A stretch of DNA of 44,773 bases from sequence record PP291582.1; one strand, written 5' to 3'. Source of the stretch: Escherichia phage vB_EcoS_UTEC10. Below are positions 1 to 44,773 of the stretch, one piece after another (within the stretch, counting starts at the first letter, position 1; the number at the start of each line of letters is the position of its first letter). Under the pieces are notes generated by a model. The model was given only the letters and a program-made list of their open reading frames with translations. It made no database searches and had not been told where the DNA came from. The translations under genes were made by a program, and so were the position numbers.

Positions 1-5
1 TGTGG

Positions 6-155
6 CTATTTTCGGCTTACCACCCATTGCAGTAATTGATTTATGCAATCTGCTTTCGAAAACCCGTTAAAGGACTTTGAGTAAACACCGTACATCACAG
101 TCAAAAACACCGTTCCGCGGTATTCCTCAAATAAAACATCATCAAACTCAATCAT
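6..155 (-). CDS. hypothetical small protein (49 aa)
   Basis: Manually translated ORF below the track cutoff (MIEFDDVLFEEYRG...); ATG overlaps the stop of the upstream gene in an ATGA motif at 152-155; GAGGAGAG RBS upstream. Confidence 0.35.
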   Translation of the reverse strand: MIEFDDVLFEEYRGTVFLTVMYGVYSKSFNGFSKADCINQLLQWVVSRK

Positions 156-388
156 TCCCCACTCTCCTCTTTAGCAATACGTTGCTCAGTTTTAGTGATG
201 CCCCTGCGCGTGAATAACACCGGGCTTGTCTTAACGTGCGTCATAAGACGGTTGTTATAAATTACGTGGCGCTCGCAGTCAACGTCTTTGCTGTACTTCG
301 CAATCGTCATTTCGTTGATGCCGGTTTGTCGGCATGTCTCCGCCATCGTGCCGTATTCTTTTATCAGGTTCGGAATGCTGGTAATCAT
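152..388 (-). CDS. small helix-turn-helix DNA-binding protein
   Basis: 78 aa track ORF; segment EYGTMAETCRQTGINEMTIAKYSKD resembles an HTH; tightly coupled to flanking small genes. Confidence 0.5.
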   Translation of the reverse strand: MITSIPNLIKEYGTMAETCRQTGINEMTIAKYSKDVDCERHVIYNNRLMTHVKTSPVLFTRRGITKTEQRIAKEESGE

Positions 389-582
389 TCTGCAGCAATC
401 TCCACTATGGATATAATTGCAACCTTCGAGTTGGGTGGCATACGCGAGGCCACATCTGATTCAATCGATCGAATATCCTTTACTGTAAGTTTTTCACCTT
501 TTTCTGGTGACGCCGTACAGTTGCCGAAGCCAGTTCCTGCGACGCTTGTCCAGGCATAACTGATAAAGAAACGTTTCATCAT
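385..582 (-). CDS. hypothetical small protein with N-terminal hydrophobic signal-like segment
   Basis: Track ORF 385..603 has a GTG at 603; internal ATG at 582 (MMKRFFISYAWTSVAGTGFGNC...) overlaps the stop of the upstream ORF (ATGA at 579-582). Confidence 0.4.
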   Translation of the reverse strand: MMKRFFISYAWTSVAGTGFGNCTASPEKGEKLTVKDIRSIESDVASRMPPNSKVAIISIVEIAAE

Positions 583-746
583 AAGAAATTCCTCGTTGTC
601 CACATCGCATTCGGATATTTGTTATCGCGGTCCTGCACTACGGCAATCATGTTACCCCGTTGCACCAGGCAGAAGTGCCGTTGCTGCTCGCCGTTGTAGC
701 GACGCCAGATTGCTTCTTCGATTGCTGCGTTGATGTCGCTGAACAT
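579..746 (-). CDS. hypothetical small protein (55 aa)
   Basis: Manually translated (MFSDINAAIEEAIWRRYNGEQQRHF...); stop overlaps the next start (ATGA); not in track because under 60 aa. Confidence 0.35.
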   Translation of the reverse strand: MFSDINAAIEEAIWRRYNGEQQRHFCLVQRGNMIAVVQDRDNKYPNAMWTTRNFL

Positions 747-833
747 TAGTATCTACCCCACAGAAAACCGACCAATAGCCCAATGAAGTAACTAAGACCA
801 ACCAGACTTATAACAACCTCAAGACTCATGCTC

Positions 834-1022
834 TCACCCCACTATCTCATCGCCAAGCCACGCCGTTTCTCGTATATCGTCTACTACACACGCAGCGTGC
901 TCACGGCTAATTGCAAAAATGTAGAAGCTGAACTTCTTCCCGTCGGCGTCGATATGGTTAACCGAGTAGGGTTTCCACAAGACGCCATCTATAACTACTG
1001 GCTCAGGCGCTTTCATACCCAT
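834..1022 (-). CDS. hypothetical protein
   Basis: Track ORF 834..1025; first ATG at 1022 (MGMKAPEPVV...); overlaps the end of the upstream gene. Confidence 0.45.
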   Translation of the reverse strand: MGMKAPEPVVIDGVLWKPYSVNHIDADGKKFSFYIFAISREHAACVVDDIRETAWLGDEIVG

Positions 1023-1200
1023 CACCGGAGGCTTTGTTAAGGTTGAAGCGGTTAATCAGTTCACGACGTGTCTCGTAAAGCGACTCTACCATTTGTTCAG
1101 CTACAGCGATTTTAGTATTCAGGACGTGCATCACGTGGCTGATGTCTACGCCGCCGTTAACAGCCTCTACCATCATCTTTTCGTATTCGCGGTCAGTCAT
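1003..1200 (-). CDS. hypothetical protein
   Basis: Track ORF 1003..1215; internal ATG at 1200 (MTDREYEKMMVE...) overlaps the stop of the upstream small ORF in GGAGAGAAGAAATGA. Confidence 0.45.
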   Translation of the reverse strand: MTDREYEKMMVEAVNGGVDISHVMHVLNTKIAVAEQMVESLYETRRELINRFNLNKASGDGYESA

Positions 1201-1352
1201 TTCTTCTCTCCCCACATGCGATTGAGATACTTGTTCTTGTCCGGCCCAGGGAAACTGTTACGTTTCATCAGTTCCTCGCGTGTAGGGAACGGGGTGTGAC
1301 TAACTTTGCGGCCTACTCGTAATGGTTGGCTTACTTGACCTTGTTCGCTCAT
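1197..1352 (-). CDS. hypothetical small protein (51 aa)
   Basis: Manually translated (MSEQGQVSQPLRVGRK...MWGEKK); start and stop both sit in copies of the 15-mer GGAGAGAAGAAATGA. Confidence 0.4.
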   Translation of the reverse strand: MSEQGQVSQPLRVGRKVSHTPFPTREELMKRNSFPGPDKNKYLNRMWGEKK

Positions 1353-1498
1353 TTCTTCTCTCCTGCGTAAGCTGCTTTCAGTGTTTGCATCGCAGCGAAC
1401 CAGAACGCGTCAGCGGGGATACTGCTACTAAGGTTACTAACGGCGATACGTGCCATCAGTTGTGCGTCTTTGAAGGCTTCGATATCTGTGATTTTCAT
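1349..1498 (-). CDS. hypothetical small protein (49 aa)
   Basis: Manually translated (MKITDIEAFKDAQLMARIAV...AAYAGEKK); first gene after the minus-strand promoter at 1532-1560; GGAG RBS upstream. Confidence 0.4.
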   Translation of the reverse strand: MKITDIEAFKDAQLMARIAVSNLSSSIPADAFWFAAMQTLKAAYAGEKK

Positions 1499-1531
1499 CT
1501 TCTCTACTCCGTTCTCGTTGTCGATGGAGTA

Positions 1532-1560
1532 AATATAATAGGGTCGTAGGTAATAGTCAA
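1532..1560 (-). promoter_or_regulatory. sigma70-like promoter (TTGACT-N17-TATATT) for the leftward small-gene operon
   Basis: Minus-strand reading gives TTGACT, a 17-nt spacer and TATATT; shares the TATAATAGGG core of the repeated promoter element. Confidence 0.4.
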
Positions 1561-1591
1561 CTAGTCATTGCAGAAAATAGATAAAAAAAAA

Positions 1592-1614
1592 TCCCGGCTG
1601 GGTCAGGGCCGGGA
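1592..1614 (-). terminator. Rho-independent terminator (minus strand)
   Basis: GC-rich hairpin CCCGGC/GCCGGG at 1593-1613 followed on the minus strand by a 9-nt T run (A run 1583-1591 on plus strand). Confidence 0.55.
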
Positions 1615-1697
1615 TAAAACTGGAGAGTAGAGGGATGGAACAGGAGGTGATTTAAGTATCGTCGGATTAGTCTCAGGTGTCAATTGGTAAAATAAAA

Positions 1698-1716
1698 CCC
1701 GGATTCGCGGTCCGGG
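1698..1716 (-). terminator. hairpin terminator downstream of endolysin
   Basis: CCCGGA-N7-TCCGGG hairpin flanked by a T-rich run on the minus strand. Confidence 0.4.
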
Positions 1717-1846
1717 TTTCGGTCATAAGCCCCTGAACCCTACGCAGTCTCCACCGCTTGGGCTGCTGCTTCAGGTTTACCAGGGCTTAGTGTGCAAGCA
1801 CAAACAGCGTGGAAGTAAGTTTACTAAACGCCTTCGTATTCGTCCA

Positions 1847-2347
1847 TCATTTAACAGCCCTCCCAATAGCCTCAGCCTCTTGCCACGGTTTACCGTCGAA
1901 CAGTGCAAGCCGTCCGGCGGTACGGCGGCGCAGGCCGAGTAACGGTTTACCGTTCTGGTTGATGAACAGCGCCAGCTTAGCCTGCAGCGTCGCAATATCT
2001 CCCCGCCGTAGCGCCTTACCTGTGCCTGTAGTAGCGGCAATCACACCTGCTCCGGCGTTATACACCAGGTCACACACCGCGTCAAACTGAGCCTGTGTCA
2101 GTGAATGGTGTGCTGCTGCGTCAACCGCAGCTACGGCCTTAGCCATATCGCGATTCAGTAACAGGAGGCCTTGTCCGGGGGTGATGGTCTTACCAGGTGT
2201 TACGTCAGGCCCGTAGTGACCATAGCCAATAGTAAGGTACTTCTCGTTCGGCGTAGCACGATACGCAGTTCCGCGGAATCCCTCGAACGCGGCAGTGAAA
2301 TGCAACCCATTATCTGAAATATTTCGAGACACGCTTATGTCCTCCAT
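1847..2347 (-). CDS. endolysin, T4-type lysozyme fold (GH24-like)
   Basis: FEGFRGTAYRATPNEKYLTIGYGH matches the catalytic Glu-Asp-Thr region of T4-type lysozymes; start uncertain (ATG 2347 or TTG 2383). Confidence 0.8.
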   Translation of the reverse strand: MEDISVSRNISDNGLHFTAAFEGFRGTAYRATPNEKYLTIGYGHYGPDVTPGKTITPGQGLLLLNRDMAKAVAAVDAAAHHSLTQAQFDAVCDLVYNAGAGVIAATTGTGKALRRGDIATLQAKLALFINQNGKPLLGLRRRTAGRLALFDGKPWQEAEAIGRAVK

Positions 2348-2582
2348 ACGACAGCCACGCCTGACGAATCTGACGCAGCGCAACTAATGTGATTAATGTC
2401 TCCGGCAACGTCGGGGACATGCTGCCCTGTAACAGGTGGATGCATCCGGCGACGCAGACGATAGCGGTCAGGATATAGAGCACCCGACCAAACAGCCCGT
2501 CGTCCACGCTGGGGTGGTACACATTAAACAGCGATGTGCCCCCGATTGCCAGCATACCGCCGAACCAGAATAGTTCATTCAT
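2310..2582 (-). CDS. two-TM membrane protein, holin/antiholin-like
   Basis: Internal ATG at 2582 with GAGGAGG RBS; 90 aa with two hydrophobic helices; sits between holin and endolysin. Confidence 0.45.
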   Translation of the reverse strand: MNELFWFGGMLAIGGTSLFNVYHPSVDDGLFGRVLYILTAIVCVAGCIHLLQGSMSPTLPETLITLVALRQIRQAWLSYGGHKRVSKYFR

Positions 2583-2883
2583 CTGTGCCTCCTCGACGTG
2601 CGATGTATTCTCCGGCGACGATACCAGAGAGACGGGAATAGATAGGCATCCAGAGAATGGCGATAATGAAGCCCAACCCGGCGATTTCACGGTCGCCCGT
2701 GATTCCAAACCATTGAGCTGCGAGAGGCGCGCCAAATACTGCGCAAGTGAAGCCGGTTGCAATAAAGCAGAAGCCGTCGATAGGGCCGGAAATAGCGGAC
2801 TTATGTTGTCGTAGTCCTATTACCCCTCCGGCTAGCGCGGCAGCGAGAAGCCACCCCGTCACTGTTTCAGTAAATTTATCCAA
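2575..2883 (-). CDS. holin (three predicted TM helices)
   Basis: 102 aa, three hydrophobic segments, charged C-terminus; TTG start with GGAGGA RBS; immediately upstream of the lysis genes. Confidence 0.55.
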   Translation of the reverse strand: MDKFTETVTGWLLAAALAGGVIGLRQHKSAISGPIDGFCFIATGFTCAVFGAPLAAQWFGITGDREIAGLGFIIAILWMPIYSRLSGIVAGEYIARRGGTDE

Positions 2884-2942
2884 GATGAATCCTCCAGGTG
2901 CGTATTAAGTATGCAGTAACTGGAGGATACCACGGGTAGGAA

Positions 2943-3383
2943 TTATCCTAATAGTTGTTTGGTAATAATCTTGCCGCCGGTGTTAACGTCGAACTTCGAT
3001 GCAACGGCTACGCCGCCATGCGCCGAATACCCACATTCCATAGCCGCTAATGCATATGGCGAGCCGGACCCAACGGCGGCAAAGCTGTCCGCAACCGTAA
3101 TAACCGAACTTAGTGCACAATCCCATGATTTATAGAACGCGACTTTGTACACCTTTTCTGTGTCTTTCACGAACACCAGGGCTTCGAAATCGAAGTCATA
3201 ATGTCTTGCCTGAAGGATATAAGGGTTGTCTATAAGCATAGTGCCAACTCCGGCATCACCCGCCACACCGATAATATAAGTATCATTCTCGTATATCTTT
3301 GTGTCAGTGTTGTAGCAGTTACTTCCGCACACAACGCGGGTATCACAGGCCATGGTCTTTCCATCGAATGCAATAGTAGTCAT
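2943..3383 (-). CDS. HslV/proteasome beta-subunit-like Ntn-hydrolase peptidase
   Basis: N-terminal MTTIAF (Thr nucleophile after Met), YIIGVAGDAGVGT and GSGSPYA motifs parallel HslV TTIVSV / VIAGFAGGTADA / GSGGPYA. Confidence 0.55.
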   Translation of the reverse strand: MTTIAFDGKTMACDTRVVCGSNCYNTDTKIYENDTYIIGVAGDAGVGTMLIDNPYILQARHYDFDFEALVFVKDTEKVYKVAFYKSWDCALSSVITVADSFAAVGSGSPYALAAMECGYSAHGGVAVASKFDVNTGGKIITKQLLG

Positions 3384-3673
3384 TTATGTCTCCAGATGTA
3401 TTGTCGTCTCTGCGGTTTCGTTGGAATATCATCGTACCCCCGCGATTTCCAGTAATTAAATAGCCGATTAGCGATAGCGGCGCGTTCCTGTGTTTTAAAC
3501 TCACCGAGATTCACGGCCTTCCCGTTCTGGAATCCGCAGGCGCGGACAGCTTTGCGTCTGGCCTGAATCTCTGGGTACAGCGCGTTACGGCGGCGCTTGT
3601 ATATCTGTATTTTAGCTCTCGGCGACAGCGGCGCGAGGCCGCTTCGTTTCAGGATGTCAGTTGCAAGAGACAT
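3380..3673 (-). CDS. hypothetical basic protein
   Basis: 97 aa track ORF, ATG start, ATGA overlap with the downstream gene. Confidence 0.5.
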   Translation of the reverse strand: MSLATDILKRSGLAPLSPRAKIQIYKRRRNALYPEIQARRKAVRACGFQNGKAVNLGEFKTQERAAIANRLFNYWKSRGYDDIPTKPQRRQYIWRHK

Positions 3674-3901
3674 TTATTGCCTCTCTATTTTAAAATGATA
3701 CATAATTCCGGATAACGCACCGATAGCCGTGTTGACATTGAAGTCTTTAATGTCGCAGAGGTTTCTAAGATACCGAACAGCATCAGCGAGTTCCGCGAAG
3801 TCTTCGTAACGTACCCAATCACCTTCGTCACTCTTAACCAGGTCGTTATACGGGTCGTATGGGTATTCACTAACATCTTTAAGCTCGTATCTCTGTACCA
3901 T
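3674..3901 (-). CDS. hypothetical protein, paralog A of a tandem pair
   Basis: Internal ATG at 3901 (MVQRYELKD...); shares VQRYE...LVKSDEGDW.YED with the upstream gene. Confidence 0.45.
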   Translation of the reverse strand: MVQRYELKDVSEYPYDPYNDLVKSDEGDWVRYEDFAELADAVRYLRNLCDIKDFNVNTAIGALSGIMYHFKIERQ

Positions 3902-4188
3902 CACTCCACCCCTTCCACATGTGTAACAGACCCGCAGTTCGCGCACTCGACGTAATCCGGGAACTGGTCTTTGTATTTCTGTAACTCGGCGTTTACTTCT
4001 GCCAGTCTTGACACAAGCCCCTCTATTTCCATATCCGTAGTGGTTATGTAGTCCTGGAAACTGTCGTCCAGTTCCTTGTAATCTTCGTAACTTATCCAGT
4101 CGCCTTCGTCACTCTTAACCAGCTCATGATACGGGTGGCACGAGTTAACACACACAGCTCTAAACTCATATCTCTGTACCACAATCAC
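3901..4188 (-). CDS. hypothetical protein, paralog B of a tandem pair
   Basis: 95 aa; N-terminal 40 aa paralogous to 3674..3901; C-terminus has a CxxC pair; GTG start overlapping the upstream stop. Confidence 0.45.
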   Translation of the reverse strand: MIVVQRYEFRAVCVNSCHPYHELVKSDEGDWISYEDYKELDDSFQDYITTTDMEIEGLVSRLAEVNAELQKYKDQFPDYVECANCGSVTHVEGVE

Positions 4189-4388
4189 TTCTCCTGTTTA
4201 CCAAGTCGCTTAGGTGAGCAGATAGCGCGTACCTCTGAATCGTTGGGCTTGTCGCCCTGAAACAGGAAGTGCGCGTTCTCTGCGGCGCGTGCCGCTGACT
4301 GGCACGCCTCCATCGAATAAAACGTTTCTGCTGCCGCTAGTTGCATCTGGCCTGCGGACAGTACCCAGATAAATAAGATGCTGGTCAT
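4185..4388 (-). CDS. small secreted protein (signal peptide predicted)
   Basis: Internal ATG at 4388 gives MTSILFIWVLSAGQMQLAAAETF..., a typical signal peptide with AxA site; ATGA overlap with the upstream gene. Confidence 0.45.
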   Translation of the reverse strand: MTSILFIWVLSAGQMQLAAAETFYSMEACQSAARAAENAHFLFQGDKPNDSEVRAICSPKRLGKQEK

Positions 4389-4882
4389 TTCTTTAACCCG
4401 CATTTAAGGCACATACAAGGAAACCCGACTCCGTAAAATTGCCATTCGTGCTCGCATTCCTGAGTATAGTTTTTCGGTTTATATTCCTCGTCATCCCACT
4501 CACGTTTACCACATTTAGAACAAAGCTCGCTACCAGGAACGTTGTTCGGATTGCCTTCACTGAGAAACAACCCAGGCATAATAATCCAAGAGTGCTCACA
4601 TTCCTGAGTATCTTCCTTACGGCAACCTGATTGCTCGGGTCCGTGTTCACCTACTACGTAGCTCACCCCTTTCGGCAGCGGGCCGCCGCGTTTTGTGACG
4701 CGGTTGAAATCCTCGTTCATCAGCTTTATTGTTTCCTGTAGCTCATCCACCAGCGCCGACGCGTCACGTAACTGATTCTTAAGTGACTGCACCTCATGCG
4801 CCAGGTCTTCGCACTGGTTGCTGTTTACCTGCTGCCGTAGTTGGTCAATCAGGTACTCGAATACTTCGTTTTTACTGTTCAT
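4385..4882 (-). CDS. coiled-coil / zinc-ribbon protein
   Basis: 165 aa; N-terminal heptad-like region, C-terminal Cys-rich region with repeated QECEH.W and CxxC motifs. Confidence 0.5.
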   Translation of the reverse strand: MNSKNEVFEYLIDQLRQQVNSNQCEDLAHEVQSLKNQLRDASALVDELQETIKLMNEDFNRVTKRGGPLPKGVSYVVGEHGPEQSGCRKEDTQECEHSWIIMPGLFLSEGNPNNVPGSELCSKCGKREWDDEEYKPKNYTQECEHEWQFYGVGFPCMCLKCGLKK

Positions 4883-5039
4883 TTTTCTGTTGCTCCCGGT
4901 CTCTTTTTAACATTTCATTGGCTTCCGCCAGTGCCTCTTTCCAGGTATCGAACTGGCGCCCATTGCACACCCACGGAGCACCTTTATAATTTCCTCTACG
5001 TCTTAAGTACCCGTATGATACCGCTTCTTTAAACGTCAT
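4872..5039 (-). CDS. hypothetical small protein
   Basis: Track ORF 4872..5054 (GTG); ATG at 5039 with GGAGAGA RBS; first gene downstream of the promoter at 5071-5099. Confidence 0.4.
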   Translation of the reverse strand: MTFKEAVSYGYLRRRGNYKGAPWVCNGRQFDTWKEALAEANEMLKRDREQQKNEQ

Positions 5040-5070
5040 CTTCCATCTCTCCACTCGTCGGTGTAAATGA

Positions 5071-5099
5071 ATAGTAGCCTATTCTATCTTAGTGTGCAA
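5071..5099 (-). promoter_or_regulatory. promoter TTGCAC-N17-TACTAT with embedded AATAG-N4-CTATT inverted repeat
   Basis: Minus-strand reading of 5071-5099; inverted repeat at 5070-5083 lies in the spacer. Confidence 0.5.
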
Positions 5100-5106
5100 G
5101 TAAATT

Positions 5107-5280
5107 TTATTGGTGTGTTATAGAGTCGATGAACGCCAGTAACTCGCGCTCCGCTTCTGCTTCTCTTTCTTCAAGCAACCAGGTAGCGGATTCCTCTGTT
5201 GCCGTTGCTATATCGGTTTTCACATCAATCATCGTGTCTATTAACGCGATTAATCGTTCGGCCTGTTCTTTAGTAATCAT
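5107..5280 (-). CDS. hypothetical small acidic protein (57 aa)
   Basis: Manually translated (MITKEQAERLIALIDTMIDVKTD...); AGGAGA RBS 7 nt upstream; opposite-strand track ORF 5129..5341 is low-complexity. Confidence 0.4.
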   Translation of the reverse strand: MITKEQAERLIALIDTMIDVKTDIATATEESATWLLEEREAEAERELLAFIDSITHQ

Positions 5281-5415
5281 TGTTGCATCTCCTGCAATAA
5301 TCGCTTCTATTGTTGCGTTCGGTGAAAGTGTCGCTTTTTGACGACACTAATCTAAAGTTGTACGCTGCTGTGTAGCAGCGTAAGTCACTCAGTCAAATAG
5401 TAACCTATTGACCTG

Positions 5416-5616
5416 TTACACCAGTTTCGGCGGTTTAGGCAATTTCCTCCAGTGCGTTATATCCTCGTTGTCTATGACAGAGTTGAATTCATCCCAACTA
5501 TCCCACTCATCCGAATCATCATCGAACCATTTAATCTCAACCTCTCCCCCATCAGTCACAAGTACATGAGAGAAAGGAGCGGGCATCTGCTCACTGCACT
5601 TAATCCACTTACCCAT
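5416..5616 (-). CDS. DUF551-like phage protein
   Basis: MGKWIKCSEQMP...THWRKLPKPP pattern typical of small DUF551 phage proteins. Confidence 0.45.
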   Translation of the reverse strand: MGKWIKCSEQMPAPFSHVLVTDGGEVEIKWFDDDSDEWDSWDEFNSVIDNEDITHWRKLPKPPKLV

Positions 5617-5766
5617 ATCTCACCTCGTATTCATCACAGCTTGCACACCAGCTTTCCACGCCCGCCACGCTAGACGCGTCTTAATGTTCAGGTACTCTTT
5701 CTTTGAACCTTTGTTAACCGGCAGACCCTCGACGACAGCCCACCGTTCGAATGCTTCTCTCACAAC

Positions 5767-6033
5767 TCACCCCATCTTCTCTTTAACGTGCACCCAAAAC
5801 TCACCACAGTACCAGCACCACATAAGATTAGGCGTCTCGCGCACCCAACCGTAATCCTTGCGGGCACGAATCGGGATAATACCCTTAGTGAAATAATAAC
5901 CTGTTCGCAGAAACTCAGGGTCGCGAGTCGCAGTGCGCCACATGTTATAAAACTGCTCCAGCCCGGAACCCCGGCGCATGACCCGTATTTTATGGTTATA
6001 TTCCGCTACTGTTTTCAGTTCAGTGTTATTCAT
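5767..6033 (-). CDS. hypothetical protein
   Basis: 88 aa track ORF; ATG start; ATGA overlap with the upstream gene stop. Confidence 0.5.
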   Translation of the reverse strand: MNNTELKTVAEYNHKIRVMRRGSGLEQFYNMWRTATRDPEFLRTGYYFTKGIIPIRARKDYGWVRETPNLMWCWYCGEFWVHVKEKMG

Positions 6034-6284
6034 TTACGGCAACCTCCCTCAGAGTCGTCGGCACGGGCATCATGATTCGATGCCGTTGTGAATGATGCGG
6101 AAGCAACATCGAAGAAACTAACGGTTAAAGTCTCGCCCACAGCGTCCTCTAAATCCCATTCATCACCGTCTTCATCTAAAACGTATCGACGGCCGTCGTA
6201 ATATACTCCCGACGAATACTTGTTACCTTTTACAAACCAATGCTGCACATCTGGACCAGATTCAATACAAATTAATTCTCCCAT
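6030..6284 (-). CDS. hypothetical protein
   Basis: Track ORF 6030..6287 (GTG); ATG at 6284. Confidence 0.45.
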   Translation of the reverse strand: MGELICIESGPDVQHWFVKGNKYSSGVYYDGRRYVLDEDGDEWDLEDAVGETLTVSFFDVASASFTTASNHDARADDSEGGCRK

Positions 6285-6469
6285 CACTTCGCCCCTTTGA
6301 ATTTAAAATTGTTGCCGATGAGTGTTAAATCACATTTACGGAGCAGTCCCTTACCAAACCCAGCTACGCTATTAACCTCAACAAAACCGAACCACATTAG
6401 CTTCGACTCTATTACAGTGAATAAATCGCCGCTAAATTTATCCCTAACCAACTGACCTTTCTTAAACAT
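6284..6469 (-). CDS. hypothetical protein
   Basis: Track ORF 6284..6478 (GTG); ATG at 6469 with AAGGGGTGAGG RBS. Confidence 0.45.
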   Translation of the reverse strand: MFKKGQLVRDKFSGDLFTVIESKLMWFGFVEVNSVAGFGKGLLRKCDLTLIGNNFKFKGAK

Positions 6470-6487
6470 AACCCTCACCCCTTTGTC

Positions 6488-6706
6488 TTATTTAAAGTAG
6501 ATAGCGAATTTCTTGTAACCAGCAGGCTCGTTACGAAGCCCTTTACCGTTGGCGAAACGTTGTACGTTGTTAAAATCATTTTCATCCATTCCGTCGGTGT
6601 CGAACGTAAAGAAGCTGCGTTTGTTCCCGATAATTACGCGCTCTGAAATATCGATGCCGTAAACTTCTTTGATTGCGGAAACCACGCTTGCGGTCGCTTT
6701 GTTCAT
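6488..6706 (-). CDS. hypothetical protein, first gene of a leftward early operon
   Basis: 72 aa track ORF; ATG with AAGGAAT RBS; directly downstream of the promoter at 6741-6769. Confidence 0.5.
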   Translation of the reverse strand: MNKATASVVSAIKEVYGIDISERVIIGNKRSFFTFDTDGMDENDFNNVQRFANGKGLRNEPAGYKKFAIYFK

Positions 6707-6740
6707 TTCTGAATTCCTTATGTCTCGTTTCGATAAGTGA

Positions 6741-6769
6741 ATAGTATCCTATTATGTTGGGGTGTGCAA
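6741..6769 (-). promoter_or_regulatory. promoter TTGCAC-N17-TACTAT with embedded AATAG-N4-CTATT inverted repeat
   Basis: Same architecture as the 5071-5099 promoter; inverted repeat at 6740-6753. Confidence 0.5.
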
Positions 6770-7142
6770 GAGAATAGTTACGTTGCCGTTGTGATTCTTC
6801 AGGTAGGGTTGTGCCTTTATTCTTATTACTTGGTAACTAAAGGGCAGGCCCTAAGCCTGCCCAATAATCGTTACATTTTTACGGTTGCGAATCTACGGCA
6901 CTTTAAGAAAATCAGATACTTAAGATATATTCCGCCGATGGGAATAGAGCTTGCCCAGGGCAACCGGAGATACTTAGGAAGGAAAGTTACGATAATTCGA
7001 ATGTTCAGTAAACTGCCGCCTAACACTTCGCGTTGGGCGCTCGTTTTCGGCGGGTTTTACAAGGTGAACAGGAATCAAAGTAACTAAGATATAGAAGCAC
7101 CTTAAACGAAGATTTTCTTAATGTCAATAGGTGCGATTATGT

Positions 7143-7171
7143 TTGATTTCCCATTATTCGCAATGTATACT
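7143..7171 (+). promoter_or_regulatory. sigma70-like promoter TTGATT-N17-TATACT for the rightward operon
   Basis: Near-consensus hexamers with 17-nt spacer in the 460-bp divergent intergenic region; lacks the AATAG/CTATT repeat. Confidence 0.5.
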
Positions 7172-7203
7172 TGGTTTCGTTAACTGATAATGGGGGTTTG
7201 AGA

Positions 7204-7374
7204 ATGACACAGAATGAAGTAGCCGAGCGTATTGGGGTTACCCGTCGCACGCTGAATAACTGGTTAAAGAGTGGGAAGTTCCCGGATTGTTGTATCCGTA
7301 TTATGGGCCGCCGGCAGCCGGGTACTTTCGACCCGGAGAAAGTGGAAGCGTGGATTAAGGAGAATGTAAAATGA
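7204..7374 (+). CDS. AlpA/Xis-like HTH transcriptional regulator
   Basis: Internal ATG of track ORF 7171..7374; MTQNEVAERIGVTRRTLNNWLKSGKFP resembles AlpA-family HTH proteins. Confidence 0.5.
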   Translation: MTQNEVAERIGVTRRTLNNWLKSGKFPDCCIRIMGRRQPGTFDPEKVEAWIKENVK

Positions 7375-7604
7375 CCGAGTTCCAGTCCCGCGTATTTACG
7401 GCAGTCGTTTCATTAACCTGTAAAAAAGGGTCGTGCAGCGTTATGGACTTGCGCCGTAGTTATTTTAGGTACTATAGTTCCGCCATTATTGAAGGGTCGT
7501 TGAAGGTACTGGTTAAATCTGGTGTCGTGAAAAATGTTGGCGGGAAATATAGTGCTGTTGCCGAAGTTCGCGGAATGACCGCTACTTTAGAAGACCTGGA
7601 ATAA
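7371..7604 (+). CDS. hypothetical protein with C-terminal LEDLE tail
   Basis: 77 aa; ATGA overlap with the upstream gene; C-terminus ...ATLEDLE. Confidence 0.45.
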   Translation: MTEFQSRVFTAVVSLTCKKGSCSVMDLRRSYFRYYSSAIIEGSLKVLVKSGVVKNVGGKYSAVAEVRGMTATLEDLE

Positions 7605-7662
7605 AAGAAAGCCCCGACGCGGTGAACGCCGAGGCTAAATTACTTGCTGAAGGAAATATAAC

Positions 7663-9903
7663 ATGTCCGATGTAATTTTATCCTACTCGTGGTCTCGTCG
7701 CAACGCGCGGGCGGAGAAAAAGGATATAAACGTCAGAACCACACACACGGCAACGCTGGGCGACCTGAAAGATTTAATCCAGCCGCTTGATGCTGTCCGT
7801 GACGGAATTAACCCGAAGACCGCACCCGGTTATATCACCGCCGCGTGCGACTCCACACACAGCACCGTAAAAGACCCGGAAACAGGCGACTTTAAGCAGG
7901 CGCGTAAAGGCTTCTTCTATCGCTGTGATGCGTCTGTAAGCAAATCGTCGCTGGCGTATCTTGACTTCGACAGTGCAACGCCGGAAGAGTATCAGGAAGC
8001 GGTGCGCCTGGTTAAGCGCAGCCGCCAGGCGATGTGTCTCTACACCACGGCATCACATACCGACGAGTCGCCGCGCTTTCGCGTCGTCATGCCGCTGGCC
8101 CGCCCGGTTGAAGGTGGCGACATCATCCGTGTTCGCCATGGATTACTGGAGCACTTCTTCAAAGGCATGGGCGCGGACCGCAGCGGGTTCACTCTGTCGC
8201 AGCCGATGTACCTGCCGCCAGTTGGCGCTACTGTTATCTGGTCGCGCCGCAACGACCTGATTGACCCTGATGAGTTACTGGAAGGCGTCCCAGCCGTTGA
8301 CATCAGCAGCGCATCTGACTACCAGATACCGGAAGAACTGCGCACTGCGTTTACTGATGCGTTTGAGGCACTGGCGTTCGAGTACGGTGGCATCATGACG
8401 CCGCGCGGACTAAAAATGCCAGCTACACCGGAACACGCAGAGAACTACAGCGACCCGACGCCGCGCTCGGACGACTTCCTGCTGTGCTTCCCACGCGAGG
8501 GGTATGAAGCGCCGAACGTAACCATGATTCACGACACCGACATCACGGCAACCGAAGGCATGTCACCGAAAGAGGTGTGGAAATATGCGTGCGATGCGAC
8601 CGGGCTGCCGTTCAGTGAGGTCGCTGAGGCCATCGGTTGGGGTGCGCGTGAATCAGTTTCATGCAGTCTCGACGACCTGGAAGACGATGAGGACTCAGAG
8701 GAGGACGAGTTACCGGAGCCGGTAAAGGCTGATTTCGTCGTAGAAGGGTACATGCCGTCGGATTGCATATGGGATATTGTTGGGGAATCCGGTACGTATA
8801 AATCATTCTATACGCTGGGGATGATGTACCTCAGCGCCGCCGGATACCGGTTTGCAGGGGCGGATACCCAGCGTTGCCACCATTTCTATATTGACGGTGA
8901 GGGCGGCGCGGCCACACGCACACGTATCGATGCGCTCGCGGCTAAATACGGCGAGGAAGGTAAAGATTATGTACATGTTATCGACATGGGTGAAGTCGGA
9001 AAACTTAAAAGCCTGATTAAGTTAATGCGCGAAACTGCTGGCGACGAGCCAATCGGTATGGTCGCGTTCGACACCCTTAACCAGACGCTGGCCCTGACGA
9101 TTGATAAGTTCGACGAGAACAGTTCATCAACGGCAATCGGCATGGGTAAAGTTATCGCTATCCTGAAAGAAGTGCGTGATGCGACTAAAGCCGCAGTGGG
9201 CGTTGTGCACCATACGCCGAAGGGCGGAAAGAAAGCCCGTGGTAGTGGAGCATTGTATGCGGGTGTCGACGTGGAGCTGACAATCGAACGCGCGACCGAC
9301 CGTCAGATAAATGTATACCACTCTAAATTTAAGCACGGGCCCCAACAGAAGACGGTTGGTATGGTGCTGGAGTCTGTACAGTTCCGTGAAGCTCCGCCGC
9401 CGAAAGAGTACCGTGCGGTTGAGTTTCTTGGTAGTACAGAGGAATACGGCACAATCGTTAACCTGGACCTGCCTGAGCCTCACAAGGCGCTTGTGCTGAT
9501 GCCGTGGGGCTTCGAGCCGTTCAAAACTGACGAGGAGAAAGAGCGGGAAGAAGGGCTGACAAAGGAAGGTAAAGAAAACGTAAAGAATGCTGTAAAACGC
9601 GGGAAGGATGAAGGGCGTAAGGAGTCAATACTCGCCGCGCTGGAAGACCTGCAACAGTCCGACGACACCGGACGGGGTTTCACCCAACGGCAGATAGTAG
9701 CGAACTCCGGCGACCACGCCATCACAAACCACCATCTCGAGAAGATGTTGAAAGACGGTGAGTTGATGCTAGGGTGTGATGCCAACGGTGAAGTTATACC
9801 AGGAACATACCGGATACCTGAAAAGATGGGCGACAGATTAAGACCGAAGACAATATACGAACCGAATGAAATGCTTACAGTGACCGAGGAAGATTTGGAA
9901 TAG
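7663..9903 (+). CDS. bifunctional DNA primase / RecA-fold (DnaB/T7 gp4-like) helicase
   Basis: 746 aa; N-terminal primase-like region (RFRVVMPLARP), central acidic linker, C-terminal Walker-A-like GESGTYKS and HHTPKGG...RGSGAL motifs as in gp4-type helicases; ends EEDLE. Confidence 0.75.
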   Translation: MSDVILSYSWSRRNARAEKKDINVRTTHTATLGDLKDLIQPLDAVRDGINPKTAPGYITAACDSTHSTVKDPETGDFKQARKGFFYRCDASVSKSSLAYLDFDSATPEEYQEAVRLVKRSRQAMCLYTTASHTDESPRFRVVMPLARPVEGGDIIRVRHGLLEHFFKGMGADRSGFTLSQPMYLPPVGATVIWSRRNDLIDPDELLEGVPAVDISSASDYQIPEELRTAFTDAFEALAFEYGGIMTPRGLKMPATPEHAENYSDPTPRSDDFLLCFPREGYEAPNVTMIHDTDITATEGMSPKEVWKYACDATGLPFSEVAEAIGWGARESVSCSLDDLEDDEDSEEDELPEPVKADFVVEGYMPSDCIWDIVGESGTYKSFYTLGMMYLSAAGYRFAGADTQRCHHFYIDGEGGAATRTRIDALAAKYGEEGKDYVHVIDMGEVGKLKSLIKLMRETAGDEPIGMVAFDTLNQTLALTIDKFDENSSSTAIGMGKVIAILKEVRDATKAAVGVVHHTPKGGKKARGSGALYAGVDVELTIERATDRQINVYHSKFKHGPQQKTVGMVLESVQFREAPPPKEYRAVEFLGSTEEYGTIVNLDLPEPHKALVLMPWGFEPFKTDEEKEREEGLTKEGKENVKNAVKRGKDEGRKESILAALEDLQQSDDTGRGFTQRQIVANSGDHAITNHHLEKMLKDGELMLGCDANGEVIPGTYRIPEKMGDRLRPKTIYEPNEMLTVTEEDLE

Positions 9904-9912
9904 GTAAAAAGA

Positions 9913-9931
9913 AAGGGGCGTTAAGCCCCTT
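9913..9931. terminator. hairpin overlapping the stop codon of the XRE gene
   Basis: AAGGGGC-GTTAA-GCCCCTT stem-loop; T-rich flank on the minus strand. Confidence 0.4.
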
Positions 9932-10136
9932 CACCGAACGCCAGCCACTTAGCGTCTACTTCCAGCACTTCCGCCAGTTTAAACAGCGTCGACGGGCGGA
10001 CGTCCTGAGTCACCCCGAGTGCCAGCTGGTTAATTGCGCCCTGGGAAACGCCAGCCAGAACAGCCAGACGGCGCTGGGAGATACCTAATTCTTTACGGCG
10101 TTGCTCTACACGGATGCCTAGTTCAGATGGTTGCAT
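9921..10136 (-). CDS. XRE-family (Cro/CI-type) HTH transcriptional regulator
   Basis: 71 aa; LGISQRRLAVLAGVSQGAINQLALG is a canonical HTH_3 motif; lone minus-strand gene in the plus-strand replication block; AAGGAG RBS. Confidence 0.8.
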   Translation of the reverse strand: MQPSELGIRVEQRRKELGISQRRLAVLAGVSQGAINQLALGVTQDVRPSTLFKLAEVLEVDAKWLAFGEGA

Positions 10137-10166
10137 ATCAATTACTCCTTAGTCAGTTGATATGTG

Positions 10167-10180
10167 AATAGTACCATATT
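10167..10180 (-). promoter_or_regulatory. operator-like half-palindrome overlapping an extended -10 (TGG-TACTAT) for the XRE gene
   Basis: GAATAG-TACC-ATATT imperfect copy of the AATAG-N4-CTATT repeat; TGGTACTAT on the minus strand about 25 nt upstream of the XRE start. Confidence 0.4.
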
Positions 10181-10200
10181 AATTATTTTAGAAAAGCCCA

Positions 10201-10230
10201 TTGACATAATGAATAGTTCGCTATTATAGT
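10201..10230 (+). promoter_or_regulatory. strong sigma70-like promoter TTGACA-N18-TATAGT with embedded AATAG-N4-CTATT repeat
   Basis: Consensus -35; inverted repeat at 10212-10225 in the spacer; drives the acidic-protein gene. Confidence 0.6.
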
Positions 10231-10261
10231 TAACCCATACCAAACGAGAGGAGAGAAACAA

Positions 10262-10762
10262 ATGTTAGACCAATTTTTAAAATTACTGGAACGTTTCGTA
10301 GTCGCGCATGAACTGATTGCCGCAAACAGTGTGAAACGACCGGTGCCGCCGACTGAGCGTGTGGGCGAAATGCTTGTAGACGTGTCAGTTACGGGAGAGG
10401 TACTTGAAGTCGACCCGGGCACCGGCGTCGGGAAAGAAATCCCGGTCGAAGGCGAAGACGTCGTCGACACTAAACCGGCAGAAGAAGAGAAGCCGAAACG
10501 CAAGCCGCGTAAAGCTAAAGTAGATGAACCGACGCCAGAGCCGGAAGAAGAAGTCGATTACCAGTCTCTTCGTGACCAGATTCAGGCTATCGACGATGCG
10601 ATTAACGAAGGTCCTAGCGATGCTGCGTGCGATGATTCCGATGAACTGCTGGAAGAGTTCACCGGTAAGAAAATGAAGATTGCCGCGATTAAAGACGAAG
10701 ACCTGGCGGAATACCTGGAGCGCCTGACAGCAATCAAGAACAAGTATTTCGAAGAAGAATAA
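10262..10762 (+). CDS. highly acidic protein
   Basis: 166 aa rich in Asp/Glu with a short basic patch (KPKRKPRKAK); strong RBS GAGAGGAGAG; flanked by promoter and terminator. Confidence 0.55.
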   Translation: MLDQFLKLLERFVVAHELIAANSVKRPVPPTERVGEMLVDVSVTGEVLEVDPGTGVGKEIPVEGEDVVDTKPAEEEKPKRKPRKAKVDEPTPEPEEEVDYQSLRDQIQAIDDAINEGPSDAACDDSDELLEEFTGKKMKIAAIKDEDLAEYLERLTAIKNKYFEEE

Positions 10763-10769
10763 ATATACC

Positions 10770-10788
10770 GCGGCCTTCGGGCCGCTTT
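10770..10788 (+). terminator. Rho-independent terminator/attenuator
   Basis: GCGGCC-TTCG-GGCCGC hairpin followed by TTT. Confidence 0.5.
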
Positions 10789-10805
10789 AACTGAGGGTCG
10801 GAAAT

Positions 10806-11078
10806 ATGATTTACCAACTCTACCGCGCCGTTGACAGACGGGACAACACGGAGGCGCTATGGTTATTGCGTGCACCGTCCGGCGCGCACCAGATGGAAGA
10901 GATGGCGTACTTAGGAAAAGTACCGCGACCTAAAGATATAGGCCGCCACGTGTCGCAGATTAAGCGCACGACTTTCGCCAAACCTGACTTTTATGTCTTC
11001 GAGTCAATGTATGGGTGGGCTATGCATTGTCATCACCAAACGCGACATTTAATTGACCAGTGGGAGAACAGGGTATGA
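10806..11078 (+). CDS. hypothetical protein
   Basis: 90 aa; GAGGGT RBS; stop overlaps the start of the exonuclease gene (ATGA at 11075). Confidence 0.5.
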   Translation: MIYQLYRAVDRRDNTEALWLLRAPSGAHQMEEMAYLGKVPRPKDIGRHVSQIKRTTFAKPDFYVFESMYGWAMHCHHQTRHLIDQWENRV

Positions 11079-12316
11079 TTTTAAAGGAACGCGGCGGCAA
11101 CAACGATGTGCACGCCTTACTATCACCGTCGGGTGCTAAGAAGTGGCTAACCTGCGCGGCGTCACTGGCCTGTGAAAAAGATATTCCTAACACGTCAGGT
11201 AAGGCCGCAGTGTTAGGCACAGCTATGCACACTATAGCTGAGGTCCATCTAAACCAGTACATCAAAGGCACTGCGTTACCGTTAGAGCGCGAAGTTGGCG
11301 CTTACGTGCTGGATGAGGGTAAAGGACAGATTAAGGCGTTAATCAGCCCGATGAAAGGCGCGGTACTGATTACGGCTGACATGATTGAACAGGTTCGCAA
11401 GTACACCGACTACTGCAAAGCGATTATCGATGTAGCGACTTACGCCAAGCTGGAAATGCGCGTCAATCTTACTGAGGTGTTGCACCCAGGCTACGAAGGC
11501 GTCGAGACGTTCGGAACGGCCGACCTTGTTGCCGTGCAGGAACTGGCCAACACCGACGAGCACATGCTTATTATCGGCGACCTGAAAACTGGACGACATC
11601 GTGTCGAAGCGAAAGAAAACAAGCAGCTTATGCTTTACGCTCTCGGTGTTTATCGCCGACTCAAGAGACGTTATAACATCACCGTTGTTCGTCTGGTCAT
11701 CTTTCAGCCGTATGCTGGAGGTGCGTCGGAGTGGGACATCTCGGTTGAAGGCCTTGAACTGTTCGCTAAGTTTGCGCAGAAACGCGCACTGTTGGCTCTC
11801 GATGCGTATTCCCGTGGCAAGAAGAATCTGAAAGCGTCGGACTTCAGGCCGTCGGTAGACGGTTGTCAGTGGTGCCGGTTCTCTGAACAGTGCGCCGCGC
11901 GTACAAAAACCGTTAACGCGGTACTGGCGGAAGAACTGGAAGACGACTTTGCGCTGGAACTGACACCAGAGCAACTCGTAACTGAGTATGAGAAATTGCC
12001 GCTGTTGCGCCAGCATATCGACAAGGTTGAAAAAGCTATGGCTGCTGCGTTGCATTCCGGTAAAAAAGTTCCTGGGTACAAACTGGTAGAAGGTCGCCCG
12101 GGTAATCGTGCGTGGAAAGACGCAGAGAAAGTAGCAGAACTCTACGGCGACAAGCTGACTAAAGAAGTGCTCATGACGCCAACCGAAGCTGTTAAAGTCA
12201 TACCGGAAGAAGAGCTGAAAAACTTCATTACCCGTAAGCCCGGTGCACCATGTGTCGCAACGGCAGACGACAAACGCCCTGAGTGGAATCAGGTTAGTGA
12301 AGAAGATTTGGAATAA
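11075..12316 (+). CDS. PD-(D/E)XK exonuclease, Cas4/RecB-like (DUF2800-type)
   Basis: Internal ATG of track ORF 11060..12316; LLSPSGAKKWLTC N-terminus, IIGDLKTG...EAKENKQLMLYAL nuclease motifs, C-terminal CQWCRFSEQC cysteine cluster; ends EEDLE. Confidence 0.7.
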   Translation: MILKERGGNNDVHALLSPSGAKKWLTCAASLACEKDIPNTSGKAAVLGTAMHTIAEVHLNQYIKGTALPLEREVGAYVLDEGKGQIKALISPMKGAVLITADMIEQVRKYTDYCKAIIDVATYAKLEMRVNLTEVLHPGYEGVETFGTADLVAVQELANTDEHMLIIGDLKTGRHRVEAKENKQLMLYALGVYRRLKRRYNITVVRLVIFQPYAGGASEWDISVEGLELFAKFAQKRALLALDAYSRGKKNLKASDFRPSVDGCQWCRFSEQCAARTKTVNAVLAEELEDDFALELTPEQLVTEYEKLPLLRQHIDKVEKAMAAALHSGKKVPGYKLVEGRPGNRAWKDAEKVAELYGDKLTKEVLMTPTEAVKVIPEEELKNFITRKPGAPCVATADDKRPEWNQVSEEDLE

Positions 12317-12320
12317 AGTG

Positions 12321-12349
12321 TTGACACCTGAATAGTTAGCTATTATAGT
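12321..12349 (+). promoter_or_regulatory. sigma70-like promoter TTGACA-N17-TATAGT with embedded AATAG-N4-CTATT repeat
   Basis: Consensus -35; inverted repeat at 12331-12344. Confidence 0.6.
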
Positions 12350-12402
12350 TCTAATCACTGGCCGGGCAGCTCCCGGAGTAAACTGAAAAGCGAGAAATCA
12401 CG

Positions 12403-13029
12403 ATGGGTATTAAACTGAATCTGCGTAAAGTAAACACTGCTTGGGTTAACGTATTCGAACGCGAAAAAGACCGTGAAAACGATGATGGCTCCATCACTAA
12501 AGGCCAGTACAGCGCGACTATCATCTTGCCGTCTGACCATGCTCAAATTGATGCGCTCTACGACACAGTTTACGCTGTAGTTGAAGAAGCGTTAGGTGCA
12601 GCCGCTGCCGAGAAGTGGATGAAGTCCAACTACGGCGAAGGTAAGCACATGGATAAATGCGCGATTAAAGACATTGCCGAGCGCGACAATCCGTTTGAAG
12701 ACTTCCCGGAAGGCTTCTACTTCAAGGCGAAGGCACAGAAACAGCCACTGATTGTAACCTCTAAAAAAGGTGAGACTCAGGTAGAGCAGGACTTCAACGT
12801 AGATGGTGAACAGATTGAAGGCGAACAGGTTTACAGCGGATGCGTCGCTAACGTAAGCGTCGAAATCTGGTTCAGCCAGAAATACAAAGTTCTCGGTGTT
12901 AACCTGCTGGCAATTAAATACGTCGGCGAAGGTAAAGCGTTCGGTGGTTCTAAAGTCGCAGCAAGTGTCAATGACCTGGAAGACGACGAAGAAGATGAAG
13001 CACCTCGCCGCGAACGTCGTCGCCGCTAA
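12403..13029 (+). CDS. ssDNA-binding-like protein (DUF2815-type) with acidic/basic C-terminal tail
   Basis: 208 aa; follows the DUF2800 nuclease as in the conserved nuclease / SSB-like / polymerase phage module; C-terminus DLEDDEEDEAPRRERRRR. Confidence 0.55.
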   Translation: MGIKLNLRKVNTAWVNVFEREKDRENDDGSITKGQYSATIILPSDHAQIDALYDTVYAVVEEALGAAAAEKWMKSNYGEGKHMDKCAIKDIAERDNPFEDFPEGFYFKAKAQKQPLIVTSKKGETQVEQDFNVDGEQIEGEQVYSGCVANVSVEIWFSQKYKVLGVNLLAIKYVGEGKAFGGSKVAASVNDLEDDEEDEAPRRERRRR

Positions 13030-13048
13030 CATCTGAATCAATTTAACT

Positions 13049-13072
13049 AAGGCCCTTCATTGGGCCTTTTTA
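13049..13072 (+). terminator. Rho-independent terminator
   Basis: AAGGCCC-TTCATT-GGGCCTT hairpin followed by TTTT. Confidence 0.55.
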
Positions 13073-13085
13073 CTAAGGGTCGAAA

Positions 13086-13244
13086 ATGATGTTTTTCTGT
13101 AAACACGTTTATCGCTATATGAAACCGCTTCCTTGGTACGCGGATGAGTACCGGGCCGGGTACAGGCATGTGTGTATTTGCCGTGATTGTATGAAAATAA
13201 GACTCAGCGAAACGAAGGCACTGGATTTAAGGAAAAAGAAATGA
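13086..13244 (+). CDS. small Cys-rich protein (52 aa) coupled to the DNA polymerase gene
   Basis: Manually translated (MMFFCKHVYRYMKPLPWYADEYRAGYRHVCICRDCMK...); AAGGGT RBS; stop overlaps the polymerase ATG (ATGA at 13241). Confidence 0.35.
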   Translation: MMFFCKHVYRYMKPLPWYADEYRAGYRHVCICRDCMKIRLSETKALDLRKKK

Positions 13245-15412
13245 GCTACTTATACCTGGACTTTGAAACCTACAGCGACATCGATTTGAAGAAAGTCGGT
13301 TCCTACGCTTACGCCGAACACCCGTCAACCGAAGTGCTTATCTGCACATATGCTTTTGACGATGAGCCTGTAAGGGTATGGGATTGCACCGACGGCAGCG
13401 ACATGCCGGGCGATTTGCACCGCGCCTTGCGCCGCCTGGTGAAACCGAACAGTCGCATTAAGATGGTGTGGCACAACGGCTCAATGTTCGACCGTCTCAT
13501 CATGAAGCACTGCTGGGACTTTGATATTCCGGTAAGCAACACCATTGATACGATGATTTGGGCGTTTCGTCACGCGCTGCCGGGGTCACTCGATGCGTTG
13601 TGTGAAGTGCTTGGCGTATCTGCGGACAACGCAAAAGACAAACGCGGCAAGGCGCTCATACAACGTTTCTCTAAACCGACGCCGAAGAACTACAAAATCC
13701 GCCGCTACACCGCTGAAACGCACCCTGATGAGTGGGCGCTGTTCATCAAGTACGCCGTGAGTGACATCACTGCGATGCGTGAAGTCTTCCATAAGCTGCC
13801 GCGGTGGGGTAACTCCGAGTTCGAAGACCGTGTACTGGAGCTGGACCAGCTAATTAATGACCGCGGGTTTAAGGTTGACGTAGCGCTGGCGGAAGCTGCG
13901 ATTGAGGCTGTGGAGAAACACAAAGCGCAGTTACAGGAAGAAGCCCAACGTAAATACGGCGGCTCGCTGACTGGTAAGGATTTTCTGCCGATTCTGCGTG
14001 AACTGGCACCCGCGCACCGCATCCACAATGCGCAGAAGTCGACGCTGAATGACCTGCTGGCAGACGATGACTTACCTGACGACGCACGTACGATTATTGA
14101 AATGCGCCTTGGTGCGGCGTCCACTGCGTCAACGAAATATAACCCGCTGCTGTTGGGCCGCTCGTCGGACGACCGCCGTCGTGGTTGCATCCAGTATGGC
14201 GGGGCAAAGCGTACGCTACGGTTCGCCGGTAAAGGCTTTCAGCCGCAGAACCTGGCGCGCGGGTACTATCACGATGATGAACTGGATAAAGGCATTTCAG
14301 CGTTACTTAAGGGTCGTGCGCACCGCCGATTTGACGTAGCCAAGCTAACGGCATCAACGGTGCGTAGCTGCATTATCCCGGAAGCCGGGCATAAGTTTGT
14401 TGTCGCTGATTACTCGAACGTTGAAGGTCGCGGTCTTGCGTGGCTGGCGGGTGAAGACGATTTAATCGAAGTATTTGTAAACGGGGTTGATGTGTACAAG
14501 AAACTAGCATCAACGGTGTTCAACGTCGCGTATGAGGCCGTAACAAAGGACCAAAGACAAATCGCTAAAGCAATGGTTCTGGGCCTCGGCTACGCGGGGG
14601 GCGTAGGTGCTTTTGTCACGTTTGCTAAAAACTTAGGTCTTGATTTGAACGATATGACCAGCACTTTAGACGGGTCATTCCCTGACCACATCTGGGCCGC
14701 TACCGCACGCGGATATGAGTGGGCACGCATTCAGGAGGCCAAGAGACCGCCGCGGCCTGGTGAAAAGGATGACAGACCGTCGTATATTCTTGATAAGAAA
14801 GTGTGGCGTACCTGCGACGCTTTAAAGCGCATGTACCGAGAAGCTAATCCCGCAATAGTCCAATTCTGGCGGGATATTGAAGACGCGGCTATGGCAGCTA
14901 TCCGCAATCCGGGTAAAGAGTTCACCGCGGGGCCGCGAGGCGTTAAGTTTTCGCGTAACGTAGAGACAGATAACAACGGCAACAAAGTCGCCGGTTGGTG
15001 GTTGCGCATGACGTTGCCGTCGGGTCGTGTTATGTCCTACCCTGGCGTCGGATTAAGTGTGTCGAAAGAGACAGATGAAGACGGAAAGGTGTCTACTAAC
15101 GTGCGCATCAAGTATCAGGGTGAAAATCAGTTAACCCGTCAGTGGGGATTCCAGTACACATATTCCGGTAAACTCGTGGAAAACTGCACTCAGGCGCTGT
15201 GCCGTGATTTGCTGGCTAATGCACTGCTGAACGTAGAGGCAAACGGCTACCCGATTGTGCTTCATGTCCACGATGAGATTATCTGCGAGACACCAGATTT
15301 ACCAGAATACAATGTCGCAGAACTGGAACGATTGATGTGCGAATTACCGGAATGGGCCGAGGGGTTCCCTCTTGTAGCAGAAGGTGCGGAGATGAAGCGT
15401 TATGCTAAGTAA
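13241..15412 (+). CDS. family A DNA polymerase with N-terminal 3'-5' exonuclease domain
   Basis: Internal ATG of track ORF 13187..15412; LYLDFETYSD is an Exo I motif; C-terminal region has PolA-like motifs including HVHDEII. Confidence 0.85.
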   Translation: MSYLYLDFETYSDIDLKKVGSYAYAEHPSTEVLICTYAFDDEPVRVWDCTDGSDMPGDLHRALRRLVKPNSRIKMVWHNGSMFDRLIMKHCWDFDIPVSNTIDTMIWAFRHALPGSLDALCEVLGVSADNAKDKRGKALIQRFSKPTPKNYKIRRYTAETHPDEWALFIKYAVSDITAMREVFHKLPRWGNSEFEDRVLELDQLINDRGFKVDVALAEAAIEAVEKHKAQLQEEAQRKYGGSLTGKDFLPILRELAPAHRIHNAQKSTLNDLLADDDLPDDARTIIEMRLGAASTASTKYNPLLLGRSSDDRRRGCIQYGGAKRTLRFAGKGFQPQNLARGYYHDDELDKGISALLKGRAHRRFDVAKLTASTVRSCIIPEAGHKFVVADYSNVEGRGLAWLAGEDDLIEVFVNGVDVYKKLASTVFNVAYEAVTKDQRQIAKAMVLGLGYAGGVGAFVTFAKNLGLDLNDMTSTLDGSFPDHIWAATARGYEWARIQEAKRPPRPGEKDDRPSYILDKKVWRTCDALKRMYREANPAIVQFWRDIEDAAMAAIRNPGKEFTAGPRGVKFSRNVETDNNGNKVAGWWLRMTLPSGRVMSYPGVGLSVSKETDEDGKVSTNVRIKYQGENQLTRQWGFQYTYSGKLVENCTQALCRDLLANALLNVEANGYPIVLHVHDEIICETPDLPEYNVAELERLMCELPEWAEGFPLVAEGAEMKRYAK

Positions 15413-15533
15413 ACTGATTATCGCAGTACTGGCGGGATTTGCTGTCGGTGTCTACTGTCACGAGGGCCAATACGGCATGATGGTTGCCATATTGGGCATG
15501 TTCATCGCAATTTATATGTGGGTGCTGGAATGA
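15402..15533 (+). CDS. small two-TM membrane protein (43 aa)
   Basis: Manually translated (MLSKLIIAVLAGFAVGVYCHEGQYGMMVAILGMFIAIYMWVLE); overlaps the polymerase 3' end in another frame. Confidence 0.3.
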   Translation: MLSKLIIAVLAGFAVGVYCHEGQYGMMVAILGMFIAIYMWVLE

Positions 15534-15619
15534 AAATTTACTGGTTCTATGAAGAAGACTGCCGAATCTGTCCGCGCTGCGGAGTTGAGCATACGAAACG
15601 TGAGGGGTGCGTATTATGA
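15530..15619 (+). CDS. micro-protein with CxxC...CxxC-like zinc-ribbon pattern (29 aa)
   Basis: Manually translated (MKIYWFYEEDCRICPRCGVEHTKREGCVL); ATGA overlaps at both ends. Confidence 0.25.
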   Translation: MKIYWFYEEDCRICPRCGVEHTKREGCVL

Positions 15620-15810
15620 GTAACAAACCATTTAGTAAGAAACTAGCGGCGTTGGTGGATATGCCAGAATGGGAATTTATCATGGTAATGGGTTATGGGT
15701 TCTTCAGTGACGTTTGCGCCGGGTGTACGCACAAAGGCGTTTACTATTCGGAACACGACATCTATCAAGCGTACTTCCTGCGTAATCCAGATGCGGAGCC
15801 TTTGCTGTGA
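15616..15810 (+). CDS. hypothetical protein
   Basis: Internal ATG of track ORF 15607..15810 (MSNKPFSKK...). Confidence 0.45.
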   Translation: MSNKPFSKKLAALVDMPEWEFIMVMGYGFFSDVCAGCTHKGVYYSEHDIYQAYFLRNPDAEPLL

Positions 15811-16109
15811 CACCGGAAGGAAAAATACAGAAATACGCAAAAGAGCAATTCGAGGCCATTGGTGGCCTCGTTCGTAAACTTTCCTATGAGGGGCGCTCCG
15901 GCGCTCCCGACCTTCTGGTAATTCTCCCCGGCGGCATCGTCTGGTTCGTCGAGGTGAAGAAAGATGAAAACACGAAGCCAGACCCACACCAGCTACGGGA
16001 ACATGAGCGTATGCGTAAACGTGGTGCAAATGTTTTTGTCGTTGGTTCGTTTAAACAGGTTGACGACCTAATAGCGAACTATTATAGTAGTCATACACCA
16101 ACAATATAA
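15807..16109 (+). CDS. VRR-NUC domain nuclease
   Basis: GAPDLLVILPGGIVWFVEVKKD matches the VRR-NUC PD-(D/E)XK motif; GTG start overlapping the upstream stop. Confidence 0.65.
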   Translation: MTPEGKIQKYAKEQFEAIGGLVRKLSYEGRSGAPDLLVILPGGIVWFVEVKKDENTKPDPHQLREHERMRKRGANVFVVGSFKQVDDLIANYYSSHTPTI

Positions 16110-16120
16110 GGAATTGAGAA

Positions 16121-16312
16121 ATGAAACACGAATACGACCGCAAACCAGCACGCGACATCGTACCCGGCGACATGATTTTCAACGTTAAAACACGTCGTCC
16201 TGTTGCCGTAGATACGGTGTTCGTCGAGTCGAACGGTAAACTGGTTATCGAAGATGTAACTGGTAACGTCACGGCGTTCGGGCGTAAAGAGTTAGTTCTG
16301 GTGGCGAAATGA
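16121..16312 (+). CDS. hypothetical protein
   Basis: 63 aa track ORF with AAGGAATTGAG RBS. Confidence 0.5.
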   Translation: MKHEYDRKPARDIVPGDMIFNVKTRRPVAVDTVFVESNGKLVIEDVTGNVTAFGRKELVLVAK

Positions 16313-16992
16313 TTATCTGGTCATTGTTCGACGGTTCGGGCCTCATGGCCCAACCGTGGGCGGAAGCGGGCCATACTTGCTATTGTTTCAACTACGACGG
16401 CGCGGACCACGGAAACTATGCGCGATTGGGCGCAAAAGTTGAACACGAGAACATCCACTATATAAACGCGTGGATTGATAATAAGTTTGACTTCGAGGTT
16501 GCGCCAGATATTATTTTTGCGTTCCCTCCGTGTACAGATTTAGCCGTTAGCGGCGCGGCTCATTTCGAAACGAAGCGGAAGAAGAACCCAACTTTTCAGG
16601 TAGAGGCCGTGGTTACATGCAAAGTGGCTGCGCGTCTGGCTAAAAAGTACAACGTACCTTATATGATTGAGAACCCTGTTAGCGTTCTTTCGTCTTTATG
16701 GCGTAAGCCTGACTACTCGTTCAATCCATACGAATACGGCGGCTATTTACCCGAAGACGACACGCACCCAATGTTCCCTGAATACATAAAACCGCGGGAC
16801 GCGTACCCTAAGAAGACATGTATTTGGGCGGGTAACGGTTTTGTGATGCCCGTTAAATCATGTGTCGCCGTGGTTGGCGGTTACTCTGACCAACACAATA
16901 AATTAGGCGGTAAATCGGTGAGGACAAAAACAATCCGCAGCCTTACCCCGCGGGGTTTCGCAAAAGCAGTTTATGAGGCCAATCATGTCTAA
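16309..16992 (+). CDS. minimal DNA cytosine-C5 methyltransferase-like protein
   Basis: LFDGSG (motif I-like), FPPCTDLAVSG (PC catalytic motif IV-like), MIENP (motif VI-like); only 227 aa, so any target-recognition domain would be minimal. Confidence 0.45.
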   Translation: MIIWSLFDGSGLMAQPWAEAGHTCYCFNYDGADHGNYARLGAKVEHENIHYINAWIDNKFDFEVAPDIIFAFPPCTDLAVSGAAHFETKRKKNPTFQVEAVVTCKVAARLAKKYNVPYMIENPVSVLSSLWRKPDYSFNPYEYGGYLPEDDTHPMFPEYIKPRDAYPKKTCIWAGNGFVMPVKSCVAVVGGYSDQHNKLGGKSVRTKTIRSLTPRGFAKAVYEANHV

Positions 16993-18409
16993 GTTTAAAA
17001 GGCGCGAGTACCAGAAACTCATGACTTCGTTCATGCTACAACACCCACGTTGCAATATCTGGTGCGGTATGGGCGGCGGCAAGACCTCGTCGACAATGTG
17101 GGTTCTTAACCGACTGTTCCGCAACGGCCAACTTAACGATGACGACCGTGTGTTAATCCTTGCGCCGTTGCGTGTTGCGTCCGGCACATGGCCGGCAGAA
17201 CAAACTAAGTGGGGGTTCCCGTGTCTGCGCGTCGTAGATGCGACCGGTTCGGAGAAGCGCCGCATCGCGGCGCTGGAGTCCGATGCTAACGTGGTGTGCA
17301 CCAACTACGAAGTAATCGAGTGGCTTATTGACTACTACGGCAAAGACGACTGGCCTTTTACGGTTATCGTTGCCGATGAGAGCACGAAGTTGAAATCATT
17401 CCGCAGCCGTTCCGGTGGCAGCAAGAGAGCGAAGGCGCTTAGTAAAGTGGCGTTCGGTAAGGTTAAGCGTTTTATCAACCTTACGGGCACACCATCACCA
17501 AACGGACTCAAAGATTTGTGGGGCCAGAACTGGTTTATCGACGCTGGCGAGCGCCTGGGGTCTTCATACACGGCATTCACCGACCGCTGGTTTAACTCGG
17601 TACAGAAAGGCAAATCGGCTATGGCGCGCGAGTATCACGCCCGCCCGGGCGCGGACAATGAAATTCACCAGAAGATGAAGGACATTAGTCTCACGATTGA
17701 CGCCGCAGAGTGGTTCGGATGCGAAGCGCCGATTATTGTACCGGTTGAAATTGACCTGCCGAAGAAAGCGCGTCAGGCGTACATAGATATGGAGGAGAAG
17801 TTATTCGCGGAACTGGAGAGCGGAGAAGTTGAAGCGGCTAACGCGGCGGCGAAGACGTCTAAGTGTTTGCAGATTGCATCCGGTGCCGTATATGTGTCAG
17901 GCCCAGACGGCGAAGCAACCAAAGACTGGGAGAAAGTGCACGACACGAAACTTGATGCGCTGGAGTCCATTGTGGAGGAGTTGCAAGGCGCGCCGTTGCT
18001 TGTGGCCTATCAGTTCAAGCACGAACTGGAGCGCATCATTAAGCGGTTCCCGCAGGCGCAGGCGTTTGCAAAAGGCGCTAAGGGTAATAAGCAGATGGAA
18101 GCATGGAACCGTGGCGAAATCGAAATCTTATGCGTCCACCCCGCTTCAGCCGGGCATGGTTTGAATTTACAGGACGGCGGGCATCATCTGGCGTTTATTT
18201 CGCAAGGCTGGAACCTTGAGCACTATTTGCAGGTTGTCGAGCGCATAGGCCCAGTACGCCAGAAGCAGGCAGGCCACGAACGCCCGGTGTTCCTGTATCA
18301 CATAGTTGCTAAAGACACTCTTGATGAAGTTGTTGCCGCGCGTACAGACGAGAAAAGGTCTGTACAGGACGAACTGCTTAATTATATGAAGAGAAGGAGT
18401 AAGAAATGA
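16985..18409 (+). CDS. SNF2-family DNA helicase
   Basis: Internal ATG of track ORF 16973..18409; motif I GMGGGKT, motif II VIVADESTKLK, motif III NLTGTPSPNGLKDLW. Confidence 0.75.
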   Translation: MSKFKRREYQKLMTSFMLQHPRCNIWCGMGGGKTSSTMWVLNRLFRNGQLNDDDRVLILAPLRVASGTWPAEQTKWGFPCLRVVDATGSEKRRIAALESDANVVCTNYEVIEWLIDYYGKDDWPFTVIVADESTKLKSFRSRSGGSKRAKALSKVAFGKVKRFINLTGTPSPNGLKDLWGQNWFIDAGERLGSSYTAFTDRWFNSVQKGKSAMAREYHARPGADNEIHQKMKDISLTIDAAEWFGCEAPIIVPVEIDLPKKARQAYIDMEEKLFAELESGEVEAANAAAKTSKCLQIASGAVYVSGPDGEATKDWEKVHDTKLDALESIVEELQGAPLLVAYQFKHELERIIKRFPQAQAFAKGAKGNKQMEAWNRGEIEILCVHPASAGHGLNLQDGGHHLAFISQGWNLEHYLQVVERIGPVRQKQAGHERPVFLYHIVAKDTLDEVVAARTDEKRSVQDELLNYMKRRSKK

Positions 18410-18921
18410 TGGATTGCGAGGAGTTACTACTTAAGGCGCATCTGCTGGCGCGTGGGTTTGACGCCGACCGTCTCCGGGTAGTCTTAGCCCATGGCGTTGC
18501 CACATTCTACTTGTGGGGTTTTGACGGTAGGCTACGCGGATACCAGCATTACAAGCCACATGCTGAAAAGAACTGCAAGAATCCAAAGGATGCGCGGTAT
18601 TTTACCAGAACAACAAGACCGTGTTTATGGGGGCTTGAGTACTTGCCGCGTAGCGGGACCGTATTTGTTACCGAAAGCATATTTAAAGCTGTTGCTTTGA
18701 TGAATTGCGGGTTTAATGCAGTTAGCGCATTGGGGTCGAACATACCAGCTGACTTACGGCAGCAAATGTCACTTTTGCCGTATGAATGGGTGTGCGCCGG
18801 TGACAATGATAGAGCGGGCTTAAAGTTCAGCAAAACATTCACCAGAGGATTTGTATCTAACGACCTCGATGAACTTTGTGAAGAAGAAATAACGTATCTT
18901 GCGAGGAAATTTACCAGATGA
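18406..18921 (+). CDS. Toprim-domain protein
   Basis: VFVTESIFKA ... VCAGDNDRAG gives the conserved Glu and DxD of a Toprim fold; ATGA overlap with the helicase gene. Confidence 0.5.
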   Translation: MMDCEELLLKAHLLARGFDADRLRVVLAHGVATFYLWGFDGRLRGYQHYKPHAEKNCKNPKDARYFTRTTRPCLWGLEYLPRSGTVFVTESIFKAVALMNCGFNAVSALGSNIPADLRQQMSLLPYEWVCAGDNDRAGLKFSKTFTRGFVSNDLDELCEEEITYLARKFTR

Positions 18922-19055
18922 ACATCATAGCCCCGATTCCCGCATTGCAAAAACGTATCAAGGAACTCGAAGAAGAGGTTCTACGACTACGGCAGCAAAG
19001 AGACGCCGCTAATGCGCAACTGGCGTTTGTACTGGAGAAGTTATCAGAAGAGTAG
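18918..19055 (+). CDS. small coiled-coil protein (45 aa)
   Basis: Manually translated (MNIIAPIPALQKRIKELEEEVLRLRQQRDAANAQLAFVLEKLSEE); ATGA overlap with the Toprim gene. Confidence 0.3.
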   Translation: MNIIAPIPALQKRIKELEEEVLRLRQQRDAANAQLAFVLEKLSEE

Positions 19056-19059
19056 AGAA

Positions 19060-19086
19060 AAGGCCCCGTTTGGGGCCTTAGTTTTA
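19060..19086. terminator. bidirectional Rho-independent terminator (AAGGCCCC-GTTT-GGGGCCTT)
   Basis: 8-bp GC stem with T-rich flanks on both strands between the convergent replication and tail operons; overlaps the tailspike stop codon. Confidence 0.65.
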
Positions 19087-20919
19087 AGCTTTTAATCCAT
19101 ATATAATAACTTCAACAGATATAGACGACCATGAAGTGTTGCCTTTTGCAGACGATGCACACAAAGAAAAACTAGCTGCTGTTTTATCCGTAACACTGAA
19201 AACCGGGCAGATGGTTTGCAACTGACTGAATGTGCCTTCGAGCGTAGCTGCAACAGTGTAATTGGTGTTCATATTAAAAGGGAGTGTTACAACTGCCGCA
19301 CCAGCGTCTCCCGAAGTCCTAGATACGGATATAGACCTTCTAATTACAAACTGCCCATTTCGCAACCCAGATAAAGTGAGATCTGTCCATCCGTCAACGA
19401 TATCAGATTCCGTAAATCCAATACCAACTTGGTCGTTGCTAGTAATAAATCGCGTGCCATCATACGTCCTTTTTAAAACTCTTGAATTACTCCCTAAGTA
19501 AAACTCTTTAGACATGGCGCTACGACATGTGACGTTTGTTAAATCAAAATAATTATGGTCAGCAGCATCCAAAATTAATGTATCTACATTTACTGTTCTA
19601 ATATTTTTCAGCACAACTTGTGAATATGATGTATTCGAAGCCATGCTAAGTAATGCAGCTGGCGCGGCGGATAAAGAAGGATCGTTGAACGCGTTATGGT
19701 CTTCTATGCTTAGCGAAACCAAGCCGTCCACGTAGAATACTGAATCTGCACCTGATTGCTCTGAGCCGCACCCTTTCATACTGAACGTAGCTAAATCGGT
19801 TCCTGCAGGGCCGCCTTTAAAGTAATAACCCCAGCGCGTGGTCTTATCACATGCGCAATTTACTATCGACGAATACCCACCGCCTAAATAATACCCTCGC
19901 TCCATCTGGTCCGCATAGCATTCACTGATATTAGTACTCGTCCCAGTCTTCTTGAAAAAACCAGTATCTACAATACTGCGCGCGACACATCGCTCTATCC
20001 GGCATATCCATGATCCAATGTCGTACCATCCAAATGTGAACCCAGTAAAAAAGCAGTCATGGATATAGCTATTCTCGGTTTGCCCAACATAAATAGCATA
20101 TTCAGCACCAACTGGTGATTCGAAACGCAATCCACTAATGCGGCAATACTTACTCTGGTTAGTGTCATTCAGAACTACCATCGCTGCGTTAACGTTAAAA
20201 TCATCGCCAAAGGCATCAGGCGCAGTAATTCCAGTTTTTTCCAGAGAATCCATAATGATTACAGCAGCACCTCCGTGCCCTTCAATCTCATAGTTATAAA
20301 AACCTTGATTGCGATATAGCAATGGCTTGGTGATTCGATAGCGCCGGGATGGAATGACTAGCTTTCTATTGTTAATCTGGCAATAATCCATTGCGGCCTG
20401 TATTGCAACTGAGTCATCTGCAACGCCGTCACCAACAGCGCCAAACATAGCGGGCGTTACCACATCTACCCCTTGCGACACAGTACCACCTTGCGGAAGT
20501 CCGATCATATCGGCACCTTGTGCAGACCCTAACTCCGTACGCAAATCCGGGTCTGTCTGCGGTTTCCAGTTAGCGTTCCCTACCGGGTTAAACGATGCAG
20601 GGACAACAACCGGAAGCGTACCCGCGTATGAGTACCAAGTACGGCTAACCGGGTCGTACACCACTTTGTCGCGGTCGTTAGCCGTGAGAGTGCCGCCGGT
20701 TGAAAAATCCCACGACACGGGAGAAAAGCCAGCGTCACGCAACACGGCCGGGAGGGTCTTCTGTGCCTGACCCGTAACAGCATTGGTCGCGTAATCAATA
20801 TCCGCGCCCCCAGCAACCCCGCCGGATTTACCTGTGATAACCTCGGCTTCGAAAATCTGGTGTTTTTTGGCGATCTGTAAATCCGCCAGGCTTAAAACGT
20901 CACCGCATCCGCTTGACAT
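19084..20919 (-). CDS. tailspike / receptor-binding protein with pectate-lyase-like beta-helix domain
   Basis: 611 aa; VVTPAMFGAVGDGVADDSVAIQAAMDYC is the signature start of pectate-lyase-3-type beta-helix depolymerase domains; last gene of the tail module; AAGAGGA RBS. Confidence 0.7.
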   Translation of the reverse strand: MSSGCGDVLSLADLQIAKKHQIFEAEVITGKSGGVAGGADIDYATNAVTGQAQKTLPAVLRDAGFSPVSWDFSTGGTLTANDRDKVVYDPVSRTWYSYAGTLPVVVPASFNPVGNANWKPQTDPDLRTELGSAQGADMIGLPQGGTVSQGVDVVTPAMFGAVGDGVADDSVAIQAAMDYCQINNRKLVIPSRRYRITKPLLYRNQGFYNYEIEGHGGAAVIIMDSLEKTGITAPDAFGDDFNVNAAMVVLNDTNQSKYCRISGLRFESPVGAEYAIYVGQTENSYIHDCFFTGFTFGWYDIGSWICRIERCVARSIVDTGFFKKTGTSTNISECYADQMERGYYLGGGYSSIVNCACDKTTRWGYYFKGGPAGTDLATFSMKGCGSEQSGADSVFYVDGLVSLSIEDHNAFNDPSLSAAPAALLSMASNTSYSQVVLKNIRTVNVDTLILDAADHNYFDLTNVTCRSAMSKEFYLGSNSRVLKRTYDGTRFITSNDQVGIGFTESDIVDGWTDLTLSGLRNGQFVIRRSISVSRTSGDAGAAVVTLPFNMNTNYTVAATLEGTFSQLQTICPVFSVTDKTAASFSLCASSAKGNTSWSSISVEVIIYGLKA

Positions 20920-20931
20920 ATAGAGTCCTCT

Positions 20932-23490
20932 TTAATTAAAACCATTGCTGAATCCGTCGGAGAAACCGCTGCCGTATGGCGCGACGCCGTCGTATTTATA
21001 GAATCCGTCGTCATAGTTGTAGCCCGTAATCTTGACCGTGCGGTCGTCGCCCGGGTCGATTGAAGAAACAACTATCTTCTGAGCATTATGCCTTGCTTCG
21101 TTGCCGAATGAAAACTCAGTTTTTAGTGCGCTATTCCCCGTGTAGATCGCCTCCTCCGGCGCGGAGAGCATAATCACTTCGCGGTCGTGGCTTCCTTTGA
21201 TAACAGAAATACTCTGCACGGAGCCATCGCGCTTCTTGAGGATGATGGAGTGGTCGTCACCGGGAGTAAACGTAATAGGCTGAGACAGCGTCAACGTAAG
21301 CCCATTAACGGCAACAACATAGCCGTCCTGTGGCGCGATACGTGAACCTTTAACCACGCTGATTACACCGCCGGGTGTGGCGAGCGCGCCTTCTTCAGTG
21401 GCTTCGAACTCTACGACAACTTTACTTAACGCGTTGCGCTGGTATCGACGCCACGCCAGCCAATATGCCTGTTGGTAGTTGCGTACACCCTTCGATTCGT
21501 ATTCCTCGGTGTTTGCGCCGAGTTCTTCCGGGATATAAATCGTTTCCTGTACGTTTGTATCCGGGTCAATGTACGAGAACGAAAGGCTATCGTATGTCGT
21601 GGAATCATTGAACGTGCGCGTCCATTTCTCCGTACCGGTCGTTTTACTGCGGTGGGTGAACACCATTTCAGGCCCCGCAACCGGACGGTCGAATCGCAGC
21701 ATAATATCCGCGCCTTTACGGTACGCGGTGCAGAACACGGCTTCCGCTATGGTCTGGACGATGTCCTGCATCGTGGTGTCGTAGTCGTCGAATGTGTAGC
21801 AGAATTGCCCGGCCAATTCGCTACCAAAATAGGACTCAATTTCTTCCTGCACAGCAAGTAACTTGTCCATGTTTGCCGTCGTCAGTTCCAGATTGCCCAC
21901 TGCAGGGTCGCGCGCCAGTCGAATTAGTGACTGCACAGCCTGGGTATTTGGCGACATTACTGTATCGAACACCCCATTGCCTAAGTATTTGTAGCACATC
22001 TCGGTCGCAATCATGCGCAGTTCCGGGTTGTCTATGCTGGCGGCACGTGGCGTCTGTTTACGGGCGCAATGTACGGTAGTTCTGTTGCCGTAGTGTGGGG
22101 TGGTGTCGAGTGATTGCCCATAAAGGTTGATGAAGGTTATCTCGTCGCTTACCGTTCCGTCGTAGTCCTTATCAAAATTCGTTATACGGCGCATACGGGC
22201 GCGGAAACGCGATGCGGTAGGCAACTGCCCATAAATGGTCGTACCGACGTAATCCGTGCTATTACCGGTAATCGTAGCCTGTACCGTGTAGATATCGCTC
22301 AACGGGTTGCGTTGAGAATCAATCATCTGGTACTGGAGTTCTACGGTTACGCTGGTGCGGTTATAGCCGCCGTCGTATTTGTAGAGACCGTTTTGCCCTG
22401 CAACGTTAACGAGCACCCGGTCAACTTCTCCCCGCACCATGTAGTACCAGTCTGAAAGCGAGGGTTCATAAGTGTCTTTAGGCCCGATAAACGTGATTGA
22501 TTGCTCGGTCAGGTTGTAGGTGGTGCTTCCGAGGTTAGGCCATTGGTTAGTACCGCCTGTAGCTATTCTCACCTCAAAATCGTCCACGTAAAGAACTTCA
22601 AACTCCCCGTCTAAAACGGCAACGTCCTTAACCCAAAATTCAGTTAAGACCGCGATGTCTCCGACGTTAAGAAACTCGGTGAAGGCGGAATCCCCAGAGC
22701 TATCATATATGTAGCCTATTTTAGTTGACGAGTCATAACGAACTTTCCCGTCGGCGCTCGGGTTAGCCCCAATGTCGTTTGGAGCTTTCAGTACAATACC
22801 GTCAACGTCGTCGTTGGAGTATGTCACATAGAGTTTCTGGTCAATGACGTCGCCGATTTGTAGTTGCGGAGATGTGGTGTTGTTCGGCGACGTATACGGC
22901 GCATACACGGCAACAGAGGAACCTGTGATGTCGCTTATCAGGGTGTCACCTTCCGTGACGCCATCAGCCTCAATATACAGATGCCCGCGCCCTGCGTCGT
23001 AGTATGAATACTCCAGCAAAGCACCGGTGGAGTTGAACGCCTTATACGTCTGCATCAGGTCGTTAGGGATTGTCTGTACAGTCCCGCAGATGTCATAAGA
23101 GCGCTCGTAAGGGCGTGGTTTGTTGGAGCGGTCTGTGAGGCTGTTATTTGGTGATGTTGTCTGGTTGTTAGTCGCCGTGTAGTTGGCGTTGGTGGCTGTG
23201 TTAAGGCCGAACAACTTGGCAATTGGCTTAAGGATAAAACCAAATACCTTACTAACGGCACCAAGCGCCCCGCTACCCGCTCCCTCAATAATGTGGTACA
23301 CGGCGTCCTCGTCTTTAAGCGCATCGAAGTCGTCCGTTACGTCTGTATCATCACCAATTTCGCCGAGGTAGACGCGCACAGGCACGCCGTCAGGAATACG
23401 GTTAACGACAAACTCCATCGGCGTCCCGACGTGTTTTGTACGGTCGAAAGCGCCATCAGCGTTTCGCGTGTAGTGCAGGATTATCGCCAA
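20932..23490 (-). CDS. central tail fibre / tail tip protein (lambda J-like, short form)
   Basis: 852 aa; SRFRARMRRITNFDKD resembles the conserved NIRMRRMT region of J-type tail tip proteins; follows the K-like gene. Confidence 0.65.
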   Translation of the reverse strand: MAIILHYTRNADGAFDRTKHVGTPMEFVVNRIPDGVPVRVYLGEIGDDTDVTDDFDALKDEDAVYHIIEGAGSGALGAVSKVFGFILKPIAKLFGLNTATNANYTATNNQTTSPNNSLTDRSNKPRPYERSYDICGTVQTIPNDLMQTYKAFNSTGALLEYSYYDAGRGHLYIEADGVTEGDTLISDITGSSVAVYAPYTSPNNTTSPQLQIGDVIDQKLYVTYSNDDVDGIVLKAPNDIGANPSADGKVRYDSSTKIGYIYDSSGDSAFTEFLNVGDIAVLTEFWVKDVAVLDGEFEVLYVDDFEVRIATGGTNQWPNLGSTTYNLTEQSITFIGPKDTYEPSLSDWYYMVRGEVDRVLVNVAGQNGLYKYDGGYNRTSVTVELQYQMIDSQRNPLSDIYTVQATITGNSTDYVGTTIYGQLPTASRFRARMRRITNFDKDYDGTVSDEITFINLYGQSLDTTPHYGNRTTVHCARKQTPRAASIDNPELRMIATEMCYKYLGNGVFDTVMSPNTQAVQSLIRLARDPAVGNLELTTANMDKLLAVQEEIESYFGSELAGQFCYTFDDYDTTMQDIVQTIAEAVFCTAYRKGADIMLRFDRPVAGPEMVFTHRSKTTGTEKWTRTFNDSTTYDSLSFSYIDPDTNVQETIYIPEELGANTEEYESKGVRNYQQAYWLAWRRYQRNALSKVVVEFEATEEGALATPGGVISVVKGSRIAPQDGYVVAVNGLTLTLSQPITFTPGDDHSIILKKRDGSVQSISVIKGSHDREVIMLSAPEEAIYTGNSALKTEFSFGNEARHNAQKIVVSSIDPGDDRTVKITGYNYDDGFYKYDGVAPYGSGFSDGFSNGFN

Positions 23491-23846
23491 AATTCAATCT
23501 CCGTGTACGTGTCTCTGAGGTCCGCCAGCCTGTCAAGCCGCACCTGACGTGAAGCAAGCTCGCAATGACTCACCATCCCGTCGAAGTAAACCCCCGCATG
23601 CCACACGATACGACCGCCGCGTCGATACCCCATAAGCACCGCGCAGAAGTTTTCAGGCTTATCAATCTTCGTAAGCCCCTTCGTGTCACGGTGGCCTTCG
23701 TCAAACGCTTCGTTAATTGCCGTTGGGCTTGTAACGTCGAACGCCGGTGTTTCTAACCCGGCATCCGCGCGGACAATGCGCACGTGATGCCAGCAATTGC
23801 GTTTGCGAAAGTCGTAAGGTATGCCCGTGTAGTCGTTAATATTCAT
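23481..23846 (-). CDS. tail assembly protein (lambda K-like, NlpC/P60-type Cys-His motif)
   Basis: 121 aa; NCWHHV ... HAGVY pattern; position between the minor tail gene and the J-like gene. Confidence 0.45.
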   Translation of the reverse strand: MNINDYTGIPYDFRKRNCWHHVRIVRADAGLETPAFDVTSPTAINEAFDEGHRDTKGLTKIDKPENFCAVLMGYRRGGRIVWHAGVYFDGMVSHCELASRQVRLDRLADLRDTYTEIEFWR

Positions 23847-24358
23847 GTGGTCAACAGGCCGCGTAATAACGGTATCTCTTTAGGTGTCATCAGTATACCA
23901 GTGCTTCGTTGGTTCAGCATAGGTGTACCGACATCCGCAGAGAACTCACCCTTCTCTTGGTTTATAGCCTGCAACTCATACACGACAGGGCCGTCAGCTG
24001 GATAAGACAGGTCTGTGCTGACGTAACGGCGAAAAATAAACTTCGGCAACTCGGTGTTACTCATCGGGATTTTATCCATCTCATCATCCAGTTGATTGAG
24101 AATATCCGGTAAAGTAAACGTCGTCGTCTGGTCCATATCACTGTTGTTAGCGGCCCCCGACGCTTCCATCGGTGTTGGCTCGAACGTGATAGTTTCGCCG
24201 GTCTCCAGTGTTGCCGTGAGTTCCTGCAGCCCGCGCACAAGATAATACGTCTTCGACAGCAACGGGTGGCTTATTTGCAACGTGACGTAGTCCATCTCGC
24301 CGTCGGGGTTTGAGGCCAGCTTACGGCGATAGGCTGCTTCTACTGATTCCTGACTCAT
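23843..24358 (-). CDS. minor tail protein
   Basis: 171 aa; assigned by synteny in the tape-measure to J block. Confidence 0.45.
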   Translation of the reverse strand: MSQESVEAAYRRKLASNPDGEMDYVTLQISHPLLSKTYYLVRGLQELTATLETGETITFEPTPMEASGAANNSDMDQTTTFTLPDILNQLDDEMDKIPMSNTELPKFIFRRYVSTDLSYPADGPVVYELQAINQEKGEFSADVGTPMLNQRSTGILMTPKEIPLLRGLLTT

Positions 24359-24361
24359 AAG

Positions 24362-25750
24362 TTAACCGTCCACATTAAAATCAATACGGGTGATATATTT
24401 ACTACCCCACGCAGAATCAGCCTGCGGGATGATGGCGTAATCGTCAACAGCCGTAACGTTTACCACAGAGCCGTCGGAATAGGTAATGTCGATGCTTGTC
24501 GCGCCGTTCATTACTACTTTTGCTGATGCCGTTGTTCTATCTCCTGCAATAGCTGATGTCTGTATGTAACTGGTAGTATTTGCCGATTTCTCTAACTGCG
24601 CGCCCCATACATAAATGCCATTTCCCCCCGTACCCGCGAATATTGAGGATGTGCCGGATGCGAGCTGCACCCGGATAACAGAGTTTCTAGTTGCGCCCGC
24701 CTGGAAGACCATTGTTACCCGATATGTGTCCTCGGAAACCATAACGGCATTTTTTGATACAAAATTAACTCCTGAGTTCGCGACAAATGCGCCAGTAGCA
24801 GGGTTGAATGTTGCGGTCGCTATGGTGCCCGTTGCCACCCTCAGATAAAGGTTTAGTGGGTTGCTAGTGGCTTTTACAAATATTGAATATGAATACAGCT
24901 CATCTTGCTGCACTCCTATCGTCCTGTCGTTGGCGTAATGCTCAGAATTTGAAGTTGTCGCAGTGATTTCTGCCATAGTTATATCACCACGGGGCGATAC
25001 TTCAGCATTATTCCGCACAAATGTTTGGGGTCCAGTTCCCCATGTTTCCGAATTTATGTACAAATTGCGCGAGGCATCTTCTGGCGGCACCCGCCCAACA
25101 GCTTTACCATCAATAAACGTAAGGGGCCATTCATTGGTGGCGGACGGCACAAGATTGCCGTTGCGGTTGATGTAGTAAACCTGTGGCCCGTCATACACAA
25201 TGCGGCTATCCAGGGCGGACGCCAGAAGGTTAATCGGCGGGTATCCTGCAGGCCCTTCATTGCTCCAGATGCGCGGGAACGTCGTCTCATAGTTAGCGTA
25301 TATTTTCAGGAAACTACCCAGGCAGTCACCATAGCAGCCGTACAAATCTGGCAGATTGTTAATCAGGCACTGGTTCTCAAGGTCCTGGAACGGTGATTTC
25401 TCGGCGGTTGCCGTGAAAGTAATCGTCCAGTTAATGCCGTCTTCGGTGGATTCCGCGATGGTTGACGTGATGGTTACCTGATAATCCTCAATACCCATGC
25501 CGAAGTCGTGCGCCATCCAGAAACTTGACGCACCGCCGTCTACTTTTTCGAGGAACGACAGAAACGCCTGCCGCCCCAGCGCCGATGTAATCAGGGTTAC
25601 GCTTATCGGGAACACGTCGTAATATGTGTCGCGCCCCTGACGCACCCCGCCGCCCGCTAAATCGACACTCCAGACGTTGTTACGTCGGGTCATTGAGTAG
25701 CCTTTCGATACCACCGGCTTAAGGCTACGTGGGAAATATAAGTCGCTCAT
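24362..25750 (-). CDS. distal tail / minor tail protein with C-terminal beta-sandwich-like domain
   Basis: 462 aa immediately downstream of the tape measure gene; C-terminal GIYVWGAQLE-type motif. Confidence 0.5.
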   Translation of the reverse strand: MSDLYFPRSLKPVVSKGYSMTRRNNVWSVDLAGGGVRQGRDTYYDVFPISVTLITSALGRQAFLSFLEKVDGGASSFWMAHDFGMGIEDYQVTITSTIAESTEDGINWTITFTATAEKSPFQDLENQCLINNLPDLYGCYGDCLGSFLKIYANYETTFPRIWSNEGPAGYPPINLLASALDSRIVYDGPQVYYINRNGNLVPSATNEWPLTFIDGKAVGRVPPEDASRNLYINSETWGTGPQTFVRNNAEVSPRGDITMAEITATTSNSEHYANDRTIGVQQDELYSYSIFVKATSNPLNLYLRVATGTIATATFNPATGAFVANSGVNFVSKNAVMVSEDTYRVTMVFQAGATRNSVIRVQLASGTSSIFAGTGGNGIYVWGAQLEKSANTTSYIQTSAIAGDRTTASAKVVMNGATSIDITYSDGSVVNVTAVDDYAIIPQADSAWGSKYITRIDFNVDG

Positions 25751-28092
25751 TATTTAAACCCCGGCGCGTTTCTTGTGGCCTTGCGGGCCTTGCTAATCTT
25801 ACTGTTGCTGTTCTGCAAAGATGCAGCAACTTGCTCTTCTATGATGATACGCAGACGGCCTTCATCATCCTGCTCGGTGGATACGTTGCCAATCTGACTC
25901 GATGTATTATTTACAATGGTAACATTAGATGGGCCGGAAGAAGACCCGTTTTGCCCCATAATTTCTTTCATCTGCTGCGCGGTGCGCACACGCGATGCGC
26001 CAGCGGGCATGATAACTTCGGGTTTACCGCGTTCAGCGATGGTGGAAGCCTGCCCTGCGGATAACTGTCCGCCCTGTTCACGCGCGGACCGGATAGCGGA
26101 AACCTGCGCCATACCCGCCCCAACGGCAGCGGCAGCGGCTACGGGGGCCAGGAACGGGCCAACTACAGGGATAGCGGCCGTTGACTTATAAGCCTCAATA
26201 GCTGCTGTGTACGTGGCTATGGTGGCCTGTACGATAGCGAATGCCTTATACGCACCAGAGGCCTCGCCCAACGCAGACCCGATGTTTGACGCCATGTTAC
26301 CGAAGGCGGTTGCCGTTGCGTCGGCACGCTTGGTGGCGTATTGCTCGTTGATGGCGTTAAGCGCGGCCTGATACTGCTTCTCACTAATAAGCCCTTGCTC
26401 ACGGTACTTATCTGCGACCGCCAGTTTCTGCTGCTCCTGGATGTCGAGAAGATCAAGCTCAGTAGCGTTCTGGCCAATAATCTGAGCCATGAAGTCGTCG
26501 CCTTTCTGCTTTTTCTCCTGCCGTTCTTTCTCGCGCTTATCCAATTCTTGCTGCCGTGCGGTATCCGCCTCCAGCATAATCTGAGTTTTGGCGTTCTCGT
26601 ATTGTTGGTCGCTAAGAAGCCTATTGCCATAGAACTCCTGTAGCTTGGTTAGCTGCTGTTCCTGGTTGGCTTCTATTTTCTGGAATACGTCATCATTGAG
26701 ATGAATCGACTGGTAGTAGAAATCCTCAGCAGCTTTCTTCTGGCGCTCGAACGCATCCGCGGCTTTCTTAGCGGCTTTTGCACCAGCGCTATCATCTTCG
26801 GATCCGCCACCAGTACCCGTTACCTTAAATTTACTAAGCCCTTCTTCCTTAGCAGCCTCTTTGTCGATGTCATACGCCGCGCGTTTAAGCGCGACGATAT
26901 TTTGCTGAGCCTCCACCTGTTCACGGAAACTTTTACGGGTCAGGTCAGCAACATCGCGCTGAGTATCCAGTGCCATCCCCAGCTGGAAGTTGATATTTTT
27001 TGCTACGTCTACAGATTCACCTGGTGTGAAGGCCGCTTTCACTAGTCGCCCAGCGTCCTGTGCCCCTTTAACCATATCCTCAAAGAAGCGCTCCATAGCG
27101 GTGAATTCTTCTGCGATGAAATCGAGAGCATCGGCGGCGGATTCCGCTATGGTTGTCGCCGTTTGTTCGCCGCTGTCAGTGATACTTTTACTGCTAAAAT
27201 CCCAAAGTTCATTCAGTCCGTTTATCGCATCGCCTACGAAGCCGAACGCGGCGTCAAACGACGTCTCTATGGCGCTGCCTACTTCTGACGCGATGTCGCC
27301 CCACATACGCATCTCAGCAGCAAGCTCCCCAGATGCAACCTGTGCATTAAGCTCCTGGATTAAGTCATCTATGTATCTGATAGGTTCGGCTAGGGCGCCA
27401 ACATCAAGACTGGTGGCCAGTGTCATTTTTAACTGCGACCATGAGTCGCTGGCACTGGCTATAGCGCCGTTGAGTGTGTTGGCCTGGTCCGCCATAGCAC
27501 CCGCAAAGTTTACGTTACCAATGTTAAGAAGGTACTGCTCGATATCAGCAGCGCTCTTCTTAACTACCGTAGTGGTGCCCTGGAATGTAAATTCAACATC
27601 GTTTTTGTTCTGCTTGGCCTTGATGCCGAACTCTTTAAGGCGCTCAAATTCAAATGTACTGGCGTCCGCAACGGCCTCAATCATCTGATTCAGGTCTTTA
27701 CCCATAGCGGCGGCGGTGTTGCCGTAGGAGCGCAACGCTTCTTCTGATGGGGTGAGGCCGAGCGCCACAAGTTTACGGAAACCCTCTACTGCCTGCTCGA
27801 GCCCGTAAGGAGTGTCGCGCGCGAAGTCTTGCAGGATGCTTAATGCCTGTCTTGCGCCCTGTGTGCTCCCGGTTAACGTTTTCAGGCTGGCGGACATCTT
27901 GTCCAGTTGCCGTTGGGAGTCCACCAGTTCCTGCGCGGCCTTGTAAGCGGTAGCGGCGACAATTGAAGCAAGGCCCGCTACGGCGGTCCCCGCTACTTTT
28001 GCCGACTTGGAGAGATTATCAAGACGGTCCGATGTAGCTTTCGCGCCTTGCTCTGATACTTTTACAACTAAACTAGCTACATCAGCCATCAT
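25750..28092 (-). CDS. tail tape measure protein
   Basis: 780 aa, long helical/coiled-coil protein rich in Ala/Gln/Glu; location downstream of the chaperone pair. Confidence 0.8.
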   Translation of the reverse strand: MMADVASLVVKVSEQGAKATSDRLDNLSKSAKVAGTAVAGLASIVAATAYKAAQELVDSQRQLDKMSASLKTLTGSTQGARQALSILQDFARDTPYGLEQAVEGFRKLVALGLTPSEEALRSYGNTAAAMGKDLNQMIEAVADASTFEFERLKEFGIKAKQNKNDVEFTFQGTTTVVKKSAADIEQYLLNIGNVNFAGAMADQANTLNGAIASASDSWSQLKMTLATSLDVGALAEPIRYIDDLIQELNAQVASGELAAEMRMWGDIASEVGSAIETSFDAAFGFVGDAINGLNELWDFSSKSITDSGEQTATTIAESAADALDFIAEEFTAMERFFEDMVKGAQDAGRLVKAAFTPGESVDVAKNINFQLGMALDTQRDVADLTRKSFREQVEAQQNIVALKRAAYDIDKEAAKEEGLSKFKVTGTGGGSEDDSAGAKAAKKAADAFERQKKAAEDFYYQSIHLNDDVFQKIEANQEQQLTKLQEFYGNRLLSDQQYENAKTQIMLEADTARQQELDKREKERQEKKQKGDDFMAQIIGQNATELDLLDIQEQQKLAVADKYREQGLISEKQYQAALNAINEQYATKRADATATAFGNMASNIGSALGEASGAYKAFAIVQATIATYTAAIEAYKSTAAIPVVGPFLAPVAAAAAVGAGMAQVSAIRSAREQGGQLSAGQASTIAERGKPEVIMPAGASRVRTAQQMKEIMGQNGSSSGPSNVTIVNNTSSQIGNVSTEQDDEGRLRIIIEEQVAASLQNSNSKISKARKATRNAPGFK

Positions 28093-28441
28093 TTCTACCC
28101 TCGAAAATAGCGTCTAAGCTCATGATGATGCCAGATTCAAACATGCCTATATTCTGGCCTGAAACGGTGCTGTACGCCACTAAATCCGACCATCTTAACT
28201 GTTCACGCGGGTACATCTTGATGCCATCATCGTCCACTCGGCGGGTGAATTTGATTTCCCGGTACTTCTCGAAGGTGGTTAGTAGCTCAGGGGGGCATTC
28301 TGGCCCGGTGTCCTGCGTTGCTTCCGGCGCGTCTTGCATAACCCCCATAGCAATTAGCGCGGCTTTATGCCCGTCGGAGATACTGTCAAACTCCCGCCGT
28401 TTGTGGCGAGTTATGAAGTTCCAACGGGCAAACTGGAGCAA
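28082..28441 (-). CDS. tail assembly chaperone, T-like frame (probable -1 frameshift extension of the G-like gene)
   Basis: ORF lies in the -1 frame relative to 28447..28863 and is open from 28474; GGAAAAG sits just before the G stop codon. Confidence 0.45.
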   Translation of the reverse strand: MLQFARWNFITRHKRREFDSISDGHKAALIAMGVMQDAPEATQDTGPECPPELLTTFEKYREIKFTRRVDDDGIKMYPREQLRWSDLVAYSTVSGQNIGMFESGIIMSLDAIFEGRNDG

Positions 28442-28446
28442 CGCGT

Positions 28447-28863
28447 CTACTTTTCCTGCAATTGGTGTAGCTGTTCATTGTGGAAAACAACAACGTGTTC
28501 AGCGAGGCGTTTATATTGTGAGAAAAGGGTATTCAGGTTCTCTTTATTAAATTCATCGTCGAGACTCCAACCGTTAACTAGTTCAAGTGCTAACTGGCGG
28601 TTAAGGTCCGTCGCGGCGTCTTCCATCTTAATATTGTATTCCGAGAAATCTTTCAGTTCCTCGCATTTATCACGAAGCGGTTTCAATTTACCTAATGCCG
28701 CGCGGTACGCAAGTGTAAACGCCCTCATAGCTTTAACAGCAACGTCTGCCTCCGGTGAAACAACGTTAAGCCACTCCCCTGAATCGGTGCCGTCTTTCAG
28801 TGGGATCGGCATACGGGCGCCTTTTTCCGCCTCAGCTTCGTAATAAAAATCGGAAAGTTTCAT
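28447..28863 (-). CDS. tail assembly chaperone (lambda G-like)
   Basis: 138 aa acidic protein immediately upstream of the T-frame ORF and tape measure gene. Confidence 0.5.
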   Translation of the reverse strand: MKLSDFYYEAEAEKGARMPIPLKDGTDSGEWLNVVSPEADVAVKAMRAFTLAYRAALGKLKPLRDKCEELKDFSEYNIKMEDAATDLNRQLALELVNGWSLDDEFNKENLNTLFSQYKRLAEHVVVFHNEQLHQLQEK

Positions 28864-28970
28864 TCTTTAATCCTTTGGTTAAGAGGTTACTGGTTAAGGT
28901 GAATGCGCCAGGCGGGAACCACCCGCTTTTCGTGTGCGACACTAGGCGCAAACTTATTCTAGCACACTAC

Positions 28971-28999
28971 TTGCAGGCCCCAATATAATAGGGTACTAT
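28971..28999 (+). promoter_or_regulatory. cassette promoter TTGCAG-N17-TACTAT with embedded TATAAT and AATAG-GGTA-CTATT repeat
   Basis: CCAATATAATAGGGTACTATTCA is repeated near-identically at 38644-38668 and 40816-40840. Confidence 0.55.
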
Positions 29000-29029
29000 T
29001 CACTTACACCAACAATGGAGGAATTTAAA

Positions 29030-29221
29030 ATGTCAAGTTTACCAGTTTCATTAATTCTGTTTGCACTTCTCGCCTATTTCGCGCCTTTCCTGGTTGCATA
29101 CTTCCGTAATCATAAAGCGAAGTTGGCAATATTCATGGCCAATCTGTTTCTTGGTTGGATTCTGTTGCCGTGGGTATTCATTTTAATCTGGGCTTGCAAC
29201 TCGAACGTGAAAGAGAAGTAA
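29030..29221 (+). CDS. small two-TM membrane protein, superinfection-immunity (Imm)-like
   Basis: Internal ATG with GGAGGAA RBS; 63 aa; NLFLGWILLPWVFILIWA resembles the conserved motif of small superinfection-immunity proteins. Confidence 0.5.
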   Translation: MSSLPVSLILFALLAYFAPFLVAYFRNHKAKLAIFMANLFLGWILLPWVFILIWACNSNVKEK

Positions 29222-29258
29222 GCTACTATAAGACAAATCCTAAGCACGAGGAATAAGC

Positions 29259-30389
29259 ATGGCCCGGAAGAAAATAACCGACGAACAGTTGCAGGAAGAA
29301 TTGAACGCCGGGATGAAGAATATCGATATAGCTCGTAAATACGGCATCTCCGACCGCGTTATTCGTATCCGTAAAGCGAAGCTGGCAAAGAAAGGCGTAG
29401 GCCACGGGCGCGACGTTAGTCACCTTGTACCAGACGGCTACAAGATTAAAGGAACGTCGTCGCTTGTGGACGAGTTCGGCAACACTAAGCTGCAATGGGT
29501 TAAGACCGACACCGATGCCGAACGTCAGGTCGAGTTAATGAAGGCCGTAATCGAGGGCATGAAGTCGGAGATTACCCCCGTTGCTCCTGTTAAAGCCGTT
29601 CGCACCAAACGAGACGACAAGCTACTCAACCTTTACACTGTGTCTGATTTCCATCTCGGTATGCTGGCATGGGCCGACGAGAGCGGCGATGACTGGGATA
29701 TGAAGATTGCAGAAGACCTGTTCTCTCGGTGGTTTGATGCTGCGTTTCAGAAAGCGCCAGATGCGGGAACAGGGGTTATTAACCTTCTTGGTGACTTCGC
29801 GCACTTTGATAGTCTGGATGCCGTTACGCCAGCGAGTGGTCATGTTCTTGACGCGGATACGCGCTATCAGAAACTGGTCCGCTACATGATTCGTATGGTC
29901 CGCCGTGTTGTCGATATGGCTCTGGTTAAACATAAAAATGTTCGCCTGCTTATCGTGCAAGGGAACCATGACGAATCAGGTATGATTTGGTTGGCTGAGA
30001 TGTTCAGTACGCTATACGACAACGAGCCTCGTGTGTTCGTCGATACGTCGCCGGATGTTTACAAGATGGTGCAACACGGCAAAACGACGCTGTTCTTCCA
30101 CCACGGGCATAAAGCACGCTTCGATGCTATCGAACCGGTTATGATTGCCAAGTTCCGCAAAGCGTTCGGTGAGAGCGTTTATAGCTACGCCCACGTGGGC
30201 CACCTGCACCATCAGAAGATTGTAGAAAGCCGTAACATGATTGTTGAGCAACACCGCACCTTAGCGGCTAAAGATGCTTACGCCTCTCGCGGCGGGTGGA
30301 TGTCGGGCCGTAGTGCAAACGTAATTACTTATAGCGCCGAATACGGCGAGGTCGCACGTTTAACTATTTCACCGGAGATGCTGGGATGA
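29259..30389 (+). CDS. HTH domain fused to calcineurin-like metallophosphoesterase
   Basis: N-terminus NIDIARKYGISDRVIRIRKAKL (HTH); C-terminal motifs DFHLG, GDFAHFD, GNHDE, HHGH, GHLHH match the DxH / GD / GNH[DE] / H / GHxH set. Confidence 0.7.
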   Translation: MARKKITDEQLQEELNAGMKNIDIARKYGISDRVIRIRKAKLAKKGVGHGRDVSHLVPDGYKIKGTSSLVDEFGNTKLQWVKTDTDAERQVELMKAVIEGMKSEITPVAPVKAVRTKRDDKLLNLYTVSDFHLGMLAWADESGDDWDMKIAEDLFSRWFDAAFQKAPDAGTGVINLLGDFAHFDSLDAVTPASGHVLDADTRYQKLVRYMIRMVRRVVDMALVKHKNVRLLIVQGNHDESGMIWLAEMFSTLYDNEPRVFVDTSPDVYKMVQHGKTTLFFHHGHKARFDAIEPVMIAKFRKAFGESVYSYAHVGHLHHQKIVESRNMIVEQHRTLAAKDAYASRGGWMSGRSANVITYSAEYGEVARLTISPEMLG

Positions 30390-30871
30390 AAAGTATTGTG
30401 ATTTTCGATTTAGATGGGACATTGGCTGATGGTACGCATCGTTTGCACCTGCTGCCGAAAGATAACTACAACGAAACGTGGGCGTGGAAGCCCTTTAACA
30501 TGGCGTGCAAAGATGATGAACCAATTAGAGATAACATCGAACTGTGTAACGCCCTCAATCGTCGCTACGCCGTTATTATTTTAACGGGCCGTAGTGATGA
30601 TGCAGAAAAAGAAACCAGAATGTGGTTGCAGCGCCACCGCGTCGAATTTTATCAGCTAATCATGCGCGGCAAACACGACAACAGAAAAGACATCGCAATT
30701 AAAGAAGAGGTGTTGCGTGCTATCGGGCTGGAGAGAATCTTGTGTGCATTCGATGATTCTCCGGCGGTAATTAAGCATTTCCGAGGCCTCGGCATAACCA
30801 CACACGCTGTCACTGAATACGACTGTAACGGTAACTCTACACACTTAAAATCACACGGGAGTGATAAATAA
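30386..30871 (+). CDS. HAD-family phosphatase (T4 Pnk phosphatase-domain-like)
   Basis: VIFDLDGTLADG is HAD motif I (DxDGT); later TGR and D-containing motifs; ATGA overlap with the upstream gene. Confidence 0.7.
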   Translation: MKSIVIFDLDGTLADGTHRLHLLPKDNYNETWAWKPFNMACKDDEPIRDNIELCNALNRRYAVIILTGRSDDAEKETRMWLQRHRVEFYQLIMRGKHDNRKDIAIKEEVLRAIGLERILCAFDDSPAVIKHFRGLGITTHAVTEYDCNGNSTHLKSHGSDK

Positions 30872-31425
30872 TGGCTAAGGTAATTATTCTTAATGGCCCT
30901 GCGGGTTGCGGGAAAGACACGCTTGCTAGGGAGCTGGTAGAAATGGGCTTTGCAAAAGGAACTACCAGTTTCAAGAATCCGATGTTCAATATTGCGCTGG
31001 CGGCGTTAGGCCCCGATACTTACCACGAGTTTCTCGACGGCTACGACGACCGGGCGCGGAAAGAAAAGCCGGAAGGCTTCCTTAACGGGTTGTCTCGGCG
31101 TCAGTTCATGATTGCCATTTCTGAGCAATTCATTAAACCGGTATTCGGTGACGATTATTTCGGTAAATATCTCGCTGAAAACTTGCCTGACGGCGACGAA
31201 GTTTTTGTAGTGTCCGACGGTGGATTCGCCAGTGAAGTGGTCCCTATCGTCGCCGCAGGGCATGACGTAAGAATTGTTCGCTTACACAGAGACGGCTATA
31301 CGTTCATCGGCGATAGCCGGGAGTATCTGTATGATGTTAGTGGCGTAAAAGATTACGACATCTACATCATACCGGGTGACGTTAAATCCAACGTCATAGA
31401 CATTGCTCTAAAATTAGGTTTGTAA
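30871..31425 (+). CDS. P-loop kinase (T4 gp1 dNMP-kinase-like, or polynucleotide-kinase-like)
   Basis: Walker A GPAGCGKDT near the N-terminus; overall layout resembles T4 gp1 (SGKDT Walker A, RLHRDG region). Confidence 0.65.
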   Translation: MAKVIILNGPAGCGKDTLARELVEMGFAKGTTSFKNPMFNIALAALGPDTYHEFLDGYDDRARKEKPEGFLNGLSRRQFMIAISEQFIKPVFGDDYFGKYLAENLPDGDEVFVVSDGGFASEVVPIVAAGHDVRIVRLHRDGYTFIGDSREYLYDVSGVKDYDIYIIPGDVKSNVIDIALKLGL

Positions 31426-31429
31426 GAAA

Positions 31430-31455
31430 AAGGCCCCGAAAGGGGCCTTAGTTTT
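31430..31455. terminator. bidirectional Rho-independent terminator (AAGGCCCC-GAAA-GGGGCCTT)
   Basis: Same stem and AGTTTTA flank as the 19060-19086 terminator; overlaps the major tail gene stop. Confidence 0.65.
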
Positions 31456-32620
31456 ATGCGTAGGTGATACGCTGGATAACAATAGACGACTGGTACTGGT
31501 TGCCAGTAGCCTGGCCCTCAATGGACTGAGTGATTGACTCAGGCCCGCCAATCTCTGGCGTAACCGCCGTAAGTTCCGCACGTTTCAGGCTGAAAGACAT
31601 AGCCCCGTTTACCCCCGCCAGAATAGAGTTAATCTCTACCTGCTGTTCGTTGATAAACTTCTGAATCATCGCCATGTCGTACAGCTTACCGGAGATGGAG
31701 AAGGTGTTAGCCGCGCGGCTACGCTCCACAAACGCTACGTTAGTGTTGCCGAGTTCGAACTGCGCCGACGCGCTGTTATCGTTGGTGATGGTCAGGCTAT
31801 CACAACGCAACGGCGTAGAACCGTCGAACACAGAAACGTCAACCGAGGAGAACGGCTCATCACCAAAAGTAACAGATGAGAAGTTGGAACCGGTCGGCGG
31901 CGTAGTGAGAATCTCCTGACTGCGACCGATGAATGGGAAGCTGCCAGTTACCATCGCGTTAACAGCCTGTTCGATGGTAAAACCAGAAACTTCCACGCCT
32001 TTGGTTAACGTGTACGCGTCAGTACCGCCGCACTGGCCTTTGTACCAGGTAAGGATAGAGAACGTCTTACACGTGTTACCGGTTTCCAGCGTGTCGCCGG
32101 TTTTAGCCTTACTAGTTTTTGTCTCGGTGGTCAGGGTGTGTTGGATGCCCGCACCAGTAACAACCGTAGCCGTTACTGCAGTAACAATAAATGGTTTTGC
32201 GTTATCGCCTGTTAAATCGGTAAATGCAATCAGGTCGCCTACCCCAACTCCGTCAGTGATAAAACTGCCGGTAGCGCGTGTGAACGTCTTGCCCGCCGGT
32301 GCGACCGTAATCGACAGACTGGACAGGGAAACACCGGATTGCCACGTAGAGCCTAAAGCACCAGCCAGCCAGTCATCCTGGCTTTTCGAGCTAAGCTCGA
32401 TCGCGTATTCGCCGCTAACCTGTTTGTTACCGGTGCGGATGGATGTAGTTTCACGGCTGCCGTCCAGTTCGTTGGAGGTCAGCGTGTCGCGGGTAATAGC
32501 AGGAACACCGCCTGTGTTGCGCAACGGCGACCATACCGGGTTAGCTGGTGTTACGCCCGGGGTGACTTCCGCCACATAGAATTGCGCGGTATTCGCGCCC
32601 TTAAAAGGAGTTGTAGCCAT
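31454..32620 (-). CDS. major tail (tube) protein
   Basis: About 388 aa Thr/Ser/Gly-rich protein downstream of the tail terminator gene; ATG at 32620 with AAGAGG RBS. Confidence 0.65.
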   Translation of the reverse strand: MATTPFKGANTAQFYVAEVTPGVTPANPVWSPLRNTGGVPAITRDTLTSNELDGSRETTSIRTGNKQVSGEYAIELSSKSQDDWLAGALGSTWQSGVSLSSLSITVAPAGKTFTRATGSFITDGVGVGDLIAFTDLTGDNAKPFIVTAVTATVVTGAGIQHTLTTETKTSKAKTGDTLETGNTCKTFSILTWYKGQCGGTDAYTLTKGVEVSGFTIEQAVNAMVTGSFPFIGRSQEILTTPPTGSNFSSVTFGDEPFSSVDVSVFDGSTPLRCDSLTITNDNSASAQFELGNTNVAFVERSRAANTFSISGKLYDMAMIQKFINEQQVEINSILAGVNGAMSFSLKRAELTAVTPEIGGPESITQSIEGQATGNQYQSSIVIQRITYA

Positions 32621-32622
32621 AT

Positions 32623-33036
32623 TCACAGCCTCTTGGTGAATGCAATAAAGTTAATTGACAATGGTCGTTTGGCCCATCCGTTTTCTACAATCAGCGGCCC
32701 CAGGCTAACCGATTGAACCTCGGCGCAGATGTCGTTACGTGAAAATGACTTACCTGCTTTAAACGCCGTGTTAAGTAAGTCTGCCATTTTATTGATTGGC
32801 GCGCTACCTTTCACCGATGCGTAGTTAATGTCTACCTGATAAACACCGGCGCGTTGTTCCGTGAAGAACAAATCAGCCTGCTCGGTATCCGCAAGTAGCA
32901 TGTAACTTGCCAGATACGGCGTATCGGTTGACGTCGGCGCGTCAATATTTTCAAGCGCAACCTTGATGCCGTTGGTGGTTCCGAAGGCTACCAGCGGCAC
33001 ATCGAACGCTTTGGTTAAGTCTTCAAAGTAGCCCAT
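32623..33036 (-). CDS. tail terminator / tail completion protein
   Basis: 137 aa; synteny immediately upstream of the major tail gene. Confidence 0.45.
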   Translation of the reverse strand: MGYFEDLTKAFDVPLVAFGTTNGIKVALENIDAPTSTDTPYLASYMLLADTEQADLFFTEQRAGVYQVDINYASVKGSAPINKMADLLNTAFKAGKSFSRNDICAEVQSVSLGPLIVENGWAKRPLSINFIAFTKRL

Positions 33037-33431
33037 TATTTCACCTTGTTGGCTTCTTCGTTAATGAGTTGCTGGAAGCGAGACACATTAGTCCTGACAA
33101 CCCCGGCTGGCGCCTGTTGCGACCAACCGTACTCCAGCCGTTGCGCATACGGCAGGTTATTAGTAAGTGTGAACTCGCGCCAGTCGGCGGCTTTCAGTAC
33201 GAAACTTGTAGCGTTTCCGGTTGCAGTGTTTCCTGATTTATCCGTAGCATCTGTAATCCCGGAAGCAGGAGTACCACCAGACGCCATCCAGTTCATACGA
33301 AAGCGGCCAGTGTCTACCGGACTCGCCTTTATGATAGCGGAAAACAGCTTGATAGACACCTGACGCATCACCTTCTCAGGGTTCTTCTTCGCCTTTTCCA
33401 CGAACTTAGAGACGTCAAGCGCGAAACTCAT
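33036..33431 (-). CDS. head-tail joining / neck protein
   Basis: 131 aa; PYAQRLEYGW motif; synteny. Confidence 0.45.
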   Translation of the reverse strand: MSFALDVSKFVEKAKKNPEKVMRQVSIKLFSAIIKASPVDTGRFRMNWMASGGTPASGITDATDKSGNTATGNATSFVLKAADWREFTLTNNLPYAQRLEYGWSQQAPAGVVRTNVSRFQQLINEEANKVK

Positions 33432-33787
33432 TTTCTCACCTGAATAAAGTAGGCCACGACATCATCGTTAACCATCTTCTTCTCAATAGCTACGACAGAC
33501 CATTGCTCGCCGCCGAATTGCACCTTGTCTTCCATCTTCGGGACGACACCGCAATCCGCTTTAACAATCATGTCGCCAGCCTGAATCGTCGTACCGTTTA
33601 CCAGTCCAGCGTTTACCGGAACCGGAACAGCTTTCAACAGCAACACTTCATCGTCAGACCAGACGTACTCACCGAGAACTTCATCCCATACTTTCGAGCC
33701 AGCGCGAATCAGAGATACCGTGCTGCCGAATTTGGTTAGCAGGCGTGTACCCACGCCCTGCATACGTTTGCTGAAAGCGGTGCTCAT
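33428..33787 (-). CDS. head-tail connector protein
   Basis: Internal ATG at 33787 with GGGGAG RBS (MSTAFSKRMQG...). Confidence 0.4.
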   Translation of the reverse strand: MSTAFSKRMQGVGTRLLTKFGSTVSLIRAGSKVWDEVLGEYVWSDDEVLLLKAVPVPVNAGLVNGTTIQAGDMIVKADCGVVPKMEDKVQFGGEQWSVVAIEKKMVNDDVVAYFIQVRK

Positions 33788-33915
33788 GTTGACTCCCCGC
33801 AAACCGCTAAAAATATAATTAGAGCTGTTGTTGATACCAGCGCAAACACTGATACCAAAAATTCGTACTTCCACAAAAAATCAGAGTTAATCCACATATT
33901 AATTATTTTACGCAT
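33784..33915 (-). CDS. small single-TM membrane protein (43 aa)
   Basis: MRKIINMWINSDFLWKYEFLVSVFALVSTTALIIFLAVCGEST; ATG overlaps the upstream stop and its stop overlaps the downstream ATG. Confidence 0.25.
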   Translation of the reverse strand: MRKIINMWINSDFLWKYEFLVSVFALVSTTALIIFLAVCGEST

Positions 33916-34529
33916 TACGCAGCCTCCAGTCTCGAAATAACCAGTAGCGCAGATGGTGCTGTGCCCCATGCAGTTACCGTAGCCGCTTGCGGGTATACGC
34001 CGCCGAAGTTACTCCCGGCGCTATCCCGCATAATCTGAACGGCAAACGTCTGGCCTGCGGTCGGGTTAATAACGACGCGAGACTCAATCGGGATTGTGGT
34101 ATCGGCGCTAACTAGTTTTGTAGCGGCGGGTGAGCCGTACTGAGCACCGTTCAGAAGAATGCGCGATAGCAAGATAGATGTACCGCTGGCCCCAGTGCGC
34201 CCAGCCTGTAACTTGATGCGAACGGCGTAGTTACCTGCGGTGTTGAACGTAACCAGCCCCGCGGCATTAATCATTACAGGGTCGGATGCGCTACCCTGTG
34301 CAGCTCCAAAAGTTAACTGCAACGCCGTGTTCGTTGCGGTGGGCACTTGTATCACGGTCGACGCTGCGCGGAGAACTTCAACCTCTTTAACACCGGGAGT
34401 GGCGTAAATAGGTGAGTCCGCCATCTGCGTCATTACCTCGCGTAGCTTCGCGGGTGTGATGGCACCGTTGGTGTTATCGGGGAGATTCGCGCCGATGAGG
34501 GTGAACATCTCTGATTTAGTCTTCGCCAT
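33915..34529 (-). CDS. virion structural protein
   Basis: 204 aa Ala/Thr/Gly-rich protein in the connector region. Confidence 0.45.
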   Translation of the reverse strand: MAKTKSEMFTLIGANLPDNTNGAITPAKLREVMTQMADSPIYATPGVKEVEVLRAASTVIQVPTATNTALQLTFGAAQGSASDPVMINAAGLVTFNTAGNYAVRIKLQAGRTGASGTSILLSRILLNGAQYGSPAATKLVSADTTIPIESRVVINPTAGQTFAVQIMRDSAGSNFGGVYPQAATVTAWGTAPSALLVISRLEAA

Positions 34530-34531
34530 TT

Positions 34532-35044
34532 TTAACCCCGGTACACATTAAATGAGAAGCCATTGTTAAGACCACCACACAGTAACGGGCGTAAGGCGTC
34601 GTCCGCAGCGGTAATCGCGGTTGTAGCGCCGCTGCTGCCGTTGTTGAAGTATGTCACTGTTACTGCGCCCTCAACACGCTCAGTCTGCACGGAACGCCCG
34701 TCAGAGTTGGCCCGCACTTCCGTGCCCGCGCCATATGTGGCGGAGGCGATTACCTGCGCAAGAATTACCTGTTTCGGGATAACATTATCCGCTACCGGGA
34801 ATCCGTTTAACATAACACCGGTACGAGGGTATGCCAGAGACTGTTCAGCGGATACACGACGACCGCACATCTGCGGTTCTGCAAGCCCGACATAAGTAGC
34901 GCCGTTGCGCAGGGCAACTTCAGCTGCGGTATCGTCTTCCGGTAGCTCAAGGCCATAATTAGCCGCTAACGCTCGGGCGTCAGCCAGACTAATGTAACTG
35001 TCAGCATTAGGGACGATTTCACCCGTTTCCACGATTAGCGGCAT
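34532..35044 (-). CDS. head-tail adaptor / head completion protein
   Basis: 170 aa; synteny downstream of capsid-associated genes. Confidence 0.45.
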   Translation of the reverse strand: MPLIVETGEIVPNADSYISLADARALAANYGLELPEDDTAAEVALRNGATYVGLAEPQMCGRRVSAEQSLAYPRTGVMLNGFPVADNVIPKQVILAQVIASATYGAGTEVRANSDGRSVQTERVEGAVTVTYFNNGSSGATTAITAADDALRPLLCGGLNNGFSFNVYRG

Positions 35045-35047
35045 AAA

Positions 35048-35227
35048 TTATTCCTCTGATTTACGGCGACGACGCTTAGCACCACCGCCGTTGTTGTGCG
35101 CTTCTTCGTTGTCCGGTTGAGACGCAACCAGTTCATCCGCTTCTACAACACCGCGAACTGGCATCACCTGGCCGTTAACAACGTCAACGTGTGTGTACTT
35201 TTCGCGGATTACGTAATTATCTGCCAT
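35048..35227 (-). CDS. small protein with basic C-terminal tail (59 aa)
   Basis: Manually translated (MADNYVIREKYTHVDVVNGQVMPVRG...GGGAKRRRRKSEE); AAGGAAAGG RBS. Confidence 0.4.
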   Translation of the reverse strand: MADNYVIREKYTHVDVVNGQVMPVRGVVEADELVASQPDNEEAHNNGGGAKRRRRKSEE

Positions 35228-35263
35228 GACCTTTCCTTATTACGGCCCCGAAGGGCCGTTGTA

Positions 35264-35614
35264 TTAAGACACAGTTGCTACGGTGCTGCTGGAGATAATA
35301 TTACCATATGCATCGTGAACAACCACTTTATACGTACCAGAATCGGCGGTAGTGGTTGACGCTTTAGCATAGGAAGCAGCGTTTGCCCCGGCGATAGCGT
35401 TGTTGTTCTTGTACCACTGGTAGGAATATGGCTCCAGGCCACCAGTTACTGCGACGGTCAGGGTCATAGTCTGCCCTGCCGTAACTGCGGTGGTAGCCGC
35501 GGGCGCGGTAGAAAAAGATGCTGGTGAGATATTTGCCATGTCGATTTCTACTTGACCATCGGCCGGGGAGTCGTCTGAGACACCAGTAATGCGGCGTTTA
35601 ATTACATCAACCAT
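35264..35614 (-). CDS. Ig-like domain protein (probable capsid decoration)
   Basis: YSYQWYKNNNAIAGANAASY...DSGTYKVVVHD is a classic Ig-like pattern. Confidence 0.5.
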   Translation of the reverse strand: MVDVIKRRITGVSDDSPADGQVEIDMANISPASFSTAPAATTAVTAGQTMTLTVAVTGGLEPYSYQWYKNNNAIAGANAASYAKASTTTADSGTYKVVVHDAYGNIISSSTVATVS

Positions 35615-35626
35615 TTTTAAGCTCCT

Positions 35627-35926
35627 TTAGCTTACAGTTCCTGCGTTTTTAAGCGCAGTCAACAGATTTGCTACGGTAGTACGCAGCGCGGTAACATCGG
35701 TTCGCAGTTTGTTGTACTCGGCTACAAGCGCGTCGAACTCGGCTTTAGTCGGTTCGGCAGCGGACTGCGCCCCGGCTGCGGCGGTAATGGCCGCGGGTGC
35801 AGCTACGGTAGCTGACTTTTTAACCCCACCAACTACGCTGGTAGTAGCAGGCGTGACTGGGATATCAAAGTCGCCGAAATCGACATTCTGAAGGCTGCGC
35901 GGCAAGCCTTTTCCGGTCTTGGCCAT
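35627..35926 (-). CDS. Ala-rich structural protein (possible head decoration)
   Basis: 99 aa directly downstream of the major capsid gene. Confidence 0.45.
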   Translation of the reverse strand: MAKTGKGLPRSLQNVDFGDFDIPVTPATTSVVGGVKKSATVAAPAAITAAAGAQSAAEPTKAEFDALVAEYNKLRTDVTALRTTVANLLTALKNAGTVS

Positions 35927-35985
35927 AATTTACCTCTTAGTAAATGAAAAGAGGGACCGAAGTCCCTCTCGATTATATCTTAACC

Positions 35986-37035
35986 TTAAGCCCCTACACC
36001 AGTTACCAGGAAGGCAATCGGTACGTGCTTACGCTCAACCACACGATTCCAGTTGGAGGCGTTAGCCAGGTCCTGCCAGGAAGCGGAGCGTGCAACAGTC
36101 TCGGTGCCATTCCCAGTGATTACTGCGCTGGTGAAGCTGTAGCCAAACGGATGCAGCAGCCAGGTCTTACGGGTCCACAGGGTTTCAACGCCGCCACCGT
36201 TACCGCGGGACGCTTCGCGCTCGTATTCCAGCGGGTTAGACGGATTGCCTTCACCGTAACCGATAGCGCCGTTGCCGAAGATGATGGAGATGAACTTGCG
36301 GCTCGGGCCAGTTCCGACCACGGTCATGCTGTCATCAACAATCACACGGTAGCCCTGGTAGGTGGCGAACAAGGTGTCGTTGTCGGCGTCTCTGATGAAG
36401 TCGATAAGTTGCTGCTTACGCGCCTGCGCATAAACGAAGCTGTGCATCGCGATAGCGCCCAGCACTTCACCGCCGTTGCCCATCAGCGCATCGCCCATAG
36501 TCTGGGTAGCGTCGATGAATGCGCCAGCGTCGAAGCCCAGAGAAGCAGACACGTCGATAACCATATCGTTCTGCGTATGGTATTCATCGGTAGCGGCTAC
36601 GTTGTCGTTGTACAGACCGAGCGCGGTAGCAATCAGACGGCGTTGCGCCTGGCGCTGCCAGAAGTTATCCAGGCGAGAAGCTACGGATTGCAGCGGGTTC
36701 TGGCTGGTAAGTTCTACAGTCAGGTCCGCCTGACCGAAACCCTCGTTCAGGTACGCCACGCGCGCCATCATCTCGCCGGTCTGCACGTTACGCGGGGTGG
36801 CGATGTCCTGGTATACGTCGTTCGAGTAGTTAGGCTCGATAGAAGTATCAATCGCTTTCCAGAAAGGAATATTAGCGACGTTGGACGGGCCGCGGGCAAT
36901 CTCGGCAGCGTATGGGGTCGGGGTCAGAATACCAGACTGGAAGAATGCGGTTTTTTCTACCGGGTCCTCGGTCATATAAGACGCCAGGACCGGGATGTTG
37001 CCAGTTACGATATCGCCGATAGTGGTAATTGCCAT
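35986..37035 (-). CDS. major capsid protein
   Basis: 349 aa immediately downstream of the scaffold gene. Confidence 0.75.
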   Translation of the reverse strand: MAITTIGDIVTGNIPVLASYMTEDPVEKTAFFQSGILTPTPYAAEIARGPSNVANIPFWKAIDTSIEPNYSNDVYQDIATPRNVQTGEMMARVAYLNEGFGQADLTVELTSQNPLQSVASRLDNFWQRQAQRRLIATALGLYNDNVAATDEYHTQNDMVIDVSASLGFDAGAFIDATQTMGDALMGNGGEVLGAIAMHSFVYAQARKQQLIDFIRDADNDTLFATYQGYRVIVDDSMTVVGTGPSRKFISIIFGNGAIGYGEGNPSNPLEYEREASRGNGGGVETLWTRKTWLLHPFGYSFTSAVITGNGTETVARSASWQDLANASNWNRVVERKHVPIAFLVTGVGA

Positions 37036-37037
37036 TA

Positions 37038-37739
37038 TTATTTCCTCAGGGCTTTAAGTTGCCGTTCAAATTCGGCAGGGTTCGATTTATACAGGGCTAA
37101 ACGCTCTGCTTCACTCATGTCTTTAAACGCTGGTGCGGCCCCGCCGCCTTTGCTACCGGAAGCCCCGCCGCCGGAAGCTGCATTTGCTTTAATCAAATGC
37201 GAAAACGCTTTGTGTTCACGCAGGTATTTGCGGAACTGTTCCGGGTCAGTCGTGATTACATTGCCGTCTGCACCAACAAACTTAGTAACCACATCATCGC
37301 CTTCGAACTCAGTCTTAACGAACGGTGCAAGAATGTCTACCGCTTCCGGGGTGATGAAATCACCTGCGAAAGAGCCTAACACCGCTTTACGTTCGCTGCC
37401 GAGGATGCGCTCTGCCATTTTGGAGATGCGACCATCTTTCTCGGCTAACACCGGGTCATACTGGCTACGAATCGTCTTTTCAAACTCGTCCATCTTACCG
37501 GCGGCCTTTAACGCCTCCTGGTGTGCGCGCTGCCGTTCTTCTTCAGCCTCTTTTGCTTTGCGAGCGGCTTCTTTCTTCTCCGCCAGCAATGCTTCCTGAT
37601 TGGCCTTAAGCCCGGCAACTTCTTTCTCAATCAGCGCCTGAACTTCTTCGGCTGTGAACATTTTCGGCGCGTCACCGCCACCGGCTTTATCTTCTGCTCC
37701 AGCTTCTTCCTGGAACGGATAACGTAAAAAACGATTCAT
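37038..37739 (-). CDS. scaffolding protein
   Basis: Internal ATG (MNRFLRYPFQEE...); highly charged helical protein rich in Ala/Glu/Lys immediately upstream of the capsid gene; track start 37793 is TTG. Confidence 0.65.
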   Translation of the reverse strand: MNRFLRYPFQEEAGAEDKAGGGDAPKMFTAEEVQALIEKEVAGLKANQEALLAEKKEAARKAKEAEEERQRAHQEALKAAGKMDEFEKTIRSQYDPVLAEKDGRISKMAERILGSERKAVLGSFAGDFITPEAVDILAPFVKTEFEGDDVVTKFVGADGNVITTDPEQFRKYLREHKAFSHLIKANAASGGGASGSKGGGAAPAFKDMSEAERLALYKSNPAEFERQLKALRK

Positions 37740-37821
37740 AGTCAGTATGTCCCCTGGACGTTGGAATCCGGGCCCCCCGGATTTACATGTCAAGAATAAA
37801 TTATTCCAACATGCAAGGCAA

Positions 37822-38085
37822 CTATTCCAGAATATTCCTCACGTAGTCCTGCAACATGAACACTTTCAGACGCAGTTGCCGCACGCATTCGGCGTTCTGA
37901 ACGTCAATAGCTAAGTCCTGGTCAGCATCGCTACTTGGCGTGGCCAGTTTGCACGGTGGCTGCATCATCGTCGTATCCGGAGATGGAATTGGCGTTGGCG
38001 ACGGCGCGGGACTTGAGCAGGACGCGAGCATCGTCAAAAGTGCACACGCTGCGACCAGGCGTTTTAATGTACTTAACGACTTCAC
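37822..38085 (-). CDS. o-spanin (Rz1-like outer-membrane lipoprotein)
   Basis: LLTMLASC lipobox followed by a Pro-rich sequence; starts inside the i-spanin gene in another frame and extends past it. Confidence 0.55.
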   Translation of the reverse strand: MKSLSTLKRLVAACALLTMLASCSSPAPSPTPIPSPDTTMMQPPCKLATPSSDADQDLAIDVQNAECVRQLRLKVFMLQDYVRNILE

Positions 38086-38317
38086 GGGTAATTACCTCTG
38101 ATTTCGTCTTGCCTTCGTTGTCAGCGGCGGCTGCCTTTGATTCATCCTGCTGCTGCCGTTGTGTTTTCTTCGCTAACTCAGCCTGTGCTTTCTGCTGTTG
38201 CTGCGAAACGAGATTAGCGCGGCCTTCGTCCCAACCAGCGCGGTACTGGTAGATGCCGTGTGCGTATAACAGGATGATGAAACATGCTCCCGCTACGACA
38301 GTTGCTTTAAGATTCAT
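37931..38317 (-). CDS. i-spanin (Rz-like)
   Basis: N-terminal TM helix (ATVVAGACFIILLYAHGIY) followed by a Gln/Ala/Lys-rich coiled-coil region. Confidence 0.55.
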   Translation of the reverse strand: MNLKATVVAGACFIILLYAHGIYQYRAGWDEGRANLVSQQQQKAQAELAKKTQRQQQDESKAAAADNEGKTKSEVITREVVKYIKTPGRSVCTFDDARVLLKSRAVANANSISGYDDDAATVQTGHAK

Positions 38318-38636
38318 GTTTCTCCTTTCTCGATAAGTAAAGCCCCGCCATAAAGCGGGGCGCTAGTCCTTATCATTTAAACATAGAAACGGCGTAATCT
38401 CAGTAAACCCGGTACTTTTTACACAAGCAATAGAGTATGGCCCTTCCGAACGCGTCAGCGTAACTACACTCGGACTTAACGTCCGGCTCCGTTACCTGCC
38501 CGCGCCGCGGTCGCTTGTTCATACTTCACAAGCTCAGGTGGAGCTTATCATATTTTCAGTGAAAAGTCAACTATTCGAATAGTTTATTCCAACATTTACA
38601 ATTGAGCGGAATAACTGGAATACGTAAACAAATAGT

Positions 38637-38665
38637 TTGCGGACACCAATATAATAGGGTACTAT
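38637..38665 (+). promoter_or_regulatory. cassette promoter TTGCGG-N17-TACTAT with embedded AATAG-GGTA-CTATT repeat
   Basis: Near-identical to the promoters at 28971 and 40809. Confidence 0.55.
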
Positions 38666-38691
38666 TCATTACAACGAAACGAGGAGGGTGT

Positions 38692-39231
38692 ATGCTCACT
38701 AAACGTTCAGAAGCCATAGCCGCTGGTGATGATTATTACTTCACGGGAAAACCGTGTAAACGTGGGCATGTTGCGAAAAGGCATGTCCGCACCGGGTGCT
38801 ATGAGTGCGCTAAAGAGATACAAAAATCGTACCGAGAACGCAACGTTGTTTCTTGGGCGGCGAAAAACGCAAAATGGAGGCAAGAAAATAGAGACCGAAT
38901 AGCCGAAATTGACGCAGAGTACCGTAAGAAAAACAAAACCGCCAGGAAAGCCCAAAGGCTAAAGTATAAAACGGCAAAAAGAGCCAGGAGTATAAACATC
39001 AGGAATGATGAATTTGACCTATTAGTATTCGAAGAAGCGCAGGAGCTATGTCAACTACGAGCGGGCGAAACAGGTTTCGTATGGCATATCGACCACATGC
39101 TGCCGCTGCGTGCTAAAACTGTCTCGGGGCTGCATGTCGCAGAAAACATACAAGTTATCCCCGCGGTTCTGAATCTCTTAAAAGGTAATAAATTAATTTT
39201 CACCGAGAGAGGCTCTTGGTTGTCTTCCTGA
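38692..39231 (+). CDS. HNH endonuclease (free-standing)
   Basis: Internal ATG with GAGGAGGG RBS; GDDYYFTGKPCKRGH zinc-binding N-terminus and HIDHMLPLRAK...N HNH motif. Confidence 0.75.
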   Translation: MLTKRSEAIAAGDDYYFTGKPCKRGHVAKRHVRTGCYECAKEIQKSYRERNVVSWAAKNAKWRQENRDRIAEIDAEYRKKNKTARKAQRLKYKTAKRARSINIRNDEFDLLVFEEAQELCQLRAGETGFVWHIDHMLPLRAKTVSGLHVAENIQVIPAVLNLLKGNKLIFTERGSWLSS

Positions 39232-39236
39232 AATTG

Positions 39237-39259
39237 AGGCCCCTTAATGGGGCCTTTTA
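39237..39259 (+). terminator. Rho-independent terminator (AGGCCCC-TTAAT-GGGGCCT)
   Basis: GC stem followed by TTTTAT. Confidence 0.55.
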
Positions 39260-39721
39260 TCATTCTGGCTTAGTAACCTTCGCCGCTTTACTCACAGCCT
39301 CTACTCCATCAGCATCGGTAACTTTAACGAAGTATTCACCGACAGCATTAACTGTCAGAGACAAAGCCTCTTCCGGGGCGTTTACCACTTCCTTACCGTC
39401 TTTGTACCAGGTCAGCGCATACGGCGCTTTGCCCGCCTTAACTTCAACAGTAAGAGTCGCGCTGCCGTCTACCAATTCGGTGTCTTTCGGTTGTACAGAG
39501 AAATACACATCACCAGCGTCCGCCAGATACGGAATCTCGTAAAGCATACCAGCCGCCGGAAGCGCAATACCGGTTTTATCTGCAAACGGCATATCGTCTA
39601 CAGGTGTACCCAGTACACTTTCGTCCTCAATAAATACCACGTTCTCGCCAGAGCCAGACACGCGGGTGTACTGGACAACACGACGCGACGGTACATCAGT
39701 TACTTTGAAAAAGCCCATCAT
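39260..39721 (-). CDS. Ig-like (BIG2-type) domain virion protein
   Basis: C-terminal YALTWYKDGKEV...GEYFVKVTDADG Ig-like pattern; downstream of head morphogenesis gene. Confidence 0.5.
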   Translation of the reverse strand: MMGFFKVTDVPSRRVVQYTRVSGSGENVVFIEDESVLGTPVDDMPFADKTGIALPAAGMLYEIPYLADAGDVYFSVQPKDTELVDGSATLTVEVKAGKAPYALTWYKDGKEVVNAPEEALSLTVNAVGEYFVKVTDADGVEAVSKAAKVTKPE

Positions 39722-40764
39722 TATTCCCCTTTCAGATAATCAGCAACACGTTTATCGAGTTCCGCCATCTGCTTAAGCGTGAGCGGATTCCCGAAACCAT
39801 CTACAGATATTACGCGAAACTCCTCTGGTGAGATACCGCTGTTACGGAAAATCTTGCCTCGCACCGGCCCGAGCGCCTGGTCCTGGAACCATGCCGGTTG
39901 CTGTTTCAGGAACTCATAATAGGTGGTGTCAGCGCTTACCTGAGTACCGCCGTTCGCACCCTTAGCCGCGCGTTTTGCACCTTTATCCAGGAAGTCGAAT
40001 TCTGAACTGATTACCGGGGCCGTGCACGACCGACAATTCGGATGGGCAGGGGGCATCGGCCCCTTACCTATTTCCCACGTCATTCCGTCCCTGGCTCTGC
40101 AAATCGTGCTGGTACGGCTGTCCAGCGTCGACACCCACTCGTACTTCTCAATGATGTCGTCGTTCTGGCGGTATGTCTCGTTGCGGGCTTCGTTGGACAC
40201 GTGAGCCAGCGCGGTACGGATTACTGTAGCCGCGTTGCGTTCAGAGATGTCAGCCAGTCCCCCAGCGCCTACGACATTCTTAACAATCTGCCGTGTTGTT
40301 TGGCCCTGAACAAAGCCCATCTTAACGCCGGTTACCAGGCGCGACACTTCTGTTTCACCCCAGCCGTCCATCAGCTTAGTGAAGTCAACAGGCTTGTCGT
40401 TCAACGCCAGAGGTTGAAACTCGGCAGCAGCCCACACTTGCTCGGCAGTAGGCGTAACAAATTCCGCATTAACGTTGGCGGTCAGAGTCTTTACGTTCCA
40501 TTCGGCCTCATACGCCGCCAGCTCCTTAAGGTCTTCTGTCAGCTTTGTTTGCCAGTCGCCTGTAAACCCCGTTAGCGCTTCTTCGAGGTCGCGTAACAAT
40601 TTATTCAGACGGGCAGTGCTTCGCCCGTCGTCACCGAACAACAGCACCTGCCGTTTGATTTCGTCCCGCATTTCCTGAAGAAACGGTGCAAGGTCTTTCA
40701 CTTCGCCGGATGCAGTGCGTTGCAGCCATATCTGGTGGCTGATTAAGGATGTAAGTAAGCTCAT
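39721..40764 (-). CDS. head morphogenesis protein (SPP1 gp7 / Mu F-like)
   Basis: Internal ATG with AGGAGGG RBS; ICRARDG...PPAHPNCRSC motif characteristic of gp7/F-family minor head proteins. Confidence 0.75.
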   Translation of the reverse strand: MSLLTSLISHQIWLQRTASGEVKDLAPFLQEMRDEIKRQVLLFGDDGRSTARLNKLLRDLEEALTGFTGDWQTKLTEDLKELAAYEAEWNVKTLTANVNAEFVTPTAEQVWAAAEFQPLALNDKPVDFTKLMDGWGETEVSRLVTGVKMGFVQGQTTRQIVKNVVGAGGLADISERNAATVIRTALAHVSNEARNETYRQNDDIIEKYEWVSTLDSRTSTICRARDGMTWEIGKGPMPPAHPNCRSCTAPVISSEFDFLDKGAKRAAKGANGGTQVSADTTYYEFLKQQPAWFQDQALGPVRGKIFRNSGISPEEFRVISVDGFGNPLTLKQMAELDKRVADYLKGE

Positions 40765-40808
40765 AATCCCTCCTGTAGTACCGACAGTGTAACGCATAAA
40801 AATAATAT

Positions 40809-40837
40809 TTGCAGACACCAATATAATAGGGTACTAT
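40809..40837 (+). promoter_or_regulatory. cassette promoter TTGCAG-N17-TACTAT with embedded AATAG-GGTA-CTATT repeat
   Basis: Third copy of CACCAATATAATAGGGTACTATTCA. Confidence 0.55.
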
Positions 40838-40864
40838 TCAGTTAACTTAAGCAGGAGATGAAAA

Positions 40865-41026
40865 ATGGTTACTTTGATTACCTGGGAACACGAAAATAGT
40901 CAACCTGAAACGCGTGAATTCGAAACTGTGGCGGCTTGCTACCGCCTGGCGTCAGCCGGATTCTATAAATCACAGATTGTAAATGAGTTTGGAGTGGTGG
41001 ATTATGAGTTTACGAAACAATCTTAA
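40865..41026 (+). CDS. hypothetical small protein (53 aa)
   Basis: Manually translated (MVTLITWEHENSQPETREFETVAACYRLASAGFYK...); AGGAGA RBS 8 nt upstream. Confidence 0.4.
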   Translation: MVTLITWEHENSQPETREFETVAACYRLASAGFYKSQIVNEFGVVDYEFTKQS

Positions 41027-41348
41027 GAATCACTTGAAGGTCTACGGACCCAAGGGGTTGCATTCATGGAACGGCGGGTATGACGTAAACGATGACCTGC
41101 CAATACGTAAAATAGCGCGCGCGGCGAGACGCAATGTAGAGCCTGGCGACGTGCTAGTTATACGAGATAATAATGTCATTGTTGAAGTTGAGAAAGTTCT
41201 TGGTGTGTTTCTCATAGTAATACCTGTTGATGTTGTTTTGCGTGACGCAAGGCCTTACCGAGAAGCTGGGAGCGGTAAAACTGGTAAATACACATACGGC
41301 AGGATTAAGATACATAAAACACATCTTGATAAATTTAAGGCCCCGTGA
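41004..41348 (+). CDS. hypothetical protein
   Basis: Internal ATG of track ORF 40983..41348 (MSLRNNLKNHL...); stop codon lies in the terminator loop. Confidence 0.45.
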   Translation: MSLRNNLKNHLKVYGPKGLHSWNGGYDVNDDLPIRKIARAARRNVEPGDVLVIRDNNVIVEVEKVLGVFLIVIPVDVVLRDARPYREAGSGKTGKYTYGRIKIHKTHLDKFKAP

Positions 41349-41356
41349 GGGGCCTT
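41337..41356 (+). terminator. Rho-independent terminator (AAGGCCCC-GTGA-GGGGCCTT)
   Basis: Same stem as the terminators at 19060 and 31430. Confidence 0.6.
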
Positions 41357-41358
41357 TC

Positions 41359-42846
41359 TTATTGCTGCGGATTCTGTTGGTCTTGCGGGTTAGCCGACTG
41401 CGGAATCTCCCCCGCCACCTGAGTAACCGCGCCCATCGGCAACGGTGCATCCTCGATAGCGTTCTGAATATCCTCATCCGTCCAGTCAGTTACCCCAGCT
41501 TTACGCAATGCCGCGTAGTAAGCGGTAGCTGGTAGCAGGCCTGCGTTAATATCCGCCATCCACTGAGCACGGTCCTGAGCGGTCATCGGTTGCAGGAAGA
41601 ACTCCATGTTCAGTTTGAACTCAACCTCTGTGTCCTCACGCAACCCTAGCATCGCAGCCACCCAGCGCAACGCATCGGTGTACGCCATGCTTACGTTACG
41701 TGCGATTGTCGCCATAACGGATGTATCCGCTCCACGTTGCAGGCGGGCCGATTCCGCGGTGATTTGCTGCGTCGGGGTGATAAGCTGCGCGCCAATCTGG
41801 ATTGCCTGATTCTCTTTATCCAGCATGTTCTGTTTGGCGAGGTTGTTCTCTCCCGCCTGAACCAGAAACGCATTGCCGCCGTAGCCAATGTTATGGCCTG
41901 AGCGCGACCCCATGCGCACGCCGTGAGGGTTGGCTTCTTTCCATTGCTCCATGCTCATGTTTTCACCAGGGGCGATGAACAGAGTTGGCTGGCCTACAAC
42001 AAAGCTGGACTCCTCATTGTCCGCGCTGTTGCGGAAATGCCCGATATTAAGTTCAGCCAACGGCAACAAAGGGGCATCGTCGATGGTTGCGTCGTTGTTG
42101 CTCGCTCCAATGAACGTGAAGGGGATTTTGCCGCGTAACTGTTCGCCAAGTTCCGGGAAGATTTCGATTACTTCACCCTGTGCACCACCTTCTGCATCGA
42201 AGCGATAGATTCGCTGGCGGTAGTGACCGTCAATAAGGTCAAGGACGCGGTATTGCTCACCGAACTTTGTCTCAAATTCCGCGCCGGGTTCTGAGTATTC
42301 CCATACTTCTCGCAACACAACCATTGTCACACGGTTAACTGAACCTACGCGAGTCAGTCGCCAGTTGATGATGTTCTCTGCGGTATAGAATGCGATGACC
42401 GGGTTTAATAAGCCCGCATTCTGTTCTGCCGCCGTCGCCGCGGCTGTCTCCGGGGCGTCCACCAGCAACCCGCCACGGCCTACTGAGTCAATCTCCATCA
42501 GCGTATCCTGCGCGTGCTGCCACAGCCCGACACCAGAACCGTCGGCGTTACGTAATAGGTACTCAAGCTCAGGCGGGATAATCTGCTCGGGGTCTTTGCG
42601 CATCACGGACCCGACCATCCCCGCCAGCGTTCTCTTGGTGAAGTTGTAGCAGATAGCGCCGTTCTCGTATTCTTCCTGGCGCTGTGCTGCATATTTAGGG
42701 TCCGGCTCGTTCTTCCCGACGTTGCGCAGATAGCGAATAAGGTCGCCTTCCAGCGCGTGGCGTACCTTCTGCCATTTATCGAAGTGATGCAGCCATTCCC
42801 GGTGTTTTGTCTTAACACCCTGATTCTGACCGTTCATAGTTAACAT
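41359..42846 (-). CDS. portal protein
   Basis: 495 aa immediately downstream of TerL; AAGAGGA RBS. Confidence 0.7.
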   Translation of the reverse strand: MLTMNGQNQGVKTKHREWLHHFDKWQKVRHALEGDLIRYLRNVGKNEPDPKYAAQRQEEYENGAICYNFTKRTLAGMVGSVMRKDPEQIIPPELEYLLRNADGSGVGLWQHAQDTLMEIDSVGRGGLLVDAPETAAATAAEQNAGLLNPVIAFYTAENIINWRLTRVGSVNRVTMVVLREVWEYSEPGAEFETKFGEQYRVLDLIDGHYRQRIYRFDAEGGAQGEVIEIFPELGEQLRGKIPFTFIGASNNDATIDDAPLLPLAELNIGHFRNSADNEESSFVVGQPTLFIAPGENMSMEQWKEANPHGVRMGSRSGHNIGYGGNAFLVQAGENNLAKQNMLDKENQAIQIGAQLITPTQQITAESARLQRGADTSVMATIARNVSMAYTDALRWVAAMLGLREDTEVEFKLNMEFFLQPMTAQDRAQWMADINAGLLPATAYYAALRKAGVTDWTDEDIQNAIEDAPLPMGAVTQVAGEIPQSANPQDQQNPQQ

Positions 42847-42858
42847 TGAATAATCCTC

Positions 42859-44109
42859 TTAAAGTGCGAAAGTCACCGGGATGTTGATTACGGGTTTAAC
42901 CACCGGCATCTCGTAAACTACAGGATAGCCGAGAGCATCTGCCATATGGTCAATGATGCCGTCTTTAGCGGGCTCTCCGTTATCGTCGTATGCCTGCTGC
43001 TCCAGCGTCTTCGCTATCTCAGGGCATAAGTGGTCGTTAACCCACAGCTTACCTTTTTCCAGCGCGGTATTCACCGCTAAAACACGGTCTTTAACCGGGG
43101 GGTTGGCTGATTTAGCGCGAACATCAAAACCGGCCTGCTGGAGTAACGCGATATCTGAGATTGATGCTGAGTTGGTCTTGCGGTTCTTACCGCTGGCGTC
43201 GGGGTAAACGACAATGCGGTGGCCTTGCGACTTCCACTTCTCGGTAATTACGCGCACAGTATCTGGCGTATCGAACAAGCCTTTCAGTTCAGCCACCGCG
43301 TGCCATCCGTCTTTACGCTGCACATACACTGCGCTTGCGTTCTTCGTAACGTTGAAGTCCTGCCCGATGTACAGTGTGTCGCCGGGTTGAATTGTCTCTT
43401 TGCTGCGGTGCTTATGGCGGTCGTATGCGTAATACACGCTGCCGGACGTCAGGTTTACGAACTCACCATTCAGATACGCGTTAATCAGTTGCGCCGGGTA
43501 AGTCTCTGTCAGCGAGCTAATGTAATCCGGGGGAAGGAATCGCGCATTCTCGTGAGTTGATGCCTGCACCATTGAGTAACTCGGTGTGGGGTTCTCTTTG
43601 AACTTGGCGTAGACGAACTTGAACCCTTCCGGCGTCGTGGTGACGGAGATGTGGTTGGTTACACCAGGAATAACAAGTCGCATACGGGCTACGATTTTAT
43701 TCCACGCCAGCTCCGCTTTTTCCCGGCTCAATACGTCCAACTCATCCACGACCGCAGCGGCGATCTTGAAACCGACTATCGAGCCGGGGTTATCCATTGA
43801 ACGGCAGATAACGGTCCCGAGCACAGTCTTACCGCGAGTTACAACGACTTCTTTGTCGCCGGATTTAACCAGCACATCAAGGCCAAGCAGGTTAGCCGCT
43901 TCCTCGAATGTCGGGTAGAAGATGTCACGTATGGCCGGGTATGTCGGGCCGAAGTAGCCCAGGCGCGTACCGGGGTGCTTGAGCATAAACGTAAGCAGGT
44001 CGAGACATCCGACGAATGTCTTGCCGCTACCGAAGCCGCCGACATAGGCTTTGTACTTGTTATCGCAATTCAGGAACAGTGCCTGTGGCGCGGATAGCTG
44101 AATACTCAT
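42859..44109 (-). CDS. terL: terminase large subunit
   Basis: Walker A GGFGSGKT and Walker B-like AAAVVDELD; C-terminal nuclease-like region; ATGA overlap with the TerS gene. Confidence 0.85.
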   Translation of the reverse strand: MSIQLSAPQALFLNCDNKYKAYVGGFGSGKTFVGCLDLLTFMLKHPGTRLGYFGPTYPAIRDIFYPTFEEAANLLGLDVLVKSGDKEVVVTRGKTVLGTVICRSMDNPGSIVGFKIAAAVVDELDVLSREKAELAWNKIVARMRLVIPGVTNHISVTTTPEGFKFVYAKFKENPTPSYSMVQASTHENARFLPPDYISSLTETYPAQLINAYLNGEFVNLTSGSVYYAYDRHKHRSKETIQPGDTLYIGQDFNVTKNASAVYVQRKDGWHAVAELKGLFDTPDTVRVITEKWKSQGHRIVVYPDASGKNRKTNSASISDIALLQQAGFDVRAKSANPPVKDRVLAVNTALEKGKLWVNDHLCPEIAKTLEQQAYDDNGEPAKDGIIDHMADALGYPVVYEMPVVKPVINIPVTFAL

Positions 44110-44651
44110 TCCTCTACCTCGCCCATATTCGTTGTTACGATTTTACCTACAGGCTCCGCGACACTGAAAATAATCTCAGTCGGTGCTGTTTCTTCGGTGG
44201 ATTCAACCGGTTTCTCTTTGCCGAGACCCAGTTTAGCGGCGGCAAACGTAGCAGAAATACCGGCGGCCCCTGTCTCGGTGAAGTATGCCTCTTCCAACGC
44301 CTGCGCGGTTTCATATGCTTCTGCAAATGCGGGAATCTCGCGCAACCACAGCTTAATAATCGGGATAGTGACGCCGATGTGCAAGGCAAAACGGGCCAAT
44401 GACGGTGGTTTATCCTGAATCAGCGGGCGTTCGTCACCCTTTGACGTAGGCACTAGTTCCCACGACGTGCGGTCGAAGAAACGAATCAATTCGTCGCAAT
44501 AGTCCGGGTCCCACAACGCGGCGGAATTACGGGATGATTGATAAAGGCTCTGTTTACCGCGCGGTCGTTTACGACGACGGTTTGCGCTAACAGCTTCTTC
44601 ATGTGCCGCTTGCACCACCTCTGGCGATGGCTGCTTAAGTTTCAGCTTCAT
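44106..44651 (-). CDS. terS: terminase small subunit
   Basis: Position upstream of TerL; internal ATG 44651 with AAGGGGA RBS (track ORF extends to 44690). Confidence 0.55.
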   Translation of the reverse strand: MKLKLKQPSPEVVQAAHEEAVSANRRRKRPRGKQSLYQSSRNSAALWDPDYCDELIRFFDRTSWELVPTSKGDERPLIQDKPPSLARFALHIGVTIPIIKLWLREIPAFAEAYETAQALEEAYFTETGAAGISATFAAAKLGLGKEKPVESTEETAPTEIIFSVAEPVGKIVTTNMGEVEE

Positions 44652-44749
44652 AGAATCCCCTTGCATATGCGTCTGACCATCAGAGCGCACCAGACGCGCC
44701 CTACGCGTCTAAAGGGATTATATAAGGGGATTGGGCGGGATGTACAGAA

Positions 44750-44769
44750 AAGCCCTCCGTAGAGGGCTT
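44750..44769 (-). terminator. hairpin terminator at the right end of the window
   Basis: AAGCCCTC-CGTA-GAGGGCTT followed by TTTTCT on the minus strand; would end the leftward early operon if the genome is circular/permuted. Confidence 0.4.
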
Positions 44770-44773
44770 GTGG

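What the first reader, a model, noticed from the sequence alone, without database searches (positions are those of the whole stretch)
28441..28480. Probable programmed -1 ribosomal frameshift producing a G-T-type tail chaperone fusion
The ORF 28082..28441 is in the -1 frame relative to 28447..28863 and is open from 28474, overlapping the last codons of the upstream gene. GGAAAAG (minus strand; plus coordinates 28450-28456) lies just before the upstream stop, so a Lys-tRNA slip on AAAG would fuse the frames. This is the arrangement seen upstream of tape measure genes in many siphoviruses.
Basis: partly seen in the sequence, partly recalled or inferred. Interest (0 to 1): 0.5.

Follow-up and report, generated by a model that had tools for sequence, protein, structure and literature searches.

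The report
Tail chaperone G/GT ribosomal frameshift site
This is the usual programmed -1 ribosomal frameshift that lets a siphophage make a short and a long tail-assembly chaperone from one gene pair just before its tape-measure gene. It is already annotated in near-identical phages, so it is ordinary, apart from using a minimal A_AAG-plus-stop site instead of the textbook seven-base site.

Summary
On the minus strand a 138-aa ORF (28863..28447, Pfam Phage_TAC_4) ends CAG GAA AAG TAG. The -1 frame is open from 28474 to 28082 (Pfam Phage_TAC_18) and overlaps the start of the tape-measure gene.

The window is a Kagunavirus-like E. coli siphophage. In 74 distinct related sequences, with T-part identity down to 42-45%:
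- A_AAG is invariant.
- A TAG or TAA stop follows it directly in 73 of 74.
- The -1 frame opens only 3 nt upstream in some relatives.
- The T-frame protein is conserved from the first post-shift codons (K-V-x-A-L).
- The window's TTG "start" is CTG in most relatives.

This pins a single tRNA-Lys -1 slip at 28453..28450, giving a 260-aa GT fusion (...LQEK|VDALL...). The same junction is deposited for phages K1ind1 and fPoEco01, so the feature is already known.

The seven-base motif is not canonical: its upstream half varies across relatives. One published genome note on an identical sequence reported "no canonical slippery sequence". No stimulatory RNA structure is conserved across the family. 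A stable hairpin 19 nt downstream is confined to the window's clade. No experiment shows the fusion protein.

The parts
28447..28863 (-). G-like tail assembly chaperone ORF: 138 aa, 15.9 kDa, ATG at 28863, stop TAG at 28449..28447. An AAGGA Shine-Dalgarno sequence lies at 28875..28871.
   Evidence: Pfam Phage_TAC_4 scores 33 bits against a cut-off of 21.1. phrog_15027 matches positions 1-138 and phrog_313 also matches.
28450..28456 (-). Shift site G_GAA_AAG. The conserved part is the tetramer A_AAG at 28453..28450. tRNA-Lys moves from AAG to AAA, and base 28450 is read twice.
   Evidence: A_AAG is invariant in 74 of 74 distinct relatives. The heptamers seen are GGAAAAG 54, CGCAAAG 11, AGCAAAG 4, GGCAAAG 2, AAAAAAG 2 and GTCAAAG 1. 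In some relatives the T frame opens only 3 nt upstream.
28447..28449 (-). Zero-frame stop UAG directly 3' of the slippery codon. It is a candidate pausing element (a 'shifty stop').
   Evidence: A stop directly follows AAG in 73 of 74 distinct relatives: TAG 50, TAA 23, never TGA. The third base of the overlapping T-frame Val codon is A in 28 of 29 representatives.
28082..28450 (-). T-part of the fusion in the -1 frame: 122 aa from GTA at 28450..28448 to stop TGA at 28084..28082. The GT fusion is 260 aa, 29.8 kDa.
   Evidence: Pfam Phage_TAC_18 scores 61.8 bits against a cut-off of 27 at fusion residues 179-255. phrog_15027 matches positions 139-259. K1, V2, A4 and L5 are invariant in 12 diverse T sequences.
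28439..28441 (-). TTG that a mechanical ORF call takes as the T start. An AGGA sequence lies 12 nt upstream at 28457..28454.
   Evidence: It is TTG in only 14 of 74 distinct relatives and CTG elsewhere. In the rest, the next start-like codon lies 11 to more than 40 codons downstream. Annotators and gene callers pick inconsistent starts.
28439..28444 (-). GCG-YTG, an invariant six bases 7-12 nt 3' of the shift site, including the synonymous third base of the Ala codon. Its role is unexplained.
   Evidence: GCG occurs in 29 of 29 representatives and YTG in 29 of 29, whereas Gly37 uses all four codons.
28368..28430 (-). Stable stem-loop starting 19 nt after AAG. It is specific to the window's clade and is not established as a stimulator.
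   Evidence: MFE is -34.1 kcal/mol with z -3.8. The 14 close sequences keep 8-10 of 10 stem pairs; the 60 distant ones mostly keep 3-6, with mean z -0.42. RNAalifold finds no family-wide structure, and only 60.7% of cells are paired.
25750..28092 (-). Tape measure protein gene (780 aa). Its ATG overlaps the end of the T frame by 11 nt.
   Evidence: phrog_1538 matches at E 5e-207. Pfam TMP_3 gives a sub-threshold match. Relatives annotate it as tape measure.
31454..32626 (-). Tail tube (major tail) protein gene. By analogy with lambda gpV, it is the presumed binding partner of the T part.
   Evidence: Pfam Phage_tube_2 matches at E 3e-37.

Best explanation
Most ribosomes translating the 138-aa chaperone gene terminate at UAG (28449..28447) and release G. 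A minority slip back one base. tRNA-Lys paired to AAG (28452..28450) re-pairs to AAA (28453..28451), so the next codon read is GUA (28450..28448). Translation then continues in the -1 frame to 28082, giving a 260-aa GT fusion (...LQEK|VDALLQFARW...).

By analogy with lambda, many G copies and a few GT copies coat the tape-measure protein. The T part recruits the tail-tube protein. Neither protein stays in the virion.

Shown here: the reading-frame layout, the protein families, the conservation of A_AAG and the adjacent stop, and the absence of a usable T start in relatives.

Inferred: that the slip occurs, its efficiency, whether it happens with Lys-tRNA in the P site while the stop codon waits for RF1 or during A-site accommodation or translocation, and the assembly role.
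For: - Layout and coordinates.
- G is Phage_TAC_4 and T is Phage_TAC_18, both above Pfam cut-offs. phrog_15027, a 259-position 'tail assembly chaperone' profile, matches G at 1-138 and T at 139-259.
- The tape-measure gene follows directly.
- In 92 related loci (74 distinct sequences, 29 representatives below 90% nt identity), A_AAG is invariant. The preceding codon is GAA, GCA, AAA or UCA, so it always ends in A whatever the amino acid. AAAGT is the longest invariant run in 190 nt.
- The T frame is closed until 3 nt before AAAG in some relatives.
- T-frame residues K-V-x-A-L are invariant. tblastn hits with the T part start at residue 1 down to 42% identity.
- The window's TTG is CTG in 27 of 29 representatives.
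- Three further metagenomic contigs carry GGAAAAGTAG in the same place.
- The fusion built with this junction equals the deposited proteins QNO11812.1 (fPoEco01) and ADA82368.1 (K1ind1) residue for residue. The window's GT is 99.2% identical to the fPoEco01 fusion.
- Literature: A_AA.G is the most shift-prone tetramer in E. coli (PMC4066793). A single tRNA-Lys reads both AAA and AAG, and G-T frameshifting is widespread (PMC5009743). P-site slippage next to a slowly decoded A-site codon, and A-site slippage at A_AAG, are both described (PMC10861913).
Against: - I found no experimental detection of the fusion for this phage group. All support is comparative.
- G_GAA_AAG is not a canonical X_XXY_YYZ heptamer. 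The Shashou genome note, on an identical sequence, stated there is no canonical slippery sequence (PMC6776780).
- In reporter constructs, tetramer motifs without a stimulator averaged only 0.147% against 0.112% background (PMC4066793).
- No stimulatory structure or upstream Shine-Dalgarno-like element is conserved here.
- In the window's own clade a TTG with an AGGA 12 nt upstream could allow some independent initiation.
Confidence: 0.88

Rival explanations
1. T is a separate protein initiated at TTG 28441, using AGGA (28457..28454) as its ribosome-binding site. No frameshift or fusion occurs. Many GenBank records and the Shashou annotation take this view.
For: TTG and AGGA are present in the window. 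Shashou annotates an RBS and CDS at the equivalent positions. Many records list two separate proteins.
Against: - TTG occurs in only 14 of 74 distinct relatives and is CTG elsewhere. AGGA is absent from 43 of the 60 distant sequences.
- The three codons before TTG (V-x-A) are conserved as protein.
- The third-position A upstream of AAG is kept across four different codons, which a start-site model does not explain.
- The 12-nt spacing is long.
- Annotated T starts are inconsistent, giving 119, 110 and 88 aa or no call at all.
Confidence: 0.05
2. Termination-reinitiation: ribosomes finish G at UAG and a fraction restart at the invariant YUG codon 6 nt downstream, giving a separate T protein coupled to G translation.
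For: The stop and the YTG codon are both invariant and 6 nt apart, and GCG-YTG is conserved at the nucleotide level.
Against: - CUG is a very poor bacterial start codon (general knowledge), yet it is the form in 27 of 29 representatives.
- The model does not explain the invariance of the A before AAG, the conserved K-V-x-A residues, or the relatives with the classical A_AAA_AAG heptamer at the same place (L075, L080).
Confidence: 0.04
3. The slip is efficient in this clade because the stable downstream fold (28430..28368, with outer pairings reaching to 4 nt past AAG) acts as a classical structural stimulator, as in dnaX or IS elements.
For: The local fold is unusually stable, with z -3.8. Longer folds pair bases starting 4-5 nt after AAG with a site about 110 nt downstream. 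Some covariation appears in one helix.
Against: - The main stem starts 19 nt after AAG, beyond the usual 5-9 nt spacing (general knowledge).
- The fold is absent from 60 distant sequences that keep A_AAG plus the stop.
- RNAalifold gives -0.5 to -0.8 kcal/mol family-wide.
- About 40% of cells are unpaired for both candidate structures.
- The structure was derived from the window itself, which biases the counts in its favour.
Confidence: 0.15

Closest known systems
Phage lambda G / GT tail assembly chaperones (Levin et al. 1993; Xu et al. 2004, 2013, 2014; as summarised in PMC5009743)
   Same: - A short chaperone ORF is followed by a -1 frame extension that ends at the tape-measure gene.
- The slip is on ...A_AAG by tRNA-Lys.
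- Sizes are similar: lambda G 140 aa and T 144 aa, against 138 aa and 122 aa here.
- The presumed role is to set a G:GT ratio for tail assembly.
   Different: - Lambda uses the canonical G_GGA_AAG, with the G stop five sense codons further on. Here the site is G_GAA_AAG with the stop directly adjacent.
- The Pfam families differ: lambda has Phage_TAC_2 and Phage_tail_T, against Phage_TAC_4 and Phage_TAC_18 here.
- Lambda G follows the major tail gene V directly. Here a four-gene opposite-strand cassette lies between the tube gene and G.
Annotated GT fusions of Guernseyvirinae phages: K1ind1 ORF21A/21B (ADA82368.1) and vB_EcoS_fPoEco01 PE1_024/025 (QNO11812.1)
   Same: Same gene family, same junction ...LQEK|VDAL..., same 260-aa product. 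The fPoEco01 fusion is 99.2% identical to the window's.
   Different: Nothing of substance. The window's exact 260-aa sequence differs at 2 residues and is not itself deposited.
A_AAG tetranucleotide (NNA_AAG) -1 frameshifting, e.g. IS1222 G_CGA_AAG and Bacillus subtilis cdd A_CGA_AAG (PMC5009743)
   Same: A single tRNA-Lys slips on A_AAG without full re-pairing of the upstream tRNA. The family here includes C_GCA_AAG, A_GCA_AAG and G_UCA_AAG.
   Different: From my own knowledge, those cases rely on a pseudoknot or an upstream Shine-Dalgarno-like stimulator. No such element is conserved here. Instead a stop codon is adjacent.
'Shifty stop' frameshifting (Weiss et al. 1987; prfB and antizyme as +1 examples)
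   Same: The shift-prone codon sits immediately 5' of a stop codon. Slow decoding of the stop gives time for the P-site tRNA to slip.
   Different: The best-studied natural cases are +1 shifts, whereas this one is -1. The stimulatory role of the stop is not tested here.

Membership tests
G/GT-type tail assembly chaperone frameshift (lambda paradigm, Xu et al. 2004) | Two overlapping ORFs immediately upstream of the tape-measure gene, the second in the -1 frame | tested here: met
   G is 28863..28447. The T frame is open from 28474 to 28082. The tape-measure gene starts at 28092.
G/GT-type tail assembly chaperone frameshift (lambda paradigm, Xu et al. 2004) | The pair lies between the major tail (tube) gene and the tape-measure gene | tested here: met
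   The tube gene is 32626..31454 (Phage_tube_2). The order is kept, but a + strand cassette at 29015..31425 is inserted between the tube gene and G.
G/GT-type tail assembly chaperone frameshift (lambda paradigm, Xu et al. 2004) | Canonical X_XXY_YYZ slippery heptamer in the overlap | tested here: not met
   G_GAA_AAG has no XXX triplet. Relatives carry C_GCA_AAG, A_GCA_AAG, G_GCA_AAG and G_UCA_AAG. Only 2 of 74 have A_AAA_AAG.
G/GT-type tail assembly chaperone frameshift (lambda paradigm, Xu et al. 2004) | A shift-prone site where the tRNA can re-pair in the -1 frame (at minimum Z_ZZN), inside the overlap | tested here: met
   A_AAG is at 28453..28450 and is invariant in 74 of 74. It ranks as the best tetramer in E. 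coli (PMC4066793).
G/GT-type tail assembly chaperone frameshift (lambda paradigm, Xu et al. 2004) | The downstream ORF lacks a conserved start of its own and is conserved as protein from the shift site | tested here: met
   K-V-x-A-L is invariant. TTG occurs in only 14 of 74, and other start-like codons lie 11 to more than 40 codons downstream.
G/GT-type tail assembly chaperone frameshift (lambda paradigm, Xu et al. 2004) | A fusion protein is made at a low fixed ratio and is required for tail assembly | not testable with these tools
   This needs Western blot or mass spectrometry of infected cells, plus genetics.
Lambda gpG / gpT sequence families (Pfam Phage_TAC_2, Phage_tail_T) | Significant match to those profiles | tested here: not met
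   Lambda G and T hit PF06894 and PF06223. The window's GT hits neither.
Pfam Phage_TAC_4 (PF08748) and Phage_TAC_18 (PF23812) | Score above the curated gathering cut-off | tested here: met
   33.0 bits against 21.1, and 61.8 bits against 27.
Stimulated -1 PRF of the dnaX / IS3 type | Shine-Dalgarno-like sequence about 10-14 nt upstream of the shift site | tested here: not met
   No conserved motif was found. The only recurrent AGGA abuts the site at -4 and is missing in 43 of 60 distant sequences.
Stimulated -1 PRF of the dnaX / IS3 type | Conserved hairpin or pseudoknot starting about 5-9 nt downstream | tested here: not met
   There is no family-wide consensus structure. A clade-specific hairpin starts at +20. 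A possible long-range helix from +5 is 60.7% paired.
'Shifty stop' sites | Stop codon immediately 3' of the slippery codon | tested here: met
   UAG is at 28449..28447. The stop is adjacent in 73 of 74 relatives. Its stimulatory effect is untested.

The most novel reading that the evidence does not exclude
The frameshift signal of this whole phage subfamily may be a minimal, structure-independent module: A_AAG_UAR plus the invariant GCG-YUG context. In this reading, competition between RF1-mediated termination and P-site tRNA-Lys slippage sets the G:GT ratio. The ratio would then respond to host RF1 activity or to read-through conditions, rather than to an RNA structure.
Probability: 0.35. Interest if true: 0.4.

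Novelty: already known. Interest (0 to 1): 0.2.

Why it matters
The finding matters mainly for annotation. Most records in this phage group list the T part as a separate "hypothetical protein" with arbitrary starts (119, 110 or 88 aa). One published note denied a slippery site on an identical sequence. The comparative data here show that the join at K138/V139 is the correct gene model.

It also gives a clean natural example of a -1 G/GT frameshift that relies on a bare A_AAG tetramer abutting a stop codon. That could be a convenient system for studying shifts driven by competition with termination.

Tried and rejected
- **Structure prediction.** AlphaFold2 models of G (4-sequence alignment) and of the T part (single sequence) had mean pLDDT 51 and 43. 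That is too low for fold searches, so none were run.
- **Large protein database search.** The GT query returned only 5 hits, so it gave no deep alignment.
- **Solved structures and NCBIfam.** The PDB sequence search gave no meaningful match, with best E 0.08. NCBIfam gave none.
- **Bacterial genomes.** The scan found a single locus, probably contamination.
- **Transcriptional slippage.** I rejected it because the A run is only 4 bases here and 3 in GCAAAG relatives. From general knowledge, runs that short do not support RNA polymerase slippage.
- **Other shift sites in the overlap.** I rejected these because the -1 frame opens only 3 nt before AAAG in some relatives.
- **Upstream Shine-Dalgarno stimulator.** Rejected.
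- **Family-wide downstream structure.** Rejected.
- **Anany et al. 2015 paper on Jerseyvirinae (PMID 25663216).** It is not held in the library.

Full report
**What is in the sequence**

Everything below is on the minus strand.
- An ORF runs from ATG 28863 to TAG 28449..28447 and encodes 138 aa ending ...LHQLQEK. An AAGGA ribosome-binding site precedes it.
- Its last codons are CAG GAA AAG TAG.
- The -1 frame carries a TGA at 28477..28475 and is then open to TGA 28084..28082.
- A -1 slip of the tRNA on AAG gives ...LQEK|VDALLQFARW... and a 260-aa product of 29.8 kDa, against 15.9 kDa for G alone.
- The next gene starts at 28092, overlaps the end of this frame by 11 nt, and is the tape-measure protein (phrog_1538, E 5e-207).

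All coordinates in the finding are correct.

**Identity of the genes and of the phage**

- The region is 86-92% identical at the DNA level to Kagunavirus phages of E. coli in the subfamily Guernseyvirinae.
- The G part matches Pfam Phage_TAC_4 and the T part matches Phage_TAC_18, both above curated cut-offs.
- phrog_15027 is a 259-position 'tail assembly chaperone' profile. It matches G at positions 1-138 and the T part at 139-259. So fused proteins with this junction already seed a public family.
- The tail-tube gene lies at 32626..31454.
- A four-gene cassette on the opposite strand separates the tube gene from G. It encodes a superinfection immunity protein, a metallophosphoesterase, a PNKP-type phosphatase and a kinase-like protein (29015..31425).

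**Comparative test of the frameshift**

I collected 92 related loci from GenBank phages and IMG/VR. They reduce to 74 distinct 190-nt sequences around the site, or 29 representatives below 90% nt identity. T-part identity falls to 42-45%.

- **The tetramer is invariant.** A_AAG is present in all 74. The rest of the heptamer varies: GGAAAAG 54, CGCAAAG 11, AGCAAAG 4, GGCAAAG 2, AAAAAAG 2, GTCAAAG 1. The codon before AAG is therefore GAA, GCA, AAA or UCA. It always ends in A whatever the amino acid, which points to selection on the nucleotide rather than the protein.
- **It is the conservation peak.** AAAGT is the longest invariant run in the 190-nt alignment.
- **The shift window is tiny.** In some relatives a -1 frame stop lies only 3 nt before AAAG (for example L089). 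The shift can only occur on NNA_AAG.
- **T is conserved from the shift site.** The T-frame protein is invariant at K1, V2, A4 and L5. tblastn hits with the T part begin at residue 1 even at 42% identity.
- **The TTG is not a conserved start.** The TTG at 28441 occurs in only 14 of the 74 sequences. Elsewhere it is CTG, and the next start-like codon lies 11 to more than 40 codons downstream.
- **Annotations disagree on T.** Annotators and gene callers give T lengths of 119, 110 or 88 aa, or call no gene at all.
- **Independent contigs agree.** Three further metagenomic contigs, found through G homologues, carry GGAAAAGTAG in the same place.
- **A classical site at the same place.** A distant chaperone gene (L030) has the classical A_AAA_AAC directly before its stop.

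**Mechanism**

The conserved elements are A_AAG and a stop codon directly after it. The stop is adjacent in 73 of 74 sequences: TAG 50, TAA 23, never TGA. The single exception reads AAG TTA TAG.

The upstream tRNA cannot re-pair in the GCA and UCA variants. The classical tandem slip is therefore not the conserved feature. A single tRNA-Lys slip is.

The literature supports this reading:
- E. coli has one tRNA-Lys for both AAA and AAG (PMC5009743).
- A_AA.G is the most shift-prone tetramer in E. coli (PMC4066793).
- Two single-tRNA routes are described. One is P-site slippage next to a slowly decoded A-site codon. The other is A-site slippage at A_AAG, helped by a wobble-prone upstream tRNA (PMC10861913; PMC5009743).

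The near-universal adjacent stop favours the first route, with RF1-dependent termination competing against the slip. This is inference, not a tested result. In reporter constructs, tetramer motifs without a stimulator averaged only 0.147% shifting against 0.112% background. Some context effect therefore seems to be needed.

**Search for stimulators**

- **Upstream.** No Shine-Dalgarno-like sequence is conserved.
- **Downstream hairpin.** The window has a stable hairpin at 28430..28368 (-34.1 kcal/mol, z -3.8). It starts 19 nt after AAG. It is kept only in the 14 close sequences. The 60 distant ones average z -0.42, and RNAalifold finds nothing family-wide.
- **Pair counts.** Only 60.7% of cells are paired, both for this fold and for a possible long-range helix starting 5 nt after AAG. 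Both structures were derived from the window itself, which inflates their apparent support.
- **Unexplained constraint.** GCG-YTG at 28444..28439 is invariant, including a synonymous third base.

**Comparison with known systems**

Lambda has the same layout but differs in detail. It uses the canonical G_GGA_AAG, and its G stop lies five sense codons further on. Its proteins belong to other Pfam families, Phage_TAC_2 and Phage_tail_T. The window's system therefore works like lambda G/GT but belongs to different sequence families.

Within its own group the feature is already recorded:
- K1ind1 annotates ORF21A/21B as a joined CDS, and fPoEco01 annotates a 'frameshift product'.
- Fusions I built with the K|V junction equal the deposited proteins ADA82368.1 and QNO11812.1 exactly.
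- The window's fusion is 99.2% identical to the fPoEco01 fusion.

Most other records split the genes. The Shashou genome note reports 'no canonical slippery sequence' (PMC6776780) for a sequence identical to the window's. That statement is true of the heptamer but not of the tetramer.

**Verdict**

The feature is an already known, routine G/GT frameshift. Two things add modest interest: the minimal A_AAG-plus-stop signal, and the inconsistent public annotation. I found no experimental evidence for the fusion protein in this phage group.

Structure prediction gave low-confidence models and the PDB sequence search gave nothing. The fold of either part could therefore not be compared with solved chaperones.

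Noticed in passing
window 29015..31425 (+ strand): A four-gene cassette on the opposite strand sits between the tail-tube gene and the G gene. It comprises Imm_superinfect (29015..29221), a metallophosphoesterase (29259..30389), a HAD/PNKP phosphatase (30386..30871) and a kinase-like P-loop protein (30871..31425). G-T-TMP must therefore have their own promoter in 28864..29014.
   Followed up: partly
window 33036..33874 (- strand): phrog_17193, a 250-position profile, matches two adjacent ORFs joined by an ATGA stop/start overlap. ORF 33874..33428 covers profile positions 1-119 and ORF 33431..33036 covers 120-250. Some database entries therefore hold them as one protein.
   Followed up: no
window 28439..28444 (- strand): GCG-YTG, 7-12 nt after the shift site, is invariant at the nucleotide level in 29 diverse representatives, including a synonymous position. 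No pairing partner is conserved.
   Followed up: partly
window 24362..25750 (- strand): The gene after the tape-measure gene encodes 462 aa here and has a similar size in phage Golestan (1419 nt). In fPoEco01 and KMB36 the gene at this position is only 501 nt. This is a variable module in otherwise ~92% identical genomes.
   Followed up: no
L118 (NZ_JACVEL010000023.1, Taishania pollutisoli scaffold23): A Jerseyvirus-like T gene (86% aa identity) sits on a 13-kb scaffold of a genome assembly titled Taishania pollutisoli, not an enterobacterium. It is most likely phage contamination of the assembly.
   Followed up: no
L024 / L048 (IMGVR_UViG_638275545_000001): The G ORF of this relative is broken by an apparent indel while its T part is intact. 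This is probably a sequencing error in an old record.
   Followed up: no
L072 (IMGVR_UViG_2162886012_000023), locus positions ~698..712: This is the only relative in which the stop is not adjacent to A_AAG. It reads GCA AAG TTA TAG, with a Leu UUA codon in between.
   Followed up: no
window 28915..28940: A GC-rich hairpin, GCGGG-N5-CCCGC, is followed by TTTT on the + strand in the divergent intergenic region upstream of G. It looks like a terminator facing the immunity cassette. The simple terminator scan did not list it.
   Followed up: no

What the first reader, a model, noticed from the sequence alone, without database searches (positions are those of the whole stretch)
28977..29001. Identical 25-bp promoter core shared by the three plus-strand cassettes
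CACCAATATAATAGGGTACTATTCA (or CCCCAATATAATAGGGTACTATTCA) occurs at 28977-29001, 38644-38668 and 40816-40840, each 30-60 bp upstream of a plus-strand cassette inside the minus-strand structural module. Each cassette ends with a GGCCCC-stem terminator. This looks like a portable promoter-gene-terminator unit (moron architecture) that could mediate modular gene acquisition by recombination.
Basis: seen in the sequence. Interest (0 to 1): 0.65.

Follow-up and report, generated by a model that had tools for sequence, protein, structure and literature searches.

The report
Shared promoter flanks swappable phage gene slots
A conserved promoter and a conserved hairpin terminator mark small slots inside this phage's head and tail genes, and related phages carry entirely different accessory genes in those slots, so the slots are places where genes are gained and swapped.

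Summary
The 25-mer occurs at 28978-29002, 38644-38668 and 40816-40840, against 0 expected by chance. Each plus-strand cassette ends in an AAGGCCCC-N4/5-GGGGCCTT hairpin.

The repeat is really 32 bp, laid out like a host sigma-70 promoter (TTGCAC-N17-TACTAT). It contains a 14-bp box, AATAG-N4-CTATT. That box also sits in three rightward TTGACA-type promoters and in front of a 71-aa 434-Cro-like gene, so it looks like an operator.

The window is a Kagunavirus-like virulent siphophage. Across about 40 relatives, slots S2 and S3 keep promoter, terminator and flanks but hold at least 18 unrelated cargoes.
- Four cargoes occur in either slot.
- One slot is empty.
- K1G has no promoter at either site.
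- This window's S2 gene is 98.7% identical to a Salmonella Jerseyvirus gene, while the flanks are 80-85% identical.

The moron-like, cargo-swapping reading is therefore supported. The closest known mechanism is PeSL-mediated shuffling in T4-type phages. Genome papers already list the motif, mislabelled as a phage-RNA-polymerase promoter. Transcription, regulator binding and the recombination mechanism are inferred, not shown.

The parts
28971..29002 (+). S1 promoter, class A: -35 TTGCAG 28971-28976, 17-bp spacer, -10 TACTAT 28994-28999, box AATAGGGTACTATT 28987-29000
29030..31425 (+). S1 cargo, four genes: Imm-like superinfection immunity protein (29030-29221), metallophosphoesterase annotated 'DNA repair exonuclease' (29259-30389), polynucleotide-kinase-type HAD phosphatase (30386-30871), P-loop kinase (30871-31425)
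   Evidence: same genes as K1G gp20-23
31430..31449 (.). S1 terminator AAGGCCCCGAAAGGGGCCTT, bidirectional, at the convergent junction with the tail gene 31454-32626(-)
38637..38668 (+). S2 promoter, class A (TTGCGG-N17-TACTAT), box 38653-38666
38692..39231 (+). S2 cargo: 179-aa endonuclease-VII-like protein (phrog_1035). It is 98.7% identical in DNA to Salmonella phage L223, while the flanks are 80-85% identical
39236..39256 (.). S2 terminator GAGGCCCCTTAATGGGGCCTT at the convergent junction with the head-decoration gene 39260-39721(-)
40809..40840 (+). S3 promoter, class A (TTGCAG-N17-TACTAT), box 40825-40838. It lies just upstream of, and divergent from, the head-morphogenesis gene
40865..41348 (+). 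S3 cargo: a DUF7170 protein (40865-41026) and a 114-121-aa ORF of unknown function (40983 or 41004 to 41348) whose stop codon lies in the hairpin loop
41337..41356 (.). S3 terminator AAGGCCCCGTGAGGGGCCTT at the convergent junction with the portal gene 41359-42846(-)
6738..6769 (-). S4 promoter, class A (TTGCACACCCCAACATAATAGGATACTATTCA), heading the leftward early operon (6706 down to about 150)
5068..5099 (-). S5 promoter, a diverged class A copy (TTGCACACTAAGATAGAATAGGCTACTATTCA) inside the leftward early operon
10201..10230 (+). Class B rightward promoter TTGACA-N18-TATAGT with the box AATAGTTCGCTATT (10212-10225) in its spacer
12321..12349 (+). Class B rightward promoter TTGACA-N17-TATAGT with the box 12331-12344
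16060..16088 (+). Class B rightward promoter TTGACG-N17-TATAGT with the box 16070-16083
9921..10136 (-). 71-aa HTH_3 protein resembling 434 Cro, the candidate regulator that binds the box. A one-mismatch box lies at 10165-10182 in its own extended -10 promoter (TGGTACTAT)
19060..19079 (.). A fourth hairpin of the same family (AAGGCCCCGTTTGGGGCCTT) at the convergent junction of the replication and tail-fibre modules

Best explanation
The 25-mer is the core of a 32-bp promoter for the host sigma-70 RNA polymerase. Its layout is an A-rich upstream region, -35 TTGCAC, a 17-bp spacer and -10 TACTAT. Embedded in it is a 14-bp quasi-palindromic box, AATAG-N4-CTATT, which is most likely the operator of the phage's own 71-aa 434-Cro-like regulator. 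This explains why the 'spacer' is conserved base for base.

The genome has five such promoters: three cassette promoters and two in the early operon. Three rightward TTGACA-type promoters carry the same box in the opposite orientation.

The three plus-strand cassettes are self-contained early-type transcription units set antisense into the late head and tail operon. Each is closed by a palindromic AAGGCCCC hairpin that can terminate transcription from both directions.

Two of them, S2 and S3, act as accessory-gene slots. Promoter, short leader and hairpin stay in place, or move together as a unit, while the ORFs between them are replaced. The replacement most likely occurs by recombination in the shared promoter/leader and hairpin sequences during co-infection. 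Cargo comes from other Kagunaviruses, from Salmonella Jerseyviruses and from T1-like phages.

Shown here: the repeats, their layout, their clade-wide conservation, cargo replacement with breakpoints at the promoter/leader and at the hairpin, and recent inter-genus transfer of this window's S2 gene.

Inferred: promoter activity and timing, binding by the Cro-like protein, and homology-driven recombination as the exchange mechanism.
For: Repeat and layout:
- establish the repeat. Among 91 distinct instances, TTGC and TACTATTCA are essentially invariant, with A-rich positions upstream.
- In a Jerseyvirus, one copy has a better -35 (TTGACG) at the same place.
- One search finds the motif in 240 phage records, all Kagunavirus, Jerseyvirus or close kin.
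- No RNA polymerase gene is present. The large ORFs are helicase-primase, DNA polymerase A, an SNF2 helicase, a PD-(D/E)XK nuclease and tail proteins (K1G annotation).

Box and regulator:
- The box occurs 9 times against 0 expected.
- It is always in promoter contexts, in 10 genomes, with conserved arms and a variable centre.
- It is present in both orientations relative to transcription.
- The HTH_3 protein matches 434 Cro at E = 5.6e-7 and has the same length. It is conserved in all relatives. Two boxes lie in its 125-bp divergent intergenic region.

Slots:
- There are at least 18 cargo classes at S2/S3, with conserved left and right boundaries.
- In the late module, the only stretches of the window absent from nearly all 9 complete relatives are 38669-39230 and 40767-41392.
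- Four cargoes are shared between S2 and S3, with similarity limited to promoter through hairpin.
- BEU33 has an empty slot, and K1G lacks the promoter at both sites.
- Against phage L223, the S2 ORF is 98.7% identical while the flanks are 80-85% identical.
- The S3 DUF7170 gene is 77-81% identical to Drexlerviridae genes.
- The S3 two-gene cargo, with its own hairpin, is found behind a different promoter at another site in a Salmonella phage.
- Cargo GC is 43-46% against 53-54% in the neighbouring genes.
- Five of 18 cargoes read into the hairpin and stop in its loop.
Against: - There is no experimental transcript or binding data for these elements. The one Kagunavirus RNA-seq paper (PMC12645636) is too coarse, and it places the S1 immunity gene in its 'late' class together with DNA polymerase.
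- The hexamers are only 3/6 (TTGCAG) and 4/6 (TACTAT) matches to consensus, so the simple consensus scan did not list these sites.
- A perfect TATAAT lies inside the 'spacer' and could be an alternative or additional -10.
- The Cro-box link rests on proximity and geometry only. A second small HTH protein (7171-7374, HTH_17) is an equally untested candidate.
- The empty BEU33 slot looks like a microhomology deletion (gttaa/gttgaa), not a promoter-terminator crossover. This shows that illegitimate events also shape the slots.
- Conserved boundaries could partly reflect selection on function rather than recombination at those sequences.
- The IMG/VR loci were fished with an exact 18-mer, which inflates the apparent conservation of that part of the motif.
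Confidence: 0.7

Rival explanations
1. These are ordinary conserved early promoters and nothing more. The identity of the copies reflects selection for promoter and operator function only. The cassettes vary because accessory genes turn over by illegitimate recombination everywhere, and only events that preserve promoter and terminator survive. The repeats play no mechanistic role in gene exchange.
For: - The same promoter drives the core early operon (S4, S5), and S1 is present in all relatives.
- S4 and S5 keep site-specific variants across genomes, as expected for orthologous conservation.
- The BEU33 empty slot fits a microhomology deletion.
- The early operon is mosaic without obvious repeats at every junction.
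Against: - At least 18 cargoes share the same nucleotide-level boundaries at two sites.
- Four cargoes occur at both sites, with similarity starting at the promoter and ending at the hairpin.
- Leaders are mosaics of a few shared types.
- S2 promoters are a mix of S1-like and S3-like variants.
- Cargo ORFs are fused into the hairpin.
These patterns are what crossovers inside the shared sequences would give.
Confidence: 0.22
2. The motif is a promoter for a phage-encoded RNA polymerase, as stated for the same consensus (tgAATAGTa-ccTATTat-T) in the fBC-Eco01 genome paper.
For: PHIRE finds seven copies of the motif in fBC-Eco01 and in Golestan, and the fBC-Eco01 authors label them phage-polymerase promoters. 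Long, nearly identical promoters are typical of T7-like systems.
Against: - No RNA polymerase gene is present in the window or in annotated K1G. Every ORF over 400 aa scanned with Pfam or covered by the K1G annotation and BLAST feature names has another assignment.
- The motif has a sigma-70 layout with TTG at -35 and A-11/T-7 in the -10.
- The 14-bp box occurs in both orientations relative to transcription, which does not fit a single-subunit polymerase promoter.
Confidence: 0.03
3. The cassettes are footprints of selfish nucleases. The slots are homing sites, and cargo spreads by endonuclease-driven homing rather than by general recombination at the promoter and terminator.
For: The window's S2 cargo is an endonuclease-VII/HNH-like protein. 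It is 98.7% identical across genera. K1G carries a separate mobE-like homing endonuclease in its structural module.
Against: Only one of about 18 cargo classes is nuclease-like. The others are a DNA methyltransferase, a clamp-like protein, a lipoprotein, small membrane proteins and ORFans. The same boundaries hold for all of them.
Confidence: 0.05

Closest known systems
PeSL (promoter-early stem-loop) cassettes of T4-type myoviruses (Arbiol et al. 2010, PMC2839356; Comeau et al. 2014, PMC4122927)
   Same: Both involve repeated sigma-70-like early promoters with an AT-rich upstream region plus GC-rich stem-loop terminators. In both, these elements lie at the borders of insertions, deletions and replacements of small accessory genes, mostly ORFans, between close relatives. 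They are proposed to act as short homologies for modular shuffling.
   Different: - In a PeSL, promoter and stem-loop form one composite motif 5' of each ORF in same-strand arrays. Here they sit at opposite ends of solitary cassettes, set antisense into the late module of a 45-kb virulent siphophage.
- The promoter here carries an operator-like palindrome.
- The hairpin here is a perfect palindrome shared by all convergent junctions.
- Mini-circles have not been looked for.
Morons of lambdoid phages (Juhala et al. 2000; Hendrix et al. 2000; from my own knowledge)
   Same: Extra genes lie between two genes that are adjacent in relatives. They have their own promoter and terminator and deviant base composition, sit in the late structural region, and carry accessory functions such as superinfection exclusion.
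   Different: Classical morons are expressed from repressed prophages. This phage group is virulent. Here the flanking promoter and terminator are themselves conserved repeats, reused for many different cargoes at fixed slots.
434 Cro and its 14-bp operators (PDB 1zug, 3cro; operator geometry from my own knowledge)
   Same: The protein is a 71-aa HTH_3 protein with significant similarity to 434 Cro. The 14-bp sites have conserved outer arms and a variable centre, and they overlap promoter elements.
   Different: - No CI partner or tripartite OR is present.
- The sites are spread over eight or more promoters around a virulent phage genome.
- The half-site sequence (AATAG) is different.
- Binding has not been tested.
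PHIRE-predicted 'phage promoters' in Kagunavirus genome papers (fBC-Eco01, PMC9825357; Golestan, PMC7203180)
   Same: It is the same sequence motif. The published consensus tgAATAGTa-ccTATTat-T is the reverse complement of the box region.
   Different: Those papers list the sites only, and the fBC-Eco01 paper attributes them to a phage RNA polymerase. They do not describe the sigma-70 layout, the operator-like symmetry or the variable-cargo slots.

Membership tests
Moron | Gene(s) present between two genes that are adjacent in related phages | tested here: met
   In K1G the S2 and S3 junctions hold only a hairpin, with no promoter and no ORF. The cargo stretches are absent from nearly all 9 complete relatives.
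Moron | Flanked by its own promoter and its own terminator | tested here: met
   Met at sequence level only: TTGCAC-N17-TACTAT upstream and a -16 to -20 kcal/mol hairpin with a U-rich tail downstream. Activity was not measured.
Moron | Base composition differs from neighbouring genes | tested here: met
   S2 cargo is 45.7% GC and S3 cargo 43.3% GC, against 53-54% in the flanking late genes.
Moron | Expressed from the repressed prophage (lysogenic conversion) | tested here: not met
   No integrase or CI-type repressor appears in the annotated relative K1G. Kagunaviruses are described as lytic. The criterion is not applicable to a virulent phage.
PeSL cassette | Repeated sigma-70-like early promoter with an AT-rich upstream region | tested here: met
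   The position-by-position conservation profile of 91 instances shows this; there are 5 copies in the window.
PeSL cassette | Stem-loop terminator physically combined with the promoter in one composite motif 5' of the ORF | tested here: not met
   The GC-rich hairpin lies at the 3' end of the cassette, 200-2700 bp from the promoter. The two are adjacent only in the empty BEU33 slot. PeSL definition.
PeSL cassette | Located at the borders of indels and replacements between close relatives | tested here: met
PeSL cassette | Formation of excised mini-circles by recombination between repeats | not testable with these tools
   This needs outward-facing PCR on infected cells or virion DNA.
Single-subunit phage RNA polymerase promoter | The phage encodes its own RNA polymerase | tested here: not met
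   Pfam scan of the large ORFs and the K1G annotation show none.
434-type Cro/operator system | Small HTH_3 protein homologous to 434 Cro | tested here: met
   PDB 1zug, E = 5.6e-7, 71 aa against 71 aa; Pfam HTH_3, 1.5e-12.
434-type Cro/operator system | 14-bp partly symmetric operators overlapping promoters | tested here: met
   AATAG-N4-CTATT occurs 9 times against 0 expected, always overlapping the -10 or the spacer, with a variable centre. Sequence level only.
434-type Cro/operator system | CI repressor partner and a tripartite operator forming a lysis-lysogeny switch | tested here: not met
   Only two boxes, 45 bp apart, lie next to the cro-like gene. No CI-like gene is present in the K1G annotation.
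434-type Cro/operator system | Protein binds the sites and represses transcription | not testable with these tools
   This needs EMSA or footprinting and reporter assays.

The most novel reading that the evidence does not exclude
Guernseyvirinae phages maintain dedicated plug-in slots for accessory genes. Each slot is bounded by a fixed early promoter with a Cro-type operator and a palindromic bidirectional terminator. These elements serve as homology arms for the phage's own recombination functions. Any ORF captured between them is then instantly expressed, insulated from the late operon, co-regulated with the early genes, and freely exchangeable between slots, genera (Kagunavirus and Jerseyvirus) and even families (Drexlerviridae). 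In effect this would be an integrase-free gene-cassette system in a virulent phage.
Probability: 0.4. Interest if true: 0.7.

Novelty: new variant of a known kind. Interest (0 to 1): 0.55.

Why it matters
Small virulent siphophages of this group are common isolates for phage therapy. [quoted passage not shown]

Knowing that two or three positions in the structural module are natural, insulated, promoter-equipped slots has two uses. It says where accessory genes can be inserted safely, for example methyltransferases, exclusion proteins or nucleases. It also says where to look for host-range and anti-defence determinants that differ between otherwise near-identical phages.

The slots are a clean, compact case for testing an old question in phage evolution: is mosaicism driven by recombination at short conserved regulatory sequences, or by random illegitimate joins followed by selection?

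The work also corrects a published mislabel of the motif as a phage-polymerase promoter. Finally, it predicts a simple regulatory circuit, in which one Cro-like protein acts on about ten promoters, that could be tested directly.

Tried and rejected
- **Chance repeat.** Rejected: 0 expected in shuffles.
- **Phage-RNA-polymerase promoter, as in the literature.** Rejected because no polymerase gene exists.
- **TATAAT inside the repeat as the only -10.** No conserved -35 lies 17 bp upstream of it. TTGC is invariant 17 bp upstream of TACTAT, and a Jerseyvirus copy has TTGACG there. It is kept only as a possible second -10.
- **Class A promoters as class B promoters read backwards.** The reverse strand lacks a -35 at usable spacing (my reading).
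- **Host ArgR box (TGAAT-N4-ATTCA, from memory).** The spacing does not fit.
- **Rfam.** Nothing was found for the promoter or cassettes, apart from a below-threshold stem-loop match on the S1 hairpin (E = 0.93). The only match above threshold is an int-alpA RNA next to S1.
- **The consensus promoter scan.** It did not list the sites because TTGCAG scores 3/6, so that tool could not be used as support.
- **Kagunavirus B4 RNA-seq paper.** It gives eight time points over 120 min, 57 Glimmer-predicted genes and no expression table in the supplements, so it cannot be used to time the cassettes.
- **Literature search for a prior description of the slot architecture in Guernseyvirinae.** None was found in the searchable library.
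- **A first terminator finder in Python.** It stopped at spurious hairpins in a few loci and was replaced by a GGCCCC-type pattern.

Full report
**1. Observation**

The pattern CMCCAATATAATAGGGTACTATTCA is found exactly at 28978-29002, 38644-38668 and 40816-40840 on the plus strand. A fourth copy with two mismatches lies on the minus strand at 6738-6762. None is expected in 100 dinucleotide-preserving shuffles.

The three plus-strand copies end 23-27 nt before the start codons at 29030, 38692 and 40865. Each plus-strand block ends in a GGCCCC-stem hairpin: 31430-31449, 39236-39256 and 41337-41356. The hairpins fold at -16 to -20 kcal/mol and have U-rich tails.

A fourth hairpin of the same family lies at 19060-19079, where the rightward replication genes meet the leftward tail-fibre gene. 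The hairpin therefore marks every convergent junction in the genome, not only the cassettes.

**2. What the window is**

The window is about 90% identical over about 90% of a 14-kb test stretch to Escherichia phages of the genus Kagunavirus (Guernseyvirinae), such as fEg-Eco06, Golestan and K1G. It has the same gene order as annotated K1G:
- a leftward operon of small early genes (about 150-6706);
- a rightward replication module (7171-18921);
- a leftward late module (19084-44690) encoding tail, head, portal and terminase proteins.

The three cassettes lie antisense inside the late module.
- S1 lies between a tail gene and the tail-assembly chaperone. It encodes an Imm-like superinfection immunity protein, a metallophosphoesterase, a polynucleotide-kinase-type phosphatase and a P-loop kinase.
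- S2 lies between the head-decoration gene and the spanin genes. It encodes a 179-aa endonuclease-VII-like protein.
- S3 lies between the portal and head-morphogenesis genes. It encodes a DUF7170 protein and an ORF of 114-121 aa with no family match.

**3. Anatomy of the repeat**

Aligning the copies shows that conservation extends 7 nt further upstream to TTGCrs. A fuzzy search finds a fifth, diverged copy at 5068-5099 on the minus strand. A position profile built from 91 distinct instances in the window and 58 related loci shows three things:
- TTGC is invariant;
- TACTATTCA, starting 17 nt after the TTGCAC hexamer, is invariant;
- the positions upstream are A-rich.

This is the layout of a sigma-70 promoter: a UP-like A-tract, -35 TTGCAC, a 17-bp spacer and -10 TACTAT. 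In a Jerseyvirus, one copy has TTGACG at the -35 position.

The hexamers are modest matches to consensus, which is why the simple scan did not list them. A perfect TATAAT sits in the 'spacer'. No conserved -35 lies 17 bp upstream of it, so I treat it as at most a second, overlapping -10.

No RNA polymerase gene is present. The label 'phage-encoded RNA polymerase promoter' given to this same consensus in the fBC-Eco01 genome paper is therefore not supported.

**4. An operator inside the promoter**

The centre of the repeat is a 14-bp quasi-palindrome, AATAG-N4-CTATT. It occurs nine times in the window against none expected. The nine copies are:
- the five promoters above, which I call class A;
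- one site at 5396-5409 that has no -35;
- three rightward promoters of a different build, class B, reading TTGACA-N17/18-TATAGT, at 10201-10230, 12321-12349 and 16060-16088. In these the same 18-22-bp element lies in the opposite orientation, within the spacer.

In ten complete genomes the box is always in such promoter contexts. The arms are conserved and the four central bases vary. That is the signature of a site bound by a dimeric protein, not of RNA polymerase contacts.

A tenth copy, with one mismatch, lies at 10165-10182. It sits in the extended -10 promoter (TGGTACTAT) of a 71-aa HTH_3 gene at 9921-10136 on the minus strand, divergent from the class B promoter at 10201. This protein matches 434 Cro at E = 5.6e-7 and has the same length. 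It is 94-99% conserved in Kagunaviruses and 51% identical in a Jerseyvirus.

434 operators are also 14 bp long, with conserved outer bases and a variable centre (my own knowledge). I therefore infer that this Cro-like protein binds the box and coordinately shuts off, or tunes, about ten early-type promoters. That would explain why the cassette promoters are identical base for base. This step is inference. A second small HTH protein (7171-7374) is an untested alternative.

**5. Comparative test of the portable-cassette idea**

The 32-mer is found in 240 GenBank phage records, all Guernseyvirinae or close kin, with one to four strong copies each. I fetched nine complete genomes and 49 IMG/VR loci from about 30 contigs. 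Among them I located 102 promoter instances and assigned each to a site by its 25-bp upstream flank: S1 32, S2 30, S3 12, S4 12 and S5 12.

Clustering the DNA between the promoter and the first GGCCCC-type hairpin gives at least 18 unrelated cargo classes at S2 and S3. Their lengths range from 10 bp (empty) to 795 bp.

- **Left boundary.** It is conserved up to TATTCA. Then comes one of a few short, partly mosaic leaders with a ribosome-binding site, followed by unrelated ORFs.
- **Right boundary.** It is a stop codon, AAACT, the hairpin, and then the site-specific flank.

In the late module, the only stretches of the window missing from nearly all nine complete relatives are 38669-39230 and 40767-41392. 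The first runs exactly from the base after the promoter to just before the hairpin.

Four cargo classes occur at S2 in some genomes and at S3 in others. In these pairs, similarity starts 5-10 bp upstream of the -35 and ends within 2 bp of the hairpin's end, with none in the 140-bp flanks.

Three states exist at these sites: hairpin only, promoter plus hairpin, and promoter plus cargo plus hairpin.
- BEU33 has promoter, 10 nt and hairpin, with no cargo.
- K1G and LF7074P1 have no promoter at S2 or S3. K1G holds only a hairpin, AGCCCCTTTCGGGGCT, at both sites.

**6. This window's own cargo**

The S2 gene is absent from every Escherichia Kagunavirus in GenBank. It is present at 90-98% identity in 29 Salmonella and 5 Cronobacter phage records. 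Against Jerseyvirus L223, where it sits in the same slot, the ORF is 98.7% identical. The flanking late genes are 80-85% identical, and the promoter, leader and hairpin are 81-91% identical. This indicates a recent transfer between genera with junctions at the slot borders.

No GenBank phage holds the whole S3 cargo at the DNA level. Its DUF7170 gene is 77-81% identical to genes of T1-like Drexlerviridae, where it follows a different hairpin and leader and no class A promoter is evident in the 140 nt upstream that I read. The second ORF has protein matches in only six records. In Salmonella phage SaI_NFG_5577 the two genes occur together, with the same 'KAP-stop-in-the-hairpin' ending, but behind a TTGACA-N17-TAATAT promoter and next to the spanin genes.

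Cargo GC is 43-46%, against 53-54% in the neighbouring genes.

Cargo functions found elsewhere are an N6/N4 DNA methyltransferase, a clamp-like protein, a lipoprotein and small membrane proteins. Most are ORFans.

**7. Mechanism**

*Shown:* the slots exist. Cargo is replaced wholesale. Junctions coincide with the promoter/leader and the hairpin. Cargo moves between slots, genera and families.

*Inferred:* exchange occurs by recombination in the shared 32-bp promoter plus leader and the roughly 25-bp AAACT-hairpin during co-infection. Four observations support this:
- leaders are mosaic;
- S2 promoters mix S1-like and S3-like variants;
- ORFs are fused into the hairpin in 5 of 18 cargo classes;
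- the phage carries a PD-(D/E)XK nuclease (DUF2800) next to a DUF2815 family gene (K1G annotation), which might form a recombination module.

The rival view is that illegitimate joins are filtered by selection for a working promoter and terminator. It is not excluded, and the BEU33 deletion at a gttaa/gttgaa microhomology shows that such events happen.

**8. Comparison with what is known**

The motif itself is already listed by PHIRE in Kagunavirus genome papers. I found no description of the slot architecture or of the operator-like symmetry.

Functionally, the closest system is PeSL-mediated shuffling in T4-type phages. The difference is that here promoter and stem-loop are split to the two ends of solitary antisense cassettes in a small virulent siphophage, and the promoter carries an operator.

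The cassettes meet three of the four moron criteria. They fail the prophage-expression criterion because the phage is virulent.

I rate this a new variant of a known kind, of moderate interest.

Noticed in passing
window 28888-28952 (-): There is an Rfam int-alpA RNA (RF02996) match just above the gathering score (36.4 against 35.8 bits, E = 5e-4). It lies in the leader of the tail-assembly-chaperone gene, back to back with the S1 promoter. Its flank is conserved in all relatives. Function unknown.
   Followed up: partly
window 31430-31449 and 39236-39256; same sites in L001-L058: At one and the same site, the loop of the AAGGCCCC hairpin occurs as reverse-complement pairs in different genomes. 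At S1 the pairs are GAAA (13 genomes) with TTTC (6), and AAAC (2) with GTTT (1). There are four such pairs at S2. The loop has been flipped inside a perfectly palindromic stem, which suggests template switching or recombination within the hairpin.
   Followed up: partly
window 40983-41348 (+); L002, L036, L041, L053, L061: In 5 of 18 S2/S3 cargo classes, the last ORF reads into the hairpin arm and stops in its loop, mostly ending ...KAP*. It looks as if the ORF had been joined to the terminator without a stop codon of its own.
   Followed up: yes
window 6488-6706 (-): A 72-aa gene (phrog_7673) is inserted into the leader directly after the S4 promoter in this window, in L002 and in L036. K1G and most relatives go straight to the next gene (MFK...). 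The inserted gene uses the same leader type (cgaaacgagacataaggaattyagaaATG) as several S2/S3 cargoes.
   Followed up: partly
L005 (BEU33) 4320-4375 (-): This is an empty S2 slot: promoter, 10 nt, hairpin. Its flanks match those of L010, whose slot holds a 67-aa ORF. The deletion endpoints fall at gttaa and gttgaa.
   Followed up: partly
window 6842-7127 (-): A TTGACA promoter-like site (7127-7122) is followed about 265 nt later by the hairpin gggcaggcTTAGggcctgccc plus a T-run (6862-6842). It lies in the 400-bp gap between the divergent early operons, where the only ORFs listed are a 51-aa GTG ORF (6871-7026, -) and a 116-aa GTG ORF on the other strand. It may be a small RNA or a tiny gene.
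   Followed up: no
window 5396-5409: A copy of the AATAG-N4-CTATT box without a recognisable -35 lies just upstream of the hairpin ACGCTGCTACACAGCAGCGT, inside the early operon. The site is conserved in several relatives. It may be an operator-only site or a decayed promoter.
   Followed up: no
L007 (EP-B-K_E2) 26914-26945 (-); L061 (SaI_NFG_5577) 460-1060: Some relatives carry a further cassette site between the scaffold-side gene and the spanin genes, corresponding to window position about 37800. The window has only a 28-bp gap there.
   Followed up: partly
literature: PMC9825357: The fBC-Eco01 genome paper attributes this motif to a phage-encoded RNA polymerase, although Kagunaviruses encode none. 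This appears to be a carry-over from what PHIRE is usually used for, the search for phage-specific promoters.
   Followed up: yes

What the first reader, a model, noticed from the sequence alone, without database searches (positions are those of the whole stretch)
29259..30389. HTH domain fused to a calcineurin-like metallophosphoesterase
The N-terminal 45 aa look like a DNA-binding HTH and the C-terminal 250 aa carry the full DxH / GD / GNH[DE] / H / GHxH motif set seen in Mre11/SbcD nucleases, class III cNMP phosphodiesterases, lambda phosphatase and Pnkp-type end-healing enzymes. The sequence alone cannot say which activity applies, and the fusion is unusual.
Basis: partly seen in the sequence, partly recalled or inferred. 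Interest (0 to 1): 0.7.

Follow-up and report, generated by a model that had tools for sequence, protein, structure and literature searches.

The report
Phage DNA-binding metallo-nuclease-like enzyme
This gene joins a small DNA-binding domain to a metal-dependent phosphoesterase most similar to DNA-cutting enzymes; it is a common but untested protein of thousands of phages, so the fusion is ordinary, though it is a candidate for the unidentified enzyme that lets T1-type phages destroy host DNA.

Summary
ORF 29259..30389 (+, 376 aa) has an N-terminal three-helix HTH (about residues 5-45) and a complete metallophosphoesterase (MPE) motif set: D130xH132, G178-D179, G235-N-H-D238, H282, G314-H-x-H317. 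The claim that the fusion is unusual does not hold. It is the standard architecture of PHROG 704 (E 2e-167, full length). It occurs in about 2,050 phage records and 4,650 50%-identity protein clusters, including T1 ORF16 and TLS gp66, and also in lambdoid prophages.

Here the gene lies in a four-gene operon (Imm, HTH-MPE, Pnkp-type HAD 3'-phosphatase, dNMP-kinase-like P-loop kinase). The phosphatase and kinase are absent from 15 of 27 close relatives.

Best reading (0.45): a stand-alone, HTH-tethered DNA nuclease, probably for DNA breakdown and nucleotide salvage. I found no experimental study. Interest is moderate to low.

The parts
28971..29000 (+). Promoter-like element of the cassette: TTGCAG, 17-nt spacer, TACTAT. 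It contains the palindrome AATAGGGTACTATT (28987-29000).
   Evidence: Near-identical 30-nt elements occur at 38637 and 40809 (+) and at 5099 and 6769 (-). Function as a promoter is inferred from consensus only.
29015..29221 (+). First gene of the operon: 68-aa membrane protein of the superinfection-immunity (Imm) family.
   Evidence: Pfam PF14373 E 1.6e-12; PHROG 1039 E 4e-24.
29259..30389 (+). The HTH-MPE gene (376 aa), the subject of the finding.
29259..29393 (+). N-terminal three-helix HTH (residues 1-45; helices 8-16, 21-28, 32-44) of the GerE / sigma-70 region 4 / Fis type.
29439..29570 (+). Family-specific beta-hairpin (residues 61-85; G74 and W80 at least 90% conserved) plus a long helix (87-104). 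A low-confidence linker (45-58) precedes it. Role unknown.
29613..30386 (+). MPE catalytic domain (residues 119-376). Motif codons: D130 29646-29648, H132 29652-29654, G178-D179 29790-29795, N236-H237 29964-29969, H282 30102-30104, H315 to H317 30201-30209. It includes a conserved insert after motif II (H182, D184, T190, D198, R202).
30386..30871 (+). Pnkp-type HAD 3'-phosphatase (161 aa). Its start overlaps the MPE stop codon (ATGA).
   Evidence: Pfam HAD_PNKP E 8e-19; PHROG 415; PDB Pnkp1 and the T4 PNK phosphatase domain. Absent from 15 of 27 close relatives.
30871..31425 (+). P-loop kinase (184 aa), dNMP-kinase-like. Whether its substrate is a nucleotide or a polynucleotide is unresolved.
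   Evidence: PHROG 139 E 1.8e-45; 39% identical to T1 ST62; no PDB or NCBIfam match.
31430..31449 (.). G+C-rich hairpin, terminator-like on both strands. It lies between the end of the cassette and the convergent tail gene (31454..32626, -).

Best explanation
The protein is a stand-alone, metal-dependent DNA nuclease or phosphodiesterase of the Mre11/SbcD/PolD-DP1 branch of the calcineurin-like superfamily. A flexible linker joins it to an N-terminal GerE/sigma-r4/Fis-type HTH that holds the enzyme on DNA. It works without a Rad50/SbcC partner and without a capping domain.

Its most likely job in lytic growth is to break down DNA, principally the host chromosome, into ends and mononucleotides that the phage reuses. 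In this phage it is co-transcribed and translationally coupled with a Pnkp-type 3'-phosphatase and a dNMP-kinase-like kinase. These could unblock 3'-phosphate ends and re-phosphorylate the products.

Shown: domain architecture, intact catalytic motifs, fold neighbours, operon layout, distribution. Inferred: DNA as substrate, nuclease chemistry, host DNA as target, cooperation with the neighbouring genes.
For: 1. All metal-ligand motifs are invariant over 138 relatives of 31-50% identity, so the protein is an active enzyme.
3. A profile of the MPE domain alone, searched against all PDB sequences, returns only T. maritima Mre11/SbcD (E 0.016) and the P. putida MPE nuclease (0.076). They share DxHLG..W and GDxLH. 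The window has SDFHLG..AW and GDFAH.
4. A DNA-binding HTH is always fused and is sometimes duplicated (P0133).
5. T5 A1 is a predicted metallophosphatase with the same structural neighbours. It is reported necessary and sufficient for host DNA degradation, and its partner A2 binds DNA (bioRxiv 10.64898/2026.04.02.716235).
6. T1 and TLS degrade the host genome and reuse the nucleotides, and the genes responsible are unidentified (PMC11447400). Both encode this protein at 46% identity.
7. The gene recurs next to nucleotide and DNA-metabolism genes. MPE-HAD-kinase occurs in the same order in the podophage ECBP5, between exonuclease/endonuclease VII and DNA ligase. It sits near ThyX and a dATP/dGTP pyrophosphohydrolase in an N4-like phage.
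8. The window already has a polymerase with an exonuclease domain, a separate exonuclease and an SSB/annealing protein. A proofreading or core recombination role is therefore not required.
Against: 1. No biochemical or genetic data exist for any member (10 literature searches).
3. There is no detectable sequence relationship to T5 A1 beyond about 20 columns around GNHD.
4. The family also sits in lambdoid prophages next to Q antiterminators. Wholesale host-DNA destruction is less expected there.
5. The most common context in diverse loci is the lysis/terminase boundary. That fits a late phage-DNA processing role equally well.
6. HAD and kinase are absent in 15 of 27 close relatives, so the salvage-module reading is not general.
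Confidence: 0.45

Rival explanations
1. It is a DNA nuclease that acts on the phage's own DNA. It would process hairpins, branches, blocked ends or concatemers late in infection, for recombination or ahead of packaging. This would be SbcD-like end or hairpin processing, or a terminase-accessory nuclease analogous to terminase-associated HNH proteins.
For: The structural and profile evidence is the same as for the main reading. The gene lies at the early/late boundary in many lineages: just before lysis genes in T1, TLS, C119 and Vc1; just before TerS-TerL in Dhillonvirus; next to Q, lysis and terminase genes in prophages. Its presence in temperate phages fits a role on phage DNA.
Against: The window and T1 already encode dedicated recombination or junction nucleases: exonuclease plus Gp2.5-like protein here; RecE, Erf and a VRR-NUC homologue in T1-likes. 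There is no Rad50/SbcC partner. In Guernseyvirinae the gene sits in a moron-like cassette with a superinfection-immunity gene, not with packaging or recombination genes.
Confidence: 0.2
2. It is a small-molecule phosphodiesterase or pyrophosphatase acting on nucleotides: cyclic mono-, di- or oligonucleotide immune signals, Np4N, dNTP or dNMP derivatives. The role would be anti-defence or nucleotide-pool control, with the HTH only localising or regulating it.
Against: An obligatory DNA-binding HTH has no obvious role for a soluble small-molecule enzyme. Nuclease-branch structures score higher at similar aligned lengths. The PDB profile search hits nucleases only. There is no similarity to known anti-CBASS or anti-Pycsar enzymes and no PADLOC-type match.
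Confidence: 0.12
3. It is the third activity of a split Pnkp-like end-healing system: MPE 2',3'-cyclic phosphodiesterase or 3'-end cleaner, plus HAD 3'-phosphatase, plus 5'-kinase. The system would repair RNA (for example tRNAs cut by anticodon nucleases) or DNA nicks for a ligase.
For: The MPE stop codon overlaps the HAD start, in one operon with the kinase. The same trio, in the same order, is followed by an ATP-dependent DNA ligase in ECBP5-like podophages. The HAD protein matches Pnkp1 and the T4 PNK phosphatase.
Confidence: 0.1
4. It is primarily a transcription regulator. The HTH would bind the promoter-embedded AATAG-N4-CTATT palindromes or contact RNA polymerase like sigma region 4. 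The MPE domain would act as a sensor or modifier.
For: The HTH resembles sigma-70 region 4, LuxR or Fis. The palindrome is 9-fold over-represented against 0 expected and overlaps sigma70-like promoters, including the cassette's own. The gene position mimics late regulators in several phages.
Against: Catalytic residues are invariant, so enzymatic activity is under selection. Prophage homologues sit beside a separate Q antiterminator. The palindrome is absent from five other loci that carry the protein. The window has other candidate regulators: K1ind1 ORF37 is annotated 'excisionase and transcriptional regulator'.
Confidence: 0.06

Closest known systems
Mre11 / SbcD nucleases (catalytic subunits of Mre11-Rad50 / SbcCD)
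   Different: No C-terminal capping domain: only 59 residues follow motif V. No Rad50/SbcC gene in the genome. An N-terminal HTH plus a beta-hairpin/helix module instead. A family-specific insert after motif II. Identity is only 14-17%.
PolD small subunit DP1 (archaeal 3'-5' proofreading exonuclease) and the inactive B-subunits of eukaryotic polymerases
   Different: No Pfam or PHROG match and no predicted secondary structure for an N-terminal OB-fold domain, and no DP2 partner. The phage polymerase here is a family with its own exonuclease domain. T1-like phages carrying the protein have no polymerase at all. 12% identity.
Phage T5 A1 (with its DNA-binding partner A2)
   Same: A phage-encoded predicted metallophosphatase whose structural neighbours are the same DSB-repair and proofreading nucleases. 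It is genetically necessary and sufficient for host DNA degradation and is paired with a DNA-binding protein. It is a functional analogue of an HTH-MPE fusion.
   Different: No significant sequence similarity: hhalign probability 18% over 20 columns. A different PHROG (1745 against 704). 556 aa with a long N-terminal region. A1 also controls second-step DNA transfer. Nuclease activity of A1 itself has not yet been shown in vitro.
Lambda phosphatase (NinI) and the MPE domain of Clostridium thermocellum Pnkp (PPP-type phosphatases)
   Same: Same superfamily. Lambda NinI occupies the same genomic slot (nin region just upstream of Q) as the prophage homologues (the lambda gene order is from my own knowledge). 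Here the gene neighbours a Pnkp-type phosphatase and a kinase.
Class III cyclic-nucleotide phosphodiesterases (Rv0805, CpdA/Icc) and GpdQ
   Different: Lower structural score than the nucleases at the same aligned length. No sequence-profile hit. None carries an N-terminal HTH.
Pseudomonas putida MPE nuclease (Mn-dependent ssDNA endonuclease in a repair gene cluster)
   Same: A stand-alone MPE DNA nuclease without a Rad50 partner. Marginal profile hit around GNHD (E 0.076). One public record labels a near-identical protein after it (P0045).

Membership tests
Calcineurin-like metallophosphoesterase superfamily | Five metal-binding motifs: DxH, GD, GNH[DE], H, GHxH | tested here: met
   D130/H132, G178-D179, G235-NHD238, H282, G314-HxH317 are present. 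They are invariant or at least 90% conserved in 138 relatives.
Calcineurin-like metallophosphoesterase superfamily | Beta-sandwich MPE fold with the motifs at strand ends | tested here: met
Calcineurin-like metallophosphoesterase superfamily | Pfam Metallophos / Metallophos_2 gathering score | tested here: not met
   18.9 against 21.5 bits and 22.2 against 27 bits for the window protein. Some relatives pass, for example P0131 at 25.1 bits. The family is a divergent branch.
PHROG 704 (phage 'DNA repair exonuclease'; HTH-MPE family) | Full-length match to the family profile, including the N-terminal region | tested here: met
   E 2.1e-167, residues 4-375 on profile positions 2-389 of 390.
Mre11/SbcD | Nuclease-type MPE core (DxHLG, GDxxH) closest in fold and sequence | tested here: met
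Mre11/SbcD | C-terminal capping domain | tested here: not met
   The protein ends 59 residues after motif V. The secondary structure there completes the MPE sandwich.
Mre11/SbcD | Rad50/SbcC ATPase partner gene | tested here: not met
   None in the fully annotated relative K1ind1, nor among the window's replication genes.
Mre11/SbcD | Mn-dependent exo- and endonuclease activity on DNA | not testable with these tools
   Needs biochemistry.
PolD DP1 | OB-fold domain N-terminal to the MPE and association with DP2 | tested here: not met
   The N-terminal region is an HTH plus a hairpin/helix. No DP2-like gene is present.
PPP-type phosphatases (lambda PP, Pnkp MPE domain) | GDxHG / GDxVDRG / GNHE signatures and a PPP-like fold | tested here: not met
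Class III cNMP phosphodiesterases | Generic motif set plus cNMP hydrolysis | tested here: inconclusive
T5 A1 family (PHROG 1745) | Sequence homology to A1 | tested here: not met
   BLASTP E 0.28; hhalign probability 18%; hmmsearch aligns only 18 residues. Different PHROG.
HTH DNA-binding domains (GerE / sigma-70 r4 / Fis type) | Three-helix bundle with a recognisable HTH profile match | tested here: met
   Helices 8-16, 21-28 and 32-44. Relatives match Sigma70_r4_2 at 1.5e-9, GerE at 2.4e-8 and HTH_8 at 2.6e-7. The window protein itself matches only weakly. DNA binding itself was not tested.

The most novel reading that the evidence does not exclude
The HTH-MPE protein (T1 ORF16, TLS gp66 and this Kagunavirus gene) is the long-unidentified nuclease that degrades the host chromosome in T1-type and related siphophages. 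It would be a single-chain functional equivalent of T5 A1 plus A2. Its mononucleotide products would feed phage DNA synthesis. Its loss would raise generalised transduction. Its products could also be what nucleotide-sensing defences detect, such as the m6-dAMP-triggered PUA-Cal-HAD system, which acts against a Tunavirinae phage.
Probability: 0.25. Interest if true: 0.6.

Novelty: new member of a known kind. Interest (0 to 1): 0.35.

Why it matters
The protein is a near-core gene of several phage groups that are widely isolated for therapy and biocontrol: Kagunavirus, Jerseyvirus, T1-like Drexlerviridae including Klebsiella phages, and Dhillonvirus. Public records label it inconsistently. Labels seen include DNA repair exonuclease, DNA polymerase II small subunit, proofreading exonuclease, transcriptional regulator, sigma70_r4_2 protein, winged-HTH protein and hypothetical protein.

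A tested function would fix thousands of annotations. If it is the host-DNA-degrading nuclease, it would answer a question left open since 1981 for T1 and restated in 2024 for TLS. [quoted passage not shown]

If instead it is a signalling-nucleotide phosphodiesterase, it would be a new and very widespread anti-defence enzyme.

Tried and rejected
1. Sequence search of the full protein against PDB gave nothing meaningful (STIV B204, FixJ).
2. NCBIfam and PADLOC gave no family.
3. The afdb50 fold library was unavailable. The BFVD viral library returned only unnamed or generically named phage relatives.
4. The first homologue search returned only proteins of at least 97% identity. Diversity came from the representative search.
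5. Homology to T5 A1 was rejected.
6. The idea that MPE, HAD and kinase form an obligatory three-part system was rejected. HAD and kinase are absent beside 15 of 27 near-identical MPE genes and in most diverse loci, and lie 35 kb away in T1.
7. The idea that the protein is the phage's late-gene activator was weakened by prophages that carry a separate Q next to it.
8. A proofreading role was rejected. The window's polymerase has its own exonuclease region, and T1-likes have no polymerase.
9. A homing-endonuclease reading (nuclease plus HTH) was rejected because the gene is syntenic and near-universal within whole phage families.
10. The search for related loci failed with the broader alignments A2 and A3. 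It worked only with a four-sequence alignment, so bacterial-genome sampling is biased towards relatives of about 40% identity or more.
11. Ten literature searches found no experimental study of the family. Two of them were badly chosen.

Full report
**What the window is.** The 44.8-kb window is a Kagunavirus-like (Guernseyvirinae) siphophage genome. The target region is 92-95% identical at nucleotide level to Escherichia phages M01, CR01, hz69 and K1ind1, and 278 phage records match by megablast. In K1ind1 the orthologue is ORF19, 'DNA repair exonuclease'. It is flanked by ORF20 (superinfection immunity), ORF18 ('polynucleotide kinase') and ORF17 ('ATP-binding protein'). This block sits in reverse orientation between the tail tube and tail chaperone genes.

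**Checking the observation.**
- ORF 29259..30389 (+) encodes 376 aa behind an AGGA ribosome-binding site.
- The MPE motifs can be read directly: SD130FH132LG, G178D179FAH182, G235N236H237D238, H281H282GH284, G314H315LH317.
- In an alignment of 138 representatives of 50%-identity clusters (31-50% identical to the query), D130, H132, G178, D179, N236, H237 and H282 are invariant. H182, D184, T190, L197, D198, R202, D238, H284, H315 and H317 are at least 90% conserved.
- An AlphaFold2 model built on that alignment is confident (pLDDT 93.5, pTM 0.82). It shows three N-terminal helices (8-16, 21-28, 32-44), a low-confidence linker (45-58), a conserved beta-hairpin (61-85) plus helix (87-104), and an MPE sandwich from residue 119. 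Every motif lies just after a core strand.
- HTH matches for the window protein itself are weak (GerE 0.012; FixJ 0.0036). Family members give significant hits to Sigma70_r4_2 (1.5e-9), GerE (2.4e-8), HTH_8/Fis (2.6e-7), HTH_1 and others.
- The N-terminal domain is present in essentially all representatives. One relative has two HTHs.
One caveat: Pfam MPE scores for this protein are below the gathering thresholds, so the family is a divergent branch.

**The fusion is not unusual.**
- The protein matches PHROG 704 end to end (E 2e-167).
- tblastn finds it in 2,051 of 50,697 phage records, 1,958 of them full-length. These span Guernseyvirinae, Drexlerviridae (T1 ORF16/ST16, TLS gp66, Klebsiella phages), Dhillonvirus, Vibrio phages, Rhodobacter RcKeef, an N4-like Roseovarius phage, Campylobacter and Flavobacterium phages.
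- A search of 1.8 billion cluster representatives gives 4,650 clusters at E<1e-3.
- It also lies inside bacterial chromosomes (Dyella, Rhizobium, Luteimonas, Bordetella, Pseudomonas and others). The examples I examined are lambdoid prophages. Pseudomonas P818 has DnaC-like loader ... HNH ... Ref-like ... HTH-MPE, Q-like antiterminator ... terminase. Dyella has a Q-like gene and then HTH-MPE.

**Which branch of the superfamily.**
- Next come LpxH (13.9), MJ0936 (13.5) and further Mre11/SbcD chains (13.1-13.5).
- Foldseek gives the same set with less separation.
- A profile of the MPE domain alone, searched against all PDB sequences, returns only T. maritima Mre11/SbcD entries (E 0.016-0.07) and the P. 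putida MPE nuclease (0.076). The alignment shows shared DxHLG..W and GDxLH.
- The protein is not a member of the Mre11/SbcD family proper. It has no capping domain and no Rad50/SbcC partner.
- It is not DP1. There is no OB fold and no DP2 partner, and the phage polymerase has its own exonuclease region.
- PPP signatures (GDxHG, GDxVDRG) are absent. Class III phosphodiesterases remain possible.

**Genomic context.**
- In the window the gene belongs to a compact unit. A sigma70-like promoter (TTGCAG, 17 nt, TACTAT; 28971-29000) is followed by imm (29015), HTH-MPE (29259), a Pnkp-type HAD phosphatase (30386, ATGA overlap), a dNMP-kinase-like P-loop kinase (30871) and a bidirectional terminator hairpin (31430-31449).
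- The trio MPE-HAD-kinase recurs in the same order in the T7-like podophage ECBP5 and its relatives. There it lies between an exonuclease/endonuclease VII pair and an ATP-dependent DNA ligase.
- The link is not obligatory. Among 27 Kaguna/Jersey-like metagenomic loci with at least 88% identical MPE genes, only 12 have HAD and kinase.
- A Salmonella relative has Imm-MPE-HNH-hyp-Ant instead.
- In T1 the HAD and kinase homologues (48% and 39% identity) lie 35 kb from the MPE gene.
- In 57 more distant loci, only 7 have a HAD gene nearby. 16 have a terminase and 12 an endolysin within a few kilobases.
- In Drexlerviridae the gene follows helicase/VRR-NUC/Dam and precedes the lysis genes. In Dhillonvirus it directly precedes TerS-TerL. 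In an N4-like phage it follows ThyX and a dATP/dGTP pyrophosphohydrolase.

**What is known.** Ten full-text searches found no experimental work on this family. Two papers frame the question.
- The TLS re-annotation states that T1 and TLS degrade the host genome and reuse the nucleotides, and that the responsible gene products have not been identified. It lists gp66, the homologue (46% identity), as a 'proof-reading exonuclease' (PMC11447400).
- A 2026 preprint shows that T5 A1 is necessary and sufficient for host DNA degradation. A1 is a predicted metallophosphatase with structural features of DSB-repair and proofreading nucleases, and its partner A2 binds DNA.
- A1 has no detectable sequence relationship to the present family. 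It is an analogue, not a relative.

**Interpretation.**
- The best-supported mechanism is an HTH-tethered, partner-less MPE nuclease acting on DNA. I put 0.45 on this reading with host-DNA breakdown and nucleotide salvage as the role. Within that, the specific claim that it is the host-chromosome-degrading nuclease gets about 0.25.
- In this phage the co-transcribed 3'-phosphatase and kinase would plausibly condition ends and products.
- The main rival is the same chemistry applied to phage DNA late in infection (0.2). Its position at the lysis/terminase boundary and its presence in temperate phages fit this rival.
- Less likely are a nucleotide-signal or nucleotide-pool phosphodiesterase (0.12), a split Pnkp-style end-healing system (0.10) and a transcription regulator acting at the AATAG-N4-CTATT promoters (0.06).
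- All steps beyond architecture, conservation, fold neighbours and gene context are inference.

**Verdict.** The feature is a typical member of a large, catalogued but uncharacterised phage family, not an unusual fusion. Novelty: new member of a known kind. Interest is moderate to low (0.35). It is raised somewhat because a simple knockout or expression experiment could settle whether this family is the missing T1-type host-DNA degradation enzyme.

Noticed in passing
window 5070, 5396, 6740, 10212, 12331, 16070, 28987, 38653, 40825: The palindrome AATAG-N4-CTATT occurs 9 times against 0 expected. The sites fall into promoter-like classes. Five share TTGC[AG][CG]-N10-AATAGGNTACTATT, where the right half is a TACTAT -10 box: + strand at 28971, 38637 and 40809; - strand at 5099 and 6769. 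Three lie after TTGAC(A) as AATAG-N4-CTATTATAGT in the replication region. K1ind1 has 5 sites. The T1, C119, EK99P-1, Vc1 and RcKeef loci have none.
   Followed up: partly
window 38317-39260 and 40821-41359: These are two reverse-oriented insertions inside the head-gene block, relative to K1ind1. Each starts with the same 30-nt promoter element as the MPE cassette. The first encodes a 179-aa endonuclease VII / HNH-like protein (38692-39231, PHROG 1035 E 1e-31). The second holds ORF 40983-41348 (121 aa, no family). They look like mobile morons that share a portable promoter.
   Followed up: partly
window 31430-31449: A perfect 8-bp G+C-rich hairpin (AAGGCCCC-GAAA-GGGGCCTT) sits between the convergent kinase gene and the tail gene. 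It reads as an intrinsic terminator on both strands.
   Followed up: no
IMG/VR loci L042, L046, L047, L050-L053, L056-L060, L065 compared with L040, L041, L043-L045, L048, L049: Kaguna/Jersey-like phages with 89-99% identical MPE genes differ in whether the HAD phosphatase and kinase follow it (12 of 27 have them). This indicates recent gain or loss of that gene pair. What replaces it was not examined, except in Salmonella phage SE129_1NRH (HNH, a hypothetical gene, Ant).
   Followed up: partly
L009 5624-6010; L011 5540-6007: In two prophages, a small ORF overlapping the MPE start resembles nucleotide-related families. The L009 ORF matches the C-terminal part of PHROG 7063 ('3'-phosphatase, 5'-polynucleotide kinase', E 1.5e-21). 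The L011 ORF weakly matches dATP/dGTP diphosphohydrolase N-terminal domain (PF18909, E 6e-4). They may be additional partners.
   Followed up: no
L032 6001-6950; L034 6001-6742; L035 3542-4476: The homologue is split into two frames in three MAG or genome loci. This may be a frameshifted or decaying prophage copy, or an assembly error.
   Followed up: no
window 28082-28863 (- strand): ORFs 28447..28863 and 28082..28441 correspond to the tail assembly chaperone pair. K1ind1 annotates this pair as a joined (programmed frameshift) product.
   Followed up: no
T5 A1 residues 389-408 against window residues 229-248: The only local similarity between T5 A1 and this family extends slightly beyond the GNHD motif: ESNHDLALSRWL against EGNHDxxSSxWLR in the family consensus. 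It is too short to be significant.
   Followed up: partly

What the first reader, a model, noticed from the sequence alone, without database searches (positions are those of the whole stretch)
37822..38317. Spanin pair located in the head-gene cluster, about 35 kb from the holin-endolysin cassette
An Rz-like i-spanin and an overlapping Rz1-like lipoprotein sit between the HNH cassette and the scaffold gene, whereas the holins and endolysin are at 1847-2883 with no spanin nearby. The lysis functions are therefore split between early-left and late-structural transcription units.
Basis: partly seen in the sequence, partly recalled or inferred. Interest (0 to 1): 0.45.

Follow-up and report, generated by a model that had tools for sequence, protein, structure and literature searches.

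The report
Known spanin pair in phage head cluster
The two overlapping genes are a real outer-membrane-disrupting "spanin" pair of an E. coli phage, sitting among the head genes away from the other lysis genes, but this family and this arrangement are already described for the whole phage group, so the finding is correct and ordinary.

Summary
Window 37931-38317 (-) encodes a 128-aa Rz-like i-spanin. Window 37822-38085 (-) encodes an 87-aa lipoprotein o-spanin in the +1 frame, overlapping it by 155 bp. The pair lies between an HNH/EndoVII gene and the scaffold gene. Two holins and the endolysin are at 1847-2883 (-), and no other lipoprotein ORF exists in the genome.

The window is a complete Kagunavirus (Guernseyvirinae) genome. 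The pair belongs to the published "Jersey" spanin family (Kongari 2018): same 155-bp overlap, same o-spanin Cys45/Cys67. Its separation from the holin-endolysin genes is already stated in print for relatives and annotated in GenBank.

Two parts of the interpretation need correcting:
- The genome is arbitrarily linearised, so the short arc from endolysin to spanin is 8.3 kb on the same strand, not 35 kb.
- "Early-left" is unsupported. RNA-seq of a related Kagunavirus puts lysozyme and head genes in one temporal class.

New context found here:
- The Hoc-scaffold slot holds a complete lysis cassette in Serratia phage Eta-like relatives and is empty in more distant ones.
- The same spanin family sits in a canonical cassette in a lambdoid Klebsiella phage.
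- A conserved promoter-like dyad block and a structured ~220-nt leader precede the spanins.

Novelty: already known. Interest: low.

The parts
37931..38317 (-). i-spanin (Rz-like), 128 aa. N-terminal transmembrane helix (about residues 5-22), a long helical periplasmic domain, and periplasmic Cys92.
   Evidence: PHROG 2536 at E=8.8e-55. Kyte-Doolittle 15-residue maximum is 2.34 at residues 5-19, and Cys are at 12 and 92. Single-sequence AF2 gives helices 3-84 and 94-107, confident only to about residue 60. dN/dS is 0.22.
37822..38085 (-). o-spanin (Rz1-like), 87 aa, GTG start, in the +1 frame, overlapping the i-spanin 3' end by 155 bp. Signal peptide with lipobox L-A-S-C23 and +2 Ser. Mature part is 65 aa with 9 Pro and Cys45 and Cys67.
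   Evidence: PHROG 5672 at E=2e-29 and PHROG 1267 at E=3.7e-18. Lipobox, Cys and Pro counts. The start position is kept as GTG or ATG, and the lipobox Cys, Cys45 and Cys67 are kept, in all distinct homologues. dN/dS is 0.06 in the non-overlapping part. It is the only lipoprotein-type ORF in the genome.
38542..38622 (-). Conserved promoter-like block upstream of the spanins. It has TATTCC/GGAATA half-sites, the dyad GGAATAAACTATTC (38577-38590) and the palindrome CTATTCGAATAG. These are followed by TTGACT (38565-38570), a 17-nt spacer, and TGaTAAGCT (-10-like, 38542-38547).
   Evidence: Conserved across 48 distinct Kagunavirus and Jerseyvirus upstream regions. The 19-nt motif ATGTTGGAATAAnnTATTC occurs only here and at 37794-37812 (0.07 expected by chance). 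The consensus promoter scan did not flag it, because it matches only 8 of 12 positions. Promoter function is inferred.
38318..38541 (-). About 220-nt conserved 5' leader with a predicted multi-helix RNA structure. It ends in the hairpin GCCCCGC-TTTAT-GCGGGGC (38342-38361) just before the Rz ribosome-binding site.
   Evidence: RNAalifold predicts 23 pairs, 7 of them with compensatory changes. 98.1% of cells are paired against at most 47% in slid controls. MFE z-score is -3.5. No Rfam family matches. The 40-aa ORF 38400-38522 has no PHROG hit, and its ATG is absent in Jerseyvirus.
37741..37821 (-). Conserved Rz1-scaffold intergenic region. It carries the second copy of the dyad motif (37794-37812), TTGACA, and the hairpin AATCCGGG-ggg-CCCGGATT (37765-37783).
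   Evidence: Conserved in 26 distinct sequences. The loop base varies while the stem is kept. Homology stops exactly at the scaffold start codon in loci that carry an unrelated scaffold/MCP. Motif counts.
2575..2883 (-). Holin 1 (102 aa), first gene of the holin-endolysin cassette.
   Evidence: PHROG 2359 at E=1.1e-29. The Sciku homologue is annotated as a class I holin/antiholin.
2310..2582 (-). Holin 2 (90 aa).
   Evidence: PHROG 2508 at E=4.9e-34.
1847..2347 (-). Endolysin (lysozyme type, no N-terminal membrane segment). Start is ATG 2347 or GTG 2332.
   Evidence: PHROG 7 at E=2.2e-40 and PHROG 33703 at E=2.7e-47. Sequence read.
1582..1720 (-). Two terminator-like hairpins with T-runs directly after the endolysin (about 1696-1719 plus T-run, and about 1591-1614 plus T9). 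They close the holin-endolysin unit. Promoter-like sites at 1683-1655 and 1560-1532 follow.
   Evidence: Hairpins were read directly from the sequence; the scan did not list them. A terminator is annotated at the homologous place in phage Sciku. Promoter-like sites.

Best explanation
This is a functional two-component spanin of the 'Jersey' family, at the position typical for its phage subfamily.

How it works (from established spanin biology):
- The 128-aa protein anchors in the inner membrane by its N-terminal helix and extends a helical domain into the periplasm.
- The 87-aa protein is exported, lipidated on Cys23 and sorted to the outer membrane.
- The two C-terminal parts bind across the periplasm. 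Homotypic disulfides (Rz Cys92; Rz1 Cys45 and Cys67) stabilise the complex.
- The complex is held inactive by the peptidoglycan mesh. Once the holins at 2310-2883 permeabilise the inner membrane and the endolysin at 1847-2347 degrades the wall, the spanins fuse the inner and outer membranes and complete lysis.

Why position is free to vary: spanins are harmless until the wall is gone, so they only have to accumulate before holin triggering and need not sit next to the holin.

Expression here: they are probably transcribed from a conserved promoter-like block about 220 nt upstream, possibly together with the scaffold and major capsid genes.

Shown: gene structure, family membership, signal features, purifying selection, conserved position, and the presence of the family in a canonical cassette elsewhere.
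Inferred: membrane fusion activity, disulfides, promoter use and co-transcription.
For: Family and features:
- PHROG 2536, 5672 and 1267 hits.
- TMD; lipobox LASC with +2 Ser; 14% Pro in the mature part; Cys23, Cys45 and Cys67 in Rz1 and Cys92 in Rz; 155-bp overlap.
- These match the published description of the Jersey family: a 155-bp overlap in phage Jersey and constant Cys at positions 45 and 67. Listed members include K1G, K1H, K1ind, SETP13 and SO-1 (PMC6139136).
- SETP13 matches the window at 86.7% nt identity over 2.3 kb, with the genes annotated as spanins. Sciku's i-spanin is 91% identical and is annotated by similarity to the K1G spanin.

Selection:
- dN/dS is 0.22 (Rz-only) and 0.06 (Rz1-only). 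Third-position variability fits each frame.
- The signal peptide has diverged between genera, but the start codon position, the lipobox Cys and both periplasmic Cys are kept in every distinct homologue.

Lysis role by association:
- In lambdoid Klebsiella phage Kp4887-1, the same two families (PHROG 2536 at E=2.6e-45; PHROG 5672 at E=4.3e-21; 37% and 44% identity) follow Q-holin-endolysin directly.

No alternative spanin in the genome.

Conserved position:
- 48 of 48 Rz-anchored loci and 52 of 72 MCP-anchored loci show the same order.
- Dhillonvirus SO-1 has MuF-Rz-Rz1-scaffold-MCP.

Expression signals.
Against: - I found no experiment for any member of this family: no complementation, lipidation or knockout data.
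- Pfam has no family for the o-spanin and only a sub-threshold DUF2514 hit for the i-spanin.
- The AF2 model is single-sequence and low-confidence beyond residue 60.
- In the overlap, the Rz1 frame has dN/dS of about 1.05. This is expected for a signal peptide and linker read out of frame with a constrained gene, but it means that half of Rz1 is supported by conserved features, not by rate.
- The promoter-like block scores only 8 of 12 against the sigma-70 consensus and was not flagged by the scan.
- The hairpin just before Rz could be a terminator, which would argue against simple read-through from upstream.
Confidence: 0.9

Rival explanations
1. The spanin pair is what remains, or a replacement, of a complete lysis cassette that once sat in the Hoc-scaffold slot. 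On this view the split arose because holin and endolysin were lost from the slot and supplied from a second locus, not because spanins moved into the head cluster.
For: In 8 of 72 MCP-anchored environmental loci, and in Serratia phage Eta (MCP 86-89% identical), the same slot holds holin-endolysin-Rz with an embedded Rz1. [quoted passage not shown] Twelve more distant relatives have an empty slot, so the slot has been filled at least once.
Against: - The Eta-type spanins belong to unrelated families (PHROG 13 and 3198, embedded architecture). At least one replacement is therefore needed.
- The conserved dyad and leader flanks of the Jersey-type unit are absent from Eta-like loci.
- Dhillonvirus SO-1 has Jersey-family spanins in the head cluster without a Hoc-like gene.
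- The direction of change cannot be rooted with the data in hand.
Confidence: 0.3
2. The pair forms an autonomous, separately regulated unit (a moron with its own promoter, leader RNA and operator sites) rather than part of the late structural operon.
For: The only two clusters of GGAATA/TATTCC half-sites in the genome bracket the unit. The conserved leader shows covariation. A terminator is annotated after the Hoc-like gene in Sciku and Eta. The Hoc-Rz gap is an insertion hot spot that leaves the block intact.
Against: No intrinsic terminator follows Rz1. The hairpin at 37765-37783 lacks a T-run, and the -35-like TTGACA of the downstream copy is not kept in Jerseyvirus. Read-through into scaffold and MCP is therefore just as likely. 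There are no transcript-end data.
Confidence: 0.35
3. The two proteins are head-assembly or virion components, and the spanin-like features are incidental.
For: They sit between head morphogenesis/decoration genes and the scaffold gene.
Against: - A lipobox and an N-terminal membrane anchor are conserved across genera.
- Homologues lie in a canonical Q-holin-endolysin-Rz/Rz1 cassette far from any head gene in Kp4887-1.
- The genome would otherwise lack any spanin.
- In Eta-like phages the same slot carries indisputable lysis genes.
Confidence: 0.03
4. The overlapping 87-codon frame is not expressed and is a by-product of the Rz sequence.
For: dN/dS in the Rz1 frame is about 1 within the overlap. 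Many database entries call only the last 47 codons (PHROG 5672 profile).
Against: - The 36 codons beyond the Rz stop have dN/dS of 0.06 with clear third-position periodicity.
- The start codon position is kept, switching between GTG and ATG, with a GAGG upstream.
- The lipobox is kept despite divergence of the signal peptide.
- In fEg-Eco19 and in loci with separated spanin genes, the gene exists as a free-standing ORF with a new lipoprotein signal.
Confidence: 0.02

Closest known systems
'Jersey' i-spanin/o-spanin family, overlapped architecture (Kongari et al. 2018, PMC6139136). Members include Jersey, SETP3, SETP13, K1G, K1H, K1ind1-3, HK578 and SO-1.
   Same: - Sequence homology: 86.7% nt identity to SETP13 over the locus; 62-66% protein identity to Jerseyvirus-type loci; over 90% to Kagunavirus loci.
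- The same 155-bp overlap and the same o-spanin Cys45/Cys67.
- The same genomic position between the Hoc-like and scaffold genes.
   Different: Nothing of substance. The lipobox is LASC here, against LSGC or LNGC in Jerseyvirus. This genome also carries an EndoVII/HNH gene in the variable gap upstream, as do SETP13 and LSPA1 but not most relatives.
Phage lambda Rz/Rz1 (the prototype two-component spanin)
   Same: An inner-membrane type II protein plus an outer-membrane lipoprotein, with the lipoprotein encoded in the +1 frame of the same DNA. Both have periplasmic Cys and a proline-rich o-spanin. The presumed role is the last step of lysis.
   Different: No detectable sequence similarity: no Pfam Rz/Rz1 hit and different PHROGs. 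The architecture is overlapped rather than fully embedded. The genes are not adjacent to holin and endolysin. Function here is untested.
Phage T4 PseT.3/PseT.2 spanins
   Same: This is the precedent for spanin genes lying away from the holin and endolysin genes (Kongari 2018, Fig. 8 legend).
   Different: Separated, non-overlapping genes of an unrelated family, and not inside the head-gene cluster.
Serratia phage Eta lysis cassette (Denyes et al. 2014, PMC3918226)
   Same: It occupies the same slot, between the Hoc-like gene and the scaffold/major head genes of a homologous head module. [quoted passage not shown]
   Different: The slot in Eta holds the whole cassette: holin, endolysin and lambda-type embedded spanins of unrelated families (PHROG 785, 7, 13, 3198). 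It lacks the dyad and leader flanks.
Klebsiella phage Kp4887-1 lysis cassette (OK490472, unannotated record)
   Same: The same two spanin families (PHROG 2536 and 5672; 37% and 44% identity), in overlapped arrangement.
   Different: The genes sit in a canonical lambdoid Q-holin-endolysin-Rz/Rz1 cassette just before the terminase genes, not in the head cluster.

Membership tests
Two-component spanin (i-spanin + o-spanin; criteria of Summer 2007 and Kongari 2018) | i-spanin: a single N-terminal transmembrane domain (type II, N-in/C-out) and no signal-peptidase site | tested here: met
   The 15-residue hydropathy maximum is 2.34 at residues 5-19, with no second hydrophobic segment. AF2 places a helix from residue 3. 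Topology itself is inferred.
Two-component spanin (i-spanin + o-spanin; criteria of Summer 2007 and Kongari 2018) | i-spanin periplasmic domain is mainly alpha-helical (two helices joined by a linker) | tested here: inconclusive
   Single-sequence AF2 gives helices 3-84 and 94-107. pLDDT is at least 78 only up to about residue 60, and below 50 from residue 79 on.
Two-component spanin (i-spanin + o-spanin; criteria of Summer 2007 and Kongari 2018) | o-spanin: signal peptidase II signal with a lipobox Cys, and a +2 residue that is not Asp (outer-membrane sorting) | tested here: met
   MKSLSTLKRLVAACALLTMLAS|C23-S-S. Lipobox L-A-S-C with +2 Ser. A lipobox is kept in all distinct homologues, as LASC, LSAC, LTSC, LSGC, LNGC or ITGC. 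Tested by pattern and hydropathy only; no SignalP or LipoP run was available.
Two-component spanin (i-spanin + o-spanin; criteria of Summer 2007 and Kongari 2018) | o-spanin is small and proline-rich, and its gene is embedded in, overlapping or just after the i-spanin gene | tested here: met
   The mature part is 65 aa with 9 Pro (14%). It is in the +1 frame with a 155-bp overlap.
Two-component spanin (i-spanin + o-spanin; criteria of Summer 2007 and Kongari 2018) | Periplasmic Cys residues available for homotypic intermolecular disulfides | tested here: met
   Rz Cys92; Rz1 Cys45 and Cys67. All are invariant in the relatives. Disulfide formation was not tested.
Two-component spanin (i-spanin + o-spanin; criteria of Summer 2007 and Kongari 2018) | Functional: required for outer-membrane disruption and able to complement lambda Rz/Rz1 defects; the two C-termini interact | not testable with these tools
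   This needs genetics and biochemistry. None of the papers read here reports such an experiment for this family.
'Jersey' spanin family (Kongari 2018) | Sequence similarity to listed members (BLASTCLUST cut-offs 0.4 for length coverage and 40 for score coverage), for both components | tested here: met
   SETP13, a listed member, is 86.7% identical in DNA over 2301 nt with the spanins annotated. The SETP13-length contig L051 gives Rz 65% and Rz1 60% identity. PHROG 2536 hit at E=8.8e-55.
'Jersey' spanin family (Kongari 2018) | Overlapped architecture (155 bp in phage Jersey) and constant o-spanin Cys at positions 45 and 67 | tested here: met
   Overlap is 155 bp and Cys are at 45 and 67, matching the text quoted.
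Contiguous lysis cassette (holin-endolysin-spanin, as in lambda) | Spanin genes immediately downstream of the endolysin in one unit | tested here: not met
   The endolysin is followed by two terminator hairpins and unrelated small genes. The spanins lie 8.3 kb further on along the same strand. No lipoprotein ORF lies near the endolysin.

The most novel reading that the evidence does not exclude
The Hoc-scaffold gap of this head module may be a lysis-gene slot whose content has been exchanged during evolution. It is empty in distant relatives, holds a full holin-endolysin-spanin cassette in Eta-like phages, and holds spanins only in Guernseyvirinae. The Jersey-type spanin unit may also carry its own undescribed control device: two GAATA-N3-TATTC dyad clusters, the only ones in the genome, that bracket the unit, plus a covarying, structured ~220-nt 5' leader RNA with no Rfam family. 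Such a device could set when and how strongly the spanins, and perhaps the scaffold and capsid genes, are expressed.
Probability: 0.3. Interest if true: 0.4.

Novelty: already known. Interest (0 to 1): 0.12.

Why it matters
For annotation, it confirms that this genome has a complete lysis system (two holins, an endolysin and a two-component spanin). It also shows that the o-spanin should be called from the GTG at 38085. Many database entries call only the last 47 codons and so lose the lipoprotein signal.

Biologically, it is one more example that spanin genes need not be linked to the holin and endolysin, which fits their passive, wall-gated mode of action. None of this changes current understanding.

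The side observations could interest people who study phage late-gene regulation or module exchange, but they need experiments. These are the shared lysis slot in the Eta/Jersey head module, and the dyad-bracketed unit with a structured leader.

Tried and rejected
- **Pfam.** No family for the o-spanin; only a sub-threshold DUF2514 hit (E=0.005, 17 bits against a cut-off of 26) for the i-spanin.
- **Rfam.** Nothing on the leader at either the gathering or the E-value threshold. ARAGORN found no tRNA or tmRNA.
- **Consensus promoter scan.** It did not flag the conserved block upstream of Rz, so promoter function rests on conservation only. The terminator scan did not list the two hairpins after the endolysin; they were read by eye and agree with the Sciku annotation.
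- **Dyad motif as a general late-promoter element.** Rejected. It has only two true sites in the genome. The 1-mismatch hit at 35041-35054 is just a ribosome-binding site plus start codon. The motif is absent from Eta-like loci. The 'third' dyad in loci with separated spanin genes lies inside the Rz1 coding start (MNKLF).
- **Small ORF 38400-38522 (40 aa; annotated as hypothetical in Sciku and fEg-Eco19).** Probably not a gene. It has no PHROG hit, and its ATG is deleted in Jerseyvirus while the RNA helices are kept.
- **A second or unimolecular spanin near the endolysin.** None found.
- **Per-gene temporal class of the spanins in the K1B4 RNA-seq supplements.** The supplements hold only host tables and co-expression tables.
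- **Searches not used.** The large protein searches (search for homologous proteins, the search of protein representatives) were skipped, because family assignment was already decisive.
Full report
**What is at the coordinates**

The minus strand of 37822-38317 carries two overlapping ORFs.
- ORF 38317..37931 is 128 aa. It starts at ATG, preceded by AAAGGAGAAAC.
- ORF 38085..37822 is 87 aa. It starts at GTG, preceded by GAGG and a 9-nt spacer. It is in the +1 frame, starts inside the first ORF and runs past its stop. The overlap is 155 bp.

The first protein has one hydrophobic segment at its N-terminus (15-residue hydropathy maximum 2.34 at residues 5-19) and Cys at positions 12 and 92.

The second protein begins MKSLSTLKRLVAACALLTMLAS|CSS. 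This is a basic n-region, a hydrophobic core and the lipobox L-A-S-C23 with Ser at +2. The mature part is 65 aa with 9 prolines and Cys at 45 and 67.

PHROG profiles name both 'Rz-like spanin': 2536 at E=8.8e-55, 5672 at E=2e-29, and 1267 at E=3.7e-18. Pfam has nothing above threshold. A single-sequence AlphaFold model of the larger protein is a long helix (3-84) plus a second helix (94-107). It is confident only to about residue 60.

**Surroundings**

The window is a complete genome of a Kagunavirus (Guernseyvirinae). The best matches are E. coli phages CR01 and M01, at 94% identity over 84-87% of the first 25 kb.

On the minus strand the order is:
- TerS (44690..44106) and TerL (44109..42859)
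- portal (42846..41359)
- a Mu-F/SPP1 gp7-like morphogenesis gene (40821..39721)
- an Ig-domain Hoc-like gene (39721..39260)
- on the plus strand, an EndoVII/HNH-type gene (to 39231)
- the two spanin ORFs
- scaffold (37740/37793..37038) and major capsid protein (37035..35986)

It is followed by two hairpins with T-runs and then unrelated small genes. A genome-wide screen for ORFs with a signal peptide and lipobox returned only the 87-aa ORF as credible. There is therefore no other o-spanin or unimolecular spanin.

**Are both genes real?**

I collected 48 loci from IMG/VR with the i-spanin as query, plus GenBank loci. In 41 distinct DNA sequences with identical geometry, the results were:
- The Rz-only part has per-codon-position diversity of 0.109/0.085/0.237 and dN/dS of 0.22.
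- The Rz1-only part has 0.087/0.033/0.249 and dN/dS of 0.06.
- In the overlap, the Rz frame sets the pattern (dN/dS 0.30) and the Rz1 frame runs at about 1.05.

The last value is expected for a signal peptide and proline-rich linker read out of frame with a constrained gene.

The decisive features of that half are nevertheless kept in every distinct homologue:
- the start codon at the same place, as GTG or ATG
- a lipobox (LASC, LSAC or LTSC in Kagunavirus; LSGC or LNGC in Jerseyvirus; ITGC in a variant with separated spanin genes), even though the rest of the signal peptide has diverged
- both periplasmic Cys

**Which family, and is it known?**

Kongari et al. 2018 (PMC6139136) define a 'Jersey' family of i-spanins and o-spanins. 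Its 27 members include Jersey, SETP3, SETP13, K1G, K1H, K1ind1-3, HK578 and SO-1. The paper describes an overlapped architecture with a 155-bp overlap in phage Jersey, and constant o-spanin Cys at positions 45 and 67. The window matches all three numbers.

Further links to named members:
- SETP13 matches the window at 86.7% over 2301 nt, and its genes are annotated 'Rz-like spanin'.
- Phage Sciku's i-spanin is 91% identical. It is annotated by similarity to the K1G 'overlapping inner membrane spanin'.

The separation from holin and endolysin is also in print.
- VB_EcoS-Golestan has spanins at ORF7/8 and holins and endolysin at ORF66-68 (PMC7203180).
- SeF1 has gp9/10 against gp63-65 (PMC9409062).

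The finding is therefore already known.

**Corrections to the interpretation**

First, the '35 kb'. The window's last and first bases are contiguous in relatives: CR01 matches at 99.4% in one piece across the junction. A related phage is predicted to package by headful. The map is therefore circular and the opening point is arbitrary. Going the short way, the endolysin stop (1847) and the Rz start (38317) are 8.3 kb apart on the same strand. In Sciku the same arc is 7.8 kb.

Second, 'early-left'. Nothing in the sequence dates the cassette. The only transcriptome I found for the genus (vB_Eco_K1B4; PMC12645636) puts just 4 genes in the early class. It places lysozyme, NinH, the Mu-F-like protein, capsid and tail genes together in a 'middle' class. 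The spanins are not mentioned there, and the supplements did not help.

What the sequence does support is that the two sets of lysis genes are in different transcription units. The evidence is:
- the terminators after the endolysin (annotated in Sciku)
- a terminator plus a TGTACA-N18-TATAAT site before TerS
- a terminator annotated after the Hoc-like gene in Sciku and Eta
- a conserved promoter-like block before the spanins (see below)

**Evidence for a lysis role from other contexts**

In the lambdoid Klebsiella phage Kp4887-1, a Q-like antiterminator, a holin (PHROG 20) and an endolysin (PHROG 7) are followed directly by two further genes. One is a 122-aa protein, 37% identical to the window's i-spanin (PHROG 2536, E=2.6e-45). 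The other is an overlapping 80-aa lipoprotein, 44% identical to the o-spanin (PHROG 5672, E=4.3e-21). An HNH gene and the terminase genes come next. The family therefore also occurs in a canonical cassette. This argues against a head-assembly role.

**How general is the position?**

All 48 Rz-anchored loci have portal-MuF-Hoc-(gap of about 0.3-1.1 kb)-Rz-Rz1, followed in most by the homologous scaffold and MCP genes. Dhillonvirus SO-1 has MuF-Rz-Rz1-(moron)-scaffold-MCP.

To remove the ascertainment bias, I repeated the scan with the major capsid protein as the anchor. Of 72 loci with enough upstream sequence:
- 52 have the Jersey-type spanin pair in the slot.
- 8 have a complete lysis cassette there (MCP 86-89% identical). 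The cassette is a holin (PHROG 785), an endolysin (PHROG 7) and a lambda-type Rz (PHROG 13) with an embedded Rz1 (PHROG 3198).
- 12 more distant ones (MCP 44-81% identical) have MuF, about 0.8-1.4 kb, and then MCP, with no lysis gene.

The cultured example of the second class is Serratia phage Eta. [quoted passage not shown]

Taken together, the Hoc-scaffold gap is a lysis-gene slot in this head-module lineage. Guernseyvirinae keep only spanins there. Whether that is a reduction of a full cassette or a separate capture cannot be decided here, because the two spanin types are unrelated.

The ~300 nt upstream of Rz are highly conserved across Kagunavirus and Jerseyvirus. They contain three elements.

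1. A block of TATTCC/GGAATA half-sites. It includes the dyad GGAATAAACTATTC (38577-38590) and the palindrome CTATTCGAATAG. These are followed by TTGACT, a 17-nt spacer and TGaTAAGCT (38570-38542).
2. A leader of about 220 nt. RNAalifold predicts 23 pairs, 7 with compensatory changes. 98.1% of cells are paired against at most 47% when partners are slid. The MFE z-score is -3.5.
3. A terminal hairpin (38342-38361) that covaries (CCCCGC/GCGGGG, CCCAGC/GCTGGG, CCCGGC/GCCGGG, CCCGAC/GTCGGG). It has only a weak T-tract.

The caveats are that the structure was derived from the same alignment and that few independent lineages are represented. No Rfam family matches.

The 19-nt motif ATGTTGGAATAAnnTATTC occurs only twice in the genome: here, and between Rz1 and the scaffold gene at 37794-37812 (0.07 expected). 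These are also the only two clusters of the half-site hexamers. The downstream copy is followed by a conserved hairpin whose loop base varies. Eta-like loci lack the motif. I read this as a conserved promoter/operator arrangement specific to the Jersey-type unit. That reading is inference; no transcript data exist.

**Most likely mechanism**

Following the lambda paradigm (established knowledge; Kongari 2018 for the family):
1. The i-spanin sits in the inner membrane and the lipidated o-spanin in the outer membrane.
2. They join through their C-terminal parts into a periplasm-spanning complex stabilised by homotypic disulfides.
3. The complex is restrained by the murein mesh.
4. After the holins trigger and the endolysin removes the mesh, the complex fuses the two membranes.

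Because the complex is inert until then, gene position and exact timing are not critical. This explains why spanin genes are often unlinked from holin and endolysin, with T4 as the classic case.

I put 0.9 on the statement that this is a functional Jersey-family spanin pair. I put about 0.5 on the detail that it is transcribed from the conserved upstream block, with or without the scaffold and capsid genes.

**Verdict**

The finding is already known and of low interest. The side observations are recorded for anyone who wants to follow them.

Noticed in passing
window 38318-38622 (- strand): A conserved promoter-like block with GAATA-N3-TATTC dyads is followed by a ~220-nt leader with a covarying multi-helix RNA structure and a covarying hairpin (38342-38361) just before the Rz ribosome-binding site. 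No Rfam family matches. The annotated-elsewhere 40-aa ORF (38400-38522) is probably not coding.
   Followed up: partly
window 37741-37838 (- strand): The second and only other copy of the 19-nt motif ATGTTGGAATAAnnTATTC lies here, followed by the hairpin AATCCGGG-ggg-CCCGGATT (37765-37783), whose loop base varies among relatives. The last Rz1 codons (…AGGAATATTCTGGAATAG) themselves contain half-sites. This may add to the very low dN/dS of the Rz1 3' end.
   Followed up: partly
L100 1662-2876; L111 851-2071; L132 (Serratia phage Eta) 4575-5783: Relatives with an 86-89% identical major capsid protein carry a complete lysis cassette in the very slot where this genome has only the Jersey-type spanins. 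The cassette is a holin, an endolysin and lambda-type embedded spanins. More distant relatives (for example L113, L119-L130) have the slot empty.
   Followed up: yes
L003 (Escherichia virus fEg-Eco19) 3001-4065: An HNH homing endonuclease gene is inserted inside the spanin locus. The i-spanin gains a diverged duplicate C-terminus (119 aa). A remnant of the original Rz 3' end follows the HNH gene. The o-spanin is now a free-standing 79-aa ORF with a new signal peptide (MRLPILLLVIWCYGC). This converts an overlapped pair into a separated one, like the T5/Shivani case in Kongari 2018. The record annotates only a 48-aa fragment.
   Followed up: partly
window 38602-39256 (+ strand); Hoc-Rz gap in L001-L051: The EndoVII/HNH-type gene lies on the opposite strand in a gap that varies from about 0.3 to 1.1 kb among relatives. 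This particular insert is shared only with a minority of relatives, such as L038, L051, SETP13 and LSPA1. The insertion boundary lies immediately upstream of the conserved TATTCCAGTTATTCC block, which it leaves intact.
   Followed up: partly
L007, L013, L017, L024, L032, L034 (downstream of Rz1): These Kagunavirus-like contigs keep the spanin pair and the intergenic region, but an unrelated gene follows in place of the scaffold, and no homologous MCP is found. Homology ends exactly at the scaffold start codon, so this is a recombination breakpoint at the edge of the spanin unit.
   Followed up: no
PHROG 5672 profile against window 37822-38085: The profile covers only residues 41-87 of the o-spanin. 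Many database entries evidently call this gene from the internal Met40/41 and so lose the lipoprotein signal. Several GenBank relatives, including CR01, label one or both genes 'hypothetical protein'.
   Followed up: no
window 28888-28952 (- strand): This is the only Rfam hit at gathering threshold in the genome: int-alpA RNA (RF02996, 36.4 bits against a cut-off of 35.8). It lies just upstream of ORF 28447-28863, at the edge of the tail-gene region.
   Followed up: no
window 40983-41348 (+ strand): A 121-aa ORF lies on the opposite strand between the portal and the Mu-F-like genes and has no PHROG hit. Sciku, fEg-Eco19 and SO-1 each carry an opposite-strand gene in the head cluster, annotated as a sliding-clamp-like or RusA-like 'moron', though at differing positions. 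Only in Sciku does it lie at this same place, between the portal and the morphogenesis gene. The head cluster has several slots for opposite-strand inserts.
   Followed up: no
L095 2533, L098 2731, L108 2409: In loci with separated spanin genes (of the kind described for FSL SP-031), the first codons of the o-spanin (ATGAATAAATTATTCC, MNKLF) repeat the 15-nt core of the upstream dyad site exactly. This is either coincidence or a trace of the duplication history proposed by Kongari 2018.
   Followed up: no

What the first reader, a model, noticed from the sequence alone, without database searches (positions are those of the whole stretch)
38318..38691. Noncoding region of about 370 bp upstream of the HNH cassette with an everted CTATTCGAATAG palindrome and a GC hairpin
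Between the i-spanin start and the HNH gene there is no convincing ORF. The region contains a GCCCCGC-N6-GCGGGGC hairpin (38342-38361) and a perfect 12-bp palindrome CTATTCGAATAG (38571-38582) built from the same half-sites as the operator repeat but in everted orientation, about 60 bp upstream of the cassette promoter. It could be an auxiliary operator, a homing or recombination site, or a small RNA locus.
Basis: seen in the sequence. Interest (0 to 1): 0.4.

Follow-up and report, generated by a model that had tools for sequence, protein, structure and literature searches.

The report
Conserved structured leader RNA before phage late genes
The "empty" 370 bp in front of the spanin gene of this Kagunavirus-like phage most likely holds a leftward promoter, a roughly 200-nucleotide non-coding RNA whose folded shape is conserved, and a terminator-like hairpin, placed where it could control the capsid and tail genes, and no RNA database lists it.

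Summary
Neither is unusual on its own. The window has nine 12-bp perfect palindromes against about 11 expected. This one extends to 16 bp (38569-38584), where about 0.7 are expected.

The region as a whole is a minus-strand transcription unit:
- An extended -10 sigma-70 promoter: TTGACT at 38565-38570, 17 nt, TG, TAAGCT at 38542-38547.
- A leader of about 200 nt with a 76-nt long hairpin (38439-38514), strongly supported by compensatory changes.
- An invariant box at 38425-38450.
- The GC hairpin, which is the top of a compound terminator-like stem (38332-38374).
- The i-spanin ribosome-binding site directly after it.

The region is 94% identical between Kagunavirus and a Jerseyvirus whose flanking spanin and scaffold genes are only 71-83% identical. 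A second sequence type (57% identity) folds into the same shape. At least 17 related contigs carry a paralogous copy at the head of the early operon, with homology starting exactly at the -35.

The palindrome abuts the -35 but is missing from the second type and from the early copies, so it is an accessory at most. There is no Rfam match, no conserved ORF and no match in E. coli genomes.

The most likely function is cis control of read-through into the late operon. This is inferred, not shown.

The parts
38585..38622 (.). Upstream repeat cluster (site A): TATTCC at 38585-38590, then GGAATA at 38608-38613 and 38617-38622. It is probably a protein-binding region of the leftward promoter. Its right edge is the insertion point of the variable cassette.
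   Evidence: GGAATAACTGGAATA and TATTCC are identical in Type 1 and Type 2 relatives that are otherwise 57% identical. A similar triple GGAATA cluster with the shared 12-mer TTATTCCAACAT lies before the scaffold gene at 37797-37840. Protein binding is inferred.
38569..38584 (.). 16-bp perfect palindrome AACTATTCGAATAGTT. It abuts and overlaps by 2 bp the -35 hexamer of the leftward promoter, with its centre near -41.5.
   Evidence: It is the only 16-bp palindrome in the window, with 0.7-0.8 expected. It is nearly invariant in 33 distinct Type 1 sequences. It is not palindromic in Type 2 (ACTTTTTGAATAAAG) and is absent upstream of the early-region paralogues.
38542..38570 (-). Sigma-70 promoter of the extended -10 type: -35 TTGACT (38570-38565), 17-nt spacer, TG (38550-38549), -10 TAAGCT (38547-38542). 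The predicted start is near 38535.
   Evidence: GACT of the -35, the TG, and TAnGCT are conserved in Type 1, Type 2 and all early copies, while the spacer varies. The fBC-Eco01 record annotates a predicted host promoter at the equivalent place. Promoter activity is not shown.
38513..38533 (-). P0 hairpin (GCUUGU-GAAGUAUGA-ACAAGC) at the 5' end of the RNA.
   Evidence: It is predicted in the minimum-energy fold and present in Type 1 late copies and all early copies. It is replaced or truncated in Type 2.
38439..38514 (-). Long irregular hairpin P1-P2-P3. The base (ACCGCGGyGCG paired with CGCrUUCGG) is conserved and the apex is variable.
   Evidence: All 18 sequence variants fold independently into the same topology. 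On the model-fitted alignment, 94.5% of cells pair against 26-42% in slid controls, 12 of 23 pairs change on both sides, and 0 of 500 shuffles reach this. One P1 pair appears as C-G, U-A and A-U. Two invariant G-U pairs in P1 fit only the minus-strand RNA.
38425..38450 (-). Invariant box UUCGGAAGGGCC-N5-CUAUUGCUU. It covers the 3' strand of P1 and the single-stranded tail after it.
   Evidence: It is identical at every position, including the would-be wobble positions, across Type 1 and Type 2. Only the 5-6 nt in the middle vary. It is kept in the early paralogues as GGAAGGGyC-N5-CUAUUG.
38332..38374 (-). Compound terminator-like hairpin. The lower stem is GAUAAG (38374-38369) paired with CUUAUC (38337-38332), which lies within the U-rich tail UUUACUUAUC.
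   Evidence: The scan calls it terminator-like on the minus strand only. ARNold predicts a terminator here in fBC-Eco01. Compensatory variants of the upper stem: GCCCCGC/GCGGGGC, GCCCUGC/GCAGGGC, GCCCGGC/GCCGGGC, GCCCGAC/GUCGGGC. The lower stem changes from GAUAAG/CUUAUC to UAUACG/CGUAUA. The U tract is only moderate in Type 1 and weak in Type 2 (UUAGCG).
38315..38328 (-). Shine-Dalgarno AAGGAG (38328-38323) and the i-spanin start codon (38317-38315). This is the first gene of the late operon: spanins, scaffold, major capsid protein and onwards.
   Evidence: ORF list and annotation of relatives.
38623..39256 (+). Variable plus-strand cassette, not part of the RNA unit. It has its own operator-type promoter (TTGCGG 38637-38642, AATAG-GGTA-CTATT 38653-38666, TACTAT 38660-38665), an endonuclease VII / HNH-like gene (38692-39231) and a bidirectional terminator (39236-39256).
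   Evidence: The promoter belongs to repeat family D2. The gene matches PHROG 1035, endonuclease VII, at 1e-31 and has no Pfam hit. Of 53 distinct related loci, 30 carry a cassette, with at least 15 different first genes, and 23 carry none.

Best explanation
The region is the control region and 5' leader of the phage's late (spanin, scaffold, capsid, tail) operon, read on the minus strand.

Proposed sequence of events:
1. Host RNA polymerase with sigma-70 starts at an extended -10 promoter (38570-38542).
2. It transcribes about 200 nt of non-coding RNA. This RNA contains a small 5' hairpin, a 76-nt long hairpin with a conserved base, and an invariant single-stranded box (UUCGGAAGGGCC...CUAUUG).
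3. It then meets a compound hairpin with a U-rich tail (38374-38332), which sits directly in front of the spanin ribosome-binding site.

Most likely the hairpin stops part of the transcripts, releasing a roughly 200-nt RNA. The structured leader, acting in cis alone or with a protein, would then set how many polymerases read on into the late genes, or how stable the read-through mRNA is.

The TATTCC/GGAATA repeats and the palindrome just upstream of the -35 are DNA sites special to the late copy. They probably time this promoter, because the paralogous early-operon copy has the same core promoter without them.

Shown: the sequence elements, their conservation, and the covariation of the RNA helices on the minus strand. 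Inferred: promoter activity, termination, and the cis-regulatory role.
For: (1) Conservation. The non-coding stretch is 94% identical between the window and Jerseyvirus SETP13, while the spanins are 71% and the scaffold gene 83% identical. The step in identity falls exactly at the spanin start codon.

(2) Promoter. The -35, the TG and TAnGCT are kept in Type 1, Type 2 and the early copies while the spacer varies. A published annotation of a relative predicts the same promoter independently.

(3) RNA structure.
- All 18 variants fold into the same P1-P2-P3 hairpin.
- 94.5% of cells are paired, 12 of 23 pairs have double changes, and 0 of 500 shuffles reach this.
- Two invariant G-U pairs in P1 would be A-C mismatches in a plus-strand transcript, so they fit only the minus-strand RNA.
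- The minus-strand fold has z = -2.4.

(4) The terminal hairpin covaries in both its upper and lower stems. It is scored as terminator-like only on the minus strand.

(5) Context.
- In relatives without a cassette, the unit begins about 10 nt after the strong terminator of the upstream Hoc-like gene, so downstream genes need a new promoter here.
- Good in-operon terminators follow at 35970-35949 and 31449-31430 with no consensus promoter after them.

(6) A paralogous copy with the same promoter sits at the head of the early operon in at least 17 related contigs, co-oriented with the genes. Homology starts exactly at the -35.

(7) It is not coding. One-nucleotide indels break the frame, the early copies carry a stop codon in that frame (read by hand), and no PHROG or Pfam family matches.
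Against: - There are no transcript data. The one Guernseyvirinae RNA-seq paper found reports per-gene timing only.
- The -10 hexamer matches the consensus at only 3 of 6 positions, and the generic promoter scan did not list it.
- The U tract after the hairpin is moderate in Type 1 and poor in Type 2, so termination may be weak.
- No antiterminator/terminator alternative pairing conserved in both types was found by inspection.
- No Q-like or other antitermination protein was found among ten candidate phage proteins.
- In the early copies the hairpin is followed by a separate operator-type promoter. That arrangement fits a free-standing small RNA gene as well as a leader.
- The covariation count was made on an alignment fitted to the model, which favours the structure.
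Confidence: 0.55

Rival explanations
1. It is a free-standing gene for a trans-acting small RNA. The promoter and terminator make a roughly 200-nt RNA that acts on host or phage mRNAs or proteins through the invariant single-stranded box. Read-through into the spanin gene would be incidental.
For: It is a self-contained unit with promoter, structured RNA and hairpin with a U tail. Two paralogues per genome occur in many relatives, and the early one is followed by a separate promoter for the downstream genes. The apex of the hairpin is variable while the single-stranded box is invariant, as expected for a seed or protein-binding site. From established knowledge, lambda 6S RNA and StxS show that promoter-proximal terminated phage transcripts can act in trans.
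Against: Both copies are always co-oriented with, and directly ahead of, long operons. The late copy has no separate promoter of consensus quality between the hairpin and the spanin gene. The U tail is short for an Hfq-type small RNA. No target was identified. There is no similar sequence in 5,426 E. coli genomes, so it does not mimic a host RNA.
Confidence: 0.2
2. It is an RNA processing or stability element. The long hairpin, the compound 3' hairpin or both would be RNase III-type sites or protective stem-loops that set the half-life and translation of the spanin-scaffold-capsid mRNA. Transcription read-through would not be controlled.
For: There are two long imperfect stems of about 20 bp. 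The 3' stem ends 4 nt before the Shine-Dalgarno sequence. In Type 1, GUUUCU upstream can pair with AGAAA(C) around the ribosome-binding site. A second conserved, covarying hairpin sits just before the scaffold gene at 37765-37783. This suggests that stem-loops before genes are a habit of this operon.
Against: This does not explain the invariant single-stranded box, nor why the same module heads the early operon with a different 3' end. The pairing with the ribosome-binding site is not kept in Type 2 or in early variants E2 and E3.
Confidence: 0.12
3. The main function is at the DNA level. The palindrome and repeats would be an operator, a homing or recombination site for the cassette, or an origin or packaging signal, and the RNA folding would be incidental.
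For: The palindrome uses the operator hexamers and touches the -35. The cassette slot starts right after the GGAATA repeats and is highly variable. The GGAATA clusters occur twice in the late region.
Against: Compensatory changes, and G-U pairs that fit only one strand, show selection on a single-stranded minus-strand molecule. The palindrome is absent from Type 2 and from the early copies. The cassette junction is 40 bp away from the palindrome. The conserved 200 bp left of the promoter contains no repeats or AT-rich block typical of an origin. These DNA sites may well exist as accessories of the promoter, but they do not explain the region.
Confidence: 0.07
4. It encodes a small protein: the 40-aa ORF at 38522-38400 on the minus strand, annotated as a hypothetical protein in some relatives.
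For: An ORF of 36-40 aa covering the conserved box is open in most late copies of both types, with AFGRA.LYC shared. It is annotated in CR01, fBC-Eco01 and PIZ SAE-01E2.
Against: - The start codons differ between the types.
- One-nucleotide indels shift the frame in Golestan, fBC-Eco01, L061, L135 and L141.
- The invariant box is invariant at third codon positions too, while the codons between vary to Gly and Pro.
- Early copies have a stop codon in the P3 loop in that frame and no start codon.
- There is no convincing Shine-Dalgarno sequence.
- No PHROG or Pfam family matches.
Confidence: 0.03

Closest known systems
Lambda late control region PR'-6S RNA-tR' with Q antiterminator (and StxS of Stx phages)
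   Same: A sigma-70 promoter, a non-coding leader of about 190-200 nt and a hairpin terminator are placed immediately before lysis genes (here the Rz/Rz1-type spanins), which are followed by head genes. The short transcript could be both a regulatory substrate and an RNA product.
   Different: No Q-family gene lies upstream, and none was found among ten candidate proteins. The leader is highly structured and covaries, which is not a feature of 6S/tR'. A -10-like pause element in the first 25 nt is not conserved between types. The phage is virulent and a second copy heads the early operon.
HK022 put RNAs (putL, putR)
   Same: These are cis-located structured RNA elements of stem-loops in the promoter-proximal leader. 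They occur in two paralogous copies at the heads of two long operons that contain terminators. No dedicated antiterminator protein is recognisable.
   Different: There is no sequence relationship. The architecture here is one small hairpin plus one 76-nt three-part hairpin, and the small hairpin is missing in Type 2. An effect on polymerase is untested.
RNase III processing hairpins of T7 and the lambda N leader
   Same: Long imperfect stems lie between a promoter or gene end and the next ribosome-binding site.
   Different: There is no evidence of cleavage. The conserved single-stranded box and the shared promoter are not explained.
PHIRE motif tgAATAGTa-ccTATTat-T of Kagunaviruses (PMC9825357, PMC7203180)
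   Same: The palindrome reuses the GAATAG and CTATTC hexamers of this published repeated motif. The cassette promoter at 38637-38666 is one copy of the motif.
   Different: In the palindrome the half-sites are everted with no spacer. The papers call the motif a phage-polymerase promoter, although no RNA polymerase gene is annotated in the Golestan record. In the window the motif overlaps sigma-70-like hexamers.

Membership tests
Any Rfam family | Score at or near the family's gathering threshold with its covariance model | tested here: not met
   cmscan with permissive E-value thresholds on window 37700-39400 gave only chance-level hits (best 18 bits against a gathering score of 41; none covers the leader beyond the GC stem). 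It gave nothing on the early paralogue at L154 11900-12500. There are no tRNA or tmRNA genes.
Lambda-type Q antitermination module | Q-family antiterminator gene encoded next to the late promoter | tested here: not met
   The upstream genes are the Hoc-like decoration gene and the endonuclease cassette. Ten candidate early proteins of the relative Golestan gave no antiterminator family in Pfam or PHROGs, only two small HTH proteins. Not all small ORFs were scanned.
Lambda-type Q antitermination module | Constitutive sigma-70 promoter followed by a short leader ending in an intrinsic terminator before the lysis genes | tested here: inconclusive
   The promoter elements and the hairpin with a U-rich tail are present and conserved. 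The U tract is moderate in Type 1 and weak in Type 2, and activity is untested.
Lambda-type Q antitermination module | Sigma-dependent promoter-proximal pause element (-10-like, +1 to +25) and a Q-binding element | tested here: inconclusive
   TATGAA at about +12 to +17 exists in Type 1, but that segment is deleted in Type 2. A Q-binding element cannot be defined without a Q protein.
HK022 put-type antiterminator RNA | Two adjacent stem-loops in the nascent leader, present downstream of two operon promoters | tested here: inconclusive
   P0 plus the long hairpin, and early plus late copies, are found in Type 1 genomes. P0 is not conserved in Type 2.
HK022 put-type antiterminator RNA | Acts in cis on RNA polymerase to suppress downstream terminators without a protein factor | not testable with these tools
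   This needs in vitro transcription or reporter assays.
Operator of the AATAG-N4-CTATT repeat family | Inverted AATAG/CTATT half-sites separated by 4 bp and overlapping the -10 or spacer of a promoter | tested here: not met
   The palindrome has the half-sites everted (CTATTC|GAATAG) with no spacer, and it lies upstream of the -35 rather than over the -10.
Small protein gene | Reading frame, start codon and substitution pattern conserved among relatives | tested here: not met
   There are frame-shifting indels, differing start codons, invariant third positions in the box, and a stop codon in the early copies.

The most novel reading that the evidence does not exclude
The promoter-proximal structured RNA is a new class of cis-acting processive antitermination or read-through element. 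It would work without a protein, like put, or with an unrecognised factor. Virulent Guernseyvirinae phages would place it at the head of both their early and late operons, and the released 200-nt fragment might double as a small RNA.
Probability: 0.2. Interest if true: 0.75.

Novelty: new member of a known kind. Interest (0 to 1): 0.5.

Why it matters
Guernseyvirinae (Kagunavirus, Jerseyvirus) are among the most often isolated E. coli and Salmonella phages for therapy and food safety. How they time their late genes is not known, and no phage RNA polymerase, sigma factor or antiterminator is annotated in the Golestan record.

A strongly conserved, covarying RNA placed exactly between the promoter and the first late gene, with a twin at the early operon, is a concrete handle on that question. 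It can be tested directly with reporter fusions, in vitro transcription and compensatory mutants.

It also corrects existing annotations, which either leave the region empty or call a spurious 40-aa protein there. Finally, it defines a conserved landmark next to a hypervariable gene slot that could be used for engineering.

Tried and rejected
- Rfam and tRNA searches found nothing.
- The small-ORF reading was rejected on indels, codon pattern and the early copies.
- A metagenome scan with a structure-anchored pattern returned 31 loci, all near-identical Type 1 copies, so it added no diversity.
- The first viral-contig scan, with the 15-mer GGAATAACTGGAATA, was mostly chance hits and had to be filtered.
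- More distant relatives have a long non-coding region before the spanin gene too: Cornellvirus Shemara and vB_CECAV_044, and Klebsiella phage VLCpiS11a. They do not match the covariance model. Only a short AUAGUCUAUU-like box is shared with Cornellvirus, and VLCpiS11a has TTGCGAG repeats instead.
- A search for that box as a pattern in the window was uninformative: 2 hits against 2.1 expected.
- No antiterminator-like protein was found.
- I looked by eye for a conserved antiterminator/terminator alternative pairing and for boxA/boxB, ops, IHF and CRP sites. None was convincing in both types.
- The plus-strand promoter-like site at 38525-38554 and the hairpin at 38530-38546 from the scan are not conserved in Type 2 and overlap the minus-strand -10.
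- E. coli genomes hold no similar sequence.
- Literature searches found only in-silico promoter and terminator lists and one RNA-seq study without intergenic analysis.

Full report
**What the window is.** The window is a complete or nearly complete genome of a Guernseyvirinae siphophage, Kagunavirus-like. A 601-base query spanning the finding (38200-38800) matched 193 phage records, mostly Escherichia and Salmonella phages, at 88-96% identity. On the minus strand the order is terminase, portal, head morphogenesis (40821-39721), Hoc-like decoration (39721-39260), then the plus-strand cassette, the non-coding region, i-spanin and o-spanin (38317-37822), scaffold, major capsid protein and the tail genes.

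**Check of the observation.** The palindrome is really 16 bp, AACTATTCGAATAGTT, at 38569-38584. By themselves they are not remarkable:
- The window has nine 12-bp perfect palindromes against 10.9 expected.
- It has one 16-bp palindrome against 0.7-0.8 expected.
- It has 13 perfect GC-rich 7-bp hairpins.

The hexamers GAATAG and CTATTC do match the repeated operator-like motif AATAG-N4-CTATT. That motif overlaps sigma-70-like promoters at about nine places in the window. The literature describes it as a PHIRE motif (PMC9825357). No conserved ORF fills the gap.

**Conservation.** A 375-base query covering only the non-coding stretch (38318-38692) matched 215 phage records; 176 of them cover at least 80% of it at 94-97% identity. 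Between the window and Jerseyvirus SETP13 the non-coding stretch is 94% identical. The adjacent spanin genes are 71% and the scaffold gene 83% identical, and the jump in identity falls exactly at the spanin start codon.

A second version, Type 2 (for example phages T102 and PIZ SAE-01E2), is only 57% identical but collinear. One contig, L131, has an intermediate version.

**Relatives without the HNH gene.** Of 53 distinct related loci, 23 have no plus-strand cassette at all. In those, the terminator of the Hoc-like gene is followed within about 10 nt by GGAATAACTGGAATA. The other 30 carry a cassette with at least 15 different first genes. Each cassette is led by the same operator-type promoter. 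The variable slot therefore begins just right of 38622 and ends at the bidirectional terminator at 39236-39256. The palindrome is 40 bp away from the junction. The window's cassette gene matches PHROG 1035, endonuclease VII, which belongs to the HNH-like His-Me finger nucleases on general knowledge; it gave no Pfam hit, so that class was not tested here.

**Promoter.** Read on the minus strand, both types and all paralogues keep the following elements, while the spacer between them differs:
- TTGACT, or TAGACT in most Type 2 copies;
- a 17-nt spacer that ends in TGn, giving the extended -10 motif;
- TAAGCT or TACGCT.

In the window these are -35 at 38570-38565, TG at 38550-38549 and -10 at 38547-38542, with a predicted start near 38535. 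The generic scan missed this promoter because the -10 matches only 3 of 6 positions. The critical A at -11, T at -7 and the TG are all present. The annotation of fBC-Eco01 predicts a host promoter at the same place.

**The RNA.** From that start the minus strand folds better than shuffles (z = -2.4).

Its core is a 76-nt irregular hairpin (38514-38439):
- P1 pairs CCG-C-GGyGCG with CGCrUUCGG.
- P2 and the apical P3 differ completely in sequence between variants, yet all 18 variants fold alone into the same topology.
- A covariance model built from the Type 1 variants found Type 2 copies at 37-43 bits.
- On the resulting alignment, 94.5% of cells pair against 26-42% when partners are slid. Twelve of 23 pairs show changes on both sides, and no shuffle out of 500 reaches any measure.
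- One P1 pair occurs as C-G, U-A and A-U.
- Two invariant G-U pairs in P1 fit only the minus-strand RNA.
- The alignment was fitted to the model, which favours the structure. The independent single-sequence folds give the same picture.

Right after P1 comes a box, UUCGGAAGGGCC-N5-CUAUUGCUU (38450-38425), that is invariant in both types.

Its upper and lower parts both covary: GCCCCGC/GCGGGGC, GCCCUGC/GCAGGGC, GCCCGGC/GCCGGGC and GCCCGAC/GUCGGGC for the upper stem, and GAUAAG/CUUAUC against UAUACG/CGUAUA for the lower. The stem is followed by UUUACUUAUC and then, 4 nt later, the spanin Shine-Dalgarno sequence. It is scored terminator-like only on the minus strand. ARNold predicts a terminator at the equivalent place in a relative. 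The U tract is moderate in Type 1 and weak in Type 2.

**Not a protein.** A 36-40-aa ORF overlaps the box in most late copies. The evidence against it:
- Its start differs between types.
- One-nucleotide indels shift the frame in several phages.
- The box is invariant at third codon positions, while the codons in between change to Gly or Pro.
- The early paralogues have a stop codon in that frame.
- No protein family matches.

**A second copy.** The model also hit a second site in two contigs at 67-68 bits, and in the complete genome of phage Golestan at 28 bits. A pattern scan then showed two copies per contig in at least 17 IMG/VR contigs.

The second copy lies in the early divergent intergenic region, next to the small HTH_17 regulator gene and upstream of the early genes. 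It has the same promoter, P0 hairpin, P1 base and box. It has four different apical versions and a different 3' part, ending in another hairpin with a U-rich tail. An operator-type promoter follows.

Homology between early and late copies begins exactly at the -35 hexamer. The late copy of L131 carries the apical sequence of one early variant, which points to exchange between the two copies.

The window itself lacks the 5' half of the early copy. At 7127-6835 (minus strand) it has another promoter (TTGACA-N17-TAAGGT), an unrelated structured leader (z = -3.2) and a hairpin. The 3' half of that leader resembles the early copies of relatives by eye; this was not aligned.

**What is special to the late copy.** Only the late copy has the TATTCC/GGAATA sites (38585-38622) and, in Type 1 only, the palindrome touching the -35. 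A similar cluster of three GGAATA sites lies before the scaffold gene (37797-37840). It shares the 12-mer TTATTCCAACAT, a TTGACA and a covarying hairpin (37765-37783). Parts of it (two GGAATA sites, TTGACA and the hairpin) are also kept in Cornellvirus, and the hairpin alone in an unclassified Klebsiella phage.

These look like DNA sites for a regulator that times the late region. The two small HTH proteins of the phage are candidates. In Type 2 the place of the palindrome is taken by an A tract (CAAAAAG), like an UP-element subsite. The palindrome is therefore not needed for the conserved function.

**Interpretation.** The best-supported reading is a promoter plus a structured, partly terminated leader that controls entry into the late operon. 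Three things about the context fit this:
- A strong terminator ends the upstream operon just before the unit.
- Good terminators lie inside the late operon, after the capsid gene at 35970-35949 and at 31449-31430, with no consensus promoter behind them.
- The same module heads the early operon.

This resembles lambda PR'-6S-tR' and HK022 put in logic. It fails or leaves open the defining tests for membership in either: no Q gene, no conserved pause element, and no relation to any Rfam family. A trans-acting small RNA or an RNA processing and stability element remain real alternatives. None can be separated without transcript mapping and mutants.

No similar sequence exists in 5,426 complete E. 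coli genomes.

**Verdict.** That feature is a conserved, covarying, unannotated RNA transcription unit at the head of the late genes of a widely used phage group. I found no description of it in Rfam, in the annotated records I opened or in the full-text searches I ran. It is a new member of a known kind of element, of moderate interest.

Noticed in passing
L154 12195-12400 (-), L133 11819-11917 (-), L127 (Golestan) 37590-37790 (+), and 14 or more further IMG/VR contigs: A paralogous copy of the promoter, P0, long hairpin and box sits in the early divergent intergenic region of many relatives. It comes in four apical variants and is followed by a hairpin with a U-rich tail and then an operator-type promoter. 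The window lacks the 5' half of this copy.
   Followed up: yes
window 6835-7127 (minus strand): The early-region counterpart in the window has a TTGACA-N17-TAAGGT promoter (7127-7099), an unrelated, strongly structured non-coding leader of about 280 nt (z = -3.2), a hairpin GGGCAGGC..GCCTGCCC with TTT (6842-6862), and then the operator promoter at 6770-6734. It contains an AAGCUCUAUUC box, and its 3' half resembles the early copies of relatives by eye (not aligned).
   Followed up: partly
window 37765-37840: A second regulatory cluster lies before the scaffold gene: three TATTCC/GGAATA sites (37802, 37823, 37833), the 12-mer TTATTCCAACAT shared with 38584, a TTGACA (37793-37788, minus strand) with no -10, and a hairpin AATCCGGG-CCC-CCCGGATT (37765-37783). 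The hairpin covaries and, together with two of the GGAATA sites and the TTGACA, is kept in Cornellvirus; the hairpin alone is also kept in Klebsiella phage VLCpiS11a.
   Followed up: partly
window 38623-39256: A hypervariable gene slot. Among 53 distinct related loci, 23 are empty and 30 hold a cassette with at least 15 different first genes. Each cassette sits behind the same operator-type promoter and before the bidirectional terminator of the Hoc-like gene. The window's gene is an endonuclease VII / HNH-like protein (PHROG 1035, no Pfam hit).
   Followed up: partly
window 5062-5084, 6729-6770, 10159-10230, 12320-12349, 16059-16088, 28950-29002, 38616-38668, 40788-40840: A family of sigma-70-like promoters overlapped by the palindrome AATAG-N4-CTATT. 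Published as a PHIRE motif and called a 'phage RNA polymerase promoter', although no RNA polymerase gene is annotated in the Golestan record. More likely these are operators of one of the two small HTH proteins.
   Followed up: partly
L131 2220-2320 compared with L207, L211 and L215 early copies: The late copy in contig L131 has the apical hairpin sequence of early-copy variant E4. This suggests gene conversion between the early and late copies within a genome lineage.
   Followed up: no
L127 (Golestan) 37803-37830 and equivalents in L201, L202, L210, L212, L214: A (CTCA)n microsatellite with a variable copy number (about 3 to 6) lies inside the early leader of some relatives.
   Followed up: no
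window 35949-35970 (-) and 31430-31449 (both strands): Strong intrinsic-terminator-like hairpins lie inside the late operon, one right after the major capsid gene and one further down. No consensus promoter follows either, so downstream head-completion and tail genes depend on read-through.
   Followed up: no
L194 1090-1416 and L196 940-1265 (Cornellvirus); L195 1283-1565 (Klebsiella phage VLCpiS11a): More distant relatives also have a long non-coding region before the i-spanin gene. In Cornellvirus it is about 300 nt rich in GC hairpins with an AUAGUCUAUUC box. In VLCpiS11a there is instead a cluster of six TTGCGAG repeats. Neither matches the covariance model.
   Followed up: partly
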